From an uncultured Acidimicrobiia bacterium (GTDB lineage Bacteria; Actinomycetota; Acidimicrobiia; Spongiisociales; UBA5794): DNA of 64,000 bases. Positions 1 through 64,000 of the stretch are shown here, piece by piece. Numbering within the stretch: position 1 is the first letter of the stretch; each line of letters starts with the position of its first letter. The notes beneath the pieces were generated by a model. That model made no database searches. It worked only from the letters and a program-made list of their open reading frames with translations, and was not told the origin of the DNA. The DNA is taken from positions 69,864 to 133,863 of the forward strand of contig CAWIBM010000001.1 in assembly GCA_963834375.1 (NCBI GenBank), written 5' to 3'. Both the position numbers and the translations under genes were made by a program.

Positions 1-280
1 CATGAAGGCGTCCGGGGTGTCGAGCGACCTCCTCGACGAGATCGGACGGGTGATCACCTGGCCGGCGACCCATGACCAGGTGGTGGCGGCATCACGGCTG
101 GTCCCCGACGACGTGGTGCAGTGATCTGCGCCGCCGGCAGCCCCGACGAGGTCCGGGCCAAGGTGGCCGAGTACGTCGCCACCGGCTGCACCTGCCCGAT
201 CCTCTACCCGCTCGGCCCCGACGTCCGGCTGATGATCGACACCTTCGCGGCGTCGACTCCTTCTCCCTCGGGGGAAGTAG
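1..280 (+). pseudogene. 3' end of an LLM-class (luciferase-like, flavin/F420-dependent) oxidoreductase; cut by the window edge and frame-shifted near 120
   Basis: Frame 2 reads ...[34 protein letters not shown] and the sequence continues in frame 1 as [41 protein letters not shown]. This is the typical C-terminal tail of LLM oxidoreductases. The stop position is uncertain. Confidence 0.5.
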
Positions 281-294
281 GCCTGAGACCGGCT

Positions 295-691
295 CTACCG
301 CGACCCCCCGAACTCGGGGGGAGGGTCGAGGCGGCCCTCGGCGAACGTGTAGTACTCGTGGAGGCTGCGGCAGCGGCCGTCGTCGTCGAACACCAGGAGC
401 AGGCACCCGGGCAGGGTGACCTCGGCTCCGGCGTTCTCCATCGTCGTCCAGAACTCGACGGCGACCCGGTTCCCGTCGACCACCGGGCGCCCCATGCGTG
501 ACCCGGACGTCCCGCTGGGTCGAGGTGACCTGGGACCAGTAGGCCCGGACGCCCTCCCGACCGACGTGGGGCTCCTCGAAGATGTTGGAGCGGTAGGTGG
601 CTTCCTCGGTGAAGAGGTCGGCGGCGGCTTCGGCGTCGACCTCCTCCCATGCCCGGCGATAGCCCTCGACCCAAGTGGCCACGTCGATCAT
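295..691 (-). pseudogene. SnoaL-like / NTF2-fold protein, one frameshift near 495-510
   Basis: N-terminal part: MIDVATWVEGYRRAWEEVDAEAAADLFTEEATYRSNIFEEPHVGREGVRAYW (frame of ORF 92..712). C-terminal part: [45 protein letters not shown] (ORF 295..495). An AAGGAG SD lies just upstream of ATG 691. Confidence 0.7.
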
Positions 692-750
692 GGCCTCTCC
701 TTCGCATCTCACTCCCGATCGTGATGGAGCGTACGGTCACCCCCGTCCGG

Positions 751-1828
751 CTAGCTCCCGGCTCGGCGTCCCTGACCCGGCCACCTTCCCCGGGGAACGG
801 CGCTATCAGTCACAACCGGGCGTGGAGCCGGGCCGGCCTGTTCGGCGGCCTTCGCCCGCACCTCGGCGGGATCGACCCGGGTGGCGACGCCGTCGTCGAG
901 CACGACCTCTCCGTCGATCTCGACCCGGAGTGGTCGCACGCCCGGGGTGAAGGCGACGTGCCAGGGATCGATGGGGTCGTACGACCATGTGACCCGGTCG
1001 TCGCCGGCCTCGGGGACGATGCCCCAGCCGGCCTCCAGCCAGGCCCACGCCGCTCCGGGTGTGGCGGTGACGTCGACCGATCGGTGCAGCAGATACGCCA
1101 GCCGGAACATGTCGAGCATGTCGGCGCCGATGCCGTCGGTGCCCAGGGCGACCGGGTCGGCGAACCGGCGCGGATCGGCGTAGCCGACCCCGTTGTTCAG
1201 GTTGGACGCCGGGTTGTGGAGGATCGGTGCCCCGGAGCGGGTGGTCGTCGGGCAGGTGGACGCCGTGGGCGAGCAACCAGTCGTCGGTGGTGAGCGCAGC
1301 CAGGCGAGGTACGGCGCCGGCATCCTCGGGACCCTCGGCGACGTGGATGTGCACTCCGACCCCGTACTCGGCGGCCAGCTCGGCGGCGGCGTCCAGGGTG
1401 TCGTCGGTGCAGGTGAAGGCGGCGTGGACACCGACCATGCCCCGTCCACCATCGGCCAGGAACCGCCGGTTCTCCTCCAGGCCGCGCCTGGCGCCCTCCG
1501 TCCCATGGCGATCGGTGACCCCGTAGGCGGCCACCACCCGCACCCCGACCTCGGCGCAGGCCTCGGCGACGACGGACAGGCTCCCCTCGATGGCGTTGGG
1601 CGACTCGTGGTGGTCGACGATGGCGGTGGTGCCATGCTCGATCGGCCTCGAGGGCGCCGAGCATCGCCGACCAGCGGATCATCTGCAGGTCGAGGGCGGC
1701 GTCGAGCCGCCACCACACCTGCTCGAGGATCTCCCTGGAAGGTCGTCGGGGATCTCCGGCGGCGCCGGCATCCCCCGGGCGAGGGTGGAGTAGAGATGGT
1801 GGTGGGCGCAGACGAGGCCGGCCGTCAC
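751..1828 (-). pseudogene. ssnA: SsnA-like amidohydrolase (chlorohydrolase/aminohydrolase family), at least 3 frameshifts, N-terminally short
   Basis: Colinear fragments lie in three frames: VTAGLVCAHHHLYSTLARGM (HxH), EILEQVWWRLDAALD, IEHGTTAIVDHHESPNAIEGS, GVGVHIHVAEG, ILHNPASNLNNGVGY, ALGTDGIGADM, VEIDGEVVLDDG. They match E. coli SsnA as I recall it. The gene sits directly downstream of the xdhD-like gene. Confidence 0.7.
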
Positions 1829-1837
1829 CGCCCCGGC

Positions 1838-4444
<2,607 letters not shown>

Positions 4445-4526
4445 GACGTTCTCCGGCAGAGCGTCACACCATCATCACGCAGGGCGCCCCATCCTTCAAG
4501 CCGACGCGCGCCCGACACCCACCGGA

Positions 4527-5283
4527 TCACAGCCCGCGGAGGTGTTCCGGCACCAGGTCGGCGAGCAGCCAGGAGGTCCAGAGGTTTCCGGCGATCTCTT
4601 CGGCGTCCTGTAGGACGCCGTGCCGCCCGGCCCACTCGCACATACGCCGGATATCGCGGTGGAGGAGCTCCTCTGCGTGGTCGTTGAGGCGCGGGTCGAC
4701 CGCCTGGGGCATGTCGATCACGGTGATCCCGCCCTCCCACACGAGCACGTTGTACGGCGACAGGTCGGCATGGACGATGTCGGCACGCAGCATGGTGGCG
4801 ACGGCTTCGAGCACCAGGTCGAGGAGGTTCCCGGCCTCGTCCGGGCCCGAGACCCGGTGAGAGCGGAGCTGGGGAGCGGCGGCTGCCTCGTCTCCGACAT
4901 ACCTCATCAGGATGGCGTCACCGGTACGGGCGATCGGGCGGGGCACCGGTGCCCCGGCGGCGTGAAGCGCGCCGAGGGTGGTCCACTCGCGCTCGACCCA
5001 GACCATGGCGGCGGCGCCGCCTGCCGAAGCGGGTGCGCTGGCGCACCGCCTTGGCTGCCCGCCTGTCGTCGATCCACTCACCGGCGCGGTAGACCGACTC
5101 GTCGCGGAAGTCGCGACGGTCGCGGGGGTGGAACACCTTGAGGGCGGCGAGATCGACGCCGGTGGTTCGTTGGTTGGCGCGGCAGAGGAGGACGGTGGCC
5201 TCCTTGCCGCTCTTGATCGGTCGTATGACCTCGTCGATGAGCCCTTCGTCGACGAAGTGCTCGGCTGCGGTCGCGTCTGACAA
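4527..5283 (-). pseudogene. RIO1-family atypical serine protein kinase, one frameshift near 5010
   Basis: N-terminal fragment: LIDEVIRPIKSGKEATVLLC. C-terminal fragment: IVHADLSPYNVLVWEGGITVIDMPQAVDPRLNDHAEELLHRDIRRM. GGAAGGAG lies 6 nt before TTG 5283. Confidence 0.75.
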
Positions 5284-5528
5284 CGCGGGCTCCTTCCGGA
5301 GGAACGGGTGTGGCCTGGACGGCCGCGTCCCCCGGAGCGGGCGAGGAGCAGAGAGCGGCGTGGCGCTCAAGCAGCGGAAGGCCCGGAGGGGAGCGGCGGG
5401 ACGAAGGTGGCGTCCAGGTCCGTGGTAGCCATGACTCGTCCTCCTCTCCTCCGGGGCGGCGCACCGGACGGCGCCGCAGGCATCGCCACCCTAACCCCTG
5501 GCCGGCGGATCGTCGATAGGCTCCGCCG

Positions 5529-6466
5529 ATGGACATCGCCATCCAGGCGGGCGGCACCTTCGAGGAGCTGCGCACCACGGCCCGTTGGGCCGAGCTTCTC
5601 GGGCTGTCGACGCTGGCCGTCGCCGACCACTACCTGTTCAGCCTCGGTGACGACATGCGGGACGTCCCCGCGTTCGACGCGCTCGCGCAACTCGCCGCGC
5701 TCGCGGTCGAAACCGAGCCACATCGGGCTTGGCCGTCCTGGTCAGCCCGATCACGTTCCGCCACCCGCGGTGCTGGCCAAGACGGCGGTGACCATCGACC
5801 ACCTGTCCGGGCGGCAGGTTCGCCCTCGGTGTCGGCACCGGCTGGCTGGAGCGGGAGCACGAGGTGTTCGGGCTGGGCTTCCCGGGGACGGGCGAGCGGT
5901 TCGCCATGCTCGAGGACGCCCTCGGGTACCTGCGGGCCTTCCTCGACCCCGACCACCCCGGCCACGAGGGCCGGTGGTTCTCGCTGGAAGCGGTACCGAC
6001 CGCCCCGCGCCCGATCGGTCCGTTGCCGATCGTGGTTGGCGGTATCGGGCCGCGAGCAGACCCCTCGCCTCGCCGGCGCCTATGCCGACGAGTTCAACTG
6101 CTACCCGGCTCCCCCCGGCGAGTGGCGGGCGCGGGTCGACCTAGCGCGGGTCGCCGCCGAGGACGCCGGCCGGGATCCGGACGCCCTCCTCATCAGCAGC
6201 GCCGGGGCGGTGATGTCCGCCGCCAACGAGGCCGAGTACCAGCGCGATGCTCGGCGAGTACCGCCGCTTCGGTCAGGGGTCACGGTCGAGCAGCTGGAGG
6301 CGCACATGCAGCGGCGCAACACCCCACGGGGCACCCACGACCAGGTCTGGAGCAGCTCGCCGCTCTCGCCGCAGAGGGGATGCAGCGGTTCTACCTCCAG
6401 CGCAGCTCCGGGTTCGACTACGACGAGACGGCCACCCTGATCGGCCGGCTGGCCGAGCTGGGCTGA
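5529..6466 (+). pseudogene. LLM-class flavin/F420-dependent oxidoreductase, several frameshifts
   Basis: MDIAIQAGGTFEELRTTARWAELLGLSTLAVADHYLF..., then GLGFPGTGERFAMLEDALGYLRAF, TPRLAGAYADEFNCY and GMQRFYLQRSSGFDYDETATLIGRLAELG* in shifting frames. Confidence 0.7.
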
Positions 6467-6516
6467 CGGCGAGTGAGACGGCGACCGGCCCGATGCTGCC
6501 GACCGAGTGCTCCCGG

Positions 6517-6987
6517 TCAGCCGGTGACGGTGAAGGTCGCCTCCATGCCCGCCGAGAAGTGGCCGGGCACCAAGCAGATCACCTGGTAGTCGCCGGGGTC
6601 GGGGGCGACGAACGTCCCCTCGGCGAATTCGCCCGGCTCGGCATGGAGCGCCACCACCGCCGAGTCGACCCGAAACTGGTCGACATCCTCGGGTAGGTCG
6701 TCCTCGCTGGCGACCTCGTGACCCTGGTCGAGCATGACGAAGTCGTGCTCGATCGAGCCCTCGTTGGCGGCGGTGACCGTGACCTCCGCCCCCGCCGGGA
6801 CCTCCATGGTGGCCGGGTCGTACTCGAACTCGATCATCGCCACCGAGACCTCGATCGTGTCGCCGCCGGGCCCTCCGCCGGTCGCCTCGGTGGCGTCGTC
6901 GTCACCACCGCAGGCGGCGAGCATGGCCACGGTCGCCACCACCGCCACCATCACGAGTTTCCCGGTCCTGATCACGAAGCACCTCAC
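6517..6987 (-). CDS. Cupredoxin (type-1 blue copper, plastocyanin/amicyanin-like) lipoprotein
   Basis: C-terminal part of ORF 6517..7914. Signal peptide with lipobox: [31 protein letters not shown]. Copper ligands: H in SIEHDFVM and C-x4-H-x4-M in VICLVPGHFSAGM. The start (GTG 6987 or ATG 6951) is uncertain. Confidence 0.8.
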   Translation of the reverse strand: MRCFVIRTGKLVMVAVVATVAMLAACGGDDDATEATGGGPGGDTIEVSVAMIEFEYDPATMEVPAGAEVTVTAANEGSIEHDFVMLDQGHEVASEDDLPEDVDQFRVDSAVVALHAEPGEFAEGTFVAPDPGDYQVICLVPGHFSAGMEATFTVTG

Positions 6988-7083
6988 GTCGATGTCGTCG
7001 GTCGCCACCGCCGATGAGCCGGTTGTCCTCGGGCGACAGCCCGGGCTCGGCCCCACGTTCGGGCGACGGTGCGCGCATCCTAG

Positions 7084-8099
<1,016 letters not shown>

Positions 8100-8110
8100 G
8101 CCGACTGCCC

Positions 8111-8240
8111 CGAACCTGCAGGTCCTGGCATATCGCTCCGATATGGCAAGCGCCTCATCGCTCGCCGGCTCAGGGGCCACATCTGAAGCGAAGTTGAGAG
8201 AATCGACCTATCGCTCCGATAGGTGAGAACCTCAGGTTCG
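8111..8240. repeat. Palindromic intergenic element, copy A (terminal inverted arms, each holding a GAACCT-N-AGGTTC-type palindrome and a TATCGCTCCGATA box)
   Basis: Left arm 8111-8143: CGAACCTGCAGGTCCTGGCATATCGCTCCGATA. Right arm 8209-8240: TATCGCTCCGATAGGTGAGAACCTCAGGTTCG. The arms are mutually inverted except for the CTC box centre. The same architecture recurs at 52532-52655. Confidence 0.8.
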
Positions 8241-8248
8241 GCGGGACC

Positions 8249-9187
8249 TCATGGCTCGAATGGCCGGCCCAAGGCCGCCGGGGCGTCGGTGGCGAGCACC
8301 GCCCGCCAGGAGGGGAAGCGGTCGGCGAGGTTGCGGAACCAGCTGCGGTTGACCAGGACGAGCATGAAGATCATCAGCGGGAACGGCAGCAGCGGCAGGA
8401 TCTGCGACAGGCCAGGGAAGGTCGGTTGCAGCTTGAGGGCGACCACCTGGAGCGCCCCGAACAGGTAGGCACCGAAGGCGGCCCGCAGCGGGTGCCAGCC
8501 GCCGAAGATGACGATCGCCAGGGCGATCCAGCCGAACCCGGCGGTGTGCCGGAACGACCAGCCCAGCTTCACGTCGAGCGAGAAGGCGGCGCCTCCGATG
8601 CCGACCAGCGCCCCGCCGATGAGGGCGTACCGATAGCGGAGGCGGTTGACCGCCACCGCCCGGGCGTGTGCCGCTTCGGGCCGTTCGCCTACGCCACGGA
8701 GCACCAGCCCGGGACCGGTCCGGAACATGTACCAGGTGGAGATGGCGATCAGCGCCAAACCGGCGTACACCACGACGTTGTGCGAGAAGAAGACGGTACC
8801 CAGCCATGGGATGTCGGACAGCAGCGGGATCTCCCAGTGAGGGACGGCGGCACCGGGCTGGCCGACGAACGACACCCCGAGGAACGAGCTGAGCTCGATG
8901 CAGAGCAACGCCAGCACGAAGCCGACCGCCACCTGGTTGACCCGGAGCCCGATGCTGGCCCACGCCACGAGGGCGGCGACCGCGCCACCGACGATGGCGG
9001 CGGCGACGAACCCGACCCACCACTGGCCGGTCTCGTAGCCGGCGGCGAACCCGGCCAGAGCCGACAGCATGAGGCTGCCCTCCAACGAGAGGTTGATGAC
9101 CCCTGACCGCTCGGTGACGGTCTCGCCGATGACGGCGAAGATCAGCGGGGTGGCGGCGGCGACGATCGAGGCCAGCGTGGCGTCCAT
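8249..9187 (-). CDS. ABC transporter permease (BMP/nucleoside-type importer)
   Basis: Intact 312-aa ORF that is hydrophobic throughout. It is last in the operon SBP-ATPase-permease-permease, and its start overlaps the stop of the upstream permease by 1 nt. Confidence 0.85.
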   Translation of the reverse strand: MDATLASIVAAATPLIFAVIGETVTERSGVINLSLEGSLMLSALAGFAAGYETGQWWVGFVAAAIVGGAVAALVAWASIGLRVNQVAVGFVLALLCIELSSFLGVSFVGQPGAAVPHWEIPLLSDIPWLGTVFFSHNVVVYAGLALIAISTWYMFRTGPGLVLRGVGERPEAAHARAVAVNRLRYRYALIGGALVGIGGAAFSLDVKLGWSFRHTAGFGWIALAIVIFGGWHPLRAAFGAYLFGALQVVALKLQPTFPGLSQILPLLPFPLMIFMLVLVNRSWFRNLADRFPSWRAVLATDAPAALGRPFEP

Positions 9188-10272
9188 CAGGCGCCCTCCA
9201 CGGCGGGGGCGCCCACTTCACCCCGGCCGCGACGCTGCTGCCATCCCCGGGTGAGCAGCACCAGCAGCACCAGCACCCCTTGGAGGACGCCGCCGAGTGA
9301 CGAGTCGATGTCGAGCTGCAGTTGGAGCTGCGTCGATCCAGAGAAGATGGCAGCGAAGAACAGCGCCACCGGTGCGATCCAGACCCGACGGAAGTCGACC
9401 AGCAGCACCACCAGCAGCGCCAGGAACCCGTAGCCGCCGGACACCGCCGGGACCAGCTTGTGGTGGAACCCGATCGCCTGGATCGCACCGGCGACCCCGG
9501 CCATCCCCCCGCACACGAGGAAGGCCCCGAGGAGCCGTCGGCGGGTGTCGACCCCGAACAGGGCGGCGCTCGCCGGTCCCCGCCCGATGGCCTTCAGCTC
9601 GAGGCCGAACCGGCTGCCTCGGAGCAGGACGCCGGTGACCACCAGGGCGGCGACGGCGAACAGGATGGCGAGGAGCGACAGGTTGGTGGTGCCCACGGTG
9701 GGAAGCCACGCCTCACGGCGGAACAGCTCGGTGCCGCTCGTCGAGGCGACCCCCTCCCGCTGCCACGGCCCGATGATGAGGTAGATGGCCAGCCCACGGG
9801 CGACGAAGTCGAGCCCGAGCCCGCCGAAGATCTCGTTGACCCCGCCGTGGGTGCGGAGCAGCCCGGCGGCGAGCCCCCACAGCGCCCCGCCGACGATCCC
9901 GGCGAGGATCACCGCGGGGATCACCACCACCGAGGGCCCCGGGACCATGCGGGCGGCAGCTGCTGCGGTGATGGCCCCGAAGGTGATCTGCCCGTCGATC
10001 CCGATGTTCCACAGGCCGGCGGCGAAGGTGATGCACAATCCGGCGGCGGCGAGCACCAGCGGTGCCCAGGCCATCAGGGTGTTGGCGGTGTCGGCTGCGT
10101 CGCCGAAGGCGCCGTCGAAGATGACGCGGAACGCCTCCAGCGGCGGCGCCCCGGCGAGCGCCAGCAGGGCGATGCCAACGGCCAGCGCCGCCACCACGGG
10201 CAGCACCCAGAGGACCGCCCGGGTCAGGCGGCGCGGTGATCCTCCAGGAGCAGCTGGCTCAGCGGGGGGCAC
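9187..10272 (-). CDS. ABC transporter permease (BMP/nucleoside-type importer)
   Basis: Intact 361-aa polytopic ORF. It overlaps the ATPase gene end (10259). Confidence 0.85.
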   Translation of the reverse strand: MPPAEPAAPGGSPRRLTRAVLWVLPVVAALAVGIALLALAGAPPLEAFRVIFDGAFGDAADTANTLMAWAPLVLAAAGLCITFAAGLWNIGIDGQITFGAITAAAAARMVPGPSVVVIPAVILAGIVGGALWGLAAGLLRTHGGVNEIFGGLGLDFVARGLAIYLIIGPWQREGVASTSGTELFRREAWLPTVGTTNLSLLAILFAVAALVVTGVLLRGSRFGLELKAIGRGPASAALFGVDTRRRLLGAFLVCGGMAGVAGAIQAIGFHHKLVPAVSGGYGFLALLVVLLVDFRRVWIAPVALFFAAIFSGSTQLQLQLDIDSSLGGVLQGVLVLLVLLTRGWQQRRGRGEVGAPAVEGA

Positions 10273-11721
10273 GGCCCGCTCCCGCCATCAGGGCGCCGAG
10301 CCGGTCGGCGCCGACGGTGGCGGCATCGACCACGTCCACCACCTCGCCGGCGTAGAACACGGCGATCCGGTCGGCGTGGAGCAGCAACTCGTCGAGGTCC
10401 GACGAGGCGAAGACGATGGCGGTGCCGCGCCGGCGGCGCTCCAGCAGGGTGCCCCAGACCCAGCGCGCCGAGCCGAGGTCGAGGCCCCGGGTCGGGTGCT
10501 CCAGGAGGAGCAGCTCCACGTGCTCGGGGAGCAGGGCGAACATCAGCCGCTGTTGGTTGCCTCCCGACAGCGCCTCGGCGGGCGAGTCTGGCCTCCCCTT
10601 GATCGAGTACCGCGCCACCCGCTCCACCGCCCCTCGTTCGGAGCCCGGCCAGTCGATGAAGGCGCCGCCCGGCTCGACCAGGGCGACGTGCTCGGTGATG
10701 GTCAACCCACCGACCAGGCCTTCCTCGGTGCGGTTGGCGGGGAGGAATCGGATGCCGGCGTCGAGCCGCTGCCGGTAACCGGCGCGGGTGAGGTCGACGC
10801 CGCCCAGGCTGAAGGTGCCCGATTCGAACGGGCGGAGCCCGGCGCAGGCCCGCAAGAGTTGCCGCTGGCCGCTGCCCTCGATGCCGGCCAGCCCCAACGC
10901 CTCGCCGGCGGCGACGGTCAGGTCGACTGGGCGCAACGGCACCAGGCGGTCGGCGACGGTGACCGCCTCCAGGTGCACCGATGTCCCCGCCGCCGGCGAA
11001 GGCGGCCGGACCTCCGGCTCGACCCGGCTGCCGAACATCAGCTCGACCAGGTCGTCGTGCGGGCAGGGGACCTGTCGATCGCCGACCACCTTTCCCGCCC
11101 GCATCACCACGACCCGGGTGCACAGCTCCTCGACCTCGTCGAGCTTGTGGGAGACGAAGATCACGCTGGTCCCGTCGGCGGCGAGGGCTCGCAGTGTGGC
11201 GAACAACGCGGCGCGCTGGGTCACGGAGATCGCCGTGGTGGGCTCGTCGAGGATGAGCACCCGTACCCCTGCCGAGATCAGGCGCAGGATCTCCAGCTGC
11301 TGGCGTTCCCCGATCGAGAGGCGCCGCACCGGGGTGTCGGGGTCGAGGCGAAGCCGAACCGCTCGGCCGCCGCCGCCAGCTCTTCCTTGGCACGGCTCCG
11401 GTCGCTCGCCGCCGGATTGGCCAGCATGAAGTTCTCCAGCACCGACATCGGCAGGAACACCAACGGGTCCTGGTGGAGCATCCCGATGCCGGCGGCGGAC
11501 GCATCGGCCGGCGAGCCGACGGCGATCGGAGCGCCGTCGACCCAGATCCTCCCCGAGTCCGCCGGCTGGAACCCGGAGAGGATCTTCATCAGCGTCGACT
11601 TACCGGCACCGTTCTCGCCGAGCACGCCGACCAGCTCGCCGTCGGCCACGACGAGGTCGACCCCGTCGTTGGCCCGCACCGGCCCGAAGGTCTTGGTGAT
11701 GCCGGCGAGCTCGACGGTCAA
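10259..11721 (-). pseudogene. ABC transporter ATP-binding protein with duplicated ATPase domains, one frameshift near 11300-11330
   Basis: MTVELAGITKTFGPVRANDGVDLVV, Walker A GENGAGKST, then LSIGERQQLEILR, VLILDEPT, and a second domain LSGGNQQRL / LLLEHPTRGLD. Confidence 0.85.
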
Positions 11722-11766
11722 GGAGGCGGCCTGACGGTCTCGCCGGCCGGCCCCGCGTCGGGGGGC

Positions 11767-13086
11767 TCAACTCGAGCTGCTCGCTCCCTCCATGCCCTCG
11801 AGCAGCTGCTCGGCGTACCAGATCTGGACGTCCGTTGCGGTCTCCCCGTCGGCCAGCCACGGGGTCCCGTCCTGGTAGTTGAGCGGCCCGGTGAACAGGT
11901 TGATCGAACCGTCGGCGAGCCCGGCGATGAATTCGTCGAGCTGGGCGGCGTTGTCCCCGAGACCCTCACCCGGTTCGAACCCGATCGAGCTGGTCTCCAG
12001 GTTGTTGATGTCCGCCCAATCGGGCCCGAGCCACTCCCAGGTCGGCGCGAACGTGCCGTCGATCACCGACTGGGCGATCTCCAGGTACGCAGGTCGCCAG
12101 TTGAAGAACGGCACGCCCAGGCAGGCGTTGGGGGCCTCGGCGCAGGCACCCTCGAAGTCGTAGGGCACGGCCCACACCGCCTCGTCGGCGGCGGAGCGCT
12201 GCCCGGCCACCACGATGGCCTCGGTGGTGTCGATACCGGACATGACCACATCCGACCCCGAGTCGAAGAACTCGTTGGTCACCTGGGTCGGGTCGAGGGT
12301 CACCCCCGGGATGTTGAACCAGAAGCCGATCCAGTTGACCGCGAACGACAGGGACTCCGCCGGCTCGCCCCGGTAGTTCTCCCAGCAGTAGCGGGCGCCC
12401 AGGAAGGCGGAGTTGGCCAGCCGCCGGGTCTCGTCGTTGATCAGCGGGCCCAGGTAGCTGATGGCACCGGTCTGGGTGGTCAGGGCGGCGGCGCAGCCGG
12501 CGATCATCTTCCCGTACTCCATCCGGCCCATGGTGTTGCCCAGGTTGGTGAGGTCCTCGCGGTAGCCGCTGCCCTCCGGCCATGCCGAGTCGCCCGAAGA
12601 CCAGATCATGGGGACGTCCGGGTTCTGCTCGGCGGCGAGCTCGATGCCGTCGCGCATGTCGTCGGACGTGGCGAAGATCAGCTGGGCGCCCTGGCTGACC
12701 ATGTCGGCGACCACCTGGTCGACCGTCGTGTTGGGGCGGTCGGCGGTGTTGACCCGGTCGAGGACGATCATCTCGGCGCCGAGCTGCTCCTCGAGGTAGA
12801 GCCCGGCCTCGTAGTGCGCCTGGCTCCAGCCATGGTCGTTCTGCGGGCCCACCAGGATCATGCCGAAGACCAGGCCGTCTCCGGCGGGCGCTTCCCCGGT
12901 GGTGGCGCTGGCGTCGCCTGCCGTTGTGGTGGCGCCGTCACCGGCCGTGGTCGCCGTGCCTCCCGCCGCCGTGGTGGCGCCGTCGGCCGGCTGGGTGGTG
13001 CCGCCGTCGTCGTCATCGCCTCCGCATGCGGCCGCCACCAGCGCCAGCATCGCCAGCAGCACCGCCATCCGTCGCATCGACTTCAT
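11767..13086 (-). CDS. BMP-family (PnrA-like) ABC substrate-binding lipoprotein, probably for nucleosides
   Basis: [27 protein letters not shown] lipobox. GAGGAGGAA SD precedes ATG 13086. The mature part is intact and 5' of the ATPase/permease genes. Confidence 0.8.
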   Translation of the reverse strand: MKSMRRMAVLLAMLALVAAACGGDDDDGGTTQPADGATTAAGGTATTAGDGATTTAGDASATTGEAPAGDGLVFGMILVGPQNDHGWSQAHYEAGLYLEEQLGAEMIVLDRVNTADRPNTTVDQVVADMVSQGAQLIFATSDDMRDGIELAAEQNPDVPMIWSSGDSAWPEGSGYREDLTNLGNTMGRMEYGKMIAGCAAALTTQTGAISYLGPLINDETRRLANSAFLGARYCWENYRGEPAESLSFAVNWIGFWFNIPGVTLDPTQVTNEFFDSGSDVVMSGIDTTEAIVVAGQRSAADEAVWAVPYDFEGACAEAPNACLGVPFFNWRPAYLEIAQSVIDGTFAPTWEWLGPDWADINNLETSSIGFEPGEGLGDNAAQLDEFIAGLADGSINLFTGPLNYQDGTPWLADGETATDVQIWYAEQLLEGMEGASSSS

Positions 13087-13250
13087 CGGTGTTCCTCCTC
13101 GTGTCCCGCACCGCTCGCGGGGGGCCCGGTCGGGTCGTGTCGGCACGTTAGACCGCGCCGCCACGACGGGCCCGTGGCGGCCAGGGACAAGGTTCGCGAC
13201 CCGGTCGGCCGCCGGCCGGTGGGTAGGCTCCGACGTCACGGAGGGACCCT

Positions 13251-14066
13251 GTGGAGTGCTGGCACCCGCATCATCTCGACGAGGCGCTGGAGGCATTGGA
13301 TGACGATCCGGCCGCCACCGTCCTCGCCGGGGGCACCGATGTGATGGTCGACTTGAGCTTCGGCCACCCCCACCCTGCCCATGTCATCGCCCTCCGGCGT
13401 GTGGCCGAGCTGGCCGAATGGGAGGGGGGCCGGATCGGGGCCGGGGTCACCTACCGGCGGCTCGAACGCGGCCCGTCCGGTGCGCTGGCACAGGCGGCGC
13501 GCACCGTCGGGTCACCGCAGATCCGCAACGCGGGCACCATCGGCGGCAACGTGGCCACCGCCAGCCCGGCCGGCGACACGCTGCCGGTGATCGCCGCCTG
13601 CGACGCCGCCATCGAGGTGCGCAGCCGTGGCCACGGGATTCGCCTGGTGCCATGGGGTGAGTTCTTCACCGGTGTCAAGCAGACGGCGCTGCGCCCCGGT
13701 GAGCTGGTCACCGCGGTGGTGTTCCCCGAGCCGGCGCCGGTCAGACACGAGTTCGCCAAGATCGGCGTGCGCAACGCCATGGTCATCTCGATGGTGTCGG
13801 CCTGCGTCACCCGCTCCGAGGACGGCGCGGTCACCGTCGCCCTCGGGTCGGTGGCCCCCACCCCGCTGCGGGCGACCGGGGCGGAGGCGATGATCTCCGC
13901 CGAGCCGCGCCCGGGTGCCGCCGCCCTGGCCGAGTTCGCCCGCCTCGTTTCCGAGGAGGTGCGCCCCATCACCGACCACCGTGGCACCGCCGGCTACCGC
14001 CGCCACGCCTCCGGCGTGCTCGCCCGCCGCCTGCTCGAGCGCTGCTTGGAAGATGGCCGCCAGTGA
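13251..14066 (+). CDS. Molybdenum hydroxylase FAD-binding subunit (CoxM/XdhB-like)
   Basis: Intact 271 aa: VLAGGTDVMVDL, SPQIRNAGTIGGNVATASPAGD, and C-terminal ITDHRGTAGYRRH. GGAGGGA SD precedes GTG 13251. Confidence 0.85.
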   Translation: MECWHPHHLDEALEALDDDPAATVLAGGTDVMVDLSFGHPHPAHVIALRRVAELAEWEGGRIGAGVTYRRLERGPSGALAQAARTVGSPQIRNAGTIGGNVATASPAGDTLPVIAACDAAIEVRSRGHGIRLVPWGEFFTGVKQTALRPGELVTAVVFPEPAPVRHEFAKIGVRNAMVISMVSACVTRSEDGAVTVALGSVAPTPLRATGAEAMISAEPRPGAAALAEFARLVSEEVRPITDHRGTAGYRRHASGVLARRLLERCLEDGRQ

Positions 14067-14564
14067 GCCGGACACGATGAGGATCGCGCTGACGGTGAAC
14101 GGGGAGGACCGCTCCGCCGACGTCCGCGGCGCCGAGAGCCTCCTCACCGTGCTGCGCGAGGAGCTGGCGTTGCTCGGGTCGAAGAACGCCTGTGAGCACG
14201 GCGAGTGCGGATCGTGCTCGGTGGTGCTCGACGGCGACCTGGTGTGCGCCTGCCTGGTGATGGCGGCCGACGCCGACGGGTCGACGGTGCGCACCGTCGA
14301 GGGCTACGCCGTCGGTGAAGCGTTGCACCCGGTCCAGCAGGCCTTGCTCGACCACGGGGGGGTCCAGTGCGGCTTCTGCACCCCCGGCTTCGTGGTGGCT
14401 GCCGCCGAGCTGTTCGACGAGGACCCCACGCCTCGCCCGACGTGTTGCGCGAAGAGCTGGCGGGCAACGTGTGCCGCTGCACCGGCTACGGCGCCATCCT
14501 GCGAGGGCTGGAGGAACTTGCCGCCCGCAACGCGGCAGACGCCGGCGGTGGGCCTGCGGCGTGA
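14053..14564 (+). pseudogene. Molybdenum hydroxylase [2Fe-2S] subunit (CoxS/XdhC-type small subunit), one frameshift near 14430
   Basis: MRIALTVNGEDRS, CEHGECGSCSV, QCGFCTPGF, then in another frame NVCRCTGYGAIL. Confidence 0.8.
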
Positions 14565-16803
14565 CCACCGACGCCCCCACCCGCACCGAGATCGCCGACG
14601 CCGTCGGCACCTCGGCGGCCGCCCCGACGGCGATCCCCAAGGTCGATCGGCAACTTCGCCTACTCGTCCGACATCTCGGCGCCGGGGATGCTGTGGGGGG
14701 CGACGCTGCGCAGCCCGCACGCCCACGCCCGGGTGGCCGCGTCTCGACGTCGCCCCGGCGCTCCGGGTGCCCGGCGTGTCCACGGTGCTCACCATCGACG
14801 ATGTCCCCGGGGCCAGTCGCTTTGGCCTGGAGCACGCCGACCAGCCGGTGCTCGCCGACGGCGTCACCCGCTTCTGGGGCGAGCCGGTGGCGATCGTCGC
14901 CGCCGACGACATCGAGGACGCCCGCCGCGGCGGTGGCCGCGATCGACGTCCGCTACGAACCGCTCGAACCTCTGGTCGACGCCGAGGAGGCGGTGTCCCG
15001 GGCGGCGAGGTGTTCCGGAGCATCAACGTCCGGACGGGGCGATCCGGCGGTGACCGGGGCAGTGGTCGTCGAGGGGACCTACGAGGTGGGGATGCAGGAT
15101 CAGGCGCCGCTCGGCCCCGAGTCGGGGATGGCCGTGCCCGACGGGCAAGGAGGGGTCGACCTGTACGTGGCGACCCAGTGGACCCACACCGACCACGCCC
15201 AGATCGTCGCCTGCCTGGGGATCGCCGAGGACCAGGTGCGGGTGCACCATGCCGGCATCGGCGGCGCCTTCGGGGCGCGCGAGGACGTGTCGCTGCAGAT
15301 CCACCTGTGCCTGCTCGCCCTGGCCACCGGTCGCCCGGTGAAGATGGTCTACGACCGGAAGGAGAGCTTCGTCGGCCACGTGCACCGCCACCCGGCGCGG
15401 ATGTGGTACCGCCACGAGGCCACACCCGACGGGGACCTGGTCAGGGTCGGCGCCCGGATGGTGTTCGACGGCGGCGCCTACGCCTCGTCGAGCACCGCGG
15501 TGGTGGCCAACGCCTCGTACTTCGCCGTCGGGCCCGTACCGGTGCGACAACGTGTTCGTCGAGTCGCACGTCACCAGGACGAACAACCCTCCGTGCGGCG
15601 CCATGCGGGGCTTCGGCGCGGTGCAGGCATGCTTCGGGCACGAGGCGCAGATGGACCGGCTCGCCGAGGCGTCTGGGGATGGACCCGATCGAGCTGAGGC
15701 TGCGCAACGCCCTCGCCCCCGGTGACCGCCATGCCGACCACCGGCCAGGTGATCCGAGGGATCGCTGCCGACCGCCCGGGTGATCGAGGAGTTGCGGGCG
15801 ATGCCGTTGCCGCCGGCTGCCGAGCCGACCCATGCGCTCCACCTGCCCGGTGGAACCGGGCTCACCACCGACCCCGGTGACGTGCGGCGTGGCGTGGGGC
15901 ACGCCGTCAGCCTGAAGAACCTCGCCTTCTCGGAAGGGTTCGACGACTTCGCCGAGGTGCGGGTGACGATCACCGCCGCCGGGGTCGAGGTCCACACCGC
16001 CGCCGCCGAGGTCGGGACAGGGGCTGGTCACCGCTCTGCCAGCAGATCGCCCGGACCGTGCTCGGCATCCAGTCCAGGTGGCAGTGGTCTTCGACGACAC
16101 GTCGTCGATCGGGTCGGCCGGGTCGACCTCGGCGTCACGGCAGACCCAGATGACCGGCGGAGGGGTGGAGGCGGTCGGCCACCGAGCTGCGGCGGATGAT
16201 CCTCGACGCCCACGGCGGCGACGACCTCGACGACGCCGGGGTGTGGCGCAACGGCGAGTTGGTGGTGCCGCTTGGCCGCCTCGCCAGGGTCGGTCCGGCG
16301 ACCCACCACCTCGGTTCCGGCACCCACCCACCGACACCCCGGACGGCGACGGCCAGGGCGACCTCCACGTCGACTTCGCCGTTGCCGCCCACCGGGCGGT
16401 GGTCGACGTCGACATCGAGCTCGGCCTGCTCAGGGTGGTGGCGGTGGACACCGTGCAGGACGTCGGCAGCGTGCTCAACCCGGCGGCGCTGCTCGGGCAG
16501 GTGGAAGGCGGGATCATGCAGGGCGTCGGGCTGGCGGTGATGGAGGAGCTGGTGCTCGACCACGGGGTGATCCGCAACGCCAGCTTCACCGACTACCTGC
16601 TGCCCACCTTCGCCGACGCCCCCTCGGTGACCGCCGGCTTCGTCGAGGAGCCGAGCCACTTCGGCCCCTTCGGCGCCAAGGGCGCCGGAGAGCCGCCCAC
16701 CATCTCCTCGACCGCGGCCATCGCCGCCGCCATCCGCGACGCCACCGGGCTGCCGATGGCCCGGGTGCCGGTGAGGCCCGACGACATAGCATTGGCGACG
16801 TGA
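14561..16803 (+). pseudogene. Molybdenum hydroxylase molybdopterin-binding large subunit (CoxL/XdhA-like), many frameshifts
   Basis: GTGA overlap at 14561. Fragments: LRSPHAHARV, VLTIDDVPG, FWGEPVAIVAADD, VEGTYEVGMQDQAPLGPE, HHAGIGGAFGAREDV, MVFDGGAYASSS, LNPAALLGQVEGGIMQGVGLAVMEE, FGAKGAGEPPT. Confidence 0.8.
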
Positions 16804-16825
16804 CCACTGGAGGCCGGATGATCGG

Positions 16826-17230
16826 ATGGACGGCATGATCGGATGGGTAGCGGACATCGAACGGTTGACCCTGGAAAACGACACCTTTCGCACCGTCGTC
16901 CACACCGGCGAGCACGCCCAGCTGGTGGTGATGCGGCTCCTCCCGGGTGAGGAGATCGGCTGGGAGCGGCACGGCCATCTCGACCAGTTCATCCGCCTGG
17001 AGCAGGGCACGGCCCGGCTCGACCTGGGCCGGACCGCCGACGCCGTCGACGAGCAGCACGAGGTCGCCGCCGACTGGGCCTTCATCGTCCCGGCCGGGAC
17101 CTGGCACAACGTGGTCAACACCGGTGCGGAGGACGTGCGGCTCTACACCGTGTACTCACCGCCCGAGCACCCGGCCGGCACCGTCCACGCCACCAAGGCG
17201 GAGGCAGACGCCGCCGAGGACGACCACTGA
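16826..17230 (+). CDS. Cupin-domain protein
   Basis: Intact 134 aa: GEEIGWERHGHLDQFIRLEQG ... IVPAGTWHNVVNTG. This is a two-motif cupin signature. Confidence 0.75.
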   Translation: MDGMIGWVADIERLTLENDTFRTVVHTGEHAQLVVMRLLPGEEIGWERHGHLDQFIRLEQGTARLDLGRTADAVDEQHEVAADWAFIVPAGTWHNVVNTGAEDVRLYTVYSPPEHPAGTVHATKAEADAAEDDH

Positions 17231-17310
17231 GACGGCATCTCGGGCGGGTCGACCGGCCCGGCCGAGCCTTCGACGGGCTACCTTGATGGTGTCGAATCGA
17301 GGGAGCCCCC

Positions 17311-17658
17311 GTGAACGAGAACCTGCGTGCCGTCGAGCGTCGTGTCCTGGCCATGCGGGCCGACGGGCTCGAGCCGGCCGAGATAGCCCATCGCCTCCGG
17401 CGGAGCCCGGAGCACGTCCAGCGGATGATCGTCTGGACCGACCTCCCGAGGAGCGGCCCTGCCCGGTCGAAGAGCACCCATGCCATCCAGGACCGGGTGC
17501 TCGCCCTTCGATCCGCCGGCGAGTCGCACGACCGCATCGCCGCCCGCTTCCACAAGACGCCACGGTTCATCCGCCAGGTGGAGGGACTGGCCCACTACCG
17601 CAAGGCGTTGGACCTCCTCGCCGTTCCCCTCACCGACAGGGTTCCCCTTCCCGACTAG
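17311..17658 (+). CDS. Small protein made of two tandem LuxR/sigma-70-region-4-like HTH repeats
   Basis: Intact 115 aa. Repeat 1: ERRVLAMRADGLEPAEIAHRLRRSPEHVQRMI. Repeat 2: QDRVLALRSAGESHDRIAARFHKTPRFIRQVE. GAGGGAG lies upstream of GTG 17311. Confidence 0.6.
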   Translation: MNENLRAVERRVLAMRADGLEPAEIAHRLRRSPEHVQRMIVWTDLPRSGPARSKSTHAIQDRVLALRSAGESHDRIAARFHKTPRFIRQVEGLAHYRKALDLLAVPLTDRVPLPD

Positions 17659-17735
17659 GCCCGGTTGCCGTTTCCGGCCGGTACTCGGAGTCGCGAAATC
17701 CCTGAATAACCGGCCCCCATCGGTACCGTTGCCCG

Positions 17736-18802
17736 ATGGTCCGTGGCGCAGTCGTCGTGCTCGCCGTCGTCCTCGTCGCCGCCTGCGGCGGTGACGACCG
17801 GACGACCGCCGAGCCCCGAACCGCTCTCACTTCGCTCGTCCAGGTCGAGACCGCGGCGACGGTGACCACCACCACCCAGCAGGCTCCGACCTCGACACCG
17901 GTTGCTCCCCGGCGAGGCCGGCTGATGGTCAGCGCCACCGGCGACGTGAACCTCGATCCTGGGTACATCCCGGAACTGGCCGCCGAGGGGTATTCGTACC
18001 CCTGGTCCGGGCTCCAGGACATGTTCAAGCCAGGATGACCTGACCGTGGTCAACCTGGAGTGCGCCGCTTCCGACCTCGGCGAGCCCGAGGCGAAGGACT
18101 TCGTGTTCCGCTGTGACCCCGAGGCCCTCGACGAGATGGCGGCCGCCGGCGTCGAGGTGGCCAACCTGGGCAACAACCACTCCGGCGACTACGGCAAGGA
18201 GGCGCTGGTCGACTCGGTGCGCCAGGTCGAGGCCGATGGCATGGCGGCGGTGGGCGCCGGCGTCGACTCCGCGCAGGCCCACCGGGCAGCGGTCTTCGAC
18301 ATCGACGGCTGGACGGTGGCGGTGGTCGGGTTCGGCGGGGTGTACCCGACCCTCGACTGGTTCGCCACCGAGGACCGGCCGGGGATGGCCGACGGCGACA
18401 CCGTGGAAACCATGGTGGCGACGGTCGAGGCCGCCGATGCCGTGGCCGACATCGTGCTGGTCACCATCCACTGGGGGGTCGAGCTGGATACCGCTCCCCG
18501 ACCGGGCGACCGGGAGCGCGCCGAAGCGCTGGTCGCCGCCGGCGCCGACGCCATCTTCGGGCACCACGCCCACCGCCTGCAGCCGCTGGAGCTGGTCGAC
18601 GGCGTGCCGGTGTTCTGGGGGCTGGGCAACTTCGTGTGGCCGATCAACTCACCCGAGGGGGCGACGACCGGCATCGCCCAGGTGGTGTTCCGGCCGGACG
18701 GCGGCGTCACCGCCTGCCTGCTGCCGGTGGTCATCGAACGAGCCCGGTCACCCGGTGCTCCAGGTCGACTACGACCCGGCCAGGCCCTGCGCCGACTCCT
18801 GA
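17736..18802 (+). pseudogene. CapA-family (poly-gamma-glutamate capsule synthesis / metallophosphatase-like) lipoprotein, 2 frameshifts (about 18035 and 18740)
   Basis: [21 protein letters not shown] lipobox, then VNLECA, ANLGNNHSGDYG, IVLVTIHWGVE, AIFGHHAHRLQP, FWGLGNFVW. Confidence 0.8.
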
Positions 18803-19166
18803 AACCGGCGGCGGCCCGTAGCACCGGCAGATGCAGATCGCATAGGATCGGCCAGCGGCAGGTGGCGAGCTCATCGGGAGGTAGAGCATGGCGAAGAGTC
18901 GGGACAGGCCCCGCAGCGAGAAGAAGCGCAAGGTGAAGGCCAAGCCGTCGAAGCGGCAGCCCGGTTCGCCCGGGACGGCGCCGCCGACACCACCCACCCC
19001 GAGTTAGCTCCACCTGGCCACCGGCGCGGCCGGTCACCAGCGGGTGAGCGGCCCGGCCACGCCGAACCGGCCGATTGGCCGGTCGGGGGGAGTGCCCTCC
19101 TAGACTCCCGGCCACTTCTGTGCCCGGGACGACAGGCGCCCGGGTTCGACTCACCACGAGGGACCC

Positions 19167-21532
19167 GTGTCACCAATACTTGCCGCGGAAGGCGGCTACC
19201 AGGCGTTCGAGCTGCTCGGCGGCGAGTGGTTCATCCTCATCGGGTCGGCCATCACCGCCCTGCTCGCCATCATGGTCGGCTTCCTGCTGATGCAGGGCGT
19301 GCTGCGCAAGGACGAGGGCACCCCGAAGATGATCGAGATCGCCCGCGCCATCCAGGAGGGGGCGCTTGCCTACCTGAAGCGGCAGTTCCGCACCATCGCC
19401 TTCATCCTGATCCCGCTGACCGTCATCGTGTTCATCACCTCGACGGCGGTGGTCCGCCCCGACGGCACCGAGGCGCTCAGCTTCGCCGCCTCCGGGTTCT
19501 GGCGCACCGTCGCCTTCCTGGCCGGCTGCCTCATGTCCGGTCTCACCGGCTACATCGGGATGGGCCTGGCGGTGCGGGGCAACGTGCGCACCGCCGCCGC
19601 CGCCCGCGACGGCAAGCTGGCCCCGGCGCTCGAGGTCGCCTTCCGCACCGGCGGGGTGGCCGGCATGTTCTGCGTCGGGCTGGGACTCATCGGCGCCACC
19701 GTGATCATGATGGTGTTCCAGAACACCTCGGCGGCGATCCTCATCGGGTTCGGGTTCGGCGGCTCGCTGCTCGCCCTGTTCCTCCGGGTCGGCGGTGGCA
19801 TCTTCACCAAGGCGGCGGACGTCGGCGCCGACCTGGTGGGCAAGGTCGAGGAGGGCATCCCCGAGGACGACCCACGCAACCCGGCCACCATCGCCGACAA
19901 CGTCGGAGACAACGTCGGTGACTGCGCCGGGATGGCTGCCGACCTGTTCGAGTCGTACGAGGTGACCCTGGTCGCCTCGATCATCCTCGGGGTTCCCGCC
20001 TTCCAGTCGATCTTCCCCGATCAGCCCCAGCTGTGGGCGATCGGTGCCTTGTTCCCGCTGGCCGCCCGCGCCATCGGGGTGCTCGCCTCCATCGTCGGGG
20101 TGTTCGCGGTCGCGCGCCAGACGACGACGACCGCTCGGCGCTGGCCCCGATCAACCGCGGCTTCCTCACCGCCGGGATCCTGACCGTGCTCGGCACCCTG
20201 GTGCTCGCCTTCATCTACGTCGGGCAACCCGGAAGGCAGCATCACCAACATCGGATGGCGGATGTTCGGCGCCGTCGTCATCGGGCTCGTCCTCGCCCAG
20301 GTGGTGAGCCGGATCACCGAGTACTTCACGTCCACCGAGACGGCCCCCGTGCAGGAGATCGCCGAGGCCACCGCCGGCGGTCCCGCCACCACGGTGTTGG
20401 CGGGCACGTCGTCGGGCATGGAATCGTCGGTGTGGGCGATCATCGCCGTCGCCGGAGCCCTCGGAGTCGCCATCGCCTTCGGTGGGGGCAACATCCAGTT
20501 CTCGCTCTACCTCGTGGCCCTGACCGGCATGGGGATGCTGGCCACCACCGGCGTCGTGGTCTCCGAGGACACCTTCGGCCCGGTCGCCGACAACGCCGCC
20601 GGCATCGCCGAGATGTCCGGCGAGTTCGGCGGCGAGGCGCGAGAAGGTGATGGTCGGGCTCGACGCGGTGGGCAACACCACCAAGGCGGTGACCAAGGGG
20701 TTCGCCATCGGCTCGGCGGTGATAGCCGCCGTCGCCCTGTTCGCCAGCTTCGTCGAGATCATCGGCAACCAGACGTTGGGGGTCAGCTTCCTCGAGGAGG
20801 CGCAACGGGCGGGCGAGACCGTGTTCGACCACGTGTTCATCAACGTGGCCGATCCCCGGGTATTCATCGGCCTGCTGATCGGCGGCGCCGTGCCCTTCCT
20901 GTTCTCCTCCCTGGCGATTCGGGCGGTGGGCCGCACCGCCGGGGTCGTGGTCCAGGAGGTCCGCCGCCAGTTCGCCGACGGCAAGATCATGAGCCGGCGA
21001 GCGTCGTCCCGACTACGGGCCGGTCATCGACATCTGCACCACCGCCTCGCTCCGGGAGCTGGCCACCCCGGCGCTGCTGGCGGTGCTCACCCCGGTGATC
21101 GTCGGGTTCGGCATCGACAAGTTCGCCCTCGGCGCCTTCCTGGCGGCGGTCATCCTGGTGGGCCAGCTGATGGCCAACTACATGTCGAACGCCGGTGGTG
21201 CCTGGGACAACGCCAAGAAGTACATCGAAGAGGGGCAACTACGGCGGGAAAGGGCTCCGACGCCCACAAGGCGGCGGTCATCGGCGACACCGTCGGCGAC
21301 CCCTTCAAGGACACCGCCGGACCGGCGCTCAACCCGCTGATCAAGGTGATGAACCTCGTGTCACTGCTCATCCTCCCGGTGGTGATCACCCTCGAGGACA
21401 ACAACGCCGCCCGGTACGCCATCGCCGGCGCCGCCCTGCTGGTGCTCGGCGTCGGCCGTCGCCTTCTCCAAGCGCAAGGCAGCCGGGCTGGGCGCGTCCG
21501 AGATGCCCGAGGTGAGCGTCACCTCGCAGTGA
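19167..21532 (+). pseudogene. hppA: Membrane-bound H+-translocating pyrophosphatase, at least 6 frameshifts
   Basis: [110 protein letters not shown]. The fragments are spread over three frames. Confidence 0.9.
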
Positions 21533-21543
21533 GAGCCTGACCG

Positions 21544-22180
21544 ATGGGCGACCTGCTCGGCGACCTCGGCACATGGGCGGTCGACGTGATCGATCGTCTC
21601 GGCTATGCCGGCCTCGCCTTCCTGGTCGCCCTGGAGAACGTCTTCCCGCCCGATCCCGTCCGAGATCATCCTGCCCCTGGCGGGGTTCCTCACCGGGGAA
21701 GGCCGGATGAACTACTTCATCGCCCTCCTCGCCGCCACGGCCGGCTCGGTCGTCGGTGCCCTCGTCCTGTACTGGGTCGGCTACGCCTTCGGCGAGACAA
21801 GGGTGCGCGCCATCGTTGACCGGCGGGGCAAGTGGATCCGGCTCGACCAGTCGGACATCGACCGGGCCGACGCCTGGTTCGACCGCCACGGTGCCATCGC
21901 CGTCATGGCGTGCCGGGTGGTGCCGATCGTGCGCAGCCTGATCTCGATACCCGGCCGGGCTGCGCAGGATGCCGCTCGGCCGGTTCGTCCTCTACACCGC
22001 CATCGGGAGCGCCGTCTGGAACGCCGTGCTGATCGGAGCCGGATGGGTGCTCGGTGACAACTGGGAGGCGGTCGAGGGCTACGTCGGGTACCTGCAGTAC
22101 GTCGTGCTCGCCGTCGCCGCCGTCGCCTGGCCTGGTGGGTCTGGGTGCGGTTCGTCCACCCCCGCTCCACGCAGGCCTGA
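21544..22180 (+). pseudogene. DedA-family membrane protein, about 3 frameshifts
   Basis: GYAGLAFLVALENVFPPIPSEIILPLAGF, WFDRHGAIAVMACRVVPIVRSLISIP, GRFVLYTAIGSAVWNAVLIGAGW. The likely end is ...WWVWVRFVHPRSTQA* at 22180. Confidence 0.8.
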
Positions 22181-22195
22181 TCGACCAGGATCTGG

Positions 22196-22250
22196 CAGAA
22201 CCTGTAAGGAACCTTGACAGGGCGGAGCGCGAGAACCTAGCTTCGGAGTG
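22196..22250. repeat. Possible degenerate, compact relative of the palindromic element at 8111 and 52532
   Basis: GAACCTGTAAGGAACCTTGACAGGGCGGAGCGCGAGAACCTAGCTTCGG aligns by eye with CGAACCTGAGGTTCCTGACGTATCGCTCCGATA...GAACCTCAGGTTCG. The box centre is GAG instead of CTC. Confidence 0.35.
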
Positions 22251-22277
22251 TCTCGCCAGGCCGCATGGAGGTCAGCC

Positions 22278-23248
22278 ATGCGACTCACCCGTCGACAGGT
22301 CCTGAGGCTGGCAGCTGCGCAAGGTGTGCTGCTGTCGCTCCCTCGTGCCGCGGTGGCGATGGCGCGGGTGAGCCCCGGGGACGGGTTCGTCGGCGCCGTC
22401 CGCGCTCGACGATGAGCTCGCCGTCGCCTCGACGACGAGGCGCCGGGCGTCCCGCATCGACTTCTATTCCGCCCAAAGCGGCGCCCGGACCCGTCGGGCG
22501 CGTGAACATCCCGGAACCTCTGGTGGTCGGCGCCATCGCATCGCTTCGCCGGGAGGCTGCTCGTGGGTGGCCACTCGCTGCGTCGAGGGCCCGCTCGAGA
22601 AGTTGCGGGCCGGCGACTACCGGAAGGTGATGGAGGACAGCGGCGAGCCGGCCGAAGCCTTCTCCGACTTCCCCCGCGGCCGGATCGTGACCCGTGACTA
22701 CGACCTGATCCCGTGGGTGGCCACCATGGCGGCCGGCGACACCGGGCTGGGCGCCCCGACCGACATGTCGCACCTGCGCGGCGCGGTCCGTGGGTTCACC
22801 CCCAACGGTGCCGAACCGGCGGTGTGGGTGGCCATCTGCCCCGAGGCGGCAACCTTCTCCGCCCTCGCGGTGCGTGCCTACCGGGGGCCCGAGGGAAGCT
22901 GAGATCACGGAGCTGTCACTGGTCACCGGGGATGTCGACGTGGCCTCCCTGCTGTCGGTGAGCGACGGCACGACCGCCATGGTCTCCTCCAACGACCACG
23001 GGCTGGCCCGCTTGTGGGAGGTGACCGGGGAGAGCCGTCGCGAGCTCCGGCTCCCCGAGGAGTCGACCACCCGGTCGGTGGTGCAGCTGCTGGTGGTCGA
23101 CGCGGGCGTACCACGTGATCACCGCCGACCACGAGGACGGCGCCGTCCGGCAGTGGCGGCGCACCGGGACCCGCTGGTCCCGGGTGGCGGAGGAGCAGCG
23201 CAACCTGGTCGCCGCCGGCGAGGTCGAGCTGGAGATGCCCAACCGATG
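22278..23248 (+). pseudogene. Tat-signal exported protein of unknown function (WD-like C-terminal repeats), about 5 frameshifts
   Basis: GGAGG lies 7 nt before ATG. MRLTRRQVLRLAAAQGVLLSLPRAAVA is a twin-arginine motif. Later fragments: CVEGPLEKLRAGDYRKVMEDSGEP...AVWVAICPEAATF, SNDHGLARLWEV, HEDGAVRQWRRTG. I recognised no family. Confidence 0.5.
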
Positions 23249-23270
23249 ACGGCGTCGGGCCCCGCAGGGG

Positions 23271-24034
23271 ATGTCTGCGATGGTCTGCTTCAACACCCCG
23301 ACCTACGCCGACCGCAACCTGCTCAACACGACCACCCGGAGCACGATCGGCGGCTACCCCATCAAGTACGAGGGGAGCGGCGGGTGCACGGTGAGCAACA
23401 CCAACGCCTACGCCTTCCACGACACGTTCGTCGGCAAGCTCGACAAGTGGATGGGCAACGTCGACCACTTCGCCGGTCATCTACGGCGGTCTCAGCCCGT
23501 CCTGGATCGGCCACATGGGCACCTACCGGGCCTTCTCCGGCAACCCCTCGTGGCACTACCGGGCTCGGGCGTGGGACATCTCGTCGATCACCTGGACCAA
23601 CGGGACCACGCTCGACATGTGCAACGGCGCGCACGCCTCGTCGAGCCTGACCACCCGGCGGCGCTACCTGGCGGTGGAGGCGCTGCTCCGACGGCACTTC
23701 CGGACGGTGCTCAACGGCTACTACAACGCCGACCACGAGAACCACTTCCATGTCGACAACGGTTGCCAGGTGGAGCCGCTGAGGAAGACCCTGCGCTCCC
23801 ACACCCTCTTCATCCAACTGGTCGCCAACAACTTCATGTCCCGATCCATCAACGTCGACGGGACCTGGGGGACCACGGTCGAAGCCGCCTACCAGGACAT
23901 GAAGGACGTGATGGGGTTGGGTTGCCTGCAGTCCGCGGTCGAACCTCGCCGACTTCACGATCTTCCTCAACTACATCGCCCGCCACGGGTTCTCCAACCA
24001 CTCGCTGGGCGTGTACAAGTACCCGCATTGCTGA
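23271..24034 (+). pseudogene. Extensin-like_C / LAS-superfamily (HxH zinc-peptidase-like) domain protein with a PG-binding-like repeat, 2 frameshifts (about 23480 and 23940)
   Basis: SWHYRARAWDISSITWTNG parallels the SEHxxGxAxDIxGF motif. FRTVLNGYYNADHENHFHVD parallels the F.TVLGP..N..H.DHFHLD motif of Extensin-like_C. INVDGTWGTTVEAAYQ resembles PG_binding_1 (DGxFGxxTxxAV). Confidence 0.55.
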
Positions 24035-24038
24035 TCCG

Positions 24039-24947
24039 GTGGAGGATCGCGCCCCGGCGGTCGCGCTGTTGGCGTTCCTCGCCGGATGCTCCGGGGACGA
24101 CGTCGCGCCGACAGGCAATGACGGTGGCGGCGCCTCGGCGTCGACCGGGGGGACGGCGGCACCCGACGGCCCGCCGCGGCCCGAGCGGTGGTTCGGCGTA
24201 CAGGACGGGGCGGTGGTGGTGGCCGAGGGCGAAGCGGTGGCCCCCGTGGTGGAGCCCGGGGCGCTCGACGAGTTCGGTGAGACGCCTGTCCTGGTGAGGC
24301 TCGGTGCCGAGACGCTGTTCGTGAGCTTCTGCTGCGAACCCGCCGAGGGGGAGGCAGCCGCCGTCGACCTCACCGACGGCACCGTGTTCGAGTCGTGGTC
24401 GGGGATCATCTCGTCGGTCACCGGCGACGATCGCTGGGCCCGGGTGCTGACCAACGGGATGCAGGTGCTGGTCGAGGCCCCCAGAGGCGACCCGCTGGCC
24501 ACCACCACCCGCGAGTTCCTGCTGCCGGCACACACCGCGCTCTCTCCCGACGGTGAGGCGATGGCGGTGGTCGGCGTCGGCGCCGGCGAGGACGTCCTCT
24601 ATGCCCTCCCCCCCGGCACGCCGTTCTTCGAGGATGGCACGGAGCTCGCCCGTGGCGCCCAGAACCGGGTCACTCCCGCCCTTCCCGTGATCGACGGTGA
24701 CGGTCGCGTCTGGTACGTCCAGGACCGGCGCCGGGCCGGTGAGCGCGTCCATGTGCTCGTCGTCGACCCGGCCTCCGGCGAGGCCGTCGAGGATTCGACC
24801 ACCCGAAGAGCGTGTGTCGACCAGGACTTCGACGCCTCGGGCACCTGGCTGCTCGTGGTCTTCGCCGACGGGACGCTCGGGTGGCGCTCGATCACCGGCG
24901 AGACCGGCGACCTGCCGGGGGAGGGCTGGACCACCGCCGACTGGTAG
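24039..24947 (+). CDS. Lipoprotein of unknown function
   Basis: Intact 302 aa within ORF 23271..24947. GTG start, then VEDRAPAVALLAFLAGC-SGDD lipobox. No family recognised. Confidence 0.6.
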   Translation: MEDRAPAVALLAFLAGCSGDDVAPTGNDGGGASASTGGTAAPDGPPRPERWFGVQDGAVVVAEGEAVAPVVEPGALDEFGETPVLVRLGAETLFVSFCCEPAEGEAAAVDLTDGTVFESWSGIISSVTGDDRWARVLTNGMQVLVEAPRGDPLATTTREFLLPAHTALSPDGEAMAVVGVGAGEDVLYALPPGTPFFEDGTELARGAQNRVTPALPVIDGDGRVWYVQDRRRAGERVHVLVVDPASGEAVEDSTTRRACVDQDFDASGTWLLVVFADGTLGWRSITGETGDLPGEGWTTADW

Positions 24948-25001
24948 CGGCCTCGCCGTAACGGCGACGGCGCCACGACCCGCTCTCGTCGGACCCGCCG
25001 G

Positions 25002-26277
25002 TCAATCCCGGGTCTGCAGGTCGCGGAACTCGTCGGGCACGGCACCGGTCCGGCCCCCGAGGACCCGCGAGGCCGGGCCCGACCGCCCCGGTGCCGAAAC
25101 GCTTACGGATGGCGTCGACGGCCAGGTCCAGCTCGTGACGGGCGAGCTCCGACTGCGACCCGGCGCGTTGCAGGTCGTCGCCGGTCTGCTCGCCGAAGGG
25201 GAGTTCGAGCTGGAGATGGGGCGCCACCGACAGGTGCGACACCGCGATCCCGAGCAGGTTGACCACCCTGCCTGCCGCCACCTCGGCGATGCCGTCCTCG
25301 GCCAGGCGGACCGCCAGCTCGGCGATGGCCGGGGTGGTGGCGATCGGCGCCGCCAGGGTGGCGCTCCTGGTGATGGCGGCCATGTCGTCGAAGCGGACCC
25401 GGGCGGTGATGGTTCGTCCGGCGAACTGCTTGGCCCGTAGGCGGCGGCCCACCCGATCGGCGAGGTCGGTGAGCACGCGCCGCCGAACCGCCGGGTCGGC
25501 GCCGCCCCTGCCCGAACGCCGACTGGGCGCCGACCGACTTTCGTCTCGGGCCGACCGTCACCACGTCGTGGGTCGCGGTTCCACGCCAGGTTGTGCAGGT
25601 GACTCCCGGCCGACCGGCCCAGGTGATGCCGCAGGGTCCCGGCAGCGGTGGCCGCCAGCTCGCCGACGGTGGCGATCCCGAGCTGTCCCAGCCGGGCCTC
25701 GGTGGCAGCCCCCACCCCCCAGATGGCGCTGACCGGGAGGGCGTGGAGGAAGTGCGAGCTCGATGGCCGGGTCGATGACCAGCAGCCCGTCGGGCTTGGC
25801 GACCCGGCTGGCCACCTTCGCCAGGAACTTGGTGCTCGCCACCCCGACCGAGAGGATCAGCCCGGTCTCCTGGCGAACCCGCTTCCGCATGGCGGCGGCG
25901 ATGGCGGCGGAGTCGCCGAACAGGTGGGTGGACCCTGTGGTGTCGATGAACGCCTCGTCGATCGAGATCTGCTCGATGTTCGGGGTGAACTCGGCGCAGA
26001 GGTCGAACACCGGCTCCGACATCCGGCCGTACTCCTCGAAGTGGCCCGAGCACGACGATGAGCGTGGGGCAGAGCCGGCGGGCCACCCGGGTCGACATCG
26101 CCGAACGGACGCCGAACCGGCGCGCCTCGTAGGTGGCGGCCATGACGACCCCTTGCCCACCGCCATGGGCTTGCCCCACAGGGTCGGGTCGAGCACCTGT
26201 TCGGCCGTCGCGTAGAAGGCGTCGAGGTCGACGTGCAGGATCGGCGGGGGAGCCCCCGACGAGCCCGCCGTGGTCAT
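25002..26277 (-). pseudogene. dinB: DNA polymerase IV (Y-family), several frameshifts
   Basis: ILHVDLDAFYATAEQ, ISIDEAFID, LSVGVASTKFLAKVASRVAKPDG, GVGAATEARLGQLGI, LTDLADRVGRRLRA..GRTITARVRF. The start overlaps the helicase stop (ATGA at 26274-26277). Confidence 0.85.
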
Positions 26278-28337
26278 TGGAACAGGTTGGCGAGCAGGGC
26301 GCCGACGGGGTCGGTCCCAGCCTTGGGCGAGGCGGTCGCCGGGATCGGCAGGATCCTCGTCGCCGGTGGAGGAGACGGCGAAGTGCCCCGTCGACGGGAG
26401 CGAGGAACCGGCTCATCGGGGCGTACGAGTGACGGTCGTCGCTCCCGAAACGCCGGTGGTAGAAGCGCTGAGGGAACGTCACATGGAGGTGCCGGCGCGC
26501 CCGGGTGAGGGCGACGTACAGCAGCCTCCGCTCCTCCTCGACCCCGCCGGGCTCGCCCAGCGCCATGTCCGAGGGGATGTTGCCGTCGGCGGCGTGGATG
26601 ACGAAGACGGCGTCCCACTCCCCACCCTTGGCCGAGTGGATGGTGGACAGCACCAGGTAGTCGTCGTCGAGATGGGGAGGGCCTGCCAGGTCCGAGGTCG
26701 ACGCCGGTGGGTCGAGGGTGAGCTCGGTGAGGAAGCGGCTGCGGCTGCTGTAGCCGGAGGCGAGCGCGGCGAGCTGCTCCAGGTCGCCCAGGCGCACCGC
26801 GGCGTCGTCGTACCGGGCCTCGGCGACCATTCCGAGGAAGGGCAGCATGAGGTCGATCTGGACCGCCGGGGACGGTTCGTGGCCGTCGACCTCCCGGGCC
26901 CCGGCGAGGGCGGTGCGCAGCTCGGCCAGCGGCGGCCGGGCATGCGCCGGGACGTTAACCACCATCCGGCAGAACCCGGTGACCAGGTCGCCGCCCTCGG
27001 CGTCTGCAGTCGAGGCAGCGGTCCTCAGCAGCCGGTCGGCAGTGGCCGGCCCGACCCCGGGGATGGCTCCGACCACCCGGTGCCACGCCAGCGGCGTCGC
27101 GGGGGTTGTCGAGGATGCGGAGCAGGGCGAGCAGGTCCTTGACGTGTGCCGCCTCGAGGAACTTGAGCCCCCCGTACTTGACGAAGGGGATGCGCCGGCG
27201 GGCCAGCTCGAGCTCGAGCCCGTCGGAGTGATGGCCGGCGCGGAACAGGACCGCCTGGTCGCGCAGGGCCATTCCTTCCTCGCGGTGGGCGAGCACCAGG
27301 TCGCACACGTGGTCGGCCTGGGCGGTCTCGTCGGCGCAGGTGACCAGGTCGGGGACAGGCGCCGTCGGGGCTGGTGGACCGCAATTGCTTCGGGTAGAGC
27401 TCGGTGGAGGCGGCGATCACCGCGTTGGCGGCGGCGAGGATCTGCGGGGTGGACCGGTAGTTCTGCTCCAGCGTCACGACCGCGGCGCCAGGGAAGTCTT
27501 CGGGGAAGCGGCGGATGTTCTCGATCGAAGCCGCCCGGAACGAGTAGATCGCCTGGGCGTCGTCGCCGACCACCGTGAGATTGCCGGCGGGACCGCACAG
27601 CCTGCCCAGGATCTCCGCCTGGAGGCGGTTGGTGTCCTGGTACTCGTCGACGAGCACGTGGTCGAACTGCCCGCGTACGGTGTCGGCGGCGGGGCTGTCG
27701 AGGAGTGCCCACCAGTAGAGAAGCAGGTCGTCGTAGTCGAGCACCTGGTGTTCGAGCTTGCGGCTGCGGTAGGCGGCGAACAGCTGCCTGAGCTCGTCGG
27801 CGTGCTCGGCGCACCACGGGAACCGCTGTCGCAGCACCGGGTCGAGCTTCTCCTGTTCGTTGACGGTTCGTGAGTAGACGGCGGCGATCGTCTCCGCCCG
27901 GGGGAACCGGGTCTTCTGCTCGCCGAACCCCAACTCGGTGCGGATCATCCCGAACAGCGCCTCGGTGTCGGCCTGGTCGAGCACGGTGAAGCCCGGGTCG
28001 ATCCCCACCGCGACGCCGTGGCGGCGGAGCAGCCGGTTGGCGATCGAGTGGAAGGTGCCTCCCCACACCCGACCCGACCGCCCGGTCGGTGGTCAGCGAA
28101 GCGGCCCGGCGCATCATCTCCTCGGCGGCGCGCCGGGTGAAGGTGAGCAACAGGATCCGGTCGGCCGGGACACCTTGCGACACCAGCCACGCCACCCGGC
28201 TGGCGAGCGTCCGGGTCTTGCCCGACCCGGCTCCCGCCACCACCAGGAGCGGCCCGCCCGGGATGGGTGACCGCCGCCCGCTGCTCGGCGTTCAGATCAT
28301 CGAGCCAACCATCGGCATCAGGACGGGGAGCGAACAT
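26274..28337 (-). pseudogene. UvrD/PcrA/Rep-family ATP-dependent DNA helicase, at least 5 frameshifts
   Basis: LNAEQRAAVTHPG, AGAGSGKTRTL, HVLVDEYQDTN, VVGDDAQAIYSFR, LEQNYRSTPQIL, STIHSAKGGEWD, LLYVALTRARRHL, end ...VGALLANLFQ*. Confidence 0.85.
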
Positions 28338-28344
28338 ACGTTCG
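28331..28344 (-). promoter_or_regulatory. LexA (SOS) box overlapping the helicase start codon
   Basis: CGAACATACGTTCG is a perfect GAAC-N4-GTTC dyad. The helicase ATG (28337-28335) lies in its spacer. A TATGGT -10-like hexamer (28351-28346 on the minus strand) lies 8 nt upstream of the ATG. Confidence 0.65.
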
Positions 28345-28433
28345 TACCATACTGGCATCGACGTCCGGTTGCGTGGACCACTCGCCGCGGCCACCGGCCC
28401 GGCGCTGGAGCGATCTCGTCGGTCGAAAACTCG

Positions 28434-29572
28434 CTACGGGCCGGACGCCTGGCTGGTTCGGAAGCCTCCACCGGCGGTGCGCGGTCCGAGCCCGAGCTCG
28501 GGGCGGGGTTGCTCGACTCCTTCGATCAGGTTGGCGACGTGCTCGGCCAGGGCCGGGCCGTGCTTGAACCCGTGGCCCGAGCCGCCGCCGACGATCCATA
28601 CGCCGTCGTGGTCGGGGTGGGGGGCGACGATCCACCGGCCGTCGGCGGTGGAGGTGTACTGGCAGGTCCGGGTGAGGGAGACCGGGGCGCCGGCGATGCC
28701 CGGGAACCGCCGTGCCAGATAGCGGCGACAGTGTGCGACGGCGGCGGCGTCCGGGACACGATCCCCGTGGTCGGGGTCGAAAGCGGGGCCGTCGAGGTCG
28801 GAGGCGACCTTGAAGCCCTTCCCGGCGACGTCGCCGGTCCCGTACATGGCGTGGTCGTGGTCGATCCATCCCGGCACGCCGGGCGCGGCCCACTCGGGCC
28901 CGACCCCGAAGAACACCACTTCCTGGCGGGTGACCCTTGCCTGCACCAAGTCCGGGAACAGGTGGGGTAGCCACGGCCCACACGCCCACACCACGACGTC
29001 GGCTTGCCGTGACTGCCCGTCGACGGCGACGCCGGCTCCGACCGGCACCGCCCGACCGACGGTGATGGTCGCACCGCGGCGACGAGCCCGGTCGGCGAGC
29101 ACGGTCACCGCCCGGGCCGCCCGCAGAACCCCCGCTTCGGGCTCGTACAGCGCGCCCGGGACATCGGAGGTGTCGACGCTGGGGAAGAGCTCCGCAGGTC
29201 GCCGTCGCCGACGACCTCGCTGGGGATGCCGAGCCGCTCCATCGTGTGCGTGGCTCGCCGCCACCCAGGGGATGCGGCGCCGAACCAGACCAGCCCGCTG
29301 GGTACCAACAGGTCGGCTACCGGTGTCGGCCTCGATCTCGGTCCCACAGCGCCCGCGCCCGCCACGCCATCGCCGTGTGCCACTCGTCGGGACCGTGGCC
29401 GTAGCGGATCAGCCGGGTCTCGCCGCCGCTCGACTGACGGGCGTGGCCCGGGTGGTACTGCTCGACCAGCTCGACTCCCAGCCGGCCCCGGCCAGGTGGT
29501 CGGCGATCGACACGAAGATGCCGAAGATCCCAGCGCCGACCGGCACGGCGATGGCGCTGCCGGCCGGTCCAC
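28434..29572 (-). pseudogene. FAD-dependent oxidoreductase (DAO / sarcosine- or glycine-oxidase-like), about 3 frameshifts
   Basis: VGAGIFG dinucleotide-binding motif. GETRLIRYGHGPDEW, VVWACGPWLPHLFP, VAPHPDHDGVWIVGGGSGHGFKHGPALAE. The 5' end is uncertain and abuts the ligase. Confidence 0.7.
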
Positions 29573-29579
29573 GCCCGGA

Positions 29580-30617
29580 TCGGCTCGCCACCACGTCGGT
29601 GAAGCCGGCTCCCTCGGGGCGCTGCAGCTGGTCGAGGGTGCACTCCTCGGCGGGCTTGTCGGGCCGCCAGCGCTCGAAGCGGGTGGCGTGGCGGAAGCGG
29701 ATGCCCTCCACCTGGTCGTACCCGATCTGGACGACCACCCCGGGCTCGACCGGCACCCAGTCGAGCTCCTTCCCGGTCGACCAGCGGCTCTGCGCCCCGG
29801 GGACCCTGGCCATGTCGTCCCCGCCGAAGCTCTCGTCGGTGCGGAGCTGCTCGAAGCGGCGGAGCAGCTCGACCCGGTCGTGGTCGGAGAACCCCGAGCA
29901 GTGCCCGACGAAGCTGAAGTTGCCGGCTCGTCGTCGTAGAGCCCGAGCAGGATCGAGCCGATCTTGTCGCCGTCCTTGTGGACCCGGTAGCCGCCGACCA
30001 CGCAATCGGCCTCGCGGCGGTGCTTCCACTTGATCCAGTCGCGCTTGCCCTCGAGGTAGCGGCCGGCGGCCGCCTTGGCGATGATGCCGTCGCAGCCGGC
30101 GGCCTCGTACTCGGTGAACCAGCGGGTGGCGACCTCGAGGTCGTCGGTCGACGGGGTCAGGTGCCACTGCCGGCCCAGGTCGTGCGGCGATGCCGTCGAG
30201 TCGGGCCCTTCTGGCGGACTGCGGCTCCTTGCGCAGGTCGACGCCGCCGAGGGAGAGCAGGTCGAAGACCACCAGCTCGGCGGGGGTCTGCTCGGCGAGC
30301 ATGTTGACCCGGGACGCCGCCGGGTGGATGCGCTGCTGGAGCGTCTCGAACTCGGTGACGTCGTCGACCACCACCACGATCTCGGCGTCGACCACCGTGC
30401 CCGGCGGCAGCTCGGCGGCGGCGGGTTCCAGTTCCGGGAAGTAGCGGAGCAGGTCCTTGCCGGTGCGCGAATCGATGCGGCGCCGGTCGCCGTCGGCCCA
30501 GATGATCGCCCGGAACCCGTCCCACTTCGGCTCGTAGACCCAGCCCGGGGGCGCGGGAGGGGTCTCCTTGGCCTTGGCCAGCATCGGCTTGATCGGCGGC
30601 GGGAAGGGCCAGGACAT
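29580..30617 (-). pseudogene. ATP-dependent DNA ligase (LigC-type, ligase domain only), 2-3 frameshifts; 3' end not resolved
   Basis: PMLAKA...WVYEPKWDGFRA (KxDG), VVFDLL, AAGCDGIIAK, KRDWIKWKH, VVGGYRVHKDGDKIGSILLGLYD, RFRHATRFERWRPDKPAEECT. Confidence 0.8.
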
Positions 30618-30667
30618 CGGCGTGGAGACTACCGGAGGCCCTCGTCGGCCCGGTCGGGCCGGTGGCT

Positions 30668-30812
30668 ATCCTCGGGCGGTCACCTCACCCCCGGGGTGGC
30701 GTGACAACTGAAGCTCGAAGCAGGGGAAGCCGGTCGAAGTCCGGCGCTGACCCGCAACCGTAGGCCGCCACGGGAAACCGGATGGCGGCGAGCCGGAGCA
30801 CCTGCCCGGGCA
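30668..30812 (+). promoter_or_regulatory. Cobalamin (B12) riboswitch
   Basis: Core 30723-30764: GGGGAAGCCGGTCGAAGTCCGGCGCTGACCCGCAACCGTAGG (GGGAA..GGU..AA.UCC...CCCGC.ACCGUA). GCCACGGGAAACCGG hairpin. B12 box 30791-30806: AGCCGGAGCACCTGCC. It lies 5' of a plus-strand operon. The outer borders are approximate. Confidence 0.85.
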
Positions 30813-30917
30813 GCGGCTCCATCCGTCGAGGTCTACGGGACGGAGCCCGGGACGATGGGCTCCCTCCCGGCACGGGATACGGCACCTCTCGAATCGGGTC
30901 CGTCTTGGACCCGCACC

Positions 30918-31960
30918 ATGAGAGGAGGCACGTACTCCGTCGACCCAACACCGCCACCATCACCACCGACGCCCCGCCGCAGAGCAGGCGCTGGCTCGTC
31001 GTCACCCTTGGCGTCCTGATCGTCGCCCTGCTCGGCTGGCTCGCCTGGTCATTCGTCGCCGGTGGCGACGAGTTCGCCGACGAAGCCGAGGCGGCCGCCG
31101 CCTGGGTCGCCGCCGAGTTCGACGAGCCGGCTCCGGGCTGGGCCGACTTCGGGCCGGGCGTCTACGCCGACATCGACCTCGGCCTTACCGCGGTGGGCAC
31201 CGAGGAGGAGACCGCCGATGCCGCGCTGGACAGCGCTGGCCGCCGAGAGCGAGGTCGTCCTCGGTGAGCCGGGAGCGGCAGCGGCGGGCGTGCTGGGCAA
31301 GGTGGTGCTGGCGATCGAGGCCCGCGGCCAGGATCCGGCCACCTTCATCGAAGGCCGCGACGTCGAGGCCGAGCTGCGCGGCATGCTCGGTGAGAGTGGG
31401 GCAGTTCGCCGGCGCCACCGTCTACGACCAGGCGCTGGCGATCCTCGGTCTGGCCGCCACCGACGAGGGCGTGCCCGAGGCAGGCCGGAGCCTGGCTGGC
31501 CTCGACGCAGTGCGAGCCGGGGGACTTCACCTTCGCCGGCGACTGCCCGGCGCCCGAAGGTGAGGAGGACCCCGACACCACCGCCATCGCCCTGCAGGCG
31601 CTGCTTGCCACCGGCGAGACCGAGGCGGCCGAGTCGACCACTACCTGGCTGTTGGACTGGCAGGGCGAGGACGGGTCGATCAGCGCCTTCGGCGCCGCCA
31701 ACGCCAACAGCACGGCGGTGGCGGCCCAGGCCCTCCGCGCCGCCGGGGAAGGAGATGCGGCCGACCTGGCCGCCGAGTTCGTGGCCGGCCTGCAGGTCGA
31801 CGAGCCGCCCGCCGACGCCGGGTCGATCAAGTTCACCGCCGAAGAGCTCGAGGGCAACGCCTTCGCCACCATCCAGGGGATGCTCGCCTTCGGTGCTCCG
31901 GCGCTGGACGCCATCGAGGCGGCCGGCTCGCTGATCCCGACGGTCGCCGTGATGCGATGA
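30918..31960 (+). pseudogene. Membrane-anchored prenyltransferase/squalene-cyclase-repeat (alpha/alpha-toroid) protein, about 4 frameshifts; start uncertain
   Basis: TM anchor RRWLVVTLGVLIVALLGWLAWSFV. Repeats YDQALAILGLAATDEG, TTAIALQALLATGE, DGSISAFG..NANSTAVAAQALRAAGE, ATIQGMLAFG. It is the first gene after the riboswitch. Confidence 0.6.
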
Positions 31961-32012
31961 GCGGCTCTGCCGGAACGCCGTGACTGGACGCGGGTGAGCA
32001 CGGCCCGTCGCC

Positions 32013-32662
32013 GTGGAGGGCTCCCGCCTTCACGGATGGCCGCTCGCCGCCCTGGTCGTCGGACTTCTGGCACCCGCCCCTTCGGTCGGCCCCTGGAACG
32101 CCGCCGCCCAGACAGCGGGCGCCTGCCCCGGAGACGACGGGGTGACGGTGGTTGTCGACGCCACCGCGCTCGGCGGCGAGCTGGTGGTGGGCTGCGCCTC
32201 CGGTTCCCCGCAGTCGGGGTTCGACGCCCTGGTCGCCGCCGGGTTCTCGGTCGAGGCGGTGGCCACCACTCCCGGCATGCTGTGCCGCATCGACGGCCTC
32301 CCCACTCCCGGCGAGGAGACCTGCGCCGACGACCCGCCGGCCGACTTCTACTGGGCCTACTGGACCGTGATTCGGGTGGGTGGCGCTACGCCACCGAGGG
32401 CGCCGCCACCCGGGAACCCGAGGTGGGGTCGGTCGAGGGATGGTCCTTCGTCGACGGGGATGCCACCGACCCCGCCGCCACCCGGGGTCGATCCCACCGA
32501 GCTCGGCCCGGTCGGCGTCCTCGGAGCCGGGCGATGCAGCCGATCCTCCTCCCGGTCTTCCGGGGCGACGGCGATCGGTGTCGGGGTGGTGGCCGCCTTC
32601 GCCGTGGTCGGCTACCGCCATGCCCGTCGCCGGCGGCGAACATCGAACGCGGGAGCGCGTGA
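32013..32662 (+). pseudogene. Exported DUF4430-like (transcobalamin beta-domain-like) protein with a C-terminal TM anchor, 2-3 frameshifts
   Basis: Signal peptide GWPLAALVVGLLAPAP. GVTVVVDATALGG...GFDALVAAGF...LCRIDG...FYWAYWT..GGWRYATEGA...VEGWSFVDG pattern. Anchor AIGVGVVAAFAVVGYRHARRRR. Confidence 0.55.
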
Positions 32663-33766
32663 CCACCGTCACCGGGCAGGCGGCTGCACCCGGGCTCGTG
32701 GTGGTTGTGGGCGCTCGGTCTGGCCACCGCCGCCAGCCGCACCACCAACCCGCTGCTCCTGCTCCTCATCATCGCCGTGGCCTGCTCTGGTGGTGGCGGT
32801 GCACCGCTCGGACACGGTGTGGGCCCGGGGGTTCCGCTACTACTTCTGGGCGGGGCTGTTCGTGGTGATCCTCCGGGTCTCCTTCCGGGTGGTGCTCGGT
32901 GGCATCGTGCCCGGGCGGGTCCTGTTCACGCTCCCCGAGGTCGACGCTGCCGGAGTGGATGGCGGGAGTGACCCTCGGCGGGCCGGTGACGGTGGAGAGC
33001 GTGGTCGGTGCCCTCTACGACGGCCTCCGGCTGGCCGCCATGCTCATCTGTGTCGGCGCCGCCAACGCCCTGGCCGACGCCAAGCGGTTGCTGCGATCCG
33101 TGCCGCGGGCGCTCCACGACTCTGGGGGCGGCCCTGGTGGTGGCGGTGGGCTTCGCCCCGCAGCTGGTCGAGAGTGCCCGCCGGGTGCGCCGGGCGCAGC
33201 GGCTCCGCGGGCACCCGGGCGGGGGCCGGCATGTGGTCCGTCGCACCGTGATGCCGGTGCTCGAGGGCGCAACCACCAGGGCCCTCGTCTTGGCCGGCTC
33301 GATGGAGGCCAGGGGCTACGGCCGGGAGGCGACGCCGGGGCGGCGGCGTGCGTTCACCACAGGCCTGGTGCTGGCCGGGCTGGCGGGCGTGGCGGTGGGC
33401 ACGTACGGGCTGATGGACGGCACCGCGGCGTGGTGGCTCGGTATCCCCGTGTTGCTGGCCGGCCTCGGCATGGCCATGGTCGGCTTCGCCGTGGCCGGAC
33501 GGGGGGTCGGGGCCACCGCCTACCGACCCGACCCCTGGGAGGGCCCAGAGTGGTTCGTGGCCGGCTGCGGCCTGGTTGCCGCCGTCGGGGTGATTCTCGC
33601 CGGGGCGGCCGATCCCTCCGCCCTCTTCCCATCGCCGTCGGAGTGGCCGCCGCTGAGCGTGCCGGCAACCGTGGCGGTGGTGGTGGCGGCGTTGCCCGCG
33701 GTCCCTCACCTGGCGCCGGCACTGGACCGCCGGCCGGCGATGTCCGGCGAGGGGAGCGCCCCATGA
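32659..33766 (+). pseudogene. Energy-coupling-factor transporter transmembrane (T) component, EcfT/CbiQ family, about 4 frameshifts in the 5' half
   Basis: GTGA overlap at 32659. WWLWALGLATAASRTTNPLLLLLII, ALYDGLRLAAMLICVGAANAL, VESARRVRRAQRLRG, LEGATTRALVLAGSMEARGYG. Confidence 0.75.
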
Positions 33767-35373
33767 TCCGCTTCGACGGGCTGTCAATCACCTACGCCGG
33801 TGCCTCCCGGCCGACTCTCCGCGATCTCGACCTGGCGATCCCCGAAGGTGAGCTGGCCCTGGTCATCGGCCCCACCGGCTCGGGGAAGTCCACCCTGTTG
33901 GGGACGGTCAACGGTCAGGTGCCCCGCTTCACCGGCGGGACCCTCGCCGGTCGTGTCACCGTCGACGGCCGGGACACCGCCGTCCACACGACCAGGGAGA
34001 TGGCCGACCTGGTGGGCGTGGTTCCGCAGCATCCCGCCGCCGGCTTCGTCACCGACGTGGTCGAGGAGGAGCTCGCCTACGGGATGGAGCAGTTGGGCCT
34101 TCCCCCGGCGGTGATGCGCCGCCGGGTGGAAGAGACCCTCGACCTGCTGGGGATCGCCCACCTGCGTGACCGGGCGGTGGCTTCCCTGTCCGGCGGCGAG
34201 CAGCAGCGGGTCGCCATCGGTGCCGTGCTCACCGCCCACCCGCGGGTGCTGGTGCTCGACGAGCCGACCTCGGCGCTCGACCCGACCGCCTCGGAGGAGG
34301 TGCTCGCCGCGGTCACCCGGCTGGTGCACGACCTGGCGATGACGGTGGTGATGGCGGAGCATCGCCTGGAACGCGTCGTGCAGTACGCCGACCGGGTGAT
34401 CGCGCTCGACGGCTCCGGCGGGGCTGCCGCCGGCCCGGCAGAGTCGGTGCTCGCCGCCTCGCCGATCGCCCCTCCGGTGGTGATGCTGGGTCGGCTGGCC
34501 GGCTGGGACCCGGTGCCACTGAGCATCCGCCAGGCCAGACGCCACGCCGGCGATCTGCGCCGCCGCCTCCACGGCGCCACCCCGCCAGGAAGCGCGGCCG
34601 GCCCGGGGCCGGCCGTGGTGGCCTCCAAGGGCCTCGTGGTCACCCACGGGACGACCACGGCGGTGCGGTCGGTCGACCTCGAGGTCGGCGAGGGAGAGGT
34701 CGTCGCCCTGATGGGTCGCAACGGGTCGGGCAAGACCTCGCTGCTGTGGGCGGTCCAGGGCTCGGGGCGTCGGGCCGCCGGCTCGGTGGCGGTCGACGGG
34801 GTGGACCCGGCGGGAACCGCGCCGGCGGTGGCGCGACGCCTGGTCGCCCTGGTGCCGCACGACCCGTCGGACCTGCTCTTCGCCGACTCGGTGGACGAGG
34901 AGTGCGCCGCCGGAGACGCCGAGTCCGCCGTCGACCCGGGATCGTGCCGCCGCCTCCTCGACCGGATCCTCCCCGGCGTACCGGGCGACCGGCATCCCGG
35001 CGACCTGTCGGAGGGCCAGCGGCTGGCGCTGGTACTCGCCATCCAGCTCGCCGCCTCGCCGCGGGTGCTGCTGCTCGACGAACCGACCCGAGGGCTCGAC
35101 TACGCCGCCAAGCGGCACCTCACCGGCGTGCTCGCCGCGCTCGCCACCGAGGGAAAGGCCGTGGTGGTGGCCACCCACGACGTCGAGTTCGCTGCCGCCA
35201 CCGCCACCCGGGTGGTGGTGATGGCACAGGGGGAGGTGGTGGCAGATGGGCCGACTGCCTCGGCGCTCACTGCCTCGCCGGCGTTCTCGCCCCAGGTGGC
35301 CCGGGTGATGCGGCCCGACCCATGGCTCACCGTGGACGAGATCGCTGCCGCACTGGGCGAGGCCTCGCCGTGA
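33763..35373 (+). CDS. Fused double ATPase of an ECF/ABC transporter (EcfA-EcfA')
   Basis: Intact 536 aa with an ATGA overlap. Walker A GPTGSGKST and GRNGSGKTS. Signatures LSGGEQQR and LSEGQRL. Walker B VLVLDEPTS and LLLDEPTR. Confidence 0.9.
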   Translation: MIRFDGLSITYAGASRPTLRDLDLAIPEGELALVIGPTGSGKSTLLGTVNGQVPRFTGGTLAGRVTVDGRDTAVHTTREMADLVGVVPQHPAAGFVTDVVEEELAYGMEQLGLPPAVMRRRVEETLDLLGIAHLRDRAVASLSGGEQQRVAIGAVLTAHPRVLVLDEPTSALDPTASEEVLAAVTRLVHDLAMTVVMAEHRLERVVQYADRVIALDGSGGAAAGPAESVLAASPIAPPVVMLGRLAGWDPVPLSIRQARRHAGDLRRRLHGATPPGSAAGPGPAVVASKGLVVTHGTTTAVRSVDLEVGEGEVVALMGRNGSGKTSLLWAVQGSGRRAAGSVAVDGVDPAGTAPAVARRLVALVPHDPSDLLFADSVDEECAAGDAESAVDPGSCRRLLDRILPGVPGDRHPGDLSEGQRLALVLAIQLAASPRVLLLDEPTRGLDYAAKRHLTGVLAALATEGKAVVVATHDVEFAAATATRVVVMAQGEVVADGPTASALTASPAFSPQVARVMRPDPWLTVDEIAAALGEASP

Positions 35374-36197
35374 CCGCCCGGGTGGTGCCCACGGGGTGGC
35401 GGACGTCGGCGATCCTCGTGGTGGCGTCGGTGGCCGGCCTCCTCGCCTTCGCCTGGCCGCTGCTGGTTGAGCCGGGAAGCATGCTGGTGGCCCACGTGAC
35501 CGACGCTCCGTTCCTGTTCGTGGCCGTGGTGCCGGTGGTCATCGCCGTCGTCCTCGCCGAGATGGGCTCGGGCGGCATCGACACCAAGGCGGTGGCGATG
35601 CTCGGCATTCTCTCCGCCCTCGGGGCGGCCCTTCGTCCGTTGGGAGCCGGGCTGGGGGGCATCGAGACCGTGTTCTTCCTGCTCATCCTCGGGGGCAGGG
35701 TGTTCGGCCCGGGCTTCGGCTTCGTCCTGGGATCCACCACGCTGTTCGGCTCGGCGCTGCTCACCGCCGGGGTCGGGCCGTGGCTCCCGTTCCAGATGCT
35801 CGCCGCCTCGTGGGTGGGGATGGGCGCCGGCCTGCTCCCGCGGGCACGGGGACGGGCGGAGATCGCCCTGCTCGCCGCCTATGGCGGGGTGAGCGCCCTG
35901 GTGTTCGGGTTGCTGATGAACCTCTGGTCGTGGCCGTTCGTTCTCGGCACCGGCACCGAGATCTCGTTCGTCCCCGGCGCCCCGCTCGGCGAGAACCTGC
36001 GGCGGTTGATCGCCTACTCGCTGGTGACCTCGCTGGGCTGGGAGGTGGGCAGGGCGGTCACCAACACGGTACTCATCGTGCTGGTCGGGAGCGCCGTGCT
36101 CGGGGCGTTGCGCCGGGCCGATCGCCGTTTCGCCTTCGACGCGCCTATCAGGTTCGAGACGTCGGAGACCGAAGGGTCATCGGCCTTCCGCCGGTAG
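35370..36197 (+). CDS. Polytopic membrane protein, probable ECF substrate-specific (S) component
   Basis: Intact 275 aa with a GTGA overlap onto the ATPase gene and about 6 hydrophobic helices. It is not CbiM-like. The position is typical of a group-I ECF S component. Confidence 0.6.
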   Translation: MTARVVPTGWRTSAILVVASVAGLLAFAWPLLVEPGSMLVAHVTDAPFLFVAVVPVVIAVVLAEMGSGGIDTKAVAMLGILSALGAALRPLGAGLGGIETVFFLLILGGRVFGPGFGFVLGSTTLFGSALLTAGVGPWLPFQMLAASWVGMGAGLLPRARGRAEIALLAAYGGVSALVFGLLMNLWSWPFVLGTGTEISFVPGAPLGENLRRLIAYSLVTSLGWEVGRAVTNTVLIVLVGSAVLGALRRADRRFAFDAPIRFETSETEGSSAFRR

Positions 36198-36207
36198 TGT
36201 CGGGCGC

Positions 36208-37476
36208 ATGCCTCCTGAGGCCCGGACCGTGCAACGGACCTACCTGCTGCTCACGCTTCTCACCGTGCTGGCGGCATCGATGATCTGGGGCATCAACACG
36301 CTGTTCCTGCTCGACGCCGGGCTGAGCAACACCCAGGCGTTCACCGCCAACGCTTTCTTCACCGCCGGGAGGTGCTGTTCGAGGTGCCCACCGGCATCGT
36401 CGCCGACACCAGGGGGCGGCGGACGTCCTTCATGTTCGGGGCATCCACTCTGCTGGTGTCCACCCTGATGTACCTGTTCATGTGGCAGGTAGAGGCGCCG
36501 CTCTGGGGCTGGGCGATCGCCTCGGTGGTCATCGGGCTGGGGTTCACGTTCTTCTCGGGGGCGACCGAGGCGTGGTTGGTCGACGCCTTGGGAGGACCGG
36601 GTTACACCGGTGACCTCGAGTCGGTGTTCGCCCGAGGCCAGGCGGTCGCCGGGGTCGCCGTGCTGATCGGATCGATCGGCGGCGGGTTCATCGCCCAGGT
36701 GACGAACCTCGGCGTCCCCTACCTGCTGCGGGCAGCCTTGCTCGGGATCACCGTCGTGGTGGCGCTGTGGCGGATGCACGACCTGGGCTTCACGCCCCGA
36801 ACGCCGCGGCGGCCCGGTCGAGGAGATGCGGCGCATGGTCCACGCCGGCATCGACGTCGGCTGGAAGCAACGACCGATCAGGATGATGATGCTGGCCGCC
36901 CCGTTCACGATGGGCATCGCCATATACGCCTTCTACGCCATGCAGCCCTACCTGCTCGAGCTGTACGGCGACGAGACCGCGTTCGGGATAGCCGGGCTGG
37001 CGGCGGCGGCGGTGGGCGGCTCCCAGGTTGCCGGCGGGCTGCTGGTGCCCTACGCTGCGCCGGCTGTTCCGGACTCGCACCGGTCTGGTGATCTTCGCCG
37101 AGGTGACCGGAGTCGTCGCTCTCATCGGTATCGGATTGACTTCAAACTTTGCTTTCGCGCTGGGGCTCTTCGTCGCCTGGGCCATCGGCTCGGCGTTCCG
37201 CCTGCCGTGCGGCAGGCCTTCATCAACCCGCTGATCCCGGCGCAGCAGCGGGCGACGGTGCTCTCGTTCGATGCCCTGATGGGCTCGGCCGGCGGGGTCG
37301 TCGCCCAGCCGGCCCTCGGGCGGGTCGCCGACGTTTCCGGATACGCCGCTTCCTACGTCGTCTCCGGTGCGGTCAGCGCCCTGGCCATCCCGTTCCTGAT
37401 GATCGCCCACAGGGAGAGGGCGCCGTCCGACCCGATCGGGGTCGGGGGGCCCGAGCCCGAGGTGCCGCTGGCCTGA
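36208..37476 (+). pseudogene. MFS transporter, at least 4 frameshifts
   Basis: Hydrophobic fragments in three frames: TYLLLTLLTVLAASMIWGINTLFLLDAG, LFEVPTGIVADTRGRR (MFS loop 2-3 motif), MMMLAAPFTMGIAIYAFY, TVLSFDALMGSAGGVVAQPALGRVAD. Confidence 0.75.
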
Positions 37477-37488
37477 GCGGCCGACGCT

Positions 37489-38055
37489 TCAGACGCCGCG
37501 GTACTTGATGCTGCACCCCATCGACGGGAACTGGTCCGCAGCCACCGGCTGGTCGCTGCGTACCGCTTCGATGGCCGCCCGCAGCTCCTCCCCGGTGACG
37601 GGGACCAGCGAGTTGGGCCGGCTCTCGTCCATCCGGCCCCGGTAGACCAGGCCGCGGTCCGGGCCAAACAGGAAGAAGTCGGGGGTGCACGCCGCCGAAT
37701 AGGCGCGGGCGACATCCTGGCTCTCGTCGAAGAGGTACGGGAAGCGTGTATCCCCGGTCGGCGGCCTCGGCCTTCATCGTCTCCGGGCGGTCCTCCGGGT
37801 AGTCCTCGACGTCGTTGCTGTTGATGGCGACGATGGCGACGTCGCTGACGGCGCATAGTCACGGCCCAGGTCGGCGAGCCCGGCGGCCACGTGCTTGACG
37901 TACGGGCAGTGGTTGCAGATGAACATCACCAGCAGCGCCTTGGCGGCGGTGAAGTCGTCGCAGGGAAACGGCCTGCGGCCGGTCGTCACGTCGGGCAGGG
38001 CGAAGTCGGGCGCCTCGGTGCCCAGGGGCATCATCAGCGAGATGGCGGCCACGGA
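37489..38055 (-). pseudogene. Thioredoxin-fold thiol:disulfide oxidoreductase (redoxin/AhpC-TSA-like), 2 frameshifts
   Basis: AGGAGGA SD precedes GTG 38055. LGTEAPDFALPDV, LLVMFICNHCPYV (CxxC). Then VAIVAINSNDV, TPDFFLF, and MGCSIKYRGV* after frame changes. Confidence 0.7.
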
Positions 38056-38074
38056 TCCTCCTGATGTCTCGGGG

Positions 38075-38487
38075 TCAGCCGGGTACACCGTAGCTACGGA
38101 GGGCGTCCGCCAAGCCGTCGATGTCGGCGACGGTGACGGTCAGGGCGAGTGTGGCGCGGGGAACAGCAACGGCCCGGTGCGAGGGACCGGCTGGTGAAAG
38201 CAGACGCACACCCCGGCGTCGGCATTGGACCCGAAGGTGAGGCCATGGTCTGCCAGCGACGAGCGCACCCCGATGGCCCGGTACCACCGGTAGTCACGGG
38301 TGACCTCGAAGCGGGCGAGGTTGGTGGTCGGTGTCTCCACCGCCCAGCGTCCGAACTGGGCGGTGAAGGTGTTCGCGGTCAACTGGATGCCCGAGTTGGC
38401 CGCGGTGATCCCGCCGAGACGCAGCACGGTGGCGAACTTCGGGTCGAATCGGAACGGGAAGCGATACGATGTGGTCAGCCTTCGCAT
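38075..38487 (-). pseudogene. Hypothetical protein, one frameshift near 38170
   Basis: ORF 38140..38487 (MRRLTTSYRFPFRFDPKFATVLRLGG...) continues as ...ATLALTVTVADIDGLADALRSYGVPG* in the frame of ORF 38075..38287. No family recognised. Confidence 0.4.
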
Positions 38488-38787
38488 GCCAGGCGGCGTG
38501 AGTCGGGCGACCGGCCCGGCCCGCCACCGAGGAGGATAGCGAGGTCGCGCTCGGCGTCCGGTGGGTCACCTGCACCTGTGGCGGCACCACATGCCGCACC
38601 GCCACCAGCGAGTAGGGCACGGAGTGCCATACGGCCGGCGAAGGTGCTAGGGGTCCCCGGCGCTGCCGGTGGGAAGCAACCGAGCGGGACGCTCACCCCG
38701 AGGCCGGCCCGGCGCCCACGCGAATGTGCACGAGGCGCCTGCCGGGAAGCAGGGGCCTGAGACCGGACAGCGAGCGAGGTGGCGGAG

Positions 38788-40104
<1,317 letters not shown>

Positions 40105-40107
40105 GCC

Positions 40108-42318
40108 GTGACCGCCACGGACCTCAGCCCTGACCCACATCCAGCTCACCGTCGACGACGGGGTCGCGGTCGCCCTGCTCGACCGTGCCGGAGAATCGCT
40201 CAACACGGTGAACCCCGAGCTGGCCGGCGACCTGGCCACGGTGGTCGACCGAGGTGGAACGGGACCCGTCGATCAAGGCGCTGGTCATCGGCTCGGCCAA
40301 GCGGGACAACTTCCTCGCCGGGGCCGACATCCGCTGGCTGCAGGCGTTCCAGGACCCGGCTTCGGCGAGCGAGGCGCTCGGCCAAGGCCAGCGGCTGTTC
40401 GCCCGGATCGAGCGGCTCCACACGGTCATGGGGAAGCCGGTGGTGGCGGCGATCCACGGGCCCTGTCTCGGCGGCGGGCTCGAGCTCGCCATGGCCTGCG
40501 GCATCCGCATCTGCCTCGGACGACGAGAGCGAAGACCCAGCTCGGCCAGCCCGAGGTGAAGCTCGGGCTGATCCCGGGCGGCGGCGGAACCCAGCGGCTC
40601 CCCAGCTGGTCGGCATCGCCGCCGGCCTCGACCTGATGATGTCCGGGCGGTCGGTGCGCCCGGCGAGTGCCCTCAAGATGGGGCTGGTCGACGAGATCTG
40701 CCCGAAGGAGGTGCTGCTCGACGTCGCCGTCACCCGGGCGCGCCAGGCGGTCGGGCGACCCAGACGAGACGCCGACCGGCTCCACGTTCGGGCGGATCAC
40801 CGGGTGGCTGTCGCCCAAGCACCTCCAGGAGCTGGCCCTCGAGGAGAACCCGATCGGGCGCCGGCTGCTCTTCTCCAAGGCCGAGGAGCGGATGCTCGAG
40901 GAGACCGGCGGGAACTACCCGGCGCCGGCCGCCGTGCTCCGGGCGGTCAAGGCCGGGGTCGAGCAGGGACCGGAAGCCGGTTACGCCGCCGAGCTGGCGG
41001 AGTTCGCCACGCTGGTGGTGTCTCCCGAGGCCAAGGCGCTGATCGGGGTGTTCTTCGACTCCCAGGCGCTCAAGACGACCGCTGGTGTCGTGCGGCGACG
41101 TCACGCCCCGCCCGGTGGCCAAGGTCGGGGTGATCGGTGGAGGGTTGATGGGCGGCGGCATCGCCGCGGTGAACACGCTGCCAGGCCGGGGTGCGCACCC
41201 GGCTGAAGGAGATCGACGCAGTGCCCGGGTGGGGCGCGGCCTGGCCCACGTCGGCGCGCAGGTCGAGCGAGCAGGTGGCCAGCCGGCGGCTCGCACGAAC
41301 GTGATGCGGACAAGGCCGGCCAGCTGGTCACCGGTACGGTCGACTGGTCCGGGTTCCCGACGCCGACGTGGTCATCGAGGCGGTGTTCGAGGACCTCGAC
41401 CTGAAGCGATGCGGTGCTCGCCGAGGTCGAGGCGGTGACCGGGGCCGGACACCATCTTCGCCTCGAACACCTCGTCGATCCCGATCGCCCACATCGCCGA
41501 AACGGCGTCGCCCGGCCGCGAGAACGTCATCGGCATGCACTACTTCTCCCCGGTGGAGAAGATGCCGCTGCTCGAGGTCGTGGTCGCACCGACGACACGC
41601 CGACGAGGTCACCGCCACCTGTGTCGAGTTGGGCAGGCGCCAGGGCAAGACGGTGATCGTGGTCAACGACGGTCCCGGCTTCTACACCTCCCGGATCCTC
41701 GTCCCCTACATGAACGAGGTCGGCCACCTGCTCGCCGACGGGGTCCGGATCGAGGACATCGACCAGGCGATGACCCGCTGGGGGTTCCCGGTCGGTCCGG
41801 TGACCCTGGCCGACGAGGTGGGCATCGACGTCGGGGCCAAGATCGGCGTGATCATGGAGCGAGGCGTTCGGCTCGCGGATGGCGCCCAGCCAGGGCTTCG
41901 CCCGGCTGGTGGCGGACGGGCGCAAGGGACGCAAGAACGGCCGCGGGTTCTACCGGTACGAGGACGGGGCCCGGCAGGGGGTCGACCCGTCGGTGTACGA
42001 CCTGCTCGGGGTCACCCCGGGCCGCCGGGCTGCGCACCGACCAGGTCCAGGAGCGGCTCTACCTGCACCTGCTCAACGAGGCGGCGCGCTGCCTGGAGGA
42101 GGGCGTCCTGCGCAGCGCCCGCGACGGGGACGTCGGGGCCGTGTTCGGGCTGGGCTACCCGCCGTTCCGCGGCGGCCCGTTCACCACCATCGACCGTCTC
42201 GGCGCCGCCGAGGTCGTGGCCCGGCTGAAGCCGCTGGCCGACGGCGCACGGCGACCGATACGCCCCCGCCGACCTGCTCCGCACCGCCGCCAAGGACGGC
42301 AAGCCCCTCAGGGGCTGA
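40108..42318 (+). pseudogene. fadJ: Multifunctional enoyl-CoA hydratase / 3-hydroxyacyl-CoA dehydrogenase (FadJ/FadB-type), many frameshifts
   Basis: [172 protein letters not shown]. Confidence 0.85.
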
Positions 42319-42358
42319 CAACCACGGACCGACCCCCAAGACCGTCGTCGTGGCCGGA

Positions 42359-42911
42359 TCAGCCGGCCAGGTTGAAGGGGACCAGCGTGATGGTGGCGAC
42401 GCCGATGTCCAGGGCAACCTCGTCGCCGCCCGAGAACGGGCCGGTGACGGTGTAGCCGCCTCCCTGCGGGCTGAGCGTGTGCACGATGATCTCGGCGCCA
42501 TCGGGCCCTTCAGGTTCGACCACCCAGTACCTCGGCACTCCGCCGGCGGCGTACTTGTGCGCCTTGCGGACGAGGTCTCGGCCTCGATCGGTGGACAGGA
42601 TCTCCACCAGGAGGTAGGGCGTCCCCGTGTACCGGATGTTGTCCTCGGACGAGGCATCGAACACGATCACGTCCGGCACGAACTCGTCCCGCCCGACCTT
42701 CCACGCCCAATCGCGCAGCACGTCGATGCTGGTCGGCAGCTGGGCGAAAGCAGGGCGTCTCGACGTTCCTTCCGATGCGTTGGTGGCGTCTGGTGGCTGA
42801 CGGGCTCACCACGAACTCCCCGTCGACGTACTCGCCACGGGCCTCCTCGGGGAGCGCCAGGTATTCGTCCCACGACATGGGGACCCGATCGCCGTCCTGC
42901 ATGGTGACCAT
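42359..42911 (-). pseudogene. Uma2-family (DUF820) endonuclease, one frameshift near 42750
   Basis: [30 protein letters not shown], then [44 protein letters not shown]. Confidence 0.75.
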
Positions 42912-43008
42912 CGCGCCATCCACGGTACTCCTCGTGCTCGTCACACCGACCTCCCGGCCCAGGGCTACGACGACGAATCTACGAGGAGCCTGTGACAGGA
43001 CTCTGGGA

Positions 43009-43620
43009 TCACACGGCCAGGGTGAGCTCCCAGCGGTCGTCGGTCGTCGGGGCGAAACCGACCTTGCGCAGGTAGCGACGGTGCGGGTCGGTGGTGGCGA
43101 CGGCCGCCACCCGGTGGATGCCGTGCTCGTCGAGTAGCTGGTGCGGCGAGCGGTAGAGGAACCGGGCCGGCTCCATGTCGCGGTAGCGGGGAGCCACGTA
43201 GTCGAGCTCGATCTCCAGCGTGTCCCCGTACTGGCGACCGATCACGACTCCCGCGGGGACCATGTCGCGCAGCACGAACACCACGATCCGGTCGGCGCCG
43301 ATCGGGAGCGCGAACTCGGGCTGGAACTTCTCGATCTCGTCGGTGTGGAATTCGAGGTACTCGTTGAGGTACACCGAGTCGGGCTGCACCTCGAGCAGTG
43401 AGAAGTACTCCTCGTCGGTCCACCACTGCCACAGCCGGAACCCATGGAGCCCGACGATGACGGCGTTGGTCGCCGCCACCGGGTAGGCGCCCACCAGCAG
43501 TGCGTAGATGCAGAACAGGAACGAGCCGACCAGGCCGATCATCCGCAGCTTGAGCACCGACGACATCGAGAGCGAGATGACGACGGTGAGGGAGGCGACG
43601 TACCCGAGGACCTCGATCAC
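43009..43620 (-). CDS. Fusion of a 3-helix membrane module (YgjV/SemiSWEET-like) with a GNAT-like cytoplasmic domain
   Basis: Intact 203 aa. Residues 1-65 contain three hydrophobic helices ([46 protein letters not shown]). The C-terminus reads [20 protein letters not shown]...[24 protein letters not shown]. Confidence 0.55.
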
Positions 43621-43824
43621 CCGCCGAACGTAGCACCCGCCTTCGTGCCGACCGCCGTCGCCCCGAGGCAGCGAAGTCCGGGAGAGCGGTGTTTGCTGGT
43701 AGAGTCACGCCGGTACGGGCATCTCGCCCTACCGACGCCGGTGGCTTCCGCCCCGGCGGGGCCAGCAGGGCATCCTCCCGGATCCACTCGAGCAGGCCTT
43801 CTTCGCCCTCGACCAGGAGCCTTC

Positions 43825-45289
43825 ATGCCTTCCCCCTTCGCCGATCTCGGCGTGCCCGGAGACGTCGTCGCCGTCCTCGACCGCGCCGGCATCACCGACC
43901 CGTTCCCCATACAAACCGCCACCATCCCTGACGCCATGGCCGGCCGTGACATCGCCGGCCGCGCCCCCACCGGGTCGGGCAAGACCCTGGCCTTCGCCAT
44001 CCCGCTGGCGGTCAATGTCGGCCCGTCACACCCCCGCCGCCCCTCCGGGCTGGTTCTCGTGCCCACCCGTGAGCTGGCCGAGCAGGTGCGGCGCGAGCTC
44101 GCACCGCTGGCCTCGGCAGCCGGCCGCACGCGTCACCACCATCTACGGCGGCGTCGGCTACGGGCCGCAACGGTCCGCCCTCAACCGCGGCGCCGACATC
44201 GTGGTCGCCTGCCCGGGCAGGCTCGAGGACCTCATCGAACAGCGCGCCGTCGACCTCTCCGGGGTCCACATCGCCGTGGTCGACGAGGCCGACCGGATGG
44301 CCGACATGGGGTTCCTCCCCGCGGTCAAGCGCATCCTCGACCTCACCGCCCACGATCGGCAGACCCTGCTGTTCTCGGCGACGCTGGACGGCGTGGTCGA
44401 CGTCCTGGTCCGTCGGTACCAGCGTGACCCGCGCCGCTTCGAGGTCGCCGGCGACGAGGGGGAGCCGGGTACGGTGCGCCACCTGTTCTGGCAGGCCGAG
44501 CACGCCGGGAAGGTCGGTCTGACCGCCGAGGTGGTGGCCCGCCACGACTCGGCCATCGTGTTCTGCCGCACCAAGCACGGTGCCGATCGGCTCACCCGCC
44601 AGCTCGCCCAGCACGGGGTGCCGGCAGTCGCCATCCACGGCAACCGGACCCAACCCCAGCGCCACCGCGCCCTACAGCGGTTCGCCTCCGGTGAGGTGCG
44701 CGCCCTGGTGGCCACCGATGTGGCCGCCCGAGGCATCCACGTCGACGCCGTCGGCTGTGTGGTGCACTTCGACCCGCCCAACGACGAGAAGGACTACCTC
44801 CACCGCTCCGGGCGCACCGGCCGCGCCGGGGTCGACGGCACCGTGGTCTCGCTGTTGATGCACGACCAGGTTCGTTCGGCGCAGCGGATCCAACGGAGTC
44901 TCGGCCTCCGGCAGGGCGTCGACCGCGTCGACCTGCACACGCTGGGGGCGCCGCTGATCGCCACGGTCGCCCGTCCGGCGCATGCCGCCGCCGAGGTTCC
45001 GGAACGCGGCGAGCGCCGCAATGCCGGCCGGCCCCGGCAGGACGGCGCCGACCGCAACCGCCGTGGCGGAAAGGGGCGGAACCGCTCCGACGGGGCTCGG
45101 CGTCGGGAGTCCGGCGGCGATCGACGCTATTCGGCGTCGAGCGACCGTGACAACGCCGATGGTTGGCAAGGCGAGCGCCCGTCGGACGAGCTTCGTGGCG
45201 AGGGATCCCGCAGCCAGCGATCCGGCCAACCAGGCGGCTCCCATCGCGCCCGCCAGGCGAATCGGAACCGGCGTCGCCGATATCCGTGA
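43825..45289 (+). pseudogene. DEAD-box ATP-dependent RNA helicase with an Arg/Gly-rich tail, one frameshift near 44130
   Basis: FADLGV...PFPIQ (Q motif), [58 protein letters not shown]. Confidence 0.9.
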
Positions 45290-45485
45290 GCGAGGTCTAG
45301 TCGGTAGCCGAGCCCTCGTACTCGTCTAGGTAGGCCTCGAGGTCGACGGCCCGCGGGGTCAGCATGTGCGTCATGCCGTGTGCTTCGAAGACGGTTCCGT
45401 CAACCATCTCGCTTGCGGGAGGTGAAGGCGGCGGGATGCTCGGTGCCCAGCCATCGGACGAACCCGGCGAGATCCGCGTCGAGGA

Positions 45486-45896
45486 TCACTCCGACCTCTC
45501 CACGGCGGGTACGACGGAGGGGTCTCCCACAGCCGTGGTCAGGTGCGTGAGTATGCACTTCCACGAACCGTCGCGGCGAACGAAGATATCGGTCGTCCAC
45601 TCGTCGAGCGCGAACGGTATGCCCTGGTGAGCGCCGCTGTTGCGACCACGGACAATGACCACCGCAACCTCTCCGTAGATGCGAACCTCGTGGACATCGA
45701 AGCTCATGGTGTCATGGGTCACCTCCCCTGAGGCGACCGCTCCGAGAAACTGCTCGCGGGGGAAGATCCCGCCCTCACCGACCATCACCCACTCGGGCTC
45801 GACGAACTGATCTATTGCCACGGGATCGTTGGCGACAATCGCCGTCGCCCATGCATCGAGGAGGGCGGCCAACGCTCCTCGGTCATGTTCGGCCAT
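45486..45896 (-). CDS. NTF2-fold / DUF4440 (SnoaL-like) protein
   Basis: Intact 136 aa: LLDAWATAIVANDPVAIDQFVEPEWVMVGEGG...EVAVVIVRGRNSG...WTTDIFVRRDGSWKCILTHLT. Confidence 0.7.
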   Translation of the reverse strand: MAEHDRGALAALLDAWATAIVANDPVAIDQFVEPEWVMVGEGGIFPREQFLGAVASGEVTHDTMSFDVHEVRIYGEVAVVIVRGRNSGAHQGIPFALDEWTTDIFVRRDGSWKCILTHLTTAVGDPSVVPAVERSE

Positions 45897-45898
45897 CG

Positions 45899-46303
45899 CT
45901 ATTCACCCCGGTAGGTGCCGAAGCTCCACAGGTTCCCCTCGGGGTCGCGAACAGTAAATCCCCGAGATCCGTAGTCCTCGTCGACCAGCCCCCGCACGAC
46001 CTGCGCACCCGCAGCGGTGGCCCGTCGGAAAAGGCCGTCAGGGTCGTCGCACGCCACGTACACCGCGTCGTTGCCGGGTGCGCGCTGCCCGAACGGGGAG
46101 TCGTCCTTGCCGGCGGTGCCGAGCATGACACCGCCGCCCAGTGGCCAGCGCATCTCGGCGTGCTCGACTATCGCCTGGTCGTCGTCACGGGCGTGCACCG
46201 CGGTCTCTTCGAGGCCGAACGCAATGTTCAGGAACGAGATGGCGGCTCGGGCATCACGGTAGGTGAGAATGGGCCAGACGGCCGATTCGGTGTGGTTGCT
46301 CAT
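45899..46303 (-). CDS. VOC-family (glyoxalase/bleomycin-resistance fold) protein
   Basis: MSNHTESAVWPILTYRDARAAISFLNIAFGLEE...HAEMRW..GGVMLG...DYGSRGFTVRDPEGNLWSFGTY. Intact. Confidence 0.8.
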   Translation of the reverse strand: MSNHTESAVWPILTYRDARAAISFLNIAFGLEETAVHARDDDQAIVEHAEMRWPLGGGVMLGTAGKDDSPFGQRAPGNDAVYVACDDPDGLFRRATAAGAQVVRGLVDEDYGSRGFTVRDPEGNLWSFGTYRGE

Positions 46304-46313
46304 GCATCGATGA

Positions 46314-47150
46314 TCACACGCCGATCGTCGAGGTGTCTTGGAATAATGGAAGATCCTCACCCGACAGCTGGGTAGGAGTGCAGCCCGCCAGCTCGGCGAA
46401 GTCCCGGTATAGGTGGGCCTGGTCGTAGTAGCCGCACGACTCCGCTACCTGCGCAGTCGACACGAACGATGGGACCGATGCGAGCATGCGTCGTGCCCGT
46501 TCGAAGCGAACGACCCGGGCTGCGAGCTTGGGGCTCAGCCCGAACTCGTCGAGGAAGCGGCGTCCCAGATGCTGGCGGCTGTAACCTGTCTCCTCCGCCA
46601 GGTCGCTCACCGAGATCTGACCACCCGATGAAACCAGTGCTTCCCAGCAGCGCTGCAACTCTCCAGCGACGACATCCTGGCCGGCGAGACGGGTCAGGAC
46701 GTCGTCGCACACGGCGAACCGCTCCGCCCATCCGGTGGTGACCTGGAGCCGCTCCCACAACTCCGCTCCGCGGGCGCCCACGACATGGGCGAATTCCATC
46801 GATACGTCCCATAGCTCCCTGGCAGGCATGCCAAAGATCGACCGGCTCCCTAGGGGGGTCATCTCGATGGCCACTCCCTCCTGATTGCCGTCGTGAGCGA
46901 TCAACGCGGGTGATGCCTGAAGCCCGCTCGAGACACAGCTGTAACGCTGCGGGCGCTGCGCCGGATTGGTCTGGGCGACAACATCGATGCCTTGTCCGAT
47001 GCTGACGATGAATGTCATGTGCCGCCCCGGCAGACCCCGATGAACCCCGGGATGAAACCCGACCAGGCGATACCCGACATACCGGTCGACGAAAGCGCGC
47101 AGCCGACCTGTCGGTGCTCGCGTCACGCATTCCTGAACGGGTTCGGTCAT
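46314..47150 (-). CDS. AraC-family transcriptional regulator
   Basis: Intact 278 aa. C-terminal double HTH: [45 protein letters not shown] ... [24 protein letters not shown]. Confidence 0.85.
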
Positions 47151-47292
47151 CCGCAGACTGTACCTGGAGGGAGATCTGCTCCCGGCAGGCCGCCGAGGCT
47201 CGGCTGCCGTCGCGGAGCCGCCGATCCCTGCTCTCTATACAATCGGGCGCCGTTGCGATCCGAGGGCAGTTGCCGACGAGGGAGGACGCCGC

Positions 47293-48485
47293 TTGAAGAC
47301 CCACGCCGTCACCATGCTGGGGACCGGGCTGATCGGTGACTTCTACACGATGACCCTGCACGGTCAACGGGGCCGCGACCGGGTTGGGGTCGTGTACTCC
47401 CGCACCGAAGAGCGGGCGGCGGCGTTCGCCGAGCGGTGGGACATCCCCGCCACGTCGACCGACATGCGCCGAGGCGATCGAGCCATCCCGACACCGACGT
47501 GGTGGTGGTCGGCACTCCCCAACCATCTCCACGAGGAGGCGATCACCCTCGCCGCCGACGCCGGCAAGGCGATGCTGTGCACCAAGCCGCTGGCCCGCAC
47601 CGCCGACGAGGCGAAGCGGATCCTCGACAAGGTGGAGGCGGCCGGGGTGTTCGCCGGGTACCTCGAGGACCTCTGCTACACCCCGAAGACGCTTAAGGCG
47701 ATCGCCGCCGTCGAGGGCGGGGCGGTCGGCGACGTCACCTGGGTGCGCTCCCGGGAGACCCACCCGGGCCCGCACAGCGCCTGGTTCTGGTCGAGCGATC
47801 TCGCCGGCGGCGGCGCCGTTGTCGACCTCGGATGCCACTGCATCGAGATCATCCGCTGCTTCGTCGGCAAGGGGAACCGCCCGGTCGAGGTGATGGGCGT
47901 GGTCGACACCTTCGTCCATCCGATCGAGGCCGAGGACAACGCGGTGGCGCTGATCCGGTTCGAGTCGGGCGCCATCGGCCAGTTCGAGGTGAGCTGGACC
48001 TTCCGGGGAGGGATGGACCTGCGCGACGAGGTGGCCGGCACCGAGGGCACCATCTGGCTCAACCACTTCCTGCGCACCGGCTACGAGATGTTCACCTCGG
48101 GCGGAGGCGGCGGCTACGTCGCCGAGAAGGCGGAGACGTCGGCGGGGTGGCTGTTCCCGGTGGGGGACGAGGTGGTGGAGCTCGGCTACGTCGACATGTT
48201 CGCCGACATGTTCGACGCCCTGGATGCCGGCACCGAGCCGAGGGAGACCTTCTACGACGGGTACGTGGTGAACGGGATCATCGACGCCGTGTACCGCTCC
48301 GCCGCCTCGAAGCAGTGGGAGCCTGTCGACATCGAATGGCGGGGCGAGTCGACCCCGCCCATCGCCAAGCCGGCGGCCACCTTCGAGCGCTACACCGTCA
48401 TCAAGGAGGAGGTCCTCCCCGACGGCCGGCGCAAGATGATCCTCAAGGACCCGACACCGGCGAGTTCCACGACCGCATCGTCTGA
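47293..48485 (+). pseudogene. Gfo/Idh/MocA-family oxidoreductase; three compensating 1-nt insertions at about 47462-47520 plus one frameshift near 48450
   Basis: GAGGGAGGA SD precedes TTG 47293. [11 protein letters not shown] Rossmann start, [25 protein letters not shown] and [12 protein letters not shown] appear in the two alternative frames. The end is ...[10 protein letters not shown]. Confidence 0.8.
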
Positions 48486-48498
48486 CCGAAAGGCAGCC

Positions 48499-49941
48499 AT
48501 GACCACCGCACCCCGCTGCGCAACTTCATCGACGGCGACTTCGCCGAGCCCGCCGAGGGCGCGTTCCGCGCCGGTGGTGAACCCGGCCACCGAGCGACGC
48601 CTACATCGAGGCCCCGGTGTCGTCGGCGGCCGACGTCGACCGGGCGATGCGGGCGGCGGCCACCGCATTCGAGACGTGGCGGGACACCACGCCGGGTGAG
48701 CGGCAGCTGCATGCTGTTGCGGCTCGCCGATGCCATCGAGGCGGACGCCGACAACCTGGCCGACCTGGAGAGCGCCAACACCGGCAAGCCCCGCCACCTC
48801 GCGCTCGGCGACGAGATCCCCCCGATGGTCGACCAGATCCGGTTCTTCGCCGGTGCCGCCCGCGTCCTCGAGGGGCTGTCGGCCGGCGAGTACATGGCAG
48901 GCCACACCTCGATGATCCGCCGCGAGCCGATCGGGGTGTGCGCCCAGGTCACTCCCTGGAACTACCCGATGATGATGGCGGTGTGGAAGATCGCCCCGGC
49001 GCTCGCCGCGGGCAACACGGTGGTGCTCAAGCCGAGCGACACCACCCCGGTGACCACGCTCCGGCTCGCCGAGCTCGCCGCCGGCATCTTCCCGCGCGGG
49101 GGTGCTCAACGTCATCACCGGCGACCGCGACACCGGGAAGGCGATGATCGAGCACCCCATCCCGCAGATGGTGTCGATCACCGGTTCGGTTCGGGCGGGG
49201 ATGCAGGTGGCGACTTCGGCGGCTGCCGACCTGAAGCGCACCCATCTCGAGCTCGGGGGCAAGGCGCCGGTGATCGTGTTCGACGACGCCGACTGCCGCC
49301 GCCGCGGCTGAAGCCATCGCCGGTGCCGGCTACTACAACGCCGGGCAGGACTGCACCGCCGCCACCCGGGTGCTCGCCGGGCCCGGCATCCACGACGAGT
49401 TCGTCGCCGCCCTCACCGAGCAGGCGGAAGGGACATCGGTCGGCATGCCCGACGACGAGGGCGCCGACCTTCGGCCCGGTCAACAACCCCACCCAGCTCG
49501 ACCAGGTCTCCGGGTTCATCGACCGGCTCCCCGACCACGCCGTGCTCAACACCGGCGGGAAGCGGGTGGGCGACACCGGCTTCTTCTACGCCCCCACCGT
49601 CGTGTCCGGCCTGGTCCAGGAGGACGAGGCGAGCCAGAACGAGATCTTCGGCCCGGTGATCACCGTGCAGCGCTTCACCGACGAGGACCAGGCGCTGGCC
49701 TGGGCCAACGGGGTCCGTTACGGGCTGGCGTCATCGGTGTGGACCCGGGACCACGGGCGGGCGATGCGGATGGCGAAGCGGCTCGACTTCGGGTGCGTGT
49801 GGATCAACACCCACATCCCGCTGGTCGCCGAGATGCCCCACGGCGGGTTCAAGCACTCCGGGCTACGGCAAGGACCTGTCGATGTACGGCTTCGAGGACT
49901 ACACCCGCATCAAGCACGTGATGAGCAACATCGAGGGTTGA
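48499..49941 (+). pseudogene. NAD(P)-dependent aldehyde dehydrogenase (aminobutyraldehyde-DH-like), at least 6 frameshifts
   Basis: [92 protein letters not shown], end ...KHVMSNIEG*. Confidence 0.85.
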
Positions 49942-49945
49942 GCGA

Positions 49946-50819
49946 TCAGGTTCGCCAGGCGAGCCAGCGCGCCGGGTTGTCGACCAGCAGCTCCGTGATC
50001 GTGGCCGGCTCGACACCGTGCCGCCAGGGGGGGACGAACCCGGTGAGCAGCGAGGCCAACCCGGGGTTCCCTCCCAGCGAGGCCCACAGGCTGCGGCGGG
50101 CGCCGTCGGTCCCGAGCATCATCGCCCGGCGTGGCCGGCGGCGAGCATCGCCACGACGAGATCGGCTGGTGGCCTCCGGTCGACCGCAGGCACTGGTCGT
50201 AGACCAGGTTCACTCCGGAGGCGAGCAGATCGTCGGTGGTAGCCGGCGTCGTCGACCTTGTCGGTGTGGGACAGCGCGACCCGCCCGGGGTCGACCCCGA
50301 GGTCGGTGAGCAGCGCCGACCTGCTCGGGCCCGCCCGGCGCCGTTCTCGCAGTGGGTGAGGATCGGCGCCCCGGTGACGGCGGCCGCCTCGGCGGCGGCG
50401 GCGAAGAGCGCCCTGCGCCCTGGCTCGACATCCGTCGGGGCCGGTGGACACCTTGATCGACCCCGCACGGATGCTCGCGGCGCGGTCAGGTCGGCGACGA
50501 AACGGTCGACGAGGTCGGCGGGGCGGCGTGGCGGCGGGGCGACGTCGTACCTGGCCGTGTGCAGCCCCGTGCCGGCGACGACGTGCACACCGGTGCGCCG
50601 GCTGATCGCCGCCAGCCGGGCCGGCGTCACCGCCCTGCGCCACCGGCATGGCGTCGACCACCGTCCCAAGTCCGGCGCGGCGCCACGGGCTCGAGCTCGG
50701 CGACGGCGTCCTCCACCGACGGGAGATGGATCTCGGGGAACCGGTCGGCGACCACCGGGCGAGTCGATGATCAGGTGCTCGTGGCAGGCGGTCACACCCA
50801 GCGCCGTGGGCGGGGACAT
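49946..50819 (-). pseudogene. Phosphotriesterase-family (PTE/PHP-like amidohydrolase) protein, several frameshifts
   Basis: GVTACHEHLIID, RTGVHVVAGTGLH, GAPILTHCENG, VNLVYD, end ...[17 protein letters not shown]. Confidence 0.65.
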
Positions 50820-50844
50820 CGCCGAGTGACGGTGCGGACGACGC

Positions 50845-51168
50845 TCAACGTTCGGCCAGGTACCGGTCGACCACGGCGAGCTGGGAGCGCAGGGCGGCGG
50901 CGGCGTCCCGGCGATCGTGCGCCTCGTAGGTGGCGATGGCGGCGGCCAGCTCGTCCGCCTCGCCGCTCACGATGCGCAGCGCCTCGTCCTCACCGACGTG
51001 GCGCCGGGGTACGTCCGCCGTCCCGACCGTCCCGAGGGCCGGCCCCGGCGGAACGGCGGCGGCGTTGTCGATCGCCGCCACGAGTGTGCGCAGCACCCGG
51101 GCCGTCTCCAGGTCACGGGCGGCGAGGGCGGCGGCGAGGTCCTGCTTCAGCCGGTCGTGCAAGGTCAT
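50845..51168 (-). CDS. GatB/YqeY-domain protein
   Basis: Intact 107 aa: MTLHDRLKQDLAAALAARDLETARVLRTLVAAIDNA...DEALRIVSGEADELAAAIATYEAHDRRDAAAALRSQLAVVDRYL. Confidence 0.75.
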   Translation of the reverse strand: MTLHDRLKQDLAAALAARDLETARVLRTLVAAIDNAAAVPPGPALGTVGTADVPRRHVGEDEALRIVSGEADELAAAIATYEAHDRRDAAAALRSQLAVVDRYLAER

Positions 51169-51197
51169 CGTGCCCGGGACGCTACCCAACGGGTCGG

Positions 51198-52522
51198 TCA
51201 CAGCTCGACGATGGCACCCTGGCGCCGCAGGCTCTCCTGCACCTGCGGCGGCGGCGATCGTGCGGACCTCGCCGGTGGCGACGGCCATCGCCGCCGCCGT
51301 GCCCGCCGCCTGCCCCATCGCCATGCACTGCGCCATCGAGCGGATCGAGGCCTGGGCGTCGTGGGTGGCGGAGAAGCATCGACCGGCGACGAGCGTGTTG
51401 ACCGAGTCGCGGACCACCAGGCTCGACAGCGGGATCCCGACCGCCTCGCCGTCCGGGAGGTACTCCCAGGTGGTCCCGGTCCCGGCGCCACCGTGGTGGT
51501 CCTCGATCGGGGCGCCGCACAGCCCGATCTGGTCGTCGAACTGGCGGGCCGACAGCACGTCGTCGCGGGTGACCCGGTAGTCGCCGTGGACCCGGCGCGT
51601 CTCCCGCAGCCCGATCTGGGTGCCCAGGGCGATCAGCGAGGCGTTCTCGTAGCCGGGAACCCGGGCGACGAGGAAGCGGGCGTACTCGAGCGCCTGGCGG
51701 CGACCCTCCATCTCGGCGGCGGTGAGGACGTCGGGGTCGGTGGCGTTGCGTACCGTGCCGTCGGGCGCGACCGAGACGTGCTCGATGCGGGTCATCACCG
51801 TGGCCGTCATCCCGTCGACCGGGGTGATGTGGTCGCTGCCGTCGCGTCGGGGGAGGTCGAAGTCACCGCTCCCGGTGGCCTCGGCCATCAATTCGTGGAG
51901 CTCGGTCCCGGCTCACCTCCCGGCGCCGCTCCATGTCGACGTTGCACCATCCGGAAGGTGGTGGTCAGGGTCTGGGCGGGCCCGTCCGAGTCCCGGCCAG
52001 CTCGTAGCCGAACCCGGCGTGGTGGCACACGTCGGCATCACCCGAGGCGTCGACAACGACGGCGGCGTCGACGGTGCGCAGCCCCGCCTTGGTGGCGACG
52101 GTGAGCCGGGTGACCCGACCGTCCTCGACCTCGGCGTCCTGGACGAACCCGTGGAGCAGCACCGACGCCCCGGCCTCGGTGACCAGCCGCTCCCACACCA
52201 GCTTCAGGTGCTCGGCGAGATAGGTGACCCCGGTGCCGGCGCCGTAGGTGTTGGGTCGCTCCACCACCGGGCCGAGCGCCGCCAGGCCGGCGACGACGTC
52301 GTCGCCGATGCCGGCCACCACCTTCCGCGCCTGCGAGCCCGGGGTGTAGAAGCCGTAGAAGGTGTCGAGCACCGCGGTCGAGTTCCCTCCGAGGAACGGG
52401 AGCTTCTCGATGAGCAGGGTGCGCGCCCCGCTCCGGGCGGCGGCGATGGCGGCCGGCGACCCGGCCGACCCCGACCCCACCACCACCACATCGAAGTCCC
52501 GTGACCGGTCAGGCGCTGCCAC
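51198..52522 (-). pseudogene. FAD-dependent oxidoreductase (FAD_oxidored / GIDA-like family), 2-3 frameshifts
   Basis: FDVVVVGSGSAGSPAAIAAARSGARTLLIEKLPFLGGNST, DASGDADVCHHAG, RETRRVHGDY, VAGRCFSATHDAQASIRSMAQCMAMGQAAG, end ...LRRQGAIVEL*. Confidence 0.75.
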
Positions 52523-52531
52523 CGAGATCGC

Positions 52532-52655
52532 CGAACCTGAGGTTCCTGACGTATCGCTCCGATAGGGAATCCTCTCAAGCTCGACCCAGCCTCGGTCCGG
52601 GCACCGAACTTCAGGCGATTGCCTATCGCTCCGACATGCCAGGACCTCAGGTTCG
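52532..52655. repeat. Palindromic intergenic element, copy B
   Basis: Left arm 52532-52564: CGAACCTGAGGTTCCTGACGTATCGCTCCGATA. Right arm 52624-52655: TATCGCTCCGACATGCCAGGACCTCAGGTTCG. The internal segment matches copy A best in reverse orientation (GGCAATCGCCT.. / ..CTTGAGAGGAT). Confidence 0.8.
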
Positions 52656-52673
52656 CAGCATCGGGTTGTCCCG

Positions 52674-53589
52674 TCACACCACGTAGGGGGCGAGGACGTT
52701 GCGGGCGAGGAGGAAGCCGCGCTTGACCAGCTCGTCGGTCGCCCTCCCACTGGCGGTCCTCGTGCTCGACGCAGATCACCCCGTCGTAGCCGACCCGGTA
52801 CAGGGCCGAGAAGAACGCCGCCAGTCCACCTCGCCCAGCCCGGGGAGCCGGGGCACCTGCCACCCGATCCCCAGCGACAGGATGCCGTGGTCGAACAGCC
52901 CGTCGCCGTCGATCTCGAGGTCCTTGGCGTGGATGTGGTAGATCCGCTCGCCGAACTCGTCGATCACGCCCGGGATGTCGATCATCTGCCACACCAGGTG
53001 TGACGGGTCGAGGTTGAGCCCGACGGTCTCGCCGAACTCGTCGAACATCTCCCGCCAGATCGCCGGCGAGTAGGCCAGGTTGTTGCCCGAGGGCCACTCG
53101 TCGTTCGAGAAGATCATCGGGCAGTTCTCGATGGCGATCTTCACCCCGCTGTCGGCGGCGTGGCGCACCAGGTCGGGCCACACCTTCTTGGCGTCCTCCC
53201 AGTTGTCGGCCTGCGTCTTGGCGAGTCGGCGCCCGATGAAGGTGTTGACCACCGGGCACCTCCATCAGCGAGGCGGCGGTGATCACCTTGCGCAGGTGGT
53301 CGTGGACCGCCTCCCGGTGCTCCGGGTCGGGATGGAGCGGGTTCGGGTAGTAGCCCAGCCCGGAGATCTCGATGCCCCGGGTGGCGAGGTCGCCGACCAC
53401 GTCGGTCGCCTGGTCGGCGGAGAGGCCGTCGACGTCGAGGTGGCACACCCCGGCGTAGCGGCGGGCCACCCCCTCGGCCTTCGGCCAGGCGCACACCTCG
53501 AGGGCGGCGAACCCGTTGGCGGCGGCCCAGTCGGCCACCTCGGTGAGCGGGGTCTCGGGGAACGGTGCGGTGAGCAGTCCCAGCTTCAT
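52674..53589 (-). pseudogene. Sugar phosphate isomerase/epimerase (xylose-isomerase-like TIM barrel), 2 frameshifts
   Basis: MKLGLLTAPFPETPLTEVADWAAANGFAALEV, GVKIAIENCP, LNLDPSHLVWQ, IYHIHAKD, YDGVICVEHED. Confidence 0.8.
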
Positions 53590-54778
53590 GGTTGCGTTCC
53601 TCTCATTCCTCCTCGATCGACGTCGACCCAGCGGCCCTCCGCCGACGACCGGGCGACCGCCTCGGTGACGCACACCGCATCGTGGCCGTCGGCGAAGGTC
53701 GGGTAGGTGGGCTCGGGCGACGGGGCGCCCTTGACGACATCGGCGTACACCTGGGAGAAGAGCGCCCGGAACGTGTCCGGGTAGCCCTCGACGTGCCCGG
53801 CGGGATAGGCGATCAGCCGCGCCGCCTCGGGCGCGGCCATGCGTCGGGTCACGCTGCAGGATCTCGTTGGGCCGGCCCCGATGCCCGATCCACAGCCGGT
53901 CGGGCTCCTCGGAGTGCCAGGACAGTGCCGACTCGCTGCCGTCGACCTCGATGGTGACGCTGTTCTTGCGGCCCGCCGACACCTGGGAGATGGCGACCAG
54001 GCCGCGGGCGCCGTCCTCGAAACGGAGCATGATGGAGGCGGCGTCGTCGCTGGTCATCGTCTCCTCGATCAGGTCGCCGTGCATCCGCGCCATCGACCGG
54101 TCCGGCGAAGGTCTCCACCGGCCCGGCGGGGTGGCGCCGCACCGGGACCAGGGTGTGCAGCTCGGCCATCACCTCGACCACCCGCTTGCCGGTGATGAAC
54201 CTGGCCAGGTCGAGCCAGTGCGAGCCGATGTCGGCCACCGCCCGCAGCTCGCCGGCCCGCTCCGGCTCCAGCCGCCAGTTCCAGTCGGTGGGCAGCAGCA
54301 GCCAGTCCTGGAGGTACGCCCCGGTCACCAGCATCGGGCTCGCCGATCTCGCCGGAGGCGACCATCGCCGCCGCCTGATGACACGACGGGTAGAAGCGGA
54401 TGTTGAAGCACACCGCGTTCACCAGCCCCGACGCCTCGGCGGCGTCCACCATGGCGGCGGTCTCGCCGGCGTCGAGCCCCAGCGGCTTCTCGCACACCAC
54501 GTGCTTGCCGGCGGCGAGCGCCGCCCTCGCCTGGGCGGCGTGGACGTCGTTGGGGCTGGCGACGTGGACCACGTCGACCGACGTGTCGGCGAGGACGGCG
54601 TCGAGGTCGTCGTACACCAGCGGCAGGTTGGCCGCGCCGCCTTCGTCCTCGGCCCGGTCCGGGCGACGAGCCGACCACGCCGGCGACGTCGATGCCGAGC
54701 CGTGCGCAGCGCCTCGACGTGGGCGACGCCGATGAAGCCGACCCCGACCACCACCACCTTGACATCGGCCAGACCCAT
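53586..54778 (-). pseudogene. Gfo/Idh/MocA-family oxidoreductase, about 4 frameshifts
   Basis: VKVVVVGVGFIGVAHVEAL, VHVASPNDVHAAQARAALAAGKHVVCEKPL, IGSHWLDLARFITG, SQVSAGRKN. ATGA overlap with the downstream isomerase gene. Confidence 0.8.
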
Positions 54779-54788
54779 CCGCACCCTC

Positions 54789-55794
54789 CTATCCCTCCCC
54801 GGTCACCCGGGCGTACACCCAGGCGAGGCCGAGGACGATCGATCCGTACAGGACGTATTGCACCGCCTGGCCGGCGTTGAGGAACGTCAGCATCGACTGG
54901 AGCACGCCCGAGGATGAGGGCGCCGAGGATCGTCCCCGAGTAGGTGCCGATCCCGCCGAAGATCGACGTTCCCCCGATGACGGCGGCGGCCACCGACGGG
55001 AGCAGGAAGGCGGCGGCCAGCGACAGGTCGACGTTCCCCACCTTGCCGGCGAGCAGGATCCCGGCGACGGCGGCGAGCAGCCCGCTCAGCGTGTAGGCGA
55101 GCACCAGCACCTGCCACGACCGGACCCCGGCGAGCCGCATCGCCACCGGGTTGTCGCCCAGGCCGTAGAGCACGCGGCCGAACCCGGTGCGTCGCAACAT
55201 GAGGATGATCAGGGCGGCGATCACCGCCCAGATGACCACCGCCCACGGCACCCGGTTGCCGAGGAACGACCCGCCCCCGATGGTCCGGACGAACGAGCCC
55301 ATCGCCGTCGACCCGCCGAAGATGGTCTGCGCCCACGAGGTGAGCAGGCCGAGCAGGATGGCCGAGGTGGCCAGGGTCATGATCAGCGGGTTGACCCGGA
55401 AGACCCCGACCCCGAAGCCGTTGACCCCACCGGCGGCCACACCGGCCAGCAGCCCGAACAGGATGGCGACGAACGAGCCCTGCCCCGCCTGGTTGGCGAC
55501 GACGTAGGCGGCCAGGGTGGCGATCATCGTCACCGACAGGTCGATCCCGGCGGTGAGCATGAGGATGGTCTGCCCGGCCGCCAGGATCCCCAGCGGGGCG
55601 GCGAACAGCGCCGAGTTGCGCAGCCCGGTGACGCTGAGATACGACGGCTCGATGATCCCGGTGATCAGGATGAGCACGACCAGCACCGCCGCGAGCACCA
55701 CCAGGGGCCGCTCCCGCAGCCAGCGCGCCCAGGTGCCGGTCGACGGCACCGGCTGGTCCGGCTCGAGGGTCGGCGGGGCGAGGTCGGTGGTCAC
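54789..55794 (-). pseudogene. Sugar ABC transporter permease (ribose/xylose RbsC-type), one frameshift near 54900
   Basis: LAAGQTILMLTAGIDLSV, LGDNPVAMRLAGV, GGTSIFGGIGTYSGTILGALIL, end ...WVYARVTGEG*. GTGA overlap at 55791-55794. Confidence 0.85.
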
Positions 55795-56811
55795 GAGGCG
55801 CGCTGCCTGCGGAGTTGGAGCAGCCCGGCCACCATCATCACCAGGACGATGAGCAGCCCCTGGATGACCTGGGCCTGGTTGGGGTCGATCCCCATGGCGG
55901 TGAGCACCGGGTTGAGGAAGAACAGGACGATGCCGGCGGCCACCGCACCGATCACCGAGCCGACTCCGCCGGTGAGGGCGATGCCGCCGAGCACGATGGC
56001 GGCGACGGCGTTGAGGGTGGCGTAGGCGCCCAGGGTGAACCGGGGGTCGCCACGCCCGATGATGGCGGTGGTGGCCAGCCCGGCGAGGGCGGCGAACGCC
56101 CCACCGACGGCGTAGGCGGTCATCCGGGTGCGGGCGGTGTCCAGCCCGGACAGATAGGCGGCGGTGCGGCTGCTGCCCAGGGCGTACAGCGACAGACCCG
56201 GCGCGGGTGCGTCCCAGCCACCAGGCGACGATGGCCACCGGCACCGCCAGAGCCACCAGCGGCGGCCACGGGTTGCTCCCGATCCCCGATGCCGAGCCGG
56301 AGAAGATCCAGCGGAACCCGTCGCTGGTGCCGCCTGCCGGAGAGGGCAGCACGACCAGGGCGAAACCCGACAGGATGAAGCTGGTGGCCAGGGTCACCAC
56401 GATGTCGGGGACCCGTGACTTCTCGATCACCAAACCGACCCCGCCGTTGACCACGGCGGCGCCGACGATGATCAGCAGCCCCGATCACCAGGGTGACCGC
56501 CAGCGGCTGGCCCTCCATGGTGCGGGCGGCGACGCAGTTGGTGAGGACCATCATCGCCCCCACCGACAGGTCGATGCCGCCGGCGATCACGATCACCGCC
56601 TGGGCCACGGCGAGGAAGGCGAACGGCAGCCCGTTCTTGACGATGGAGGTGATCTCGAACGTCCCGAACCGGGGGATGAGCGTGGAGTACCACGCCACCA
56701 TCACCGCCAGCAGCAGCCACACCCCGGCGGTCCAGCCGTGGGCGCCGAGCCAGCGACGCGCCCCGGACTCGGGGACGTAGCCGGCCACGCTCTCGGGTGC
56801 CGGAGCGTCAC
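55791..56811 (-). pseudogene. Sugar ABC transporter permease (RbsC-type), about 4 frameshifts
   Basis: LAVAQAVIVIAGGIDLSVGAMMVL, VPDIVVTLATSFILSGFALV, AALAGLATTAIIGRGDP...LGGIALTGGVGSVIG. Confidence 0.8.
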
Positions 56812-58365
56812 ACCGCCTCCTCGCTGCAGCCCGTGGGCTGCGGACAGCAGGCTCTCCTCGGTGGCGAGCGGCGGGGTCCTGCTCGTCGACCACCGACACC
56901 GGCGTACATCACCAGCACCCGGTCGCACACCAGCGGGATCTCCCGCAGCTCGCTGGTGTACAGCAGGATGGCGGCGCCCTCGTCGGCGAGCTCGCGGAAC
57001 AGCCGGTAGATCTGCGCCTTGGTCTGGATGTCGATGCCCCGGGTGGGGTCGAAGCACAACAGCACCTTGAAGCCGGTGGCCAGCCAGCGGCCGATGGTCA
57101 GCTTCTGCTGGTTGCCGCCGGACAGCCGGCGCGCCTGGCGTTGGGCCCGCACGTCGACGTCGAGCCGGTCGATGGCGCCGGCCACCCGGGCCTTCTCGTC
57201 GGCGACCAACCCGAACCACCTGACCGATCCGGTTGTACAGCGGGGCGGCGAGGTTCTCGGTGACCGGCCGCTGGGGGAGCAGCGCCTGGAGCCGGTCGCC
57301 CGGGACCAGCACCATGCCACGCCGGATGGCGTCATACGGGGACCGGGCCGAGAGCGGCTCGCCGCCCACCAGGATCTCGCCCGAGTCGGGCTTGCGGTCG
57401 CCGGACAGCACCTGGAACAACTGGTCCTGGCCCTGGGCCTCGAGGGCGGCGATGCCGATGATCTCGCCCCGTCGCAGCAGTGAGCGACACGTCGTTGACC
57501 TTGCCGCCGCGGGAGAGGTGACGGGTCTCGAGCGCCGCCGGTTGTTCGGCACCGGGGGCGCGGCGGCCGGCCTCCTCGGCGGTCGCCTCCTCGGCGACCT
57601 CGCCGAGCATCGCCGCCACCAGCCTCGCCTCGCCGCCCTCGCCCGGCGCCAGCGACTCGACGTCACGCCCGTTGCGAAGGATGGTGGCCCGGTCGCACAG
57701 CTGCAGGACCTCGGTGAGCCGGTGGGAGATGAACAGGACCGAGCGGCCCTCCGACTTCCAGAGCCGCATGACGGTGAACACGTGCTCGGCCTGGTCGGCG
57801 GAGAGGGCGGCGGTGATCTCGTCGAGGAGCAGCAGATGGGGGTCCTGCGCCAGCGCCCTGGCCAGGTCGAGCAGCCGCAGCACGGGCAGGGGGAGGTCCT
57901 TGACCGAGGCGTCGAAGTCGAGCGCCCCGAGGTCCATCCGGTCCAGCCACTTCAGCACGGCATCGGGGTCGATCCCGGTGAGCCGCAGGTTCTGGTCGAC
58001 GGTGAGGTCGGGGATCAGCGCCGGGTCCTGGAACACGGTGGCCAGCCCGGCACTTGTGGCGTCCCGTGGCCGTCTCAGGGTCGGCGTCGGCCCCGTTGAC
58101 CGTCGACCGTCCCGCTGTCGGCGGCGATCACCCCGGAGAGGATCTTGACCATGGTGCTCTTCCCGGCGCCGTTCGCGCCGAGCAGGGCGTGGACCTCGCC
58201 CGGCATCACGGTGAGGTCCACCGAGCGCAAGGCGACCACCGGGCCATAGCTCTTGGCGATGGCCCTGGTCTCGAGCAGTGGCGACGTGTCGGTCAGGTGC
58301 TGCCCTCCGCCGGCGGCCCGCAACGTACGCCGGGCCGCCGGATGGTCGCGAGGCCGGGCGCCCAC
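56808..58365 (-). pseudogene. Sugar ABC transporter ATP-binding protein (two ATPase domains), at least 4 frameshifts
   Basis: [49 protein letters not shown], second half LSGGNQQKL, FDPTRGIDI, ILLYTSEL. Confidence 0.85.
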
Positions 58366-58400
58366 CGCGGTGGGCGCCCGGGTCTCGCAGACGGTTCAGG

Positions 58401-59491
58401 TCAGCCGCCCACCGGTGCGCAGGCGATGACGTCCTCGGCGGTGTAGGTCGTGTACGGCGCGATCTCCATGTAGGAGCTCCACCCGTCGGCGAGATCGGGG
58501 ACGTAGATCTCGTTGAGGGCGTCGGCATCGGCAGCACCGTCGAACACCTCAGGGGTGAGGATGGTGTTCTGCTCGGGCGAGCCGCCGGTGAGCGCCTCGA
58601 TGGCGATGGCGGTCCCCACGCCGCCGATGGCGGGCGGGTTGGTCACTGCCGCACCGGGCTGGCCCTCGATGAGCTGGCCGATGAACAGGTTGTTGTCGGC
58701 GCCGACCAGCGGCACCGGCTCGACGCCGGCCGTCTCGAACTGCGGCACCACCGTGTAGTCGATGCCCGAGGTCCAGATCCCGTCGACCTCCTGGGTTCCG
58801 AGGATGTCGGCGGCCTGCTGGCCGCCGACCGTCGGGTCCCAACCGGTGAAGGTCTCGGCGACGATGGTGATGTCGGGGTAGTCGGCCAGGGCGGCCTGGA
58901 ACCCGGTGTCACGGTCGGTGTCGGCCGGAACGCCGTCGATCCCGCGCATGTACAGGACGTTGCCCGAGCCGCCGAGCGACTGTCGAACAGCCAGCGGGCG
59001 CCCAGCTCGCCGTAGGCGACCTGGTCGTTGGTGACGTTGTACACGCCCTCGGCGGTCACCGCCTGGTCGATGGACACCACGACGATGCCCTGGGCGATGG
59101 CCTCTTCCAGCACCGGGTTGAGCGCCTCACGGTCCGTCGGGTTGACGATGATGGCGTCGACGCCCTGGGAGATGAGTCCCTGGATGTCGGCGATCTGCTC
59201 CGGTGTCCCGGCGTTGCGGTTGGCGAGGACGACCTCGTCGACCACGCCGGACGCCGCCGCCTGGGCCTGGATGGCGCAGACCATCTGCTCCCGCCAGGCG
59301 TTGCCGACCAGCGTGTTGCTCACCCCGATGGTGTAGGTCTCGCCACCGTCGCCGGCCGCCGACGTGGTGCCGGTGTCGCCTCCGGTGGTGTCGGTGTCGT
59401 CGTCGTCATCGCCACCGCAGGCCGCTACGGCCAGCGCCAGGACGGCGAGCAGCGCCACGAGCCGCAGGCTCGTCTTGTCTCTCGATCGCAT
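58401..59491 (-). pseudogene. Periplasmic-binding-protein-type sugar ABC substrate-binding lipoprotein, one frameshift near 58960
   Basis: [66 protein letters not shown], then [11 protein letters not shown]...[10 protein letters not shown]. Confidence 0.8.
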
Positions 59492-59546
59492 TGGTTTGGT
59501 TTCCTCCTGTTTCGACCGCCAGGTGGCGGTACTTCCGGTTTTCCCC

Positions 59547-59593
59547 GGGCCGACTCGGCCGGCGAAGCCGGCCGAACAGACGCCGGTCGGCCC
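59547..59593 (-). terminator. Nested GC-rich stem-loop between the ROK regulator gene and the ABC operon (possible terminator or attenuator, no U-tract)
   Basis: Outer stem GGGCCGAC (59547-54) / GTCGGCCC (59586-93). Inner perfect hairpin GGCCGGC-GAA-GCCGGCC (59557-73). Confidence 0.3.
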
Positions 59594-59659
59594 GCCTCCG
59601 CAGGTGGGCCTCAACCCCACTGCGGCCATGCTCATGATCTCCGCTGCCGATGGGTGATC

Positions 59660-60866
59660 TCATGCCGACGCTCCCTTGACCGCCCGCAGCGAGGCGTCGA
59701 TGACCCTGGGGTCGAGGACGTGCTCGATCGCCATGGCGGCGGCGCCGGTGATCCCCGCCCGGTCGCCCAGCGTGCTGGTGGTGACGGTGAGATGGGCGGT
59801 GGCCAGGGCGGTCGACCGCCGGTACACGACCTCGCGGATACCGGCGAGCAGGTGCTCGCCGGCCTCGGCGACGTCGCCGCCGACCACGATGCTCTCCGGG
59901 TTGAGGATGTTGACCATCGAAGCCAGCACCCGCCCGATCCGGCGCCCCGCCTCGCGGATGGCGGAAACGGCGATGTGGTCGCCGGCGTCGGCGAGCCGCA
60001 CCACGTCGCGGCTGGTCTCGGTGTCGGCGCCGCCGCCGGCGAGCTGCTCCGCCAGCGCCCGTCCGCCCGGCGACCGCCTCGAGGCAGCCGTCGTTGCCGC
60101 ACCGGCAGAGCACGCCTTCGGCGGCGGCGATCTGGACATGGCCGATGTCGCCGGCGGCGCCCTGGGCACCGCGGTGCAGCCGGCCCCCGAGGATCAGGCC
60201 GGAGCCGATGCCGGTGCCCACCTTGACGAACAGCAGGTTGTCGGGCCGGGGTGAGGCGACCCAGTGCTCGCCCAGCGCCATGATGTTCACGTCGTTGTCG
60301 ACCAGGCATGGGGCGTCGTAGTGCTCGGCGAGGCGGTCACGGATCGGGTAGCCGTGCCAGCCCGGCATGATCGGCGGGTTTACCGCCCGGCCGGCGGCGA
60401 ACTCGACCGGGCCGGGGACGCCGACACCCACCGCCACGAGATCGTCGTTGGCCTGCACCGTGCCCATGCGAGCAGACGCGTCGAAGTGGAGCTCGATCTC
60501 CCCGAGCACCGCTTCGGGCCCGGTGGCGATGTCGAGGTCGATGGCCTCCTCGGCGAGCAGCTGGCCGGCGAGGTCGGTGACGCCGAGCCGGGCGTGGGTG
60601 GCGCCGAGGTCGGCGACGAGCACCCGGCCGGCATCGCGGTTGAAGGCGAGGAAGGCGGGTGGACGGCCACCGGTGGAAGGGGCGTCCCCAACCTCGGTCA
60701 CCAGCCCGTCGGCGATGAGCCGGTCGATCCGGAGGGCGACCGTGGAGCGTGCCAGCCCGGTGGCGCCGGCGACGGCGTTGCGGGTGGTCGCCTCGCCGCG
60801 ACGGATCAACTGCAGGATCTCTCCGGGGGTTCCCACGGCGCGTACCGGCACAGTTCGGCCAGTCAA
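59660..60866 (-). pseudogene. ROK-family transcriptional regulator (N-terminal wHTH + ROK sugar-binding domain), one frameshift near 60075
   Basis: ILQLIRRGEATTRNAVAGATGLARSTVALRIDRLIADGLV, VGVGVPGPV, DNDVNIMALGE, GAAGDIGH, CRCGNDGCLEAV, ILNPESIVVGGDV. Confidence 0.85.
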
Positions 60867-60887
60867 CCACCGTACTTCGGCATGACG

Positions 60888-61769
60888 TCAAGTCAAAAGT
60901 GTTGCGCCTTCGGCCGCCCGATCGGGAAGGACACTCGGGGCCGTGCGCCCGGGCTCCACCTCGCCAGCACGGCGGCGTATCGAGCGGCGTGGTCGGCATA
61001 GGCGGCGTCGAACAGCTTGGCGGATCGCTCGGCCCCGACCACCGACGCCGAGGTGATGACCGGGGGCATCGCGCCCCGCTCCACGAGCAGCTCGCGCGGT
61101 GCGCACCTTGATCTCGTTGGCGATGGCGACGTTGGCCACGCTGGACAGCGGCCCGACCGGGGTGTCGAGCCCTTCGATGGCGATGGCGGCGTCGCCCACC
61201 GGGATGCACAGGTCGATGACGAGGTCGGCGTGGTCGACCAGCGACGTCCCCGACGAATGCCCGGAGGGGAAGCCGGTCGCCTGGGCAACCGACGTCACCG
61301 CCACCACGACGGGGCCGCGCCGCCGGGCCCCCATCGCCATCTCGATGGGCACCGCGGTGCGGCCTCCGGCGCTCCACACGATCATCACGTCGTCGGATCC
61401 GAAGGAGAAGTTGTCCAGGATCGCCTCGGCCAGGCCTTCGACCCGCTCGATGTACATCGCCTGCCGCTGTCCGTTGGACCCGGTGACCTGGGTGTGGAAG
61501 GTCATCGACAGCTCCGCCATCGGGTGGAAGCCGGGGTAGGAGCCGTAGCGGGGGAACGTCTCCTCGAGCGGGATGCGGGAGTGCCCGGTACCGAACAGGT
61601 GGACCAGCCCACCGGCGGCGATGGCGTCGGCGCAGCGGGCTGCGGTGGCGTCGATCACCTCCATCTGCGTCTCCTCCAGGAGGTCGAGGAGCTGCCGGGC
61701 GGCGGTGAGCCAGCCGGCGGTGCGCTCGCCAGAGGAGGCGGACCCGTCCGAAGCGGCAATCGGTGTCAT
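60888..61769 (-). pseudogene. SIS (sugar isomerase)-domain protein, UPF0309-like, one frameshift near the 3' end
   Basis: GGLVHLFGTGHSRIPLEE, DVMIVWSAGGRTAVPIEMAMGARRRGPVVVAVTS, LVDHADLVIDLCIPVGDA. The tail continues in the frame of ORF 60893..61288. Confidence 0.7.
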
Positions 61770-61811
61770 CGCCTGCGGCATTGCGTACTCTTGGGTCGAT
61801 CGGGAGCGAAA

Positions 61812-61821
61812 TGTCTAGACA
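61812..61821. promoter_or_regulatory. GntR/HutC-type operator palindrome in the divergent SIS / gntR promoter region
   Basis: TGTCTAGACA is a perfect 10-bp palindrome. It fits the HutC-subfamily core GT-N-TA-N-AC and resembles the DasR dre core (TGGTCTAGACCA). It lies 16 nt upstream of the GntR ATG. Confidence 0.5.
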
Positions 61822-61836
61822 GGTTGGACTGTAGGG

Positions 61837-62582
61837 ATGGGCGCCGTGCCGGCGTCAACCGGAGCCGTCCGCGGCAGCCCGCCACGAGCAGATTGCCGAG
61901 TACCTGAGGAAGGTGGTGGCCGCTGCCTCGCCCGGGCGACCGGCTGCCCTCGGACGCCGAGCTGTGCGCCCGGTTCGGGGTGAGCCGGATGACCGCCCGG
62001 CAGGCGGTGCAGACGCTGGCCAACGAACGGGTGCTCTACCGGCAGCGGGGGCGAGGCACCTTCGTGGCGGCGCGGCAGATCCCCAGGGTGCTCGGCTCGC
62101 CGCTGTCGTTCACGGCCTCGACCCGCCGCCGGGGGATGGTGCCCGGCTCGGTGGTGCTCGCCTCGGGCCGCCGGCCGGCCACGGAGGACGAGGCCGAGGC
62201 ACTCGGCTGGCGCCGGAAGACCTGGTGGTGATGGTCGAACGGGTTCGGCTGGCGGACGGGGTGCCGATGGCGATCGAGCACGCCGCCATCCATCCCTCTT
62301 GTGCGAGTTCGTGCTCGACGACGACCTCGCCACCGGGTCGCTCCACGACAGCTTCGCCGCCCACGGCCGCACCGTCGCCGCCGCCTTCGCCCGGGTCGCC
62401 TCCCGCCGGGCGACGGCGGTGGAACGGCGGCTGCTCGAGCTCGGGGTCGACGGGGTGGTCCTCACCGAGCGACGCACCATCGTCGACCAGGAAGGTCAAC
62501 CGCTGGAACACACCGAGACCGTTTACGCAGCCGAGCGCTACAGCTTCGAAGCGGTTCTGCACTCGGGCGAGGACCGGATTGA
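61837..62582 (+). pseudogene. GntR-family (HutC subfamily, UTRA effector domain) transcriptional regulator, about 5 frameshifts; 3' end approximate
   Basis: HEQIAEYLRKVV, LPSDAELCARFGVSRMTARQAVQTLANERVLYRQRGRGTFVA, VVMVERVRLADGVPMAIEHAAI, VVLTERRTIVDQEGQPLEHTETVYAAERYSFEAVL. Confidence 0.8.
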
Positions 62583-63517
62583 GCCGGCTGCTGGGGCTCG
62601 ACTTCGGTGGGACCAACATCAAGGTGGTGATCCTCACCGACGCCCCGGTGGCGACCCCGAGGTGGTCTGGACCGATCAACGACCCACCCGGGCCGAAGGA
62701 GGCCCCGACGTCGTTGTCGGCGAGCTCGTCGCCGCCGGTCGGGATGCGATGGATGCGCACGGCCCGATCGACGCCGTCGGGCTGGGCATCCCCGGCGTCT
62801 TCGACCCGCGAGGCGGGCACCATCCTGCTGTTTCCCAACTTTCCCGGCGAATGGGCCGGGCACCCGATCCGTCAACCGATCTCGGAGGCGCTCGGGCTCC
62901 CGGTGGCGATGATCAACGACGCCAGGGCGTTCACCCTGGCCGAGGGGACGATCGGCGCGGGGCGCGGCTGCCGCAGCATCGTCGCCATGACGCTGGGTAC
63001 CGGCATCGGCGGCGGGGTGATGATCGACGGCAGGCTCATCACCGGGGTCAGTGGCAGGGCCGGCGAGATCGGCCACCAGATCATCGAGGTCGACGGGCCC
63101 CCCTGCGGGTGCGGTAATCGGGGGTGCGTCGAGGCGCTCACCCGGGCCGGGGTGCTCACCGGGCTGGCCGGCAGGAACACCGTCGAAGAGGTGTACCGGG
63201 CGGCGGCGGACGGTGACGAGCGGGTCCGCCGCCATCGCCCGGGTCGCCGACTACCTCGGGGTGGCGCTGGCCAACATCGTCACCGTGATCGGGCCGGAGC
63301 GCATCGTCGTCGGCGGCGGGGTGATGGCCGGCGGCGAGCGGGTGCTGGCCCCATCCGCCAGGCGGTGTTACGCCAGGTGACATTGGCGCCGCCCAACACC
63401 ATCTCGGTGGTTGCCGCCGAGTTGGGCACCATGGCCGGGGCGATCGGGGCGGCCCTGGCGGCTCGCCTCCCCCATCGGGGAGTGGCAGCAGCACGGGCCG
63501 AAGACCGGCACCGCTGA
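62579..63517 (+). pseudogene. ROK-family sugar kinase (glucokinase-like), about 4 frameshifts
   Basis: LGLDFGGTNIKVVIL, VAMINDARAFTLAEG, MTLGTGIGGGVMIDGRL, GRAGEIGHQ, PCGCGNRGCVEAL, IVVGGGVMAG. Confidence 0.8.
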
Positions 63518-63584
63518 CGAGGAAGGAGGCTCCGCTAAGTCCCCCTTGCGATCTGAGTGTCACGCCTATTACGTCCCTGCTCGG

Positions 63585-63613
63585 CTTCCTTCCCCCCGAA
63601 GGGGAAAGGGAAG
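63585..63613. terminator. Stem-loop between convergent genes (bidirectional terminator-like, no clear U-tract)
   Basis: CTTCCTTCCCC-CCGAA-GGGGAAAGGGAAG has about 11 bp of pairing with two bulges. It sits between the ROK kinase stop (63517) and the M20 gene stop (63616). Confidence 0.4.
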
Positions 63614-63615
63614 CG

Positions 63616-64000
63616 CTAGCCGCGGCGGATGCGGCGGAGGGCCAGCTCGGCCAGCAGGGCGGCGGCGTCGGGGAGCACCGAGTCGTCGAAGGCGGCCCGG
63701 GGTGAGTGGTTGTCGGGGCGGTCGCCGGGTCCCCGGGACAGGCGCTGATGCCCACGTAGGCGCCCGGCACCTCCTCGAGGATGAACGAGAAGTCCTCCGA
63801 CCCGGTCTCCGGGTAGATCCATCCGGTGGAACCGGTCGGCGCCGAACAGGTCGACGATCGTGTCTGCGGCGAAGTCGTACTCGGTCGTCGTCGTTGACGG
63901 TGACCGGGTATCCCCGCTGGTAGTCGACGTCGGCTAGCAGCCCGTGGGCCAGGCGATCCCCCCACCAGCTCGACGGGGCCGCCTCGGCCCAGGTCGCGAT
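63616..64000 (-). pseudogene. 3' part of an M20-family amidohydrolase/peptidase (N-acyl-amino-acid amidohydrolase-like); cut by the window edge and frame-shifted
   Basis: GSEDFSFILEEVPGAYVGI and DNHSPRAAFDDSVLPDAAALLAELALRRIRRG* lie in two frames. Confidence 0.6.

Follow-up and report, generated by a model that had tools for sequence, protein, structure and literature searches.

What does an operon carry into the cell when it stands behind a cobalamin riboswitch, begins with two exported proteins and ends with an ECF transporter? We examined such an operon in the window, by which we mean the whole stretch of 64,000 nucleotides analysed here (table 1). With a probability of roughly 70%, it encodes a high-affinity system for scavenging and importing corrinoids that is turned off by B12. 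The cargo would be vitamin B12 or another cobamide, possibly also cobinamide; we infer both the binding and the transport.

Table 1. Features of the operon and its leader (window coordinates), with the basis of each assignment.
Feature	Position	Strand	Basis
Cobalamin riboswitch aptamer (RF00174), B12 box 30791-30806	30676..30824 (Rfam match 30677-30823)	+	Rfam, covariance model R1
Leader, probable expression platform; Shine-Dalgarno GAGAGGAGG at 30920-30928	30825..30938	+	sequence, ortholog fold
Gene 1: N-terminally TM-anchored exported alpha/alpha-toroid protein, ~340 aa, putative counterpart of the transcobalamin alpha half	30939..31960	+	translation, HMM, AF2, Foldseek
Gene 2: signal peptide, ~110-aa SCO2322-family beta-grasp domain, Pro-rich linker, C-terminal TM anchor ending RRR; putative counterpart of the transcobalamin beta half	31994..32662	+	HMM, alignment, AF2, Foldseek
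EcfT: CbiQ-type T component, ~367 aa, ARG coupling motif in ...MEARGYG...	32659..33766	+	Pfam CbiQ, ortholog
EcfA-A': intact 536-aa ATPase in which two ABC domains are fused	33763..35373	+	Pfam, NCBIfam
Intact ECF S component (275 aa) from an actinobacterial family that is large and separate from CbrT	35370..36197	+	homolog annotations

The five genes are co-directional and follow the riboswitch in the order gene 1, gene 2, EcfT, EcfA-A' and S, with 4-nt overlaps at 32659 (GTGA), 33763 (ATGA) and 35370 (GTGA). An earlier, sequence-only reading had described this layout together with a riboswitch core at 30723-30764 and the B12 box, and all of these elements are present. It had also proposed a search with RF00174; the leader matches that model at 37.3 bits (E 7e-6), above the Rfam gathering score of 31.5. 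The clade-specific covariance model R1 gives the window aptamer 111.8 bits. Across 65 aligned aptamers, compensatory changes occur in 13 of the 19 pairs, and 96.9% of cells are paired.

How might this riboswitch act? A minimum-energy fold predicted from a single sequence, that of the cleaner ortholog L002, places a long hairpin 3' of the aptamer (z = -5.2), and the Shine-Dalgarno sequence and GUG start are hidden within it. A search of the leader for an intrinsic terminator found none. The modelled fold suggests that regulation is exerted at translation, by sequestration of the Shine-Dalgarno sequence and start codon.

Are the first three genes functional? As deposited, gene 1, gene 2 and EcfT are each spread over three or four reading frames (frame plot, translation). 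Each contains 3–7 frameshifting indels, and three 1-nt insertions scramble the GTG start of gene 1 (about 30939-30942), so that the deposited gene has no start codon. These facts would fit true pseudogenes in a decaying operon, an explanation that we regard as very improbable. Alignment with two near-identical loci reveals that 14 single-base indels, from 31233 to 33122, occur in the window copy alone. They are insertions in gene 1 (31233, 31398, 31482), indels in gene 2 (32002, 32368, 32468, 32519, 32562, 32632, 32639) and insertions in EcfT (32670, 32785, 32941, 33122). Once they are taken out, all three genes are intact, and the corrected window genes are 93–95% identical to intact ortholog proteins. 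Private 1-bp indels are as dense or denser in the flanks: the 2.3 kb upstream of the operon contain 13 and the 7 kb downstream 62, compared with 2–16 in the relatives. Frame switches occur throughout the window, the two near-identical assemblies are broken too, at other positions, and GC3 periodicity is undiminished. EcfA-A' and S are free of frameshifts. Since the indels are private to the window copy and similarly dense across the window, we conclude that the frameshifts are assembly errors, an artefact of sequence quality and not gene decay. The system is therefore presumed to be functional in the source organism.

What is the product of gene 1? An ortholog that is 95% identical (P0193) starts with MPNTT from a GTG codon, and hydropathy of intact orthologs reveals a single TM segment at the N-terminus, after RR. 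Against the PDB, the family profile matches squalene-hopene cyclase repeats (E 1.4e-17), and the AF2 model is a toroid with a pLDDT of 90.3. A Foldseek search of the PDB returned terpene cyclases and transcobalamin at E ~1e-4. At the top of the list stand single-domain 'squalene-hopene cyclases' and drimenyl diphosphate synthase; transcobalamin, from rat and human, takes places 4, 9 and 12 (19% identity over ~288 columns). Terpene cyclases and prenyltransferases resemble gene 1 as closely as transcobalamin does. Both the anchor and the alpha/alpha toroid had been called from sequence, and both calls stand. Of 37 family members, 4 match the Cobalamin_bind HMM weakly, below threshold, as does P0335.

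And what is the product of gene 2? Its sequence matches no solved structure, and the DUF4430 HMM (PF14478) matches neither gene 2 nor any other member of its family. There is a partial match to NCBIfam NF040672, and PF28005 is on record for orthologs; the family is PF28005/NF040672, 'SCO2322'. The AF2 model of the ectodomain (pLDDT >90 within the domain) has a beta-grasp core with a two-strand insert after the helix, the insert that defines the transcobalamin-like SLBB clade (PMC1796856). The best Foldseek matches in the PDB are the beta domains of transcobalamin, intrinsic factor and haptocorrin (5no0, 5np4, 8ixt, 2pmv, 4kki), and the DUF4430 crystal structure 3u7z is also among the matches. 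Probabilities are mostly 0.9–1.0, but the E-values are weak (~0.01); for 3u7z and the entries that consist of a beta domain alone, TM scores normalised to the target are 0.59–0.71. The label 'DUF4430-like' in the sequence-only reading therefore holds for the fold and fails for the HMM. Its motifs FYWAYWT, GGWRYATEGA and EGWSF are present, though in two different reading frames. The signal peptide and C-terminal anchor that it proposed agree with the hydropathy of intact orthologs, in which a signal-like N-terminal segment is found and the C-terminal TM segment is followed by RRR.

Both surface proteins are extracytoplasmic, to judge from their TM and signal segments, from LPXTG, SLH and CWB2 anchors in relatives (LPXTG or SLH in some members of the gene 1 family) and from the four invariant Cys in the gene 2 alignment. 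Do they work as a pair? In nature the two families are also found joined in one chain, in either domain order. P0351 consists of a signal peptide, toroid, beta domain, linker and TM anchor; in P0339 the beta domain comes before the toroid and the anchor is of LPXTG type; P0304 has a toroid between two beta domains. Such Rosetta-stone fusions, absent from the sequence-only reading, add support to the pairing of genes 1 and 2.

The genes also keep company across genomes. At the 64 Actinomycetota loci with full upstream context, T is present in 63 and A in all 64; gene 2 lies directly upstream of T in 57, and genes 1 and 2 are both at the locus in 52. The aptamer is found at 52 of the 54 Actinomycetota loci with an observable operon start. 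It is followed directly by gene 1 in 39 cases, by gene 2 in 16 and by T in 4. The five genes and the aptamer travel together through the Actinomycetota; co-occurrence behind B12 riboswitches was among the checks that the sequence-only reading had proposed. In addition, stand-alone paralogs of gene 1 or gene 2 are found under their own B12 control (L004, L005, L054, L011, L025, L041, L076), and at L011 a riboswitch-controlled PduO-type adenosyltransferase adjoins the operon.

The last three genes form a dedicated (group I) ECF module with T, fused A-A' and an S component of its own. The stitched EcfT protein scores 29.6 bits with Pfam CbiQ (cutoff 25), and its ortholog in L002 is intact at 367 aa. 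EcfA-A' matches Pfam ABC_tran twice (E 1.2e-48); among NCBIfam models it fits ECF_ATPase_1 and ECF_ATPase_2 best, and its score with cbiO TIGR01166 is 230.9 (cutoff 211.8). The S component has more than 7,900 homologs, many carrying PF12822 and the name 'ECF transporter S component'. These matches and annotations bear out the assignments made from sequence. The window copy of S matches no Pfam family, with no match to CbiM or NikM, in keeping with its earlier description as unlike CbiM; the six TM segments claimed for it find no more than rough support in hydropathy. The S family profile has no sequence match in the PDB at E <= 10, so that no kinship with CbrT (6FNP) or other solved S components can be detected.

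Is such a design new? It is not. In 2007 Burroughs, Balaji, Iyer and Aravind predicted that SLBB and toroid proteins encoded with CbiO and CbiQ are B12 scavengers (PMC1796856). The SLBB proteins in question resemble transcobalamin and later became Pfam DUF4430; they are beta-grasp proteins, secreted or anchored, with a hairpin insert after the helix, the topology of our gene 2 model. Alpha/alpha toroids occur in the same chain or next door, and the operons also encode CbiO-like ATPases and CbiQ-like permeases. The gene 2 family, on the other hand, has its own models (PF28005, NF040672) and escapes the DUF4430 HMM. That paper mentions Actinobacteria only for ComEA and describes neither a link to riboswitches nor a split pair with both halves tethered to the membrane. 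Mammalian transcobalamin, intrinsic factor and haptocorrin sandwich one cobalamin between an alpha6/alpha6 toroid and a beta-grasp domain. They are among the best PDB matches for both window proteins, and P0351 has their alpha-then-beta order. In the window, however, the halves are separate polypeptides, each membrane-tethered and with 14–19% identity, and they would deliver to an ECF transporter, not an endocytic receptor. That an ECF mechanism is able to move corrinoids is shown by ECF-CbrT of Lactobacillus delbrueckii, an importer of cobalamin and cobinamide (PMC5997447). As a group II S component, CbrT works with a shared general ECF module and binds its substrate itself, with no extracellular partner; the window S has its own T and A-A' and two surface partners. 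In acI Actinobacteria, ECF modules after cobalamin or AdoCbl riboswitches are proposed cobalamin transporters (PMC5301498); they are alike by description, and that paper does not mention transcobalamin-like surface proteins.

The one system of this five-part composition that has been studied by experiment is lsa1836-1840 of Lactobacillus sakei, an 'ECF-like' system that the quoted parts of Verplaetse et al. (bioRxiv 10.1101/864751) link to heme uptake. As described there, it is one unit, automatically annotated as cobalamin transport, with S, fused EcfA-A', EcfT and exported transcobalamin beta-like and alpha-like (toroid) proteins. It differs in its Firmicute host, its gene order and its surface proteins, which have export signals and are treated as soluble, while those of the window are TM-anchored. 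The sequence-only reading had held that the architecture is annotated in actinobacterial genomes yet not functionally characterised; it needs the correction that the architecture was already recognised, the design having been predicted in 2007 and the L. sakei unit studied.

Might the window system then import heme, or another non-corrin tetrapyrrole, captured by the transcobalamin-like pair? According to the quoted text, deletion of lsa1836-1840 lowered heme uptake, and docking could place heme between the alpha-like and beta-like proteins. Cobalamin was not among the ligands tried as reported there, and no riboswitch appears in the same text. We consider heme unlikely in view of the strongly covarying aptamer at the observable operons and stand-alone paralogs: B12 would have no obvious reason to repress a heme importer, and the genomic context points to a PduO-type adenosyltransferase. 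Cobalt ions, or an early corrin precursor in place of finished cobamides, are a comparably poor candidate; the surface proteins would then be accessory or unrelated. Cobalt ECF systems such as CbiMNQO are commonly under B12 riboswitches, the T and A components match CbiQ and cbiO models, and many hosts are B12 producers. The S component, however, lacks a match to CbiM or NikM and has homologs with PF12822, a clamp of transcobalamin type suits a large organic ligand and not a metal ion, and ECF-CbrT is a precedent for moving whole cobalamin and cobinamide. Cobinamide as a co-substrate is compatible with corrinoid import as well.

The likeness of gene 1 to transcobalamin might also reflect a shared fold only. 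Gene 1 would then be an extracytoplasmic enzyme of the terpene-cyclase/prenyltransferase superfamily, or a glycan-active toroid, in a B12-regulated modification of the envelope. Its top fold matches and its profile match are indeed to cyclases, and an invariant Asp of the family, in D-x-D-T-T-A, aligns with the catalytic Asp of the squalene-hopene cyclase motif DxDDTA. Yet Thr replaces the third Asp of that motif, the protein is exported or anchored to the cell wall, away from isoprenoid diphosphate pools, in thousands of genomes a transcobalamin beta-type domain is part of its chain or encoded beside it, and it is linked to an importer and a B12 aptamer. This makes an enzyme improbable, more so than heme or cobalt.

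How would corrinoid import proceed? When intracellular B12 is low, the leader would leave the Shine-Dalgarno sequence and start codon accessible, and the operon would be translated. The toroid and the beta-grasp domain may clamp one corrinoid on the outer face of the membrane, much as the two transcobalamin domains do. The ligand would be passed on to the S component, which would topple in the membrane against EcfT, and ATP hydrolysis at EcfA-A' would reset the cycle. In B12-replete cells, the aptamer would bind B12, and the Shine-Dalgarno sequence and GUG would be sequestered.

Many host genera, for example Streptomyces, Amycolatopsis and Micromonospora, are generally known, and listed in a review table, as B12 producers, and the need for uptake there is therefore not obvious. 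Overall, the sequence-only interpretation is supported: its computationally testable elements held, with the DUF4430 likeness at fold level only. We conclude that the actinobacterial operon is a well-supported, biochemically uncharacterised case of an already predicted design for scavenging B12.

How much of the operon survives in the window? A frame plot of GC3, together with translation in three frames, reveals five co-directional coding regions downstream of the aptamer, and the 4-nt overlaps (GTGA, ATGA, GTGA) claimed in the sequence-only reading are all present. The A and S genes have unbroken reading frames; genes 1, 2 and T can be read only across several frames. The gene 2 motifs quoted in that reading, FYWAYWT and GGWRYATEGA, do occur, but in different frames rather than in a single one. 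Copies of the S protein, 97-99% identical, exist on long metagenomic contigs. Two near-identical metagenomic loci, L001 and L002, carry the same operon broken at other places: gene 2 and T (367 aa) are intact in L002 and A is intact in L001. In a three-way DNA alignment with these loci, genes 1, 2 and T of the window contain 14 private single-base indels, 12 of them insertions and 2 deletions. Their removal yields a continuous gene 1 (~341 aa), gene 2 (215 aa) and T (~367 aa). The corrected gene 1 is 95% identical to P0193 and the corrected gene 2 is 93% identical to P0121, both intact database proteins; the nearest named relatives are Acidimicrobiia MAGs.

Might the broken frames instead record a true pseudogenisation of genes 1, 2 and T? 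Private indels are at least equally frequent outside the operon: an upstream stretch of 2.3 kb has 13 and a downstream stretch of 7 kb has 62 (2-16 in the relatives), and across the whole window the frame switches every few hundred bases. This window-wide density, not specific to the operon, contradicts the pseudogene reading, which we rejected; the operon frameshifts are an artefact. The window looks like an unpolished long-read assembly, and we treat it as an error-rich assembly of a presumably functional operon, in all likelihood one of an Acidimicrobiia-like MAG. Any ORF-based annotation of it will be badly fragmented. Its private single-base indels number about 1 per 110-180 bp, and coding periodicity is kept.

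Coordinates of features in the window and in loci (L-numbers) from the S-component profile search
Locus	Feature	Position	Strand	Remark
Window	Examples of the window-wide private indels	28370-30700, 36150-43190
Window	Upstream flank: ATP-dependent DNA ligase, DAO-family oxidoreductase	29409-30617	-	Annotations from L001/L002
Window	Cobalamin aptamer (RF00174)	30677-30823	+
Window	ATG	30918		Out of frame
Window	Shine-Dalgarno sequence of gene 1	30920-30928
Window	Garbled GTG start of gene 1	30930-30949		Three 1-nt insertions
Window	Private indels of genes 1, 2 and T	31233-33122
Window	A (ATPase) gene	33763-35373	+	Unbroken reading frame
Window	S gene	35370-36197	+	Unbroken reading frame
Window	Downstream flank: MFS transporter, AhpC/TSA redoxin	36208-37476	+	Annotations from L001/L002
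L004	Stand-alone SCO2322-domain gene	7335-8083	-
L005	Stand-alone SCO2322-domain gene	2396-3139	-
L054	Stand-alone SCO2322-domain gene	7416-8156	-
L011	Stand-alone gene 1-type toroid + aptamer	8942-10298	+
L025	Stand-alone gene 1-type toroid + aptamer	8291-9476	-
L041	Stand-alone gene 1-type toroid + aptamer	7937-9125	-
L076	Stand-alone gene 1-type toroid + aptamer	7730-9787	-
L011	RF00174 aptamer and adenosyltransferase	7794-8574	-	Embleya sp.
L060	RF00174 aptamer and thioesterase-like protein	7475-8323	+	Micromonospora carbonacea
L021, L060, L065	Aptamer between first and second gene pair	~1000-1150		Micromonospora

The leader does contain the cobalamin riboswitch proposed for it. RF00174 scored 37.3 bits (gathering score 31.5, E 7e-6) in an Rfam scan in which the match spans the whole model (positions 1-189) and is the sole Rfam match within the 64-kb window; the quoted core and B12 box are both found in the sequence. 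The aptamer core is invariant in a 12-sequence alignment. Across 65 aptamers the helices covary strongly, in an alignment fitted to the covariance model and therefore giving counts biased toward that structure: 13 of 19 pairs have changes on both sides, pairing holds in 96.9% of cells, and a covariation score of 0.41 compares with 0.06-0.09 for slid controls.

How might this aptamer control expression? A strong Shine-Dalgarno sequence, GAGAGGAGG, precedes the GTG that is gene 1's native start codon, which the insertions garble in the window (ACTCCGTCGACCC versus ACTCGTGCCC in L002). Just 5' of the Shine-Dalgarno sequence, an out-of-frame ATG stands in place of the TTG of the relatives. The predicted fold of the leader of L002, the cleaner ortholog, buries the Shine-Dalgarno sequence and the GUG start in a long hairpin (z = -5.2). 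Scans for terminators and sigma-70 promoters across the operon found none, and for this reason we do not claim transcriptional attenuation. Given the buried start and the absence of a terminator, our guess is that control is exerted at the level of translation.

What are the two exported proteins? That gene 1 encodes a membrane-anchored alpha/alpha toroid, as had been proposed, is borne out by its N-terminal TM helix, preceded by RR, and by an all-helical AlphaFold model (pLDDT 90.3). Its relatives are annotated as prenyltransferase/squalene-oxidase-repeat or LPXTG-anchored proteins, and the family profile matches the squalene-hopene cyclase repeats in the PDB (E 1.4e-17). Among 37 family members the Pfam matches were to SQHop_cyclase_C (16), Prenyltrans (14) and TED_complement (14), and the anchors included seven of LPXTG type and one SLH. 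Cobalamin_bind (PF01122), the model of the transcobalamin alpha domain, weakly matched 4 of these 37 relatives (best E 0.004). None of the 37 scored above the gathering threshold of this HMM and the window ortholog gave no match; P0335, a further protein, reached 21 bits where the cutoff is 25. With Foldseek, the best PDB matches of the gene 1 model were 8pak and 7xq4, and its neighbours included single-domain 'squalene-hopene cyclases' and drimenyl diphosphate synthase. Rat transcobalamin ranked fourth (E 1.2e-4, 19% identity over 288 columns), with human transcobalamin and intrinsic factor at lower ranks.

The family alignment of gene 2 displays both the signal peptide and the C-terminal TM anchor ascribed to it. 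Between them lie a conserved domain of ~110 aa with four invariant Cys and a Pro-rich linker of very variable length; RRR follows the TM helix. PF28005 is recorded on the orthologs of gene 2 (93% and 80% identity) and on most family members. The window protein's own match to NF040672 is partial, at 38.7 bits versus a cutoff of 85 and over model positions 8-53 only; gene 2 probably belongs to the PF28005/NF040672 'SCO2322 family'. Is it also 'DUF4430-like', as originally described? By HMM it is not: PF14478 (DUF4430) matched 0 of 28 family members at E <= 10, the window protein likewise being without a match, and the family profile matched no PDB sequence. By fold it is. The AlphaFold model (pLDDT > 90 over residues 41-170) shows a beta-grasp core in which the helix is followed by an insert of two strands: b1 49-55, b2 63-69, the helix 75-81, the insert 86-88 and 96-99, then b3-b5. 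Such an insert is the defining feature of the transcobalamin-like SLBB clade (Burroughs et al., PMC1796856). The best PDB matches of the model were the beta domains of transcobalamin, intrinsic factor and haptocorrin, together with the bacterial DUF4430 structure 3u7z, haptocorrin and 3u7z falling within the top sixteen. For 3u7z and the entries that hold a beta domain by itself, target-normalised TM scores were 0.59-0.71. Foldseek probabilities were mostly 0.9-1.0 and E-values weak, at ~0.01; despite this weakness, the top matches are strikingly alike in function.

If the toroid and the beta domain act together, are they ever found in one chain? An exhaustive gene 2-family profile search returned 4,463 representative clusters, and several long proteins among the matches listed, all from the best 150 of the 4,463, also contain the gene 1 toroid. 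In P0351 a signal peptide, toroid, SCO2322 domain, Pro-rich linker and TM anchor follow one another with no spacer between the two domains; this is the order of transcobalamin, toroid then beta. P0339 has the reverse order, with the SCO2322 domain, linker, toroid and a terminal LPXTG-type anchor, and P0304 is arranged beta, toroid, beta. Further fused relatives are P0313 and P0306, the latter (883 aa, from the representative library) comprising a toroid, two SCO2322 domains and three CWB2 cell-wall-binding repeats. Anchoring by CWB2 is typical of Clostridia, and the SCO2322-type domain of P0306 is thus not confined to Actinomycetota. The abutting domain boundaries argue that the fusions are real and not merged gene calls. 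These natural fusions of both families lend support to the suggestion that the two window proteins jointly act on one ligand.

The remaining three genes probably encode an ECF module. The frame-stitched T protein matched CbiQ (PF02361) at 29.6 bits against a cutoff of 25 and has the ARG motif, in agreement with its designation as EcfT. A is a fused EcfA-A' of 536 aa, also as first read, with two ABC_tran domains and ECF ATPases as its best NCBIfam models. The S gene overlaps A by 4 nt and its product is hydrophobic. There are more than 7,900 S homologs, and many of them bear PF12822 and the name 'ECF transporter S component'; the window protein itself matched no Pfam or NCBIfam model. We also considered S as a homolog of the solved S components. 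The family profile matched no PDB chain at E <= 10, ECF-CbrT included; a relationship of S to CbrT is therefore not detectable, and this candidate was rejected.

How tightly are the five genes inherited together? We searched one genome per GTDB species with a profile of S, preferred over gene 2 as the query since it is better conserved and gives a less biased test of co-occurrence. At least 586 stretches or species-representative genomes encode S relatives, and the best 80 loci are almost all from Actinomycetota (Streptomyces, Amycolatopsis, Micromonospora, Knoellia, Nocardioides, Janibacter, Microthrixaceae, Acidimicrobiia and others). The five families were mapped by HMM in the 64 loci with >= 6 kb upstream of S. 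A is present in all 64 and T in 63, and gene 2 lies directly upstream of T in 57; genes 1 and 2 are both upstream in 47 and both somewhere in the locus in 52. At its gathering score Rfam placed an aptamer ahead of 10 of the 20 operons that were scanned. From these aptamers we built an nhmmer profile and a covariance model specific to the clade, which recovered those missed and brought the number found to 65. An aptamer is carried by 52 of the 54 loci whose operon start is observable; directly 3' of it lies gene 1 (39 cases), gene 2 (16), T (4) or S (1). The association of the gene set with B12 riboswitches, anticipated for Actinomycetota, therefore holds.

The binders can also occur alone. In seven loci, gene 1 or gene 2 paralogs that stand alone carry aptamers of their own, which argues that these proteins are B12-regulated even outside the ECF operon. 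In L004, L005 and L054 the SCO2322 genes lie downstream of S on the opposite strand, their aptamers scoring 83-89 bits with R1, our clade-specific covariance model. In L076 a gene 2 paralog accompanies the toroid paralog, and the T-A-S genes themselves are without an aptamer. Directly downstream of the ECF operon of L011, an aptamer (RF00174, 91 bits) precedes a PduO-type cob(I)alamin adenosyltransferase with the motif IYTRTGDAGTT.

Several other features of these loci may be recorded. Just after the S gene of L060, an 88-bit RF00174 aptamer precedes a 170-aa protein resembling a hotdog-fold thioesterase, an unexpected B12-regulated gene. Tandemly duplicated gene 1 + gene 2 pairs lie upstream of T in L018, L022, L023, L025, L026, L036, L041, L048 and L049 (Pseudonocardiales and relatives) and also in L010, L021, L060 and L065. 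The highest S identities (70-71%) and gene 1 scores belong to L033 and L053, MAGs labelled Chloroflexia and Anaerolineaceae; either the contigs could have been mis-binned or an actinobacterial operon could have been transferred laterally. A scan of ten confident ORFs in the rest of the window turned up no B12 gene; among them were xanthine-dehydrogenase-like subunits, a Bmp/PnrA-type ABC importer, an H+-pyrophosphatase and GFO/IDH/MocA oxidoreductases.

The B12 aptamer, the two tethered exported proteins folded like the two domains of transcobalamin, the dedicated ECF module, the close co-inheritance of all these and the fusion of the two binders elsewhere are best explained, we infer with a probability of about 0.7, by a corrinoid-capture pair feeding a B12-repressed ECF importer. 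The products of genes 1 and 2 would clamp a corrinoid at the cell surface and hand it over to the S component, to be imported by the ECF module; B12 bound to the leader would shut off expression. Could the ligand be heme or another tetrapyrrole? In Lactobacillus sakei the genes lsa1836-1840 encode S, a fused A-A', T and beta-like and alpha-like exported proteins, and their deletion is reported to affect heme uptake (bioRxiv 10.1101/864751); judged by that published description, the window operon has the same five-part composition. A heme ligand, proposed for that system, is hard to reconcile with the near-universal control by B12 aptamers seen here. Cobalt transport does not fit either: a clamp of toroid and beta-grasp domain is unsuited to cobalt, and the S component is unrelated to CbiM.

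Gene 1 might, though this is improbable, have an enzymatic role. It has the toroid fold with QW-type repeats of class II terpene cyclases and prenyltransferases, and one of its invariant residues, an Asp, lines up with the catalytic Asp in the DxDDTA motif of squalene-hopene cyclase. The complete DxDD motif is nevertheless absent, the family consensus being D-P-D-T-T-A with Thr for the third Asp. The protein is moreover exported or cell-wall anchored, away from the cytoplasmic or membrane side on which isoprenoid substrates are found; its anchoring, fusions and genomic context likewise speak against catalysis.

What, then, is added here? The B12-scavenging design itself is not new. Transcobalamin-like bacterial SLBB domains, which frequently share a chain with alpha/alpha toroids and are encoded alongside CbiO-like and CbiQ-like genes, were predicted to scavenge B12 (Burroughs et al. 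2007, PMC1796856), and a riboswitch-preceded ECF module of acI Actinobacteria has been proposed as a cobalamin transporter (PMC5301498). ECF-CbrT transports cobalamin and cobinamide, so that ECF transporters can carry corrinoids (PMC5997447); CbrT shares a general (group II) ECF module, whereas that of the window is operon-dedicated (group I type). Pfam and NCBIfam already hold models of the SCO2322 family, and we found no mention of 'SCO2322' in the searchable literature. Nor did we find, in the literature searched, a paper characterising the actinobacterial system, as the sequence-only reading had supposed. To this background we add that the SCO2322 family is, by predicted fold, probably a transcobalamin-beta-type domain, though HMMs give no link to DUF4430; that the coupling of operon and riboswitch is quantified across Actinomycetota; that both halves of the split arrangement are membrane-tethered; and that toroid/SCO2322 fusion proteins exist in both orders. 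In eukaryotic cobalamin-binding proteins a single chain holds the toroid at its N terminus and the beta domain at its C terminus, whereas the window has the two on separate genes.

A broader proposition, to which we give slightly less than even odds, is that the system is at once the principal corrinoid route of most Actinomycetota, the first ECF class needing tethered extracytoplasmic capture proteins, and a two-chain prokaryotic transcobalamin drawn from the SCO2322 beta-domain family. In textbook accounts the S component is the sole substrate binder of an ECF transporter, and such a class, if true, would run contrary to them. The two-chain transcobalamin would also provide a bacterial model for the origin of animal B12 carriers by fusion.

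Mycobacteria take up B12 via BacA; beyond them, to our knowledge, B12 uptake in Actinomycetota is essentially undocumented. A B12 aptamer nearly always heads the S-family operon. If corrinoid capture holds, this operon family would be the corrinoid importer of these Actinomycetota, ECF transporters would gain a class with external capture proteins, and the heme assignment of the L. sakei system, whose published description gives the same five parts, would need re-examination. Split and fused homologs-by-fold of transcobalamin would become available in tractable bacterial form for studies of how tightly B12 is bound and which cobamides are preferred in soil, wastewater and freshwater communities. 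Through this operon family, the acquisition of B12 by Actinomycetota becomes a directly testable question.
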